From assembly GCA_964473825.1 (NCBI GenBank), contig CAYYQL010000042.1, positions 1-20,580 of the forward strand: a DNA stretch of 20,580 nucleotides, written 5' to 3'. This stretch comes from an uncultured archaeon. GTDB taxonomy: Archaea > Asgardarchaeota > Thorarchaeia > Thorarchaeales > Thorarchaeaceae. Positions within the stretch are counted from its first letter, which is position 1. Each line of letters starts with the position of its first letter. Of this stretch, positions 1 through 20,580 are shown one piece after another. The position numbers and the translations under genes are program-made. The notes beneath the pieces are model-generated. The model was not told the origin of the DNA, searched no databases, and saw only the letters and a program-made list of their open reading frames with translations.

Positions 1-150
1 TGCCCTCTCAAAGGTCTCGTCGAAGTCATCACCGCGAGGTCTCACACCACAGAGGCGGAGGATAGTCTCATCGAGGCGCTCGCCTGGAAGCCGCATCTTC
101 TCCAGCAACTGATAGACCTCTTCCGAGATCGAGATTGTCCGTGTGGTCAC
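1..150 (-). CDS. Archaeal VapB-type (DUF217-like, RHH) antitoxin, 3' end runs off the window
   Basis: Not in the ORF track. Manual translation from GTG at 150: MTTRTISISEEVYQLLEKMRLPGERLDETILRLCG..., matching the T-I-S-I-S-x-E-V-Y-x-x-L...GE...I-x-R-L pattern of archaeal VapB. TATA-like box upstream. Confidence 0.8.
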   Translation of the reverse strand, partial: MTTRTISISEEVYQLLEKMRLPGERLDETILRLCGVRPRGDDFDETFERA

Positions 151-185
151 TGAGGCCAGTCCTCAGTTTCTTATGGGCGCTGAGC

Positions 186-194
186 GATATAAAG
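186..194 (-). promoter_or_regulatory. Putative TATA box (CTTTATATC) of the vapB-like gene
   Basis: TTTATA on the minus strand about 40 nt upstream of GTG 150. Confidence 0.5.
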
Positions 195-536
195 ATGCAT
201 ATGAAACTTGGCGGTCATCGTCGCGCGCATTCGAAGGGGCTCGTTGGAATATCGCTCAGACCCGGTTCGCACTCGGTCCTGTTTGACTATGCTAGAAGAA
301 GAAGGCGGCTATACAAGACACAGAGGGGTGCTAGTAGTTGCCCGAAAAGATGGACAAAGCTGGCCATCTCTTGGACAATCCCGTGAGCCACTGTTGTGGC
401 CCTTCAGACACTACCACCGGAAGCAGGGCTCTGAGGTTGTCCTGACACATAACTGACCTCACCGCGTCCACCCACTGCCGTTCCCTTGGAGTACTTGACT
501 CTGGTGCCCAAGATTGTACAGCTCGCTATGAACGGC

Positions 537-1106
537 TTACTTTCCGGAGACCACGTAATGGTCCACGACGCGGAATCTTGATGGTTCATCTCGGGGAACT
601 GGTTCGATCCTCCAGAAACGGGACTCGTACAGGAAGTAGAGGAAACGTGAGATGAAGAGGCCTAGGCCGGGGCCGTAGAGCAGCAGTATCCAATCCAATG
701 CCTGCACGGCCCCCTGCGCAAACCATAGAATGAAACCGATAAGTCCGGGAATCACGAAGTAAGGAGGACTGAGCACAAGGAGCATTCTGCTGGGACGAAT
801 GGGCATCGCCCCTCTCCTGCGAAGGTCCCTGTGGAACTGGTGGAGAAGGAGGATGCCAACTGGAAAGAGACAGAGAGCAGAACCTACGTAAAGAATAGCA
901 GCCTCTGTGGCGCTCAGCTGAAGGGCCACATCGTAGGAACCCGCAGGACTCAGCAGTGGAGCTGGGTCCAGGATGAAACGCTTGGTCCCCAGAACACTCA
1001 ACATGATATCTGTTGCAGTCAGAGGAATGAAGGGCAGAGAGAACATGTAGTTGCCCGTTATCGGTTCGATCACATCTGCAGGGGTCTTGTTCTGCGTCTG
1101 CATCAT
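537..1106 (-). CDS. Hypothetical membrane protein (about 3-4 TM segments)
   Basis: ORF 537..1112 with several hydrophobic segments. GAGGAG lies 5 nt before ATG 1106, favouring that start. Confidence 0.7.
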   Translation of the reverse strand: MMQTQNKTPADVIEPITGNYMFSLPFIPLTATDIMLSVLGTKRFILDPAPLLSPAGSYDVALQLSATEAAILYVGSALCLFPVGILLLHQFHRDLRRRGAMPIRPSRMLLVLSPPYFVIPGLIGFILWFAQGAVQALDWILLLYGPGLGLFISRFLYFLYESRFWRIEPVPRDEPSRFRVVDHYVVSGK

Positions 1107-1446
1107 TCTCACTCCTCAAACAACAAAGGTCCAGAACCTGATTGGTCGGCAATCTGAGAGGCTGGCATCGAAGCCACAAGCTCCCTCAAGACACATGAGA
1201 GAACGAACAGCACAACAGACCTTCTTGATTCTCGAATAGCCTTCACCAACTACCGCCACCCACTGATATGGTCATTCCTTCTATATCAATACTCCGAATC
1301 AATGGCCTCCGTTCACTGCCTACGAGGGATTTATGCTATGGGACAGAGAACGTTGGGCTTTGGACAAGCGGGATTCGGGACGGCAGAATACGCAGAAGGT
1401 GGTTGATGGATCAAGAGAGTGACCCTCATGCCCTCAGATGATGAAC

Positions 1447-2625
1447 TCACCACGCTATGGCCGTGGAAACCACCGCCCTGCATATCTTCGTGAGAAAATC
1501 AAAATCGAGCTTATCGATTGTGTCGGCTCTGGTGTGATAGAACGGATACCTGAACATGGCTGAGTCGGTCAAGAGTAACGCAGGAATGTTCTCTCTCCAG
1601 AATGGAGCATGATCAGACAATAAGAGTGGCCTCATCATATAGGCGGCCTGCTTATAGCTGAACTCCTCCTGAAGGCACGCATAAGGGAGCTCTATGGACT
1701 CCAACTCGCACTGCGTGCAGAATGCATCGGCCAAGCTCTCAGAGTTCTGGTCGCCAATGACAAAGAGAGAGTCGCCCACAGTCAATGTCTCGTCGGTCTT
1801 GAAGATCTTGAACATATCAGGTTCAAGGCCCTCGGGAAACTGCTGCGAGTGTTTCTTGCTGGAGGTATAGCCCATGGTTTCCAGACAGAGAACACCCCGC
1901 ACCGTGATTCCTCTCTGTCCTGCATCTCTGACCCATGAGTCACTCCCGACTAGCCCTGTTCTTCCCGGCCAGTTGGAAGTAGAGATATTGCCGCTCATCT
2001 CCTTGATGCCCTCGATGTATCGCAATTCACCCGAAGATAGCTCATCCTTCATGTCCCGAAGTGAAGCCTCAACGGCTTCGGCAAGGAGCGTGCCTCCTGA
2101 CCATTTCTCGTTGAGCATCTGGCTGAAACGCTGCATCCTCTCAGCGATGCCCCAAGATGTATAGCGGCCTGAGTCATCTCGGATTCCAGTCTCCCGGGCC
2201 AGCTCCTCTGCCTTATGACTGCGCGTGGGATTCATCTCCTCGAGATTGAAGCTAACGAAACGTATCGGTTGTGTCAGTTCTGCCTGTGCGATCACGCGGG
2301 CGGCCTCTAGCATGACGGCAATTGCACTGCCATTGTCATTGGCCCCAGGTGCGTGTCTGACCGTGTCGTAGTGCGAGGCAATGAGCAGCTCTGGCCCCTC
2401 AGGTGCCTCATTCCTGCCCTCAATGTTGCGAAAAGTGTAGTCGAATCCTTCCACGCTGAACTCATGGACGTCCAAAACCAAGCCATATCGCTCGAACTCC
2501 TCGCATATGTAATCGGCACATGCTTCCATCGCTTCAGGGCTGTGGAGAACGTTCTTCTCTCCCTCGGTTCGGAAAATATGGTCGTATATTCTCTCAACGT
2601 CAACCTGATTCACTAGCCCATTCAC
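1447..2625 (-). CDS. M28 family zinc peptidase
   Basis: Motifs SHYD, GANDNGSAIAVMLE, FNLEE, LETMGY, SDHAPF and YHTRADT. GAGGCGGAG RBS before the GTG. Confidence 0.9.
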   Translation of the reverse strand: MNGLVNQVDVERIYDHIFRTEGEKNVLHSPEAMEACADYICEEFERYGLVLDVHEFSVEGFDYTFRNIEGRNEAPEGPELLIASHYDTVRHAPGANDNGSAIAVMLEAARVIAQAELTQPIRFVSFNLEEMNPTRSHKAEELARETGIRDDSGRYTSWGIAERMQRFSQMLNEKWSGGTLLAEAVEASLRDMKDELSSGELRYIEGIKEMSGNISTSNWPGRTGLVGSDSWVRDAGQRGITVRGVLCLETMGYTSSKKHSQQFPEGLEPDMFKIFKTDETLTVGDSLFVIGDQNSESLADAFCTQCELESIELPYACLQEEFSYKQAAYMMRPLLLSDHAPFWRENIPALLLTDSAMFRYPFYHTRADTIDKLDFDFLTKICRAVVSTAIAW

Positions 2626-2659
2626 AATCTCCGCCTCAACAAGGGAGAGGGGCCGGGGC

Positions 2660-2667
2660 GATATAAG
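2660..2667 (-). promoter_or_regulatory. Putative TATA box for the M28 gene
   Basis: CTTATATC on the minus strand about 35-40 nt upstream of the start. Similar TTATAT boxes lie at 4358-4364 and 7832-7838, upstream of other cargo genes. Confidence 0.45.
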
Positions 2668-2686
2668 TCTCGTTAGACAGGTTCCT

Positions 2687-2911
2687 GTGGCGTCGGCGCC
2701 ATGTCTCCTAACACATTATCTCAACCACCGAAGGCTGAGAAAATCGTCCGAGGACGACCACAGATACGGAACAGCAGAATTCTCTGTGCTGGACTCTGTC
2801 GATGAAGTAATTGAGATCCTCGAATCCTATGTGGACATATGGCATGAGAGCTCTGCAGAGAAATTGCTGAGAAAGGCTCGACGATTGAGAAAGAAGACTG
2901 AGAAGACCTAG
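2687..2911 (+). pseudogene. 3'-end remnant of unknown gene X (at element copy 1)
   Basis: ...SVLDSVDEVIEILESYVDIWHESSAEKLLRKARRLRKKTEKT*, homologous to the remnants ending at 5918, 8007 and 11961. TAG abuts the repeat element. Confidence 0.7.
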
Positions 2912-2972
2912 TTTCCACTCGGCCTGTTTGATAATGCAATAAGAATAGGGTGGCTCGACAAGACGCAAAGGG
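2912..2972 (+). repeat. ~60-bp conserved element, copy 1
   Basis: TTTCCACTCGGCCTGTTTGATAATGCAATAAGAATAGGGTGGCTCGACAAGACGCAAAGGG. Confidence 0.9.
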
Positions 2973-2990
2973 CAGAGTCCCCTTTGTTTT
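2966..2990 (+). terminator. Possible terminator hairpin overlapping the end of copy 1
   Basis: CAAAGGG(2966-2972)-7 nt-CCCTTTG(2980-2986) followed by TTTT. Confidence 0.35.
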
Positions 2991-3193
2991 GATCATCCTT
3001 TATTGCTCAAGCTAGGGTTTTATGTTGGTTCGTCTTGTGGGGACTTTTCACACATTGGTTCAGATATGTGTGTATTCACGACAGGATGTTGAATCAAGTA
3101 TGTTTATATTGTACTGCAACACAGTACTGCATGTGGGGTATTCTTCACAAGGAGTATCACATAACTGTCCACCATTAGTTTCATAATTAATAG

Positions 3194-4333
3194 TCATACA
3201 CCCACTTTTTTTCTCAGTTCTTTAACTTTGTAGACTTCCACATCAAACCCATTTTCGAAGACTTCACAGATTCTCTTTGCATTGTGGCCCATATATACAA
3301 GAACGTCCCCATCTCCCACTAGCATACGGTCTTCTGGGCTATAGAACTTGACACAGCCTCCCTTAGAATTCGCGTACTTGACACAGGCATGATAGGGTTC
3401 CACACCCTGTCTGAATTCAGGTTTCTTCTTCATCAGTGCCTCTACTATGGCATCATCATTGGGCTCACCGAATACCTGTACCTCTTTGGCGAGAGTATCA
3501 ATCAACAGGAAGACAATGGGTCGTGCGATATAGGGAGATGTATCGACAAGCTGCGTATGGTTCCAACGATATTTTGAAAGGAGATTATCATCGAGAAACC
3601 TAACCTCGGTTTCGAAGTCATAATCCGCCCAGATTGCCTCCAAGTTTGAGGGTTCGAGTTTTCTTAGCTCGTGCTCATCTTGCGAGTATAGCTTGGCATT
3701 AGTCAAGAAGGCAAGATTATCAGCCAATGAAACGACCTCATTGCACTCATCCCCTCGGATATAGATTTTTGGAGTGCACCGGGAGAGGAGCTCGCTCCAT
3801 GCTCTGGTTTCTTTGCTCGCGAAATTGTCCAGCATTACAGTTGATTCCATCGGTTCGTCGTTGCGCATTCTCTCCCTTGAGTAACTCCATGCAGCCAAAT
3901 ATGAGAACATAGGTTCCAGAGTTCGTAGAAACTCTTGAGTAGCGATTCTTTCAGTGGAGCACCGATAACCCCCGACTTCTACGTGGGGGATTCTGGACGG
4001 GGGGAGGATAACATAGGAGATGAATATCTTGGAGATGTGGGACTCGAGATCTTGCACTAATTGATCAACAAACGGAATCGCCCTCCTCATTCCAAGAAGC
4101 CTCTTGAGATTTGTTGAGTCGCAACACGTAAGACAATCCTCTATGCCAAATGAATCAAACAGTCTTCCAACTGCGTCATGATACTGGCTAGTAAAAGATG
4201 ACACGTTCTCAACTCGTACGCCCACTCCGAGTGGGGTATAGAATTCTGAATAGGACGGAGTCTGATCATCCCTCCTTTTTCCTCTTGTGAAGCTCTTGGC
4301 ATCAAAAGCAAGCACGGTTTCGTCCATAGCCAC
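3194..4333 (-). CDS. Hypothetical protein, possibly RNase H-fold (DUF3800-like)
   Basis: Intact 379-aa ORF with acidic motifs VLAFDAK, VMLDNF and RGDECNEVVSLADNLA. The ORF is well supported; the fold is inference. Confidence 0.6.
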   Translation of the reverse strand: MAMDETVLAFDAKSFTRGKRRDDQTPSYSEFYTPLGVGVRVENVSSFTSQYHDAVGRLFDSFGIEDCLTCCDSTNLKRLLGMRRAIPFVDQLVQDLESHISKIFISYVILPPSRIPHVEVGGYRCSTERIATQEFLRTLEPMFSYLAAWSYSRERMRNDEPMESTVMLDNFASKETRAWSELLSRCTPKIYIRGDECNEVVSLADNLAFLTNAKLYSQDEHELRKLEPSNLEAIWADYDFETEVRFLDDNLLSKYRWNHTQLVDTSPYIARPIVFLLIDTLAKEVQVFGEPNDDAIVEALMKKKPEFRQGVEPYHACVKYANSKGGCVKFYSPEDRMLVGDGDVLVYMGHNAKRICEVFENGFDVEVYKVKELRKKVGV

Positions 4334-4467
4334 TCGTCAAGATATCCACATTTTGCCATATAAGCCCCTGCGTTTCAGATCCAGCTTCATTGGTCTAGAT
4401 AAGTCGGATTCCTGTGAGATTGCAGGATGTGTCCGTTTCTTGTAGCATTGAAGTCAATCACAGCAAA

Positions 4468-4528
4468 TTAACACCAATGTCGGATAACATTGTAATAAGA
4501 ATAGGGTGGCTCAACAAGACGCTAAGGG
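4468..4528 (+). repeat. ~60-bp conserved element, copy 2 (no gene X remnant)
   Basis: TTAACACCAATGTCGGATAACATTGTAATAAGAATAGGGTGGCTCAACAAGACGCTAAGGG. Confidence 0.85.
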
Positions 4529-4597
4529 AAATTCTCATCCAGCCTGTTCGCAGCCTCTCTTTTCGAGATACTCCAGAGCCCCCTATCATCCGGGACT

Positions 4598-5734
4598 CTA
4601 GGAGGTCTTCCTCATGTTTGATTCGGCCTCTGCTACAAGAGCATCCCACTCAGGTAGCGATCTTAGGCTATCGAAGTCCACGTTCTCCTTCATGCTTCCT
4701 ACATTGGACCATCCATGATCCAGTGCCATCCGAAGAAGCCCCAATGCCCGACTTATGTTGCCCAGGAGTGCATACGATCTTGCAGCCAAGGAGTAGACCC
4801 ATGCCTCGACCCCTCCTGTCTGGAGTGCCTCGTCAAAGATCTGTACGGCCGCCTCATGTTCCCCTCTTAGGAAGAATCTCAATCCAGCCTCAGCAATATG
4901 CATGGCCTCGACCCTATGACACTCGTATTGGAGATACCGCCGCTCAAGTTCGAAACCAACCTTCTCGGCCGTCTTCTGAGATGCCTCATTGTAGTCGTGC
5001 GTATGCCATCCAACTACTTCGAAACCCCTATCGAAGGCGAGGTCGATATTTGCAGCCGCTGTGACCGTGGCCAGTCCTCTTCTGCGGAACCGTTCAAGAG
5101 TCTGAATCCCAATCTCGCACTCATCTCCATGGACACAGTCTGCAAGACTATAGGATACAATACTGCTCTCATGAACGATACAGGTACCGAATCCGTGCTT
5201 CAGGTAGCTCTCTTTTGTTCCCCAGTTCATCTTGACCCAGAGTCTAAGATGGTCTGGAATCTCAAGAGCATCGTCTTCCAAGATATGCTCATCAAGTTGG
5301 TGAACACTAAAGCCCTCTGGTAGAAGGGGCCTCCAGTCCACTCTTACCTCTCTGCAGAGATAGTGCAATCTATTCACTTCGAGAGGGGGCCTGAGGGAGA
5401 ATATATCAGGAAAGCTTGAGATCCAGTCATCGCTGCTGATATCAAAGAGAAGGACTGCTTCGCTCTCCCAGTCCGCGTTTCCATGGCGAAGGTAGTCCTC
5501 AAACCACTTCTTAAGCCATGTATTGAACTGCTTGTTGGTCGGTTCCCCGGCAAGGAAGAATCCCTCAGAATTCACCATCCATCCGCAGGTGGGGGCCATC
5601 TCATCGTCAACATAGAGCCATCCCGGGTTTGTCCCGTCCAACATCGATTCAACTACCAACTGGTAGTGCAGGGGCTCAAACAGGGGTCTAGCCCGTTCAT
5701 ACTGGTCTTTCGGCAGTCTAATTTTCGGCGTCAT
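4598..5734 (-). CDS. GNAT family N-acetyltransferase with C-terminal TPR-like helices
   Basis: GFGTCIVHESSIVS, EIGIQTLERFRRRGLA (acetyl-CoA motif A) and NEASQKTAEKVGF. C-terminus YSLAARSYALLG...ALDHGW...DFDSLR is TPR-like. Confidence 0.88.
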   Translation of the reverse strand: MTPKIRLPKDQYERARPLFEPLHYQLVVESMLDGTNPGWLYVDDEMAPTCGWMVNSEGFFLAGEPTNKQFNTWLKKWFEDYLRHGNADWESEAVLLFDISSDDWISSFPDIFSLRPPLEVNRLHYLCREVRVDWRPLLPEGFSVHQLDEHILEDDALEIPDHLRLWVKMNWGTKESYLKHGFGTCIVHESSIVSYSLADCVHGDECEIGIQTLERFRRRGLATVTAAANIDLAFDRGFEVVGWHTHDYNEASQKTAEKVGFELERRYLQYECHRVEAMHIAEAGLRFFLRGEHEAAVQIFDEALQTGGVEAWVYSLAARSYALLGNISRALGLLRMALDHGWSNVGSMKENVDFDSLRSLPEWDALVAEAESNMRKTS

Positions 5735-5822
5735 CTTCGCTCCTCAGGTTCGGTCCGGAAACTCCCCTCCTCAATCTAACTCTTGTGTAGACAGCAAGAA
5801 CTGGAACCATGGGGGATAGCAT

Positions 5823-5918
5823 ATCCATGAGTGATATGAGGATACATGACATGAGAGCTCTGCCGGAGAACTGCTGGACGAGGCTCGACAGCTGCGTGAG
5901 AGAATCAGAGAGACCTAG
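5823..5918 (+). pseudogene. 3'-end remnant of gene X (at copy 3), with in-frame stops
   Basis: IHE*YEDT*HESSAGELLDEARQLRERIRET*. TGA at 5832 and 5847; the second replaces the TGG (Trp) seen at copies 1 and 5. Confidence 0.75.
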
Positions 5919-5979
5919 TTCACACTAGGCTGTGTTGAATATGCAATAGAATAGGGTGGCTCGACAAGACGCTAGGGGG
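5919..5979 (+). repeat. ~60-bp conserved element, copy 3
   Basis: TTCACACTAGGCTGTGTTGAATATGCAATAGAATAGGGTGGCTCGACAAGACGCTAGGGGG, nearly identical to copy 5. Confidence 0.9.
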
Positions 5980-6272
5980 CCAGGAGCCCACACTGCAGCC
6001 GGTTTCAGTGGAGTTGACACAGACACATAGAGGGTCCCTTATGTGTAAGCAACTCGAATAGATGATGGTGCTTCTGATGAGTACGAGAGAGAGACTGACC
6101 ATGATCTCGTCGGTCTTGAGGAGGGTAAACAGGTCCAGAATCCAATTGAGCTTGCGCTTCATGGAAAGAAGTTCACAAAGGTCAGTCTGGATGAGATAGA
6201 GAGGGTGAGCGCTCAACAGCGCACGAGGATGAGGTTTTTTTTTTCTTTCATAACGCGGGGTAACCTCTCTCC

Positions 6273-7793
6273 TCAGCTGAAGATGGATGAAAACTTAGTC
6301 TGTAGATACTTCAGATATGGTTTGCACGACATCTCTTTGCCTGTGACTCTCTTCATGAGATCTGGCGCATCATAGAGTCGCCCCTTCTTGTGGATGTTTT
6401 CAGACATCCAACTGACAATATCGGAGATGTCACCATTGGCAATCTGGTCCCTCCAATCGGACATCTGCTTTGACATGGCCTCTGCTAACTGTGCCGAAAA
6501 TATTTTTCCTAGTACAAACATCGGAAAATAACCATAGTAACCACGTCCCCACTGCACGTCTTGCAGTGCACCTTCGCCGTCGTCATTCACTGTCACTCCA
6601 AGGTACTCCTCATAGAGCTCATTCCAGACGGATGGTATATCGGAGATCTCGATCTTGTTATCGAAGAGATCTTTCTCAATCTCAAATCGAATGATGATAT
6701 GAGAAGTATATGTTAACTCATCGGCGGTAACACGGATGGGGCTGGGTCGTACTCGGTTTACGGCTCTTGCAAACTCATCCGCACTTATGTCCTTGAACTG
6801 CCCGTCTGTGGTCTCGTTCAGAATAGGCAAGAAGTATCGGATGAACTCGGGCGACTTTCCAACCATGTTTTCAAGAAACCTTGACTGTGACTCATGGATT
6901 GAGAACCCTGGTGGGTTCCCCACGAGCTGATATTGCCATTCTCTATTTAGATTCAGATTATATTGTGCATGGCCAGATTCGTGAATGAAAGCAGAACAGG
7001 CTTGAAAGAAATTCTTCTCCTCGAATTGCAGCCCGATTCGTACGTCATCATATCTACCAAATACCATGCCAGGATGCACACACTCGGCTATATGCCCGAT
7101 AGCCTTCTCTGACTTGAGGTCATAACCTACAAATTCTGCAAGTCGCTCAATCAACTGAATTTGGGTGGCCTTCTCTACGGACCTATTTAGAAAGTCAGTG
7201 TTTTCCTCCTGCGAGATGTTGGCATATTTCTCAACCATAGAATTCAGAGGTGCTTTCAACTCATCAAAGACTTTAGTGATGTGTTCTGTCCTCATTCCCA
7301 TTTCGAAGTGGTCTATACAGACATCATATAGGTCAGATACACCCACAATGTCCTGAATACACTGGTTGTATTCGAGCATCAGGTCATACATCTTCTCGAA
7401 CTCAGGTTCAAAAATAGACCAGTCATTCTTGGCCAGGGCCTTCTCCCGTGCATTATTCGTTATAGTCCGCTGCCTACCCCATTGCCGAACCAAGTCTTCT
7501 GGAACCTGAGTGTCCATGTCATATTCTCTTCTCATGAGAAAGACGTTGCGTTTCTGAACCTTCGTCAGCGTTTTGCAAACTGATTTCTTCTCAACGGCAT
7601 CGAGAAGCCGACCGACCCCCTTGTCTGTTCCCATGCGGTGCCATAGGGATCCAAGGAGGACATTCTGTTCAGCTCTTTGTGACACAGCCCCCGGTGGCAA
7701 GAAGGTGTAGGTATCCCAACCCAGGGTCCCCATAACCGACTCAAGGATGGCGATCTCTCTATGCTTCTCAAGTAGTCTCTCATATGCCTCCAT
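6273..7793 (-). CDS. M32 family (Taq/Pfu-type) carboxypeptidase
   Basis: HESGH (HExxH), HESQS, IRVTADELTY..HIIIRFEIE, LQDVQW and GYFP. ATG 7793 preferred over the upstream TTG 7808. Confidence 0.92.
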   Translation of the reverse strand: MEAYERLLEKHREIAILESVMGTLGWDTYTFLPPGAVSQRAEQNVLLGSLWHRMGTDKGVGRLLDAVEKKSVCKTLTKVQKRNVFLMRREYDMDTQVPEDLVRQWGRQRTITNNAREKALAKNDWSIFEPEFEKMYDLMLEYNQCIQDIVGVSDLYDVCIDHFEMGMRTEHITKVFDELKAPLNSMVEKYANISQEENTDFLNRSVEKATQIQLIERLAEFVGYDLKSEKAIGHIAECVHPGMVFGRYDDVRIGLQFEEKNFFQACSAFIHESGHAQYNLNLNREWQYQLVGNPPGFSIHESQSRFLENMVGKSPEFIRYFLPILNETTDGQFKDISADEFARAVNRVRPSPIRVTADELTYTSHIIIRFEIEKDLFDNKIEISDIPSVWNELYEEYLGVTVNDDGEGALQDVQWGRGYYGYFPMFVLGKIFSAQLAEAMSKQMSDWRDQIANGDISDIVSWMSENIHKKGRLYDAPDLMKRVTGKEMSCKPYLKYLQTKFSSIFS

Positions 7794-7875
7794 CACCAAA
7801 CACTCCAAAGAGCAAAACGCTCGGCTATCTAGATATAACCATGTCTAATTAATGTGGCGGACCTCAATAGAATAG

Positions 7876-8007
7876 TATGATGTCGCTGGGCGCCTTGACG
7901 AAACTATCGAAATCTTAGTGAACTATGGCAAGGAACACAACGATAAGTCAGCTCTTGTTCGAGCGGATGAGGTCCGTGAATTGAAGAAATCGTACGAAGA
8001 TACCTAG
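7876..8007 (+). pseudogene. 3'-end remnant of gene X (at copy 4, most diverged)
   Basis: YDVAGRLDETIEILVNYGKEHNDKSALVRADEVRELKKSYEDT* aligns with DEVIEILESY...RRLRKKTEKT*, and ends with the same ACC TAG. Confidence 0.65.
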
Positions 8008-8070
8008 TGTCCACTCCTCTTGGATTGAGATGTGAAAATTGTTAGGTGCTCAACAGCGTGAGCGTAAGGG
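8008..8070 (+). repeat. ~60-bp conserved element, copy 4 (diverged)
   Basis: TGTCCACTCCTCTTGGATTGAGATGTGAAAATTGTTAGGTGCTCAACAGCGTGAGCGTAAGGG. Retains TCCACTC, TAGG-TG-CTCAACA and terminal AAGGG at similar spacing. Confidence 0.65.
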
Positions 8071-8318
8071 AGATCGAGGATAACGGGGATGACAGGGAGA
8101 AACTTGAGGTCAGACTGAACTCTCTCAGAGAGTTGCCGAACGAAACTCGGTCAGAGAAGGGGATGGGGCCTAAGCTCTCATCGAACTGGCACGGCGTGAC
8201 ATCGAAGATGGAACCGTCCCTTCAGCACGGGAACCCCCATTGCACCGACCTCCGTCAAGAACCCCAACTCAAACCATCTCTGTGAGAGAAAGCAGCATAG
8301 ATGACAGTCTGAATACCA

Positions 8319-8927
8319 TTAAGACTGGTCGCTAGATTCAATTGCTCTGTGCTGTGCAAATAGGTGGACGCTGAATGATATGATAGTGGATATGGCGGAG
8401 ATCAGTGGTCCGTTTCCTACAGAAATGGCGGCATTTTCAGCAAACAAGAACGCTCCATCTATTGGAAGACTATCAATCTGACCATGAATGACAAACACGA
8501 ATGGAGTGTAATAGCAGATGGCAAGGACGCAAGCAACGAGAGAAGCTATAGAACCACCTAATACTATCAGATTTGTAATATGTTCTCCTTTGTGTTCTTT
8601 GGTGAGTGATGCTACTAGTAGTAAGGCCATTACTCCTGAAACTAGAGGGAAAAGACCAAACCAATAGTCGCTTGATGCTGAAGAAAACTGGTCACCGGCC
8701 CATACGGTAACTGACGCTGAGGACGAATTAAGTGAACCAAATCCAAAGCCACAAGTATACCCCGAAACAGCATGAGTTCCAATAAGAGGGTGCTCAAATT
8801 CACCCGTAAATATGATCCAAGGTTCGAAGACACCCCAGATTGTGAACAGCGAGGCGATGATAACAATGAGTCTTGGGGTGTCTAACCTCAAGTGGATTTC
8901 CTGATTGGTTGGGAGTAGATTGAGCAT
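8319..8927 (-). CDS. Hypothetical membrane protein (about 4 TM segments)
   Basis: ORF 8319..8978 with four hydrophobic segments. ATG 8927 is the likely start. Confidence 0.65.
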   Translation of the reverse strand: MLNLLPTNQEIHLRLDTPRLIVIIASLFTIWGVFEPWIIFTGEFEHPLIGTHAVSGYTCGFGFGSLNSSSASVTVWAGDQFSSASSDYWFGLFPLVSGVMALLLVASLTKEHKGEHITNLIVLGGSIASLVACVLAICYYTPFVFVIHGQIDSLPIDGAFLFAENAAISVGNGPLISAISTIISFSVHLFAQHRAIESSDQS

Positions 8928-9233
8928 AATGAATCTTTCGCGATATGTTCTCTGTGAAAAGCCAATCAGGGAATACACGGATGTTTTGTCAGTCTGGCAT
9001 CATAACGCATGATGTGATTGCTCAATTGATAAACTGGCACCATCTGGACATATTGGAAGGATTGCAATTATTTGAAACCCGGTCGAGCTGGGTAGTGAGC
9101 TTCAAGGCATTATCTGCAATAGTAGACAGCATGAAAGAAGGAGATGAGTGTGATGTCTTGAGTATGCATTCTCAACCGAACAATGGGCCAGTTCCTGATG
9201 ACAATGAGAGAGATGTGTTGCAATCCGGTGGAG

Positions 9234-9258
9234 TTATTAGGGATAAAAGCCCTAATAA
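9234..9258. promoter_or_regulatory. Perfect 9-bp inverted repeat, putative AbiEi operator
   Basis: TTATTAGGG-ATAAAAG-CCCTAATAA immediately upstream of ATG 9269/9278. AbiEi antitoxins are known to autorepress via promoter inverted repeats. Confidence 0.6.
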
Positions 9259-9268
9259 TCGTGCCGAG

Positions 9269-10150
9269 ATGTTGCAAATGACCCAGTTGGACAGAGCATA
9301 TGACGAGATGCTCATACGAGAGGTTGTGACCCTTGCTGATGCGAAAGAAATCATTGAAAAAATTTCAAATCGTGCGATATCTAGAAGAGCTGTGGTCCAA
9401 GAATATCTAACACCTCTCATCGACCGTGGGAGAATGGAGCGTGTCAGACGCGGACTCTATGTGATTGGAGTGCCTGAAGCAAGTGGCGAGCTGATGTTCT
9501 CAACCTCTCAAGGCATGAAGAAGCAGAGTCCGGACAAATTCTTGATAGGTGCCAAGATCCGGGAGAGAGGTTTCCTAAGTCACCATACTGCACTGGAGGT
9601 GCATGGTGCAAGCCAGACCTTTGGTTGGGGGACTGTATATGTCAGCGTTTCAAGAAAGAAGAGGTTCCGATCCTTCGAATATCGTGGGATTCTGTACACA
9701 CCTGTGTCAACAAAGGACCCATCCACAGGAATCTCGAAGGTCAAACATCGTGGGCAAGAGATCCTGGTAAGCACACCAGAGCGAACCTTCATAGATTGCT
9801 TGGAGAGAGTTGATCTAGGGGGAGGATGGGAGGAGGTCTTAAAGGGGGTCTCTCAACTCCGACTGAGGGACTCTGCAGTCCTTGTGAAGCTGTTGGAGGA
9901 GCGGAGGAACCAGACACTTATTCGAAGGGTTGGAATCATGCTTGATCGTTTCAACGAGGCGATCTCCAACTACATCTACATGTCTGACTTTGAAAAGGTC
10001 CGTGCACGACTCCAAGCACTTCTTAAGGGACGCTCTCTGTACATCGACAGAGGGCTAAAGGATATGACCAATGCAGAGATGACCCATGACAGGGAATGGC
10101 GTGTCTATTACCCTCGCAACTTCTGGGAGAATTATGAGAGAGGCGTGTAG
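9269..10150 (+). CDS. abiEi: Type IV TA antitoxin, AbiEi family (wHTH + AbiEi C-terminal domain)
   Basis: RVRRGLY (wHTH wing), FLSHHTALEVHG and STPERTFIDCL. Ends 2 nt before the AbiEii-like gene. True start is likely ATG 9269 or 9278 rather than 8945. Confidence 0.85.
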   Translation: MLQMTQLDRAYDEMLIREVVTLADAKEIIEKISNRAISRRAVVQEYLTPLIDRGRMERVRRGLYVIGVPEASGELMFSTSQGMKKQSPDKFLIGAKIRERGFLSHHTALEVHGASQTFGWGTVYVSVSRKKRFRSFEYRGILYTPVSTKDPSTGISKVKHRGQEILVSTPERTFIDCLERVDLGGGWEEVLKGVSQLRLRDSAVLVKLLEERRNQTLIRRVGIMLDRFNEAISNYIYMSDFEKVRARLQALLKGRSLYIDRGLKDMTNAEMTHDREWRVYYPRNFWENYERGV

Positions 10151-10152
10151 GA

Positions 10153-11235
10153 ATGACTGGGTGGAAGGATCCTGAATCGGTCCATAACGAAACCCGGCAG
10201 AGCGAGGATGTCTCAGAGCTACTCGATGCGCGAACCATCGAGCAGGTTCGCCGTCAAGTCAACGTACTGGAGGAGATATATGCTAATGCCTACTTGTGTG
10301 AGCGCTTGGTTCTGGGTGGCGCGAGTGCTCTCTTGTATGTGCACTTCGAATCTGCGCCTCGAATAGTGACTCATCTTTCATCAGGCATACAGATGATGGC
10401 CATTCCTAGGGTCACGGCAGATGTCGATGCGGACTATCACTTCCCCAACCTTGACCTTTCCTATGAGGAGGACAGGAAGAAGACCGAGAGTGTGTTGAGG
10501 AGCATCCTTGAACGACACGGCGTTCTGCAGATTCGAAAGAATGAGAGGTCGCTCAACCTTGATGTTCAATACAAGGGAGAAGAGGTTCAACAAGGTACGT
10601 TCAAGGTGGAAATCAACTTCATGCGCCGATATCCGGTCCTTGGATATATCGAGGGGGCCTTCAAGGACCCTGTATCCGACAGGACCTTCTTGGTGAAGAC
10701 CTATCCTAAGGAACAGGCATTCGCGAACAAATGGAGGACGATGATCTCGAGGAACAAGCCCTCAGATATCTTCGATGTGTATCATATCTCCCAAGCTGAC
10801 TGTGATAGGCAGAGGTTCATGCGCTGTGCCGTACTTGAGTGCATGCTTGAGCTTCAGCCTCGTGGAAGCCCGAATCCATGGGGCGGTGATGTGCTTCATA
10901 GAGTCCTTGGACTTGATGTCGCTGAGAATATCAAGACTACCTTCGGCCTATCCCATAGGCCCAAGGTCTACAAAGGAACGTTTTCGGTCGAGGACCTCAA
11001 GTCGATGAGGAAACCCGTGATAGAGTTCAGTCAAGGAATCCTTTCCGAGATGACAGAAGCCGATGAGGCGGCTATAGAGAGGTTCTTCACTGATAACGCC
11101 TCATCACCGCGGATGTTGGTCGCAGAGGTCCTTGGGATGATAGATCCCAACAATATCTTTGACCAGAAGGTATACGAGCATCCGCAGCTCTACGACCAGA
11201 TAGAACGACGACGGTTGAATTCCGAGGGCACATAA
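10153..11235 (+). CDS. abiEii: Type IV TA toxin, AbiEii/AbiGii nucleotidyltransferase
   Basis: LVLGGASAL, PRVTADVDAD (DxD), KVEINF and ANKWRTMISRNKPSDIFDVY. Confidence 0.85.
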   Translation: MTGWKDPESVHNETRQSEDVSELLDARTIEQVRRQVNVLEEIYANAYLCERLVLGGASALLYVHFESAPRIVTHLSSGIQMMAIPRVTADVDADYHFPNLDLSYEEDRKKTESVLRSILERHGVLQIRKNERSLNLDVQYKGEEVQQGTFKVEINFMRRYPVLGYIEGAFKDPVSDRTFLVKTYPKEQAFANKWRTMISRNKPSDIFDVYHISQADCDRQRFMRCAVLECMLELQPRGSPNPWGGDVLHRVLGLDVAENIKTTFGLSHRPKVYKGTFSVEDLKSMRKPVIEFSQGILSEMTEADEAAIERFFTDNASSPRMLVAEVLGMIDPNNIFDQKVYEHPQLYDQIERRRLNSEGT

Positions 11236-11357
11236 ACCACTCATCAGTCAGACTATGATGAACCTTGAGTGAACAAGTTACCACACCTAGCCACGAAGAG
11301 AACCAGGAGACCGATGGGGCCCCAGATTATATCGAGAGAATCTATGGCACAAGCCCT

Positions 11358-11837
11358 CTAACTCACGACACCGATGGCAAACTGCGCTCTGCGAGCATCC
11401 AGCGAGTCTTCGAGTTGCTTGAGGAAACCACTCTTTCCACCAATACTGGTTGAGGCAGCCTTGGCCTCAATCACGATCTTCAGAGGGTTCTGCAAGCTCT
11501 TCTCATTCACCTCGATGAGAAGGTCACCAACCTTCCTGCCGCCAACCTTCTTCTTCCCAATTATCTCGATGTTGTCGCCCGGCTTCGAGCAGATGGGTTG
11601 CAGGAAGTCATGGAACTCCTCCTCGAACTCCACACCCTTCCTCGTGCCCACCTCTGCCTCCTCGGCGCGTTCGGCCTCCTTCATCACAGTGTCACGCAGT
11701 TCCTGGATCTCGCTCTTCAGGTCATGGCGCAGGTCCCAGAAGGGACTCCCCTCGGAATAGGGGTCAAGAACTGACCGAAGCGGGCTGTCGATGTCAGAGA
11801 ACGCCCGTTGCAGCACCCCTCTCTCCGAGACCGACAT
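11358..11837 (-). pseudogene. Internal fragment of a DUF2130/RmuC-like PD-(D/E)xK protein
   Basis: Coiled coil followed by KGVEFEE...GDLLIE...IVIEAK...AQFAIGV. Appears truncated at both ends; the 5' side abuts a gene X remnant. Confidence 0.6.
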
Positions 11838-11859
11838 CGTGAGCCTGCTCTCTGCTGGC

Positions 11860-11961
11860 GAGATAATCTTCGAACGGTATGTTGCACGATGGCAGGAAGA
11901 CTCGGCTCGAGAACTGCTGGACGAGGCTCGAGAACTGAGAACGAAGACGGAGAAGACCTAG
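11860..11961 (+). pseudogene. 3'-end remnant of gene X (at copy 5)
   Basis: EIIFERYVARWQEDSARELLDEARELRTKTEKT*. Confidence 0.75.
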
Positions 11962-12021
11962 TTGACACTAGGCTGTGTTGAATATGGAATAGAATAGGGT
12001 GGCTCGACAAGAAGCAAGGGG
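11962..12021 (+). repeat. ~60-bp conserved element, copy 5
   Basis: TTGACACTAGGCTGTGTTGAATATGGAATAGAATAGGGTGGCTCGACAAGAAGCAAGGGG. Confidence 0.9.
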
Positions 12022-12050
12022 TAGAAAGCAGGCTAAACGATGCACTTGAG

Positions 12051-13118
12051 CTACGATGTCTTGCTCCACAACCACCGGGCAATCTTAGAAACCCAATCGG
12101 GAGTTAGTTCCTGTCCAAAATACTGGATATATCCGACCAGCCTGTTCGGTCGCATGATCTTGACATAGCGAGGCTTGGATTTCGGCCACGCGCCTGTCAC
12201 CGAAATGATGCTTCTCACCTTGAACTTCCGCAGGCTCCAGCGGAACTTCCGTATCTTTACCTTCGGCCCACCGAACTTGCGTTGGATGGCAACAAAGAGC
12301 CCACGTCCAGCGCGGCGCGTCTGCTGAATGGGAGAGTACAGGCTATTATTGTCAAGCGACTCCTTGCTCCAGTACTTGGACTCGATATTGAAGACACCCG
12401 AGGGGCCAACCACCACATGGTCAATCTGGCAGGACACGATGGGACCGAACTCCGTTGACACGGGCGGTTTGAGTCGGACGTTTACATCATTGATCACATG
12501 GTAGCTGTCAGGGAGCTCCCTCAGAGCATCGAGGGTCTTGCGCTCACCCAGGGCGCCGACCCGCCACGATGCAAGGTCAGACAGGGCCCTGTCAATCCGG
12601 CGCTTTCTCTCGTGTTCATCAGCCAGTCGCTTCGCCACTTCCTCGTCGGAGTTGGACTCGAGATATTCGGTCCGGCTTGCAAGTCGCTCAATCTCAGTAT
12701 AGAGGTCTTTGAATGGCTTGGCCACCTCATCAAAGAAGTGATCCTCAAGCCTTCTCTTTCGTCGCTGCTTCAGATAACGAGAGAGCCGCCTGTATATCCA
12801 GAGGAATGGGTTTCGAGTTGGTTCAGGAGATACAGAGAATTCCTTAACGAGCTGACTGTGCTCCTCCTTCAGCTCGAGGGTACGTTGCTGACGGAGCTGA
12901 TCGCGCTGCTGGATGGCTCCCTCGCTCTGTCTATGGAGGTGTTCAATCTCCCTGCGAATGGCCTGCCGGGTCTCATCTTCCTTTCGAGCGATAATGCCGT
13001 CTGACTCTGTGATGTGCAACTCCACATCACTAAGGGAGTTGATCCCCTTGATACCTCGTTTTCGAAGATTCTGGACAAGAACCCTTTCGGAGCCGGGAAC
13101 ACCGTGTACTCGAGCCAC
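12051..13118 (-). CDS. NERD (nuclease-related domain) protein with N-terminal coiled coil
   Basis: GALGE...LPDSYHVINDV...QIDHVVVGPSGVFNIESK. GTG 13118 is preceded by GGGAG. Confidence 0.88.
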   Translation of the reverse strand: MARVHGVPGSERVLVQNLRKRGIKGINSLSDVELHITESDGIIARKEDETRQAIRREIEHLHRQSEGAIQQRDQLRQQRTLELKEEHSQLVKEFSVSPEPTRNPFLWIYRRLSRYLKQRRKRRLEDHFFDEVAKPFKDLYTEIERLASRTEYLESNSDEEVAKRLADEHERKRRIDRALSDLASWRVGALGERKTLDALRELPDSYHVINDVNVRLKPPVSTEFGPIVSCQIDHVVVGPSGVFNIESKYWSKESLDNNSLYSPIQQTRRAGRGLFVAIQRKFGGPKVKIRKFRWSLRKFKVRSIISVTGAWPKSKPRYVKIMRPNRLVGYIQYFGQELTPDWVSKIARWLWSKTS

Positions 13119-13345
13119 CTGTGAAACTCCCTTCGATAGGGTACGCTGCAAATCTCCGCTTATTTGTTTCGTATAGAGAGAAAATCAATCCACTAACGGC
13201 ATTGAGTGAGAATAGTCGTCTGTTGACGATGGATTAAAGAGGGCCTTCTGTGAAGGGTCTAGACGGAGATAGAGATAACAAGTATATCGTGGAGTCTATA
13301 TTCTCTACTACGGAACTAATCTCAGATGACAAAGGAGGCATTGAG

Positions 13346-13855
13346 TTGGGTTTTGAGAAAAGATTCAGACTTCGGAAGTTTCTTGATTTCCTCGGCGAAG
13401 ATATTAGTATGGATACTCTGAGCCAGAGAATCGAGTTCCAGAAAATGACGTACCTCTTACAAGCCTTCGATGTTGACATCTGGTATCCTTTCAACTGGTA
13501 TCTACATGGCCCCTATTCGACTCAACTAGCAGATGATGGTTTTGCTCTTGCTAGCATGGATTCGTCCAAATTGGACAAACTCGCTGAGCCCTACAGTATA
13601 GAGGAGAACAGAGAGAATCTTGAGAGGATGAGAGAGTTTCTCCAACATCTGAGAGAGATAACCCCTGGACTCAAGGATTACGAGCGATTCGAGTTGGCTG
13701 CCTCACTACATTTCTTAGCTAGACGAACTCTACGAGACAGAGGGAACTGCAAAAAGATAGTAGAACGACTTCGACAGCGGAAGCCGGAATTTCGTCTGGA
13801 ACAAGCCACTAGGGTCTGCAGGTTGATGAGTGAAGTAGGCCTCATCCGTCCATAG
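13346..13855 (+). CDS. YwgA/SocA (DUF4065, Panacea)-like protein
   Basis: FQKMTYLLQ...YPFNWYLHGPYSTQL...ELAASLHFL. GGAGG lies 7 nt before in-frame TTG 13346 (the ORF track starts at 13250). Confidence 0.75.
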   Translation: MGFEKRFRLRKFLDFLGEDISMDTLSQRIEFQKMTYLLQAFDVDIWYPFNWYLHGPYSTQLADDGFALASMDSSKLDKLAEPYSIEENRENLERMREFLQHLREITPGLKDYERFELAASLHFLARRTLRDRGNCKKIVERLRQRKPEFRLEQATRVCRLMSEVGLIRP

Positions 13856-13889
13856 TCCCTTAGACAATAGTGCGAGGGTTGTAAATTCT

Positions 13890-15119
13890 TTGAAGAAAAT
13901 CTACGACCCAATCCACGGCTACATCACTTTGGATGCAGAGGAACTGGCAGTCGTTGATTCACTTCCTTTTCAACGACTTCATCGGATTCATCAAAACGGA
14001 CCAGCCTACTTGGTCTATCCTACCGCTCAGCATACCCGCTTTTCGCACTCACTGGGTGTGTATCAGGTCATGGATACCTTTGCCAACAAGCTCGCCGAAC
14101 GAGGAGCAATCAATGGTGACGAGCAAAGAGTCCTCAAATTGGCGGCATTGCTACACGACATAGGACACTTCCCTTTCTCTCACATGATAAGGAAATGGGA
14201 ATCGAAAAAAGGGAGGTTCCTCTCGCATGAAGAAATGGCTGAGAGAATAATCGAACAGCCTGAGCTTCGTTCTGTGATCAAGAAGCCCGAAGACAGAGAA
14301 AAGATAGCACAGGCTATCGCAGGAGAAATCGATAACCCCACCTTCGCTTATCTCATGTCATCAGACATCGATGTGGACAGAATTGATTATCTTCTCAGAG
14401 ATGCATACCATACGGGTGTGACTTACGGTGGCATCGACCTCAACCGGATTGCGGAGACAATGGACTATGATGACGAAGGATTGTGTTTCCAAGAAAAGGG
14501 GATTACCGCAGTCGAGAACTTCCTCTTGGCCCGATATCACATGTATGAAGCAATCTACAATCACAAGACTGTGGTTGCATTTCGATTGCTGTTAGAGAGA
14601 ATCCATCAGATGCTTGTCGAGAAGGAGGATGTCTATGATGGAGATGCGGTTCAGAGTCTCGACTCCAATGAATGGAACAGCTACACCGATGGGTACCTCT
14701 TCCATCAGATGAAGGATGCCTGCAAAGGAGCTACAATCCTCTCTGAGATGATTGAGGACTTCTTCCACAGAAGACCCTTGAAGCTGGCGGGCTCGGCCAT
14801 GGTATATGACAGGGAAGAGCCAGATGACCGCTATACTGGCTTGCAGGACCTCAGTGCGCCTCAGGAACGACAAGACTTCAGTACCTCAGTCGGCGTTGAC
14901 CCAGAATGGGTCTTCTATGAAGAGTTGAGTAATGAGTTTGTCAAGTTTGAGGAACAGACCAATCCTGTCCGGATCAAGATGAATTCCGGCGATATCGTCA
15001 ACTTAGTCGAATTCCGACCTCACTTCTCGCGCATCGCAAAGAAGGAGATAAGGGTCTACACCAGGAGTAATCACAAGAAAATAGTCAGAGAAGAGCTTGA
15101 GAAGCTCTACGGGATCTAA
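13890..15119 (+). CDS. HD-domain phosphohydrolase (COG1078/YwfO, SAMHD1-like dNTP triphosphohydrolase family)
   Basis: DPIHGYI, FQRLHRIHQ, HTRFSHSLG, AALLHDIGHFPFSH, DVDRIDYLLRD and MYEAIYNHK. Confidence 0.9.
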   Translation: MKKIYDPIHGYITLDAEELAVVDSLPFQRLHRIHQNGPAYLVYPTAQHTRFSHSLGVYQVMDTFANKLAERGAINGDEQRVLKLAALLHDIGHFPFSHMIRKWESKKGRFLSHEEMAERIIEQPELRSVIKKPEDREKIAQAIAGEIDNPTFAYLMSSDIDVDRIDYLLRDAYHTGVTYGGIDLNRIAETMDYDDEGLCFQEKGITAVENFLLARYHMYEAIYNHKTVVAFRLLLERIHQMLVEKEDVYDGDAVQSLDSNEWNSYTDGYLFHQMKDACKGATILSEMIEDFFHRRPLKLAGSAMVYDREEPDDRYTGLQDLSAPQERQDFSTSVGVDPEWVFYEELSNEFVKFEEQTNPVRIKMNSGDIVNLVEFRPHFSRIAKKEIRVYTRSNHKKIVREELEKLYGI

Positions 15120-15462
15120 GGATGTATTTGAAACTCTAGAGGAGCAGTTTACTTAATAGGGCGGGAAGATTCGCCTCCTATGAGGCATTGAGATGGTCTG
15201 TCAAATCTGTGGTAGCAAGAGTGGTTTGCGAGCATCTGCTTGATACTTGGGAGGAGTTAGACATCTCCGAGCCGGCTCCGTGAAAGACTATGTAGGAGTT
15301 CAAATAGCTTGATCTGGACACCTCATTCTGAGGTCAATATGACAGATATTTCGGCCTCACAGAGTTGGTCCAGTGCCGTTTCTGGACGGACATCACTCTG
15401 CTGTCCAAGTTTGTCTAACCAAAAATGAACGGTTTTATCCCCTGTGTATGCATCACTACCAG

Positions 15463-16383
15463 ATGACCAAGACTGGAGAGGTCGTGAAGTGCTCGGAGTG
15501 CGGACGCTGGTACCTTGCATCAGAGGGCTGCCCCACATGCGCAAAGGAAGCGAGTGGCGAACCGGAGGGCATGACCTTCCAGCGGGAGCTGGTCGAGAAC
15601 TGGAGCAAGCGGCTGTATGCAATCGCGAAAGAGGGCGAAAAGTGGGCTAGAACTGAACACGATGAACGGAGATACGAGGAGATCCTAGGCATCTCCGGCG
15701 AGATACATGCCCGCTGGTGTGATACTGATGCCAACCTCATCGACATCCCGATGGATTCGCTTGAGGACTGGAGCTCGGTGCTGTCCGACGTGGCAAAAGA
15801 GGGGTTGCACTACTCGGACGATAGCCACGACATCCGTCGCTATTCGGGGGTCCTTGAGGTGGCTGAAGACCTAGCGCAGCAAGTACGGTCGGTCTCCATT
15901 GAGCCACAAGTTGTTCCTGAGAAGGAGGGTTCGGCCTCGGATGTCCTGTTTGTGGCTGATCGGGAGATAGCTCCAGCGCTGATTGGCATGATAGAGAAGG
16001 CGGAGCAGAGGGTGTTGATCGCCACGCCGTGGATATGGGGCATAGACGAGATTGTTGAGAAACTGACCGAGCTCAAGCAGGAGCGAAATATCACGGTGAA
16101 GATCCTCGTGCGAAGACCCGAGCCGGGAAAGGAGGACCAGCACAAGGAGATGGTTAGAACACTCTGGAAGCGGGAGTTCCTCGTGGAGACCGAGGACTTC
16201 CTCCATGCGAAGCTGATTCTGGTGGATAATAAGGAGCTGTACATCGGCTCTGCGAACCTTGTCAGGACGTCCATGGACCGCAATCTGGAGGCGGGCATCT
16301 GCACCAGCGATCCCTCTGCGGTCTCGGATGCGTTGGTGTACTTCGAGGACAAGTTCGAAACGGCCTTCGGAAAGAGAATATGA
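15463..16383 (+). CDS. Zn-ribbon + two Nudix_N-like repeats + PLD (single HKD) domain protein
   Basis: CSECG...CPTC; two W..L..A.EG....HD.RRY repeats; LHAKLILVD...YIGSAN. TTTTAT about 25 nt upstream of ATG 15463 suggests that start (the ORF track starts at 15373). Confidence 0.8.
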   Translation: MTKTGEVVKCSECGRWYLASEGCPTCAKEASGEPEGMTFQRELVENWSKRLYAIAKEGEKWARTEHDERRYEEILGISGEIHARWCDTDANLIDIPMDSLEDWSSVLSDVAKEGLHYSDDSHDIRRYSGVLEVAEDLAQQVRSVSIEPQVVPEKEGSASDVLFVADREIAPALIGMIEKAEQRVLIATPWIWGIDEIVEKLTELKQERNITVKILVRRPEPGKEDQHKEMVRTLWKREFLVETEDFLHAKLILVDNKELYIGSANLVRTSMDRNLEAGICTSDPSAVSDALVYFEDKFETAFGKRI

Positions 16384-16466
16384 ATACGTTTCCTTTATGT
16401 GCCTAGTGCAGCTCGTTCCTACAGAGTGTCCTTGTTAAATCAAGAGAATCGCCAGTATCATACGCC

Positions 16467-16619
16467 ATGAAAATCGGCAAGAATGTCGAATGTCTAGATT
16501 GTGGCCATGTTGGATACTCTGTATGTCCACCGCCTGCGATCAGTCTTGACGGCGACAAGTCACAACCAGTTCCAGCCTGTGCGAAGTGCAGGAGTGGAAA
16601 TCTCAGATACCTAGAGTAG
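16467..16619 (+). CDS. 50-aa Zn-ribbon microprotein
   Basis: Not in the ORF track. MKIGKNVECLDCGHVGYSVCPPPAISLDGDKSQPVPACAKCRSGNLRYLE* has CxxCG...CxxCxS.N knuckles. Confidence 0.65.
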   Translation: MKIGKNVECLDCGHVGYSVCPPPAISLDGDKSQPVPACAKCRSGNLRYLE

Positions 16620-16903
16620 GTTTCTGCAGTAGCTCAACAGACAGTTGGAGTCCAATGTCGGTTGTTGTTGTTCGGACTCCATTTGGTCTGCGTCCGGACG
16701 ATTGTGAACAGCCGAGTTTTCCTGCTACCGAAACTGGATACCCTCTGTAAGCCTACTATATGGACTTCAGCTGATGCGGGGTCAGGGTGTTCCCATCCTT
16801 CTAAACATGAATGATACCCTCTACAATCCTCTGAAAATCATCAGCATGAGAAGACTACGTGTTTATATCAAATGGCAAGTCAATATCGTATATTTCGCCG
16901 TTC

Positions 16904-18007
16904 TCATGCCCAATTACATCTCGTATCGCGGTGGTAGACGAGCGAGTCATGATCTATCTCATGATATACGCTCGCCCGAGGGTTCTGATTCTGCAAGAGA
17001 ATCCTTCCGTGGAGGGGGTTCGCTTCATCAAAGTGGACAATGGCTTTCGTTATTGGTTCAACGTAGAACAGACCTCGCTCCATCTCAACGTGATGATTAG
17101 GACAGAGACAGAGGACGTTGCGGTCTTCATCGAAGCCCCCTTCTGACAGGGGCTTGATGTGATGTACCTCACAGTACCTTGACCCATCCAACAGTTCGAT
17201 TGGAACTCCACACACTTCGCAGATACAGGACTCCGCCTCCTTCACCCGACTGACCACCTTGGAATCCCGCACGAGAGAGGTCGTTGTGGAAGTCTTCGAT
17301 TCTGGCGGGGCCTCCTTTCGAGGAGGCGCGGTCTTGGATCCAAGAGGCTTGTGCTGTATCTTCTTTTCCTGAGCTAGGCTTGCTCGTATGTTATCTGTGA
17401 GCACATTCCCATTGTCAATCTGATGCAAGAGGTCATCCACAATCGATAGGTCATCAAACTCGTATTCCTTAGCGATGCCCTTCATAAGCTCATTGAGCCT
17501 CTGATACTTCTTTCCTGTTGTATTCTCGTATTGAACAAGTGAGAAGAGTCCGAGGGCTTTCAGACCGTTCTTTGCGCTGTTGTTCCATACTGCGTATTTC
17601 GTGGGATTGAATGAATGCAGCAGGGTCGAAACAAAGCCATGCCCCCCGCCATGAATCTTGTGTGAACCATCTGTATCGACCACCTCAGAGAACCGTTTGT
17701 GCAAGGAATCATCTCCATATAGCACGTAGTAGAGCGACTCACGTATCGATTGAATGTCGTTGCTGCGGAAATCAGACATCTTTCTCGTACGTGACCCCTT
17801 CGATCCTGTCCTCAATCCAACATAGAGTTGTTCTGCCTCTTTCATGGTCAGCTCTGGTAGATGATCCTTGGAATACAAGTCTGGGAGGCCCTGGAATCTG
17901 TTGCCGAACTTCTTCAGTCTGCGCGTTTGATAGCTCTCACCGTTCAGGTTAGACCGCGGCTTCTGGAACTCTTCCACTATAGCATCGAGTGTACTCTTCT
18001 TTACCAT
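16904..18007 (-). CDS. HNH endonuclease with N-terminal putative DNA-recognition domain
   Basis: C-terminal CEVCG...EVHHIKPL...NVLCLCPNHH. The N-terminal helical domain contains VSTLLHSFNPTKYAVWN. Confidence 0.85.
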   Translation of the reverse strand: MVKKSTLDAIVEEFQKPRSNLNGESYQTRRLKKFGNRFQGLPDLYSKDHLPELTMKEAEQLYVGLRTGSKGSRTRKMSDFRSNDIQSIRESLYYVLYGDDSLHKRFSEVVDTDGSHKIHGGGHGFVSTLLHSFNPTKYAVWNNSAKNGLKALGLFSLVQYENTTGKKYQRLNELMKGIAKEYEFDDLSIVDDLLHQIDNGNVLTDNIRASLAQEKKIQHKPLGSKTAPPRKEAPPESKTSTTTSLVRDSKVVSRVKEAESCICEVCGVPIELLDGSRYCEVHHIKPLSEGGFDEDRNVLCLCPNHHVEMERGLFYVEPITKAIVHFDEANPLHGRILLQNQNPRASVYHEIDHDSLVYHRDTRCNWA

Positions 18008-18126
18008 CTGCTACCACCAAGACTGGATTCCGCTGTCATGATGATAAGTTCTTCGCGGACAGTGGCAGCAAACACAAAGAAACGAGATTTCGCGTTCTCT
18101 GAGAAACTGCATGGTTTCGGTTACAA

Positions 18127-18351
18127 CTAAACCTCTTCTGCCAGAATCTGTCGAACAATCCGCTTTGCTTGTTCTATTTTCTTCTCGTTCTTTGAAATCC
18201 AGTTAGCATTTGCAGCCGAAGGATGTGGAAAGAGAACACACCTGTACTCCTGTCCGTCCTGTTCAACAGTATGCGCTTTTCCGACAACATCCTCCAGCTT
18301 GCGGAATTGAAGAAACCACTGTGCATCTTCATGCCCTGATGTGACTATCAC
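18127..18351 (-). pseudogene. Possible C-terminal fragment of a uracil-DNA glycosylase superfamily protein
   Basis: VIVTSG...A...F followed by VLFPHPSAAN (UDG motif 2-like HPS) and a terminal helix. The N-terminal half is missing. Confidence 0.45.
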
Positions 18352-18525
18352 CTGAAGCCGCAGGAACAGACAAAGAGGGACTGACGGGGGCGGTGAATGC
18401 CCTCATGGAAGAATCTGTCACTCTTCTCTTTCGTTGGTTCGTGAAATTGCGTGAAAACCGTCTGCGAATCCGTAGTAAAGGATTCCCCATCGATACGTGA
18501 GTAGGCGAAATGAAGTGGTTCTCCA

Positions 18526-18984
18526 CTACGACACTATCTTCTCTCGTCGAATGAAAGCAAGAACGCTGAAGCATTCCACATCTAGGGCCCTGCAGACCTG
18601 AGGGATTTTCACTCTCCCTTTCGGAGGCATCTGTTCATCAGTTACTACCGTTAGACCCTCTTGCTTTGCCAGAGCCACGACAAAGGGATCCGCCTGCTCT
18701 TTTGTCGCATCAGGATCAACTATCTCTGGGAATCGATTCATTATGCTTCCGACTATCGTCAGCTGCTCTCGATCGACTTCAATGAACATCGATCTTCTCT
18801 CTCTCGCCCAAGCCAGAAGATCGTCGTCTTTCTTTTCCAGTTCATGGTAGACGATGTCGCTCGCTACAAGCTCGTCCGCATCTATCATGTCTTGGACACG
18901 ACCCCAGTACGTTGGGAAAGAATCTGGCGGATAGTGATGATTCCAAGGATTGATGAGAGCTGATGTATCGAAACTGTATCGCAC
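18526..18984 (-). CDS. DUF4411 family PIN-like protein
   Basis: YSFDTSALI...YP...FP.YW, V..EL, ADPFVVALA, VVTDE and KIPQVC. Confidence 0.9.
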   Translation of the reverse strand: MRYSFDTSALINPWNHHYPPDSFPTYWGRVQDMIDADELVASDIVYHELEKKDDDLLAWARERRSMFIEVDREQLTIVGSIMNRFPEIVDPDATKEQADPFVVALAKQEGLTVVTDEQMPPKGRVKIPQVCRALDVECFSVLAFIRREKIVS

Positions 18985-18991
18985 CTCGGAC

Positions 18992-20161
18992 TCACGCTCC
19001 GTGTTCCTCTAGCAGATTTCGGAGAGCGGGCAGATGCTTAAGCCTCATTCCTAGGAGCTCCGATACGTCGCCGGCGGTGATGGCATCCTTCTCAAATGCT
19101 GTGAGTACTAAGTTGGTGAAGGTTGCTCCTTGAACCTGAAGAACACGCTTGTGACCTGGTTGTCCAAATCTGGTAGACTTCTTCTGCAATCTACGCTGTG
19201 ACATCCATTCTTGCCTTTTCTCACGGTAGAAGTCTGAAGTTGTCTTCTCCAGAATCAGAAGACGACGAAGAATGACCTCTCTGCTAACGCGGAATCGTCT
19301 AGCAAAGGTCGTCAGCTCATCATCGCTCCAGGCATAGTCCTTTGCGTGCTGCCTAACGGGAGGATATTGCAAGAGCTTGTCCCGGGGTACCAGTGTCGCA
19401 CCGGCAACATGGTTACAGAATCTCTCGATCTCCCAAGCCGCGTGACCCGTCCCGAGTTGGGTATCGTATATCTCGCATAGACTGGACTCAGCAAGTAAGA
19501 TATGACAAAACTCGTGAAGTAGCGAGAACGAGCGCGCCTCAGGAGGGTCTTTCCGATTGACCGCAATAATCGGGAAGGGTTTCTCTGCAATAGTGAGACC
19601 ACGCATCTCTTCCACCTCGACGCCGGTTATGAGGAATACCAGCGTGCCAAGACGCTCGATTGACTCCCTCCAGTAGTTGAAAGCTTGGTATCGTCCGAGC
19701 CTCACAGGGAAGTCCTCTGGGATTCCCAAGATCCTCCTGATTTCTTGGCCGAGTGCCTCGGGATCTTGCTTGGTACTTATCGACCCGATGAAGCTCCAAT
19801 CGAATTCTGGAGCATATTCCTCAAGTTCGTTTGCGGCTTTCCTCCTCTGGTGGATCTTCCGAACCTCTAGTCGAAGCTCAGGAGAAAGCTCATCATATTC
19901 ATGGGAAGGGAGCCGTCTGAACTCGGGAATCTGTAAGGAGGGAGGAGTTTCTTCAAGAAAGAAGATGGCTGTGGGGCGCCTGTATACCCATGCGGCTCTT
20001 CTCAACTGCGGAAACGTTAGGGGTTCTTCACCGCTCTCTGCTCTCTGTAGTTTATCCTCCTTGATCCGTATCTTTTTTGCTGCTTCTTTGACTTCGAAGC
20101 CGCGTTCTTCACGAGCCCAAACTAGAACCTGCGGATTGGCATGTGCATTTACTCTCGGCAA
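18992..20161 (-). CDS. XRE-HTH + ImmA/IrrE (M78, DUF955) metallopeptidase
   Basis: N-terminal LVWARE HTH; RSFSLLHEFCH (HExxH), ERFCNHVAGATLVP and FRVSREVILRRL. Lies 7 nt upstream of the DUF4411 gene. Confidence 0.92.
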   Translation of the reverse strand: MPRVNAHANPQVLVWAREERGFEVKEAAKKIRIKEDKLQRAESGEEPLTFPQLRRAAWVYRRPTAIFFLEETPPSLQIPEFRRLPSHEYDELSPELRLEVRKIHQRRKAANELEEYAPEFDWSFIGSISTKQDPEALGQEIRRILGIPEDFPVRLGRYQAFNYWRESIERLGTLVFLITGVEVEEMRGLTIAEKPFPIIAVNRKDPPEARSFSLLHEFCHILLAESSLCEIYDTQLGTGHAAWEIERFCNHVAGATLVPRDKLLQYPPVRQHAKDYAWSDDELTTFARRFRVSREVILRRLLILEKTTSDFYREKRQEWMSQRRLQKKSTRFGQPGHKRVLQVQGATFTNLVLTAFEKDAITAGDVSELLGMRLKHLPALRNLLEEHGA

Positions 20162-20580
20162 GATGAATCACTTCCCCTCGTCAGTTTCTGGGCTATCAAT
20201 CACATATGCGCACTCTCTCAAATGTCTTTCTTGAGTAACTAGGAGGTGATCCCCGACCTGTGACAGGATATGACAGGGGACCCCGATGAACCGGAATCCC
20301 TAATATGGGCCCTGTAAAATAAATCGAGTTCACATGGCTTAGATAAAGGAAAACTTGTATGGAGCAACTCAAAACTATCAGAAGAGACCCATTTCGTTGT
20401 TCACAGAATTCATTTCGTGAACAATATGAGAGTTATTTTACAGAGCCCCTAATATGAGAAACCCTAATAGTAGAAGAAAGCTATCTGCGTGGAATGATGC
20501 TAGGATAAGGTGGGCAAGATGCTTCCTTTGCAATACAAGCCGATGGAAGAAATCGAAGAAGCTGACTTGAAATTCATTGT

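What the first reader, a model, noticed from the sequence alone, without database searches (positions are those of the whole stretch)
2687..12021. Integron-like cassette array punctuated by a ~60-bp site: candidate undescribed archaeal gene-capture platform
Seen: five co-oriented copies of a 60-63 bp element (2912, 4468, 5919, 8008, 11962). Four share AGAATAGGGTGGCTCRACAAGA with a single variable base. The first three intervals each hold one intact minus-strand gene (hypothetical, GNAT-TPR, M32). The fourth holds a membrane gene, the AbiE TA pair and a truncated nuclease. The non-coding core is better conserved than the adjacent coding remnants, suggesting a site under selection. Inference: this is a recombination/attachment site at which DNA segments are added iteratively, analogous to integron attC arrays or Xer/dif accretion, but lacking attC R-boxes and the bacterial or Thermococcales dif consensus. 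A TA module inside the array parallels the TA cassettes that stabilise superintegrons. No recombinase is in the window, so one would have to act in trans or lie outside.
Basis: partly seen in the sequence, partly recalled or inferred. Interest (0 to 1): 0.9.

Follow-up and report, generated by a model that had tools for sequence, protein, structure and literature searches.

The report
Gene stack behind displaced 16S-rRNA trailers
The repeated 60-bp "site" is a left-over copy of the short stretch that follows the 16S ribosomal RNA gene (one strand of the stem used to cut the rRNA out of its precursor) plus the last codons of a giant neighbouring gene, and a row of such copies with different accessory genes between them shows that this Asgard archaeon and its relatives keep adding genes, some from other genera, next to the 16S gene with no integrase in sight.

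Summary
The window holds eight units, not five. It joins contig C75 through a 55-nt overlap, which gives ten co-oriented units. The only other copies in the genome are on one small contig (C48).

The "site" is not a dedicated attachment site. In a congener, the same sequence is the 134-nt spacer between the 16S rRNA gene and a convergent gene of about 1,720 aa. Its conserved core is the 3' strand of the pre-16S processing stem. It pairs with this genome's own 16S leader and covaries with the leader between genera. The "coding remnants" are tails of the giant gene and evolved under purifying selection.

Co-oriented stacks of this trailer occur in at least nine genera of the family. On five contiguous contigs they lie downstream of the 16S gene, and many copies keep its last 10-45 nt.

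Cargo differs between congeners, and indels end inside the copies. The M32 cassette is 90% identical to one in another genus, against a 71% baseline. No integrase lies in any array examined, and two genomes with arrays show no tyrosine recombinase hit. The copies do not fold like attC, and their ends are ragged.

Most likely this is an integrase-free stack built by host recombination anchored on the 16S end. The scan noted similar stacks on other DNA, including one behind 23S rRNA.

The parts
1..55 (.). Assembly overlap with contig C75 (reverse complement). The array continues leftwards into C75, which holds two more units at C75 1617-1561 and 629-561.
   Evidence: 100% identity over 55 nt, contig end to contig end.
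252..329 (+). Unit c0: a degenerate trailer copy with no tail codons left. It is orthologous to the G001:C57 copy at 1602-1675.
   Evidence: nhmmer E 4e-16. C42 2-327 matches L015 1350-1672 at 82%.
2780..2996 (+). Unit c1: the last ~40 codons of the giant gene (in frame, stop at 2909-2911), the spacer, the trailer core (2942-2963) and the trailer hairpin.
   Evidence: Pairs with G000's own 16S leader: dG -54.8, z -4.6, 0 of 200 shuffles.
4454..4529 (+). Unit c2: spacer and trailer core only, with no tail codons.
   Evidence: nhmmer E 5e-15. Alignments.
5823..6000 (+). Unit c3: a tail remnant (22 codons in frame, stops further up) plus the trailer core.
   Evidence: 91% identical to the C75 copy at 1649-1561.
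6195..6243 (+). Unit c3b: a degenerate trailer copy of the G003 (other genus) type. It forms the left border of the M32 cassette.
   Evidence: Shares GCTCAACAGCGCAC with the L042 copy at 6991-7059. Homology to G003:C29 starts at 6244.
6244..8071 (.). M32 cassette: the M32 carboxypeptidase gene (6273-7808, minus strand), a 43-codon giant-gene tail of G003 type (7876-8007) and trailer unit c4 (7995-8071).
   Evidence: 90.4% nt identity over 1829 nt to G003:C29 3459-5286. The baseline between these two genera is 71% nt.
8111..8264 (+). Unit c4b: a trailer-only fragment (8230-8264) that lacks the core. A possible tail piece precedes it (8111-8227).
   Evidence: blastn-short at 93.5% to the L015 trailer, E 6.5e-8. 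The tail piece is only E 0.3.
8319..11837 (.). Cargo between c4b and c5: a 219-aa ORF (minus), AbiEi (8945-10150, +), AbiEii (10153-11235, +) and a DUF2130-like fragment (11358-11837, minus).
   Evidence: Pfam.
11803..12023 (+). Unit c5: a deletion derivative of a giant gene (aa 1468-1492 fused to aa 1691-1721 at an 'ER' microhomology), the spacer and the trailer core.
   Evidence: tblastn at 96% and 74% to P0001. Pairs with the G000 16S leader: z -3.5, 0 of 200 shuffles.
1447..5734 (-). Single-gene cargo: M28 peptidase (1447-2625), a hypothetical 379-aa gene (3194-4333) and GNAT-TPR (4598-5734). All are antisense to the tails, which is the orientation of the 16S gene in relatives.
   Evidence: Pfam. 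Not found at nucleotide level in congeners G001 and G002.
12988..16385 (.). Block shared with congener G002 in the same relative position: NERD C-terminal part, a DarG-like 201-aa gene, an HD gene and a Nudix_N-PLD gene.
   Evidence: 92.8% over 3.4 kb to L013 13386-9993. Pfam and PADLOC.

Best explanation
The 60-bp element is a displaced copy of the spacer between two convergent genes: the 16S rRNA gene and a gene of about 1,720 aa with a nuclease-like domain. Its invariant core is the 3' strand of the outer helix of the pre-16S processing stem, followed by a T-rich run. It is conserved because each copy once served as the working trailer of a 16S gene in some lineage. It is not conserved because a recombinase reads it.

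The array is a stack of old junctions. DNA from relatives, including other genera, is recombined in beside the 16S gene. The highly conserved 16S end, the trailer or an existing copy supplies the homology. The other end is joined illegitimately, in the manner of homology-facilitated illegitimate recombination or Campbell-type insertion. The resident trailer and giant-gene tail are pushed outward. Redundant giant-gene copies are then whittled down by microhomology deletions. Ordinary homologous recombination between copies later deletes, moves and re-inserts cassettes.

Shown here: what the element is, the family-wide stacks behind 16S, the variable cargo, one inter-genus cassette, crossovers inside the core, ragged copy ends, and the lack of integrases.

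Inferred: the recombination pathway, the direction of growth, and the physical link of this contig to the 16S gene in G000.
For: 1. In G002:C10 the element lies 73 nt past the 16S 3' end and directly after the stop codon of an intact 1,721-aa ORF.

2. Leader and trailer form a helix of about 60 nt that includes the core. The cofold gain is -20.2 in G002 against -8.3 +/- 3.3 for shuffles, and -27.4 in G003 against -9.9 +/- 3.5. The change GGCTCGACAG/TGTCGAGCC to TGCTCAACAG/CTGTTGAGCA is compensatory.

3. G000's own 16S leader, at the end of contig C30, pairs with window copies c1 and c5 better than with any of 200 shuffles. It does not pair with the foreign-type copies c4 and c3b.

4. The motif ACTGYYGAGC(C)ACCCT follows the 16S gene in the family loci where a trailer was available, and with a variant in G002 and in two others. 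It occurs in 2-7 clustered, co-oriented copies in at least 9 genera, while the reversed-pattern control gives 0-1. On five contiguous contigs all extra copies lie downstream of 16S on the same strand, and many keep the last 10-45 nt of 16S.

5. Tail remnants differ with dN/dS of 0.14-0.5 and pS up to 0.69, so they diverged while they were working gene ends.

6. Units c5, C75a and G002 copy D are deletion derivatives of whole giant genes, with microhomology at the joints.

7. Cargo differs between congeners. G001 and G002 differ by one 766-nt cassette bounded by copies, and the crossover falls within the identical 33-nt core. The C75b copy is a hybrid of two G001 copies.

8. The M32 cassette is 90.4% identical in nucleotides to one in another genus. 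The baseline for a syntenic ortholog is 71% nt, and the giant orthologs share 42% aa.

9. There is no recombinase domain in the array contigs. PF00589 gives one hit in G000 and none in G010 or G043. PF00239 gives none in G000 or G043.

10. In G004 a unit next to 16S has displaced an intact giant gene, and that displaced unit keeps 25 nt of the 16S end.
Against: - Only the first ~380 nt of the 16S gene are assembled in G000 (end of contig C30); its 3' end and trailer are missing. The link from the right end of C42 to the giant gene and 16S rests on a single 50-nt match to G002:C28.
- Some 16S-side boundaries recur (-43, -36 and -10 nt), and two G010 units share one junction although their upstream cargo differs. 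This hints at preferred break points.
- Cassettes are tight single genes, and 9 of 11 are oriented like the 16S gene. The model does not predict either feature.
- Preservation does not fall off steadily along the array, so growth is not strictly at the 16S-proximal end.
- Two nuclease-type genes (a RecB/Cas4-like giant gene and a TnpB/Cas12f-like gene) sit beside the 16S end in most genera. They could be more than bystanders.
Confidence: 0.6

Rival explanations
1. A targeted nuclease starts the events. Candidates are the TnpB/Cas12f-like gene or the RecB/Cas4-like giant gene that sit beside the 16S end, or the LAGLIDADG endonuclease of the 16S intron. The nuclease would cut 16S or the trailer in alleles that lack its own element. 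Repair from a donor would then copy in the element and whatever lies beside it, which stacks the old trailers.
For: - The giant gene has an invariant E..D..ExK motif and a confident model. Its 11 best structural matches are all Cas4/AddB/RecB/RecE-type nucleases, with Z 5.3-7.9.
- Its divergent neighbour carries a Cas12f1-like TNB domain, E 1e-10 to 3e-13.
- The pair lies next to 16S in G002, G003, G004 and G005.
- The 16S gene of G002 holds a LAGLIDADG ORF.
- Some break points recur.
Against: - G010 has a seven-copy stack without giant-gene tails, and its giant ortholog lies 113 kb from 16S.
- There are no TnpB-like remnants in C42, C75 or C48.
- The paralogous giant/TnpB-like modules next to tRNA genes show no flanking tRNA repeats.
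- G000 has no free-standing LAGLIDADG gene.
- No guide RNA or cut site was identified.
Confidence: 0.15
2. This is true site-specific cassette capture, working like an integron. An unrecognised recombinase, or the single Xer-like tyrosine recombinase acting in trans, exchanges strands within the conserved core.
For: - Both inferred crossovers fall within the 33-40-nt core.
- Cassettes are short, and many hold a single gene.
- The M32 cassette is bordered by unit edges in two genera.
- G000 has one PF00589 gene, on contig C1.
Against: - There is no attC-like fold: ssDNA z-scores run from -1.2 to +0.9.
- Copy ends are ragged on both sides, from 45 nt inside 16S to about 100 nt into the trailer, and from 0 to 140 tail codons.
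- One unit lacks the core altogether.
- G010 and G043 have stacks but no PF00589 hit, and G043 also has no PF00239 hit.
- The core's conservation is already explained by rRNA processing.
Confidence: 0.1
3. The copies are kept because they work where they now sit. They might act as terminators, promoters or RNA-processing signals for the cargo genes, or as decoys for the 16S leader.
For: - Each copy lies 70-280 nt upstream of a cargo gene in that gene's orientation.
- The core is followed by a T-rich run.
- One partial copy behind the SDH-protease gene is orthologous in two genera.
Against: - Several copies are degenerate or truncated (c0, c2, c3b, c4b).
- Foreign-type copies do not pair with the host leader.
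- There is no Rfam match.
- No expression data were available.
Confidence: 0.05
4. The array is an assembly or binning artefact of a mixed population.
For: - G000 is a genome of 103 contigs with 4.4% contamination.
- Contigs break at the repeats, and many family assemblies end just after the 16S gene.
Against: - Copies within one contig differ by 15-40%, so they are not collapsed repeats.
- The same architecture recurs in independent genomes of many genera, partly with syntenic cargo.
Confidence: 0.03

Closest known systems
Integrons, including those reported in Archaea (Ghaly et al. 2022, PMC9668308)
   Same: A row of co-oriented short repeats separates mostly single-gene cassettes. Toxin-antitoxin cassettes occur in the row. 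Cargo varies between strains, and cassettes are shared across lineages.
   Different: There is no IntI and no attI. The repeats do not fold like attC and have ragged ends. The repeat is a displaced piece of host sequence (the 16S trailer plus a gene tail) whose conservation comes from rRNA processing.
Genomic islands in tandem at tRNA/tmRNA gene 3' ends, and SCC composite islands at the rlmH 3' end (own knowledge)
   Same: The direct repeats are copies of the 3' part of a conserved gene. Successive insertions stack up, and inner elements decay and lose their mobility genes.
   Different: The anchor is the 16S rRNA 3' end and trailer. No tyrosine or serine recombinase is found in or beside any array examined. 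The repeat boundaries are not fixed.
Homology-facilitated illegitimate recombination and Campbell-type single-crossover insertion (de Vries and Wackernagel 2002, own knowledge; the term is used in PMC3410848)
   Same: One homologous anchor is combined with one illegitimate joint, which adds foreign DNA and leaves a displaced copy of the anchor's flank. No dedicated recombinase is needed.
   Different: These are known from laboratory transformation of bacteria. Here the process is only inferred, in Asgard archaea, and has been repeated many times at one natural locus.
Sequential 3'-end displacement arrays at rhs, cdiA and T6SS effector loci
   Same: Old gene ends that evolved under selection are displaced downstream and stacked. 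Homologous recombination on the conserved part drives the process.
   Different: In those arrays the variable part is the gene's own toxic tip and its immunity gene. Here the stacked piece is a conserved RNA-processing element plus a neighbour's tail, and the cargo is unrelated genes.
Archaeal pre-rRNA processing stems (Juttner et al. 2020, PMC7038931)
   Same: Leader and trailer of the 16S gene pair into a long helix. The core of the element is one strand of that helix.
   Different: Displaced, partnerless copies of the trailer strand scattered through a gene stack have not been described, as far as my searches show.
Aloposons of Heimdallarchaeum (Wu et al. 2022, PMC8813620)
   Same: An Asgard giant gene has an RNA gene immediately downstream.
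   Different: Aloposons carry tandem genes of 3,000-6,000 aa and integrate at tRNA genes. The 1,720-aa gene here is unrelated in size and partners, and it is not needed for the stacks (G010).

Membership tests
Integron (IntI plus attC cassette array) | An IntI-type tyrosine recombinase gene next to the array | tested here: not met
   No PF00589 domain in the ORFs of C42, C75, C48, L013 or L014. The only PF00589 hit in G000 is on contig C1. There is none in G010 or G043, which also have arrays.
Integron (IntI plus attC cassette array) | attC: an imperfect palindrome that folds as a single-stranded hairpin (R''/L'' paired with L'/R') | tested here: not met
   ssDNA folds of five copies, on both strands: z-scores from -1.2 to +0.9 against shuffles, and no long hairpin.
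Integron (IntI plus attC cassette array) | Precise cassette boundaries at a fixed position in the repeat | tested here: not met
   Boundaries differ between copies on both sides. The c4 copy in C42 is 16 nt shorter than its G003 counterpart.
Xer/dif accretion (IMEX-like) | A dif-like 28-bp site with two inverted Xer-binding arms in each repeat | tested here: inconclusive
   No inverted arms were seen by eye or in the folds. No archaeal dif model was available to scan with.
RNA-gene 3'-end genomic islands (tRNA/tmRNA type) | The direct repeats are copies of the 3' part of a stable-RNA gene | tested here: met
   The repeats are the 16S trailer. In relatives they include the last 10-45 nt of 16S. 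The window copies keep trailer sequence only.
RNA-gene 3'-end genomic islands (tRNA/tmRNA type) | An integrase encoded at the island end next to the RNA gene | tested here: not met
Pre-16S rRNA processing stem (trailer strand) | Extended complementarity to the 16S 5' leader | tested here: met
   (c1 z -4.6 and c5 z -3.5 against G000's own leader).
Pre-16S rRNA processing stem (trailer strand) | Compensatory changes between lineages | tested here: met
   Leader and trailer differ in step between G002 and G003. This rests on only two lineages.
Pre-16S rRNA processing stem (trailer strand) | A bulge-helix-bulge motif cut by EndA | not tested
   No motif search or RNA-end data.
Recombination-scar (displaced gene-end) array built by host recombination | The copies diverged as functional gene ends, not by decay after an in-place duplication | tested here: met
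   dN/dS 0.14-0.5 with pS up to 0.69. The c4 type matches the lineage of another genus.
Recombination-scar (displaced gene-end) array built by host recombination | Indels between relatives end inside the copies, and hybrid copies exist | tested here: met
   The 766-nt cassette that differs between G001 and G002, and the hybrid copies L013 18342-18267 and C75 629-561.
Recombination-scar (displaced gene-end) array built by host recombination | Direct observation of the recombination pathway | not testable with these tools

The most novel reading that the evidence does not exclude
The stacks are not passive scars. They would be the product of a dedicated, undescribed capture system of Asgard archaea. 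In this reading a nuclease module kept beside the 16S gene (the RecB/Cas4-like giant protein with its TnpB/Cas12f-like partner, or another targeted nuclease) cuts the trailer of the rRNA precursor gene and drives the repeated copying-in of foreign cassettes. The most conserved gene of the cell would then serve as a universal landing pad for gene transfer between genera.
Probability: 0.1. Interest if true: 0.9.

Novelty: new variant of a known kind. Interest (0 to 1): 0.6.

Why it matters
The result turns an apparent new att site into something more explicable and still unusual. The 3' flank of the 16S rRNA gene appears to be the growth point of a fast-changing gene stack across a whole family of Thorarchaeota.

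The 16S gene is 87-93% identical between genera whose ordinary genes are about 70% identical. That gives foreign DNA a ready homology anchor. It fits the cassette that is 90% identical across genera, and cargo such as toxin-antitoxin pairs, defence genes, peptidases and, in one relative, MerA/MerB.

If this holds, it shows a route of gene gain in Asgard archaea that needs no integrase. It would also explain why so many of these assemblies break right after the 16S gene. It also warns against reading repeat conservation as evidence of a recombinase site.

Tried and rejected
- **tRNA or known RNA family in the window:** none found.
- **attC-like hairpin:** none.
- **Free-standing homing endonuclease in the first slot:** the LAGLIDADG ORF of G002 lies inside the 16S gene, so it is an rRNA-intron ORF. 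The adjacent '94-aa ORF' is antisense 16S sequence. G000 has only an intein-type LAGLIDADG.
- **A sharp common right boundary after ..AAGGG:** I first read it that way. A wider alignment showed that many copies run further into a more variable trailer.
- **The giant gene as the anchor of the array:** rejected. In G002 and G003 the array lies upstream of the intact gene, and the G010 stack has no giant-gene tails.
- **Giant/TnpB-like paralogs as elements integrated at tRNA genes:** no flanking tRNA repeats.
- **Paralogs next to 23S rRNA:** not so.
- **AGGAGGTGATCC at 20241 as a 16S-end fragment:** more likely a ribosome-binding site.
- **C42's right end carrying the C-terminus of the TnpB-like gene:** no hit.
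- **Annotation of the giant protein:** nothing from Pfam, NCBIfam, PADLOC, the protein atlas or Foldseek on PDB.
- **Literature:** my searches found no description of rRNA-trailer stacks.

Full report
**1. The observation**

The five reported copies are real. A profile built from the copies finds them at 2899-2975, 4454-4529, 5906-5979, 7995-8064 and 11950-12023, all on the + strand. The 22-mer core occurs four times against none expected. Three further units were missed:
- a degenerate copy at 252-329;
- a foreign-type copy at about 6195-6243;
- a trailer-only fragment at 8230-8264 that lacks the core.

The window is a whole contig (C42) of a 3.27-Mb genome in 103 contigs. Its first 55 nt are the reverse complement of the start of contig C75, which carries two more co-oriented copies. 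The array therefore has at least ten units. The only other copies in the genome are on the small contig C48.

**2. What the repeat is**

Upstream of each 60-bp element lies a + strand coding remnant of the form ..ILERYV..W.E.SA.ELLDEAR.LR....T*. Its substitutions fit that reading frame.

A search of relatives found the same sequence in congener G002, at the end of an intact 1,721-aa ORF. Rfam showed that the DNA just beyond it is the 3' end of the 16S rRNA gene, on the opposite strand. The 16S gene spans L014 7413 to about 9775 and carries a LAGLIDADG intron ORF. The giant gene stops at 9909, and the element is at 9848-9922. The element is therefore the spacer between two convergent genes, and most of it is the 16S 3' trailer.

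Folding the 16S leader with the trailer gives a helix of about 60 nt that includes the core. This holds in G002 and in G003, a different genus, and both are well beyond shuffled controls. The core differs between the two genera by changes that are matched in the leader.

G000's own 16S promoter, leader and first ~380 nt lie at the end of contig C30, next to the same M1 peptidase gene as in G002 and G003. That leader pairs with window copies c1 and c5 better than with any of 200 shuffles. It does not pair with c4 or c3b, which carry the G003-type core.

Across the family, the 16S trailer ends in ACTGYYGAGC(C)ACCCT followed by a T-rich run. This explains why the non-coding core is better conserved than the coding remnants: in its native place it is one strand of the pre-rRNA processing stem (for such stems see PMC7038931).

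**3. The phenomenon is family-wide and tied to the 16S gene**

The 15-nt trailer motif occurs in two to seven clustered, co-oriented copies in at least nine genera. The reversed pattern gives zero or one hit.

Where 16S and extra copies share a contig (G004:C2, G005:C9, G043:C113, G049:C18, G013:C2), every extra copy lies downstream of 16S on the same strand. Many displaced copies keep the last 10 to 45 nt of the 16S gene itself. G002 copy D keeps about 45 nt.

In G002, contig C28 overlaps the end of C10 by 55 identical nt. The order there is:
- 16S, trailer, intact giant gene;
- about 15 kb with a restriction-modification system;
- copy D, then the HD/PLD block shared with the window;
- copies C, B and A.

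G003 and G004 show the same logic. Many family assemblies end within a few hundred nt after 16S, as expected if repeats start there.

**4. Evidence for turnover and transfer**

G001 and G002 are 98-99.5% identical across the array end, except for one 766-nt cassette. It is bounded by two copies, and the G002 copy is a hybrid whose switch point lies in the identical 33-nt core. C75 copy b is likewise a hybrid of two G001 copies.

The M28, hypothetical, GNAT-TPR, M32 and AbiE cassettes of the window are not found at nucleotide level in the congeners, but the HD/PLD block is syntenic at 92.8%.

The M32 cassette (6244-8071: the gene, a 43-codon tail and the trailer) is 90.4% identical to G003:C29. 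It is bordered there too by trailer copies. By comparison, the syntenic M1 peptidase of the two genera is 71% identical, and the giant orthologs share only 42% aa. G000 also has a second, distant M32 gene.

Tail remnants differ with dN/dS of 0.14-0.5 and synonymous differences up to 0.69. They therefore diverged as working gene ends in different lineages, not by decay in place. Several remnants are internal-deletion derivatives of whole giant genes with microhomology at the joint.

**5. Against a dedicated recombination site**

- The copies do not fold as attC-like hairpins.
- Their ends are ragged. On the 16S side they range from 45 nt inside 16S to about 100 nt into the trailer. On the tail side they range from 0 to about 140 codons.
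- One unit lacks the core.
- No recombinase domain is found in any array contig I annotated.
- G000 has one PF00589 gene elsewhere and no PF00239 gene. G010 (97% complete, seven copies) and G043 (99% complete) have no PF00589 hit, and G043 also has no PF00239 hit.

**6. Most likely mechanism**

Host recombination uses the highly conserved 16S end, the trailer or an existing copy as its homology anchor. The second joint is illegitimate. The old trailer and tail are displaced, redundant giant-gene copies are deleted, and later homologous recombination between copies shuffles the cassettes. The pathway itself is inferred, not observed, and the read-level test was unavailable.

Four points do not fit neatly:
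- some boundaries recur, and one junction is shared by two G010 units;
- cassettes are tight single genes, and 9 of 11 are oriented like 16S;
- preservation does not grade along the array;
- two nuclease-type genes sit beside the 16S end.

**7. The neighbouring genes**

The giant protein belongs to a small family: 117 clusters among 1.84 billion representatives, all 1,500-2,300 aa when full-length. It has an invariant E..D..ExK motif. A confident model of that domain has 11 best matches that are all Cas4/AddB/RecB/RecE-type nucleases, at modest Z of 5.3-7.9.

Its divergent neighbour is TnpB/Cas12f-like. Such pairs occur four to six times per genome, and some lie beside tRNA genes. I found no flanking tRNA repeats there. 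The G010 stack exists without giant-gene tails. I therefore treat a nuclease-driven mechanism as a rival at about 0.15, and a dedicated capture system as the most novel reading not excluded, at about 0.1.

**8. Comparison and verdict**

The array works somewhat like an integron or a tandem tRNA-gene island, but it fails the defining tests of both: there is no integrase, no attC and no fixed boundaries. It fits the class of displaced gene-end arrays built by homologous and illegitimate recombination.

The new variant here is the anchor, which is the 16S rRNA trailer of Asgard archaea. My literature searches found archaeal integrons (PMC9668308) and aloposons (PMC8813620), but nothing on rRNA-trailer stacks. 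Earlier notes of this scan report similar integrase-free stacks behind other genes in this genome, and behind 23S rRNA in another Thorarchaeote. I used them as leads only.

Noticed in passing
L014 9909-15074 (G002:C10). Paralogs in G000 at C6 80727-84857, C2 69898-74115 and C26 28754-33031.: A lineage-restricted family of proteins of about 1,500-2,300 aa (117 clusters among 1.84 billion representatives). It has an invariant E..D..ExK motif and a RecB/Cas4-like modelled domain. There are 4-6 paralogs per genome and no Pfam, NCBIfam or PADLOC match.
   Followed up: partly
L016 5637-7475, L075 13975-15741, L076 8692-10434. In G000: C6 85129-88654, C2 about 67573-67959, C26 about 26422-26712.: Each giant gene is paired divergently with a TnpB/Cas12f-like gene of 560-612 aa (Cas12f1-like TNB domain). 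Paralogous pairs lie beside tRNA genes, and the orthologous pair lies beside the 16S gene. No guide RNA was sought.
   Followed up: partly
L014 8352-9032 and about 9690-9760 (G002 16S gene). A similar short insert is seen in G003, G004, G043 and G049.: The 16S gene of G002 carries a LAGLIDADG intron ORF. Several family members have an insert of about 30 nt just before the ATCACCTCCT end of 16S, and this insert is also present in some displaced copies.
   Followed up: no
Window 345-535 and 15276-15435; C75 698-890; C48 11869-11976 and 14103-14508; L013 10945-11091, 13716-13803 and 17293-17484; L015 2458-2649.: A second repeat family of 65-190 nt that is confined to these array contigs in three genomes. 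It contains the hairpin AGATGGACAAAGCTGGCCATCT. It is present in C75 where the orthologous G001 stretch lacks it. Its nature is unknown.
   Followed up: partly
Window 12051-20161: A run of defence-type genes to the right of the last copy: NERD, a 201-aa DarG-like protein (PADLOC 8.5e-8), HD, Nudix_N-PLD, HNH, and a DUF4411/PIN gene with an IrrE-HTH partner. The DUF4411/IrrE pair also occurs in the G002 array, at another position and in the opposite orientation.
   Followed up: partly
L075 4540-6954 (G004:C2): The slot directly behind the 16S gene of G004 holds a MerA-like reductase (HMA plus Pyr_redox_2, 568 aa) and MerB (186 aa). This is an example of clearly adaptive cargo in such a stack.
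   Followed up: no
G000 contigs C5 50600-78573, C3 50035-56357 and C10 2328-20666: Other chains of local direct repeats of 100-330 nt at 75-95% identity.
   Followed up: no
C75 1-514 with window 1-250: A Fic/DOC toxin gene (C75 224-514) and a VapB-like antitoxin-type ORF that spans the contig joint form the cassette between units C75b and c0. A Fic cassette (40% aa identity) also sits between two units in G003:C29.
   Followed up: partly

Follow-up and report, generated by a model that had tools for sequence, protein, structure and literature searches.

Why does a single stretch of archaeal DNA hold several different ends of one gene, each joined to a copy of the same repeat? The window analysed here, a 20,580-nt stretch from an uncultured member of the Thorarchaeaceae, raises this question. 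As the initial annotation described, it contains four 3′ remnants of one gene, here called X. All of them end in ACC TAG and run directly into the repeat, here called the site:

2789..2908, + strand: r1, X relic (about residues 1683-1721) inside a chance ORF at 2687-2911; stop codon 2906-2908
5823..5918, + strand: r3, X relic with two in-frame stops, the copy nearest the intact X of the same-genus genome G002; stop codon 5916-5918
7885..8007, + strand: r4, the most diverged X C-terminal relic, without a usable start codon; stop codon 8005-8007
11800..11961, + strand: r5, composite X relic, internally deleted; stop codon 11959-11961

These peptides are non-functional relics, homologous to the C-terminus of X. 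They are not small proteins in their own right: r3 carries the two nonsense codons noticed earlier in one remnant, r4 lacks a start, and r5 is a deletion product. In r5, residues 1468-1492 of X are fused to residues 1691-1721, with an internal deletion of about 198 residues and a short CGG microhomology at the junction. Its two parts are 96% identical to X over 25 residues and 74% identical over 31, while r1 is 56% identical over 39 residues (tblastn). Sixteen orthologues supplied a profile of the X C-terminus; searched with it in all six reading frames, the complete 3.27-Mb genome yields r1 at 2789-2905 (iE 8.8e-4), r4 at 7885-7998 (iE 6.4e-4) and r5 as two pieces, 11800-11877 (iE 1.4e-5) and 11866-11955 (3.8e-3). 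The profile does not match r3, which is too short and broken; the last 78 aligned nucleotides of this relic, stop codon included, are 81% identical to the 3′ end of X in G002. The remaining matches genome-wide are only a decayed copy on contig C17 and a paralogue on C6, and no X orthologue occurs anywhere in this assembly. Within the window, X material is confined to C-terminal relics of 30-56 residues.

A full-length X does exist, as had been anticipated. In G002 it is an intact gene (L015:9909-15074, minus strand) whose product of 1721 residues ends in ...ERISET, the C-terminal end reading ...ELLDEARHLRERISET before the stop codon, with the site after it. Relatives of X are almost all from Thorarchaeota, with several paralogues per genome. 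Sequence searches with X (Pfam, PADLOC, a protein atlas and PDB sequences) returned no match, and fold comparison alone was informative. Residues 1-215 superpose on the catalytic domain of Cas1 (3god; VIA-align) with Z 13.1 and an rmsd of 3.6 Å over 180 residues, a match that is good but not final because it is helical, and for such folds VIA-align cautions against chance values of Z near 13. The top 36 structural matches of this region are all Cas1 or casposase, and the Foldseek probability for the Cas1-like fold is 0.99. H157, E163, D165 and D168 are invariant in a 20-sequence alignment of the X N-terminus; in a 23-sequence full-length alignment three of the four are invariant and E163 nearly so. 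Residues ~260-560 resemble Cas4/AddB-type (Cas4/RecB-like) nucleases by fold comparison. In fold, X begins with a Cas1-like integrase catalytic domain, to which a Cas4/RecB-like nuclease is joined.

The site has an identity of its own. It is the outer 3′ strand of the pre-16S processing stem, the 16S trailer, and the window holds six copies of it:

251..328, + strand: s0, diverged copy with neither stop codon nor recognisable X remnant (nhmmer site profile, E 3.6e-15)
2899..2974, + strand: s1, copy of the 16S-trailer core with trailer hairpin and T run kept (nhmmer E 9.7e-22)
4454..4529, + strand: s2, copy without X remnant, only the core 4491-4528 conserved
5904..5978, + strand: s3, copy (nhmmer E 3.2e-21)
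8002..8264, + strand: s4, strongly decayed copy (about 8002-8075) plus a piece, 8236-8264, matching the trailer past the core (90% identity to the G002 trailer)
11952..12023, + strand: s5, copy (nhmmer E 2.8e-18)

Further copies in the assembly lie on C75 (two), which abuts the left end of the window, and on C48 (two); the site profile has no other match at E < 0.5 genome-wide. The site pairs with the 16S leader on cofolding and is conserved across the family with X present or absent. Its core lies 80-250 nt beyond the 16S end in 24 of 30 family 16S loci, several of them without X nearby; the other six have less than 300 nt of flank or a variant missed by the site pattern. A core of ~35-40 nt is common to all copies, which share one direct orientation, and some copies consist of this core alone (s2, and those left of the X module in L019 and L021). 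The right ends differ, falling just past the core here, 15 nt from the 16S end in L021 and within the 16S end in L019. Since the right end of the duplicated stretch varies, no single precise cut fits; on the same ground, neither a target-site duplication of fixed extent nor an exact site for a recombinase was accepted as a general rule. A structured RNA or attC-like hairpin was also rejected, the site folding no better than shuffled sequence (z-scores -1.2 to +0.7 in seven of eight folds) and only a short hairpin over the stop codon recurring. Scans of the window for tRNAs and Rfam families gave no matches.

The link between X and 16S emerges from related genomes. In six of them (G002, L018, L019, L020, L021 and L026) the 16S gene converges on X, its 3′ end usually 140-260 nt past the X stop, and an X C-terminus lies at most 1.5 kb away in 11 of 30 family 16S loci. 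A ClpP-like protease and a TnpB (PF07282) adjoin X and are transcribed away from it; PF07282 scores 1.2e-13 in the divergent neighbour of X in L021 and 3.3e-13 in that of L019. The X module holds only these three genes, with no tyrosine or serine integrase. An empty and an occupied state are found within one genus: in G101 (L064) an S9 peptidase unit is followed by the trailer and 16S, while in G005 (L021) 9.8 kb encoding a methyltransferase, the protease, TnpB and X is inserted, flanked by ~146-nt trailer copies at 4304-4449 and 14240-14386. Trailer-core copies flank the X module on both sides in L019 as well as L021. The internal copy of L019 extends into the 16S gene, of which it has the final ~19 nt, and the copy left of its X module is 86% identical over 77 nt to the 16S trailer of another congeneric species but matches its own 16S trailer over only 29 nt. 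Such displaced trailers look foreign or ancestral.

Taken together, these observations suggest that the repeated gene ends are the decayed right ends of a Cas1-like (aCas1-TnpB) element residing at 16S, whose pile-up built an array of accessory and defence genes, and that X is this element's aCas1, a giant Cas1-like protein; as a joint reading this is judged somewhat better than even. The window itself contains no intact aCas1-TnpB element and no TnpB. The element would read [ClpP-like protease ← TnpB ←][→ X], followed by a copy of the 16S trailer and then by 16S reading towards X. An X-bearing segment would insert between the existing trailer and 16S, so that two trailer copies flank the result. 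Repeated arrivals, some from other lineages, would displace older units leftward, away from 16S, each displaced unit retaining its right end, namely the 3′ end of X with a trailer copy. X would afterwards lose sequence to deletions, at its 5′ side or internally, with useful cargo persisting, and the trailer copies could later permit gain or loss of whole units by recombination. The window would represent the older, distal portion of such an array. Erosion is seen elsewhere too: C17 has a TnpB C-terminal fragment beside its X fragment, and L063 retains only ...DLLEKIKKGLPPR of X, with its stop codon, next to 16S. The inserting activity may be aCas1, repair following a TnpB cut or plain homologous recombination; we infer, rather than observe, the enzyme and crossover chemistry and the order in which units arrived in this genome.

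The initial annotation favoured a different scenario, in which donor pieces made of an X remnant, the site and cargo were integrated at the resident site. Spelled out, X would be a resident host gene without a role in the process, and an integrase or homologous recombination would do the integrating. It would account for remnants much more diverged than the site and for the constant position of X beside 16S across genera. It would also accommodate recent exchange, as indicated by the cargo block 12988-16385, whose identity to G002 reaches 92.8%, the core flank standing at 80%. A host gene would not be expected to combine Cas1-like integrase and nuclease domains with a TnpB partner, many paralogues and decayed copies elsewhere, and in the empty/occupied pair the inserted DNA is the X module itself. 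In relatives, moreover, intact X stands between 16S and the relics, which are not downstream of it, and the cargo is without an integrase. This scenario appears unlikely: an ordinary resident gene under attack is not supported, and the travelling unit was more likely cargo-remnant-site than remnant-site-cargo. The annotation's own alternative, that X is the element's recombinase or transposase and the remnants rolling-circle copies of it, fares better in its first half, given the Cas1-like catalytic domain and the neighbouring TnpB; for the rolling-circle half there is nothing. A point against the favoured element reading is that X proteins at the same 16S position in several genera share only 36-42% identity, which could reflect long vertical residence rather than repeated invasion.

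The units of the array measure 0.8-9 kb, and their cargo in the window is as follows:

1447..2625, - strand: cargo of the r1/s1 unit, M28 peptidase (Pfam PF04389, 1.8e-24)
3194..4333, - strand: cargo between s1 and s2, protein of 379 residues without a match to any family
4598..5734, - strand: cargo of the r3/s3 unit, GNAT acetyltransferase with TPR repeats (Pfam PF12746, 1.9e-29)
6273..7808, - strand: cargo of the r4/s4 unit, M32 carboxypeptidase (Pfam PF02074, 8e-149)
8319..11235: cargo of the r5/s5 unit, 219-aa unknown protein (- strand) and AbiEi/AbiEii (+ strand; PADLOC AbiEi 1.6e-36, AbiEii 3e-23)
12051..20161: next unit, truncated by the contig end, with NERD, DarG-like protein, dGTPase-like HD, DrmC-like PLD, HNH, DUF4411 and IrrE-like protein

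The last unit contains no additional site copy. No sizeable ORF of the window encodes a tyrosine or serine recombinase or IntI, the far ends of the array being unassembled. On the left, C75 joins the window through a 55-nt overlap and colinearity with G001. It carries two more relics, toxin-antitoxin genes and histidine kinases; the intact X sought on this side is not there. Judged by orientation, the place of an intact X, if there is one, should be the assembly gap to the right, on the 16S side. An intact X with its TnpB and the 3′ portion of 16S are absent from the assembly (C30 ends within the 16S gene), so the link between window and 16S rests on orientation and on the relatives.

The units could also have multiplied in place. 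Unequal crossing-over or slippage would have multiplied, within this chromosome, the segment that runs from the 3′ end of X to the trailer, drift would have followed, and cargo would have entered later in unrelated events. Copy "a" of C75 and r3 are 91% alike, r4 and s4 have decayed together, and the leftmost units, common to G001 at 82-86% identity, come near the 80% of the core flank with G002, which fits old vertical inheritance. Against this, the relics show only 50-81% nucleotide identity and are far more diverged than the adjoining site (79-92%); their divergence had been read from the start as a sign of different donor lineages rather than recent local duplication. Even where adjoining relics are 50-70% alike, the core of the copies other than s4 is 92-100% conserved. 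For the favoured reading too, this conservation in distal copies, where rRNA function is not expected, is unexplained unless the copies are young or have been homogenised by recombination. Units are gained or lost exactly at the site among the congeners G000, G001 and G002, and distal copies in L019 and L021 best match the 16S trailers of other lineages rather than their own, in keeping with the successive events first envisaged. Local duplication is therefore given a low probability, similar to that of the resident-gene scenario. Downstream of the X paralogues of this genome with ~26% identity (C2, C6 and C26/C39), a search for similar remnant arrays turned up neither site copies nor rRNA neighbours.

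The Cas1-like catalytic domain of X invites a comparison with CRISPR adaptation. In such a process aCas1 would insert kilobase DNA at the trailer core, the core being a long target-site duplication equivalent to a CRISPR repeat and the units equivalent to giant spacers. The ~35-40-nt core in all copies, their direct orientation and the copies made of core alone are as this would predict. Many copies are nevertheless far longer than the core, with varying right ends, and the copies flanking the X module in L019 differ in trailer type, with ~30 nt in common, which is unexpected if the duplication is recent. Nor did terminal inverted repeats come to notice. Adaptation of this kind seems very doubtful, less probable than either scenario above. 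A bolder extension of the favoured aCas1-TnpB reading, in which X actively inserts kilobase DNA at the 16S-trailer core to form a gene-capture array and an RNA-guided TnpB aimed at 16S keeps the array in place, is an unlikely prospect as well. If true, the X array would do at kilobase scale what CRISPR spacer acquisition or an integron does, with a Cas1-family enzyme in charge.

Several known systems share some of these features. Integrative elements and islands at the 3′ ends of tRNA genes, such as tycheposon islands, pile up in tandem. As here, the end of a stable-RNA gene is targeted, its terminal sequence is duplicated or replaced, and decayed elements form arrays with partial target copies between them; the empty L064 and the occupied L021, with 9.8 kb and a ~146-nt trailer duplication, display the features of such 3′-RNA-gene elements. 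The present case differs in its 16S trailer target, Cas1-like candidate enzyme, lack of a tyrosine or serine integrase and variable crossover points. Casposons, for which tandem insertions are known, likewise use a Cas1-family integrase as transposase and insert beside the end of a conserved gene. Here, by contrast, there is no fixed 14-15-bp duplication, and X, about five times larger, has no counterpart of the Cas1 N-terminal domain. No PolB domain was found among the Pfam-scanned ORFs of the window, L019 and L021, a set that covers part of the X-module ORFs, and no terminal inverted repeats were noticed. Integrons resemble the array in their one-directional order of small cargo units, recurring ~60-70-nt site and presence or absence of units between strains, but here there is no IntI-type recombinase, the site, a copied rRNA flank, shows no significant hairpin fold, and relics of the element's own gene form part of the units. 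A CRISPR array has fixed repeats and short spacers, whereas the repeat copies here vary at both ends and the units are kilobases long.

The closest relatives are the aCas1-TnpB loci of Asgard archaea (Cas1H-Asgard-1/-2), for which aCas1 has been proposed as a transposase (Altae-Tran 2023, PMC10691335). They share the giant Cas1-like protein, the adjacent divergent TnpB and flanking repeats, but the portion of that report considered here mentions neither a position at the 16S 3′ end, nor repeats that are trailer copies, nor cargo arrays with aCas1 relics; the window, in turn, has relics only. The Aloposons of Heimdallarchaeia differ in having giant proteins of 3,000-6,000 residues in tandem and tRNA genes as targets, with no Cas1-like domain reported in the corresponding portion of their description (PMC8813620).

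For aCas1 the arrays provide a setting. So far only a bioinformatic class "possibly associated with mobile elements", it acquires through them a home in the 16S trailer, a pair of empty and occupied loci and a series of decayed copies, and the idea of a polymerase-free Cas1-family transposase becomes testable. The aCas1 class reportedly features in Makarova 2020. For the host, peptidase, resistance and defence genes are stored at a site adjoining the cell's most conserved gene, in an Asgard lineage related to eukaryotes, and some of them are exchanged between species. Arrays of this kind break assemblies at 16S, so accessory genes linked to 16S are easily missing from metagenome bins.

In four runs of a single microbial-mat study, metagenome contigs too break at site copies. 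Although too weak to serve as evidence, two joints (2974 to 8230 and 310 to 8288, with a shorter side of only 28-29 nt) and loose ends that continue weakly past 8264 into GCACTTCTGCTGC...GGAGGT, the end of 16S, hint at other arrangements.

Related peptides ending in Thr and a stop (ACC TAG) run in frame straight into four copies of the site, a recurring sequence of ~68 nt, as the initial annotation had reported. The source bin is a Thorarchaeota genome of 103 contigs, of which the window is one complete contig (C42, 20,580 bp). Its site copies lie as follows:

251-328: site copy, diverged
2899-2974: site repeat
4454-4529: site copy, core only
5904-5978: site repeat
after 8007: site copy, badly decayed
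11952-12023: site repeat

When the complete genome, translated in six frames, was searched with a profile of the C-terminus of gene X, the relics r1 and r4 and the two halves of r5 were recovered. The two nonsense codons described earlier are present in r3, r4 lacks a start codon, and r5 fuses X residues 1468-1492 to 1691-1721. The relics are therefore pseudogene pieces rather than complete small genes with their own starts.

The full-length gene presumed to share this ending exists in G002, a genome of the same genus, where a 1721-aa open reading frame ends in ...ELLDEARHLRERISET before its stop and is followed by the same site. Relatives of X are nearly all from Thorarchaeota (34-42% identity for orthologues, ~25% for paralogues), and searches of sequence libraries with X returned no match. 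In a structure model of residues 1-600 (pLDDT 82), residues 1-215 match Cas1 catalytic domains (Z 13.1; the top 36 matches are all Cas1 or casposase), while residues ~260-560 resemble Cas4/AddB/MGME1-type nucleases (Z ~6). H157, E163, D165 and D168 are invariant in a 20-sequence N-terminal alignment, with a spacing like that of the His-Asp-Asp/Glu motif of Cas1. In related genomes, TnpB and a ClpP-like protease are encoded upstream of X and transcribed away from it. The locus is of the aCas1-TnpB class set out by Altae-Tran 2023 (PMC10691335). A decayed pair of this kind, which has lost the divergent 5′ halves of its two genes by deletion, lies at 5829-7481 of contig C17 in the source genome:

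C17 5829-6377, minus strand: TnpB C-terminal fragment
C17 6520-7481, plus strand: X-like fragment, frameshifted

The 16S rRNA gene points towards X in G002 and at the related loci L018, L019, L020, L021 and L026. The X stop lies 140-260 nt from the 16S 3′ end, except at L019, where an extra cargo unit intervenes (11128-12834, a mercuric-reductase-like gene, Pyr_redox_2 with an HMA domain). The L021 arrays contain S9 and alpha/beta-hydrolase peptidases together with a methyltransferase. The site core, AATAGGGTGGCTCGACAAGACGC in this genome and GGGTG(G)CTCARCA family-wide, occurs 80-250 nt past the 16S end at 24 of the 30 family loci, including several that lack an X in the vicinity; at the remaining six, the flank is short or the core is a variant outside the pattern. 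Because of this position, and because the core pairs with the 16S leader in cofolding, the site is the outer 3′ strand of the pre-16S processing stem. The 16S loci L067 and L068, from two other genera, have an additional trailer core at a distance of 0.8-1.0 kb from the 16S end and lack X within 1.5 kb, so small arrays also exist where X is absent or farther off.

The left end of the window shares a 55-base identical overlap with contig C75, and the join is colinear with one contig of a sister genome. C75 holds two further site copies, one with a relic attached, and C48 another two. The left part of the array is occupied by toxin-antitoxin units:

window 1-150, minus strand, with C75:24-514: vapB-like antitoxin with Fic/DOC fragment
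C75:857-1519: vapB-like/PIN pair

The regions upstream of these two units lie in opposite orientation and are 81% alike (C75 698-888 and window 345-535). In the source genome, contig C30, which shows synteny to the G002 flank, breaks off within the 16S gene; judged from orientation and from relatives, the array must run on rightwards from the window and reach the 16S gene beyond an assembly gap.

Several comparisons point to mobility. In one genus, one species has an S9 peptidase unit, the trailer (the flank beyond the 16S 3′ end) and the 16S gene, in that order and without an X segment; in another species, 9.8 kb encoding a methyltransferase, protease, TnpB and X is inserted between two ~146-nt trailer copies. 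The X module at L019 has on its left a trailer copy of the type found at the 16S gene of another species in the genus; the copy to the right of X takes in the final ~19 nt of the 16S gene. The three genomes from the window's genus differ in whether they carry a toxin-antitoxin unit; its junctions fall exactly at the site, where left and right flanks are also reassorted. One block is listed here:

12988-16385: DarG-like protein, dGTPase-like HD and PLD/Nudix_N genes

It is 92.8% identical to G002 contig C28, against 80% for a 7.8-kb core flank, which suggests recent exchange between species.

We propose that X-bearing segments would reach the 16S end, bringing a trailer copy or creating one, that older units would be shifted leftwards, and that X would erode through deletion. 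Decay of X is seen in r5, in the C17 stump and in a single relic beside the 16S gene at L063, and the site is far better conserved than the relics. Arrival, displacement and deletion would together explain why each relic retains its 3′ junction, why the 5′ ends differ and why conservation of the site exceeds that of the relics, mirroring the pattern between lineages. Local duplication could also have built the repeated X ends, or a resident X could have been the target, as in a host-gene model; both are possible and fit less well. The right ends of the site copies vary, which speaks against a precise recombinase and against a fixed target duplication. Under the proposed arrival at the 16S end, candidates for the inserting activity are aCas1, repair following a TnpB cut, and homologous recombination. 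aCas1-TnpB loci are already known, as is the build-up of elements in tandem at RNA genes; within the literature searched, no mention was found of a 16S-trailer target or of cargo arrays marked by aCas1 relics.

Tiny insertions (~27-80 nt) occur just ahead of the 16S 3′ end ...ATCACCTCCT in several Thorarchaeota (L015 ~9735-9775; L019 ~14230-14290; flanks of L074, L085 and L089), and a LAGLIDADG open reading frame lies within the G002 16S gene (L015 8352-9032). A separate, sharp-ended element of ~190 nt occurs throughout the source genome in 11 or more near-complete copies, along with several fragments:

window 15370-15431 and 345-535: occurrences of the ~190-nt element
C48:14103-14291 and C3:119517-119707: full copies (examples)

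It ends in ...GTCCAACATACAATGAACGG, and the sequences that follow the different copies are unrelated to one another. Incomplete copies extend over the starts of two genes, the PLD gene (15373) and a vapB-like gene on C75. The element may be a miniature transposon or else a guide-RNA scaffold.
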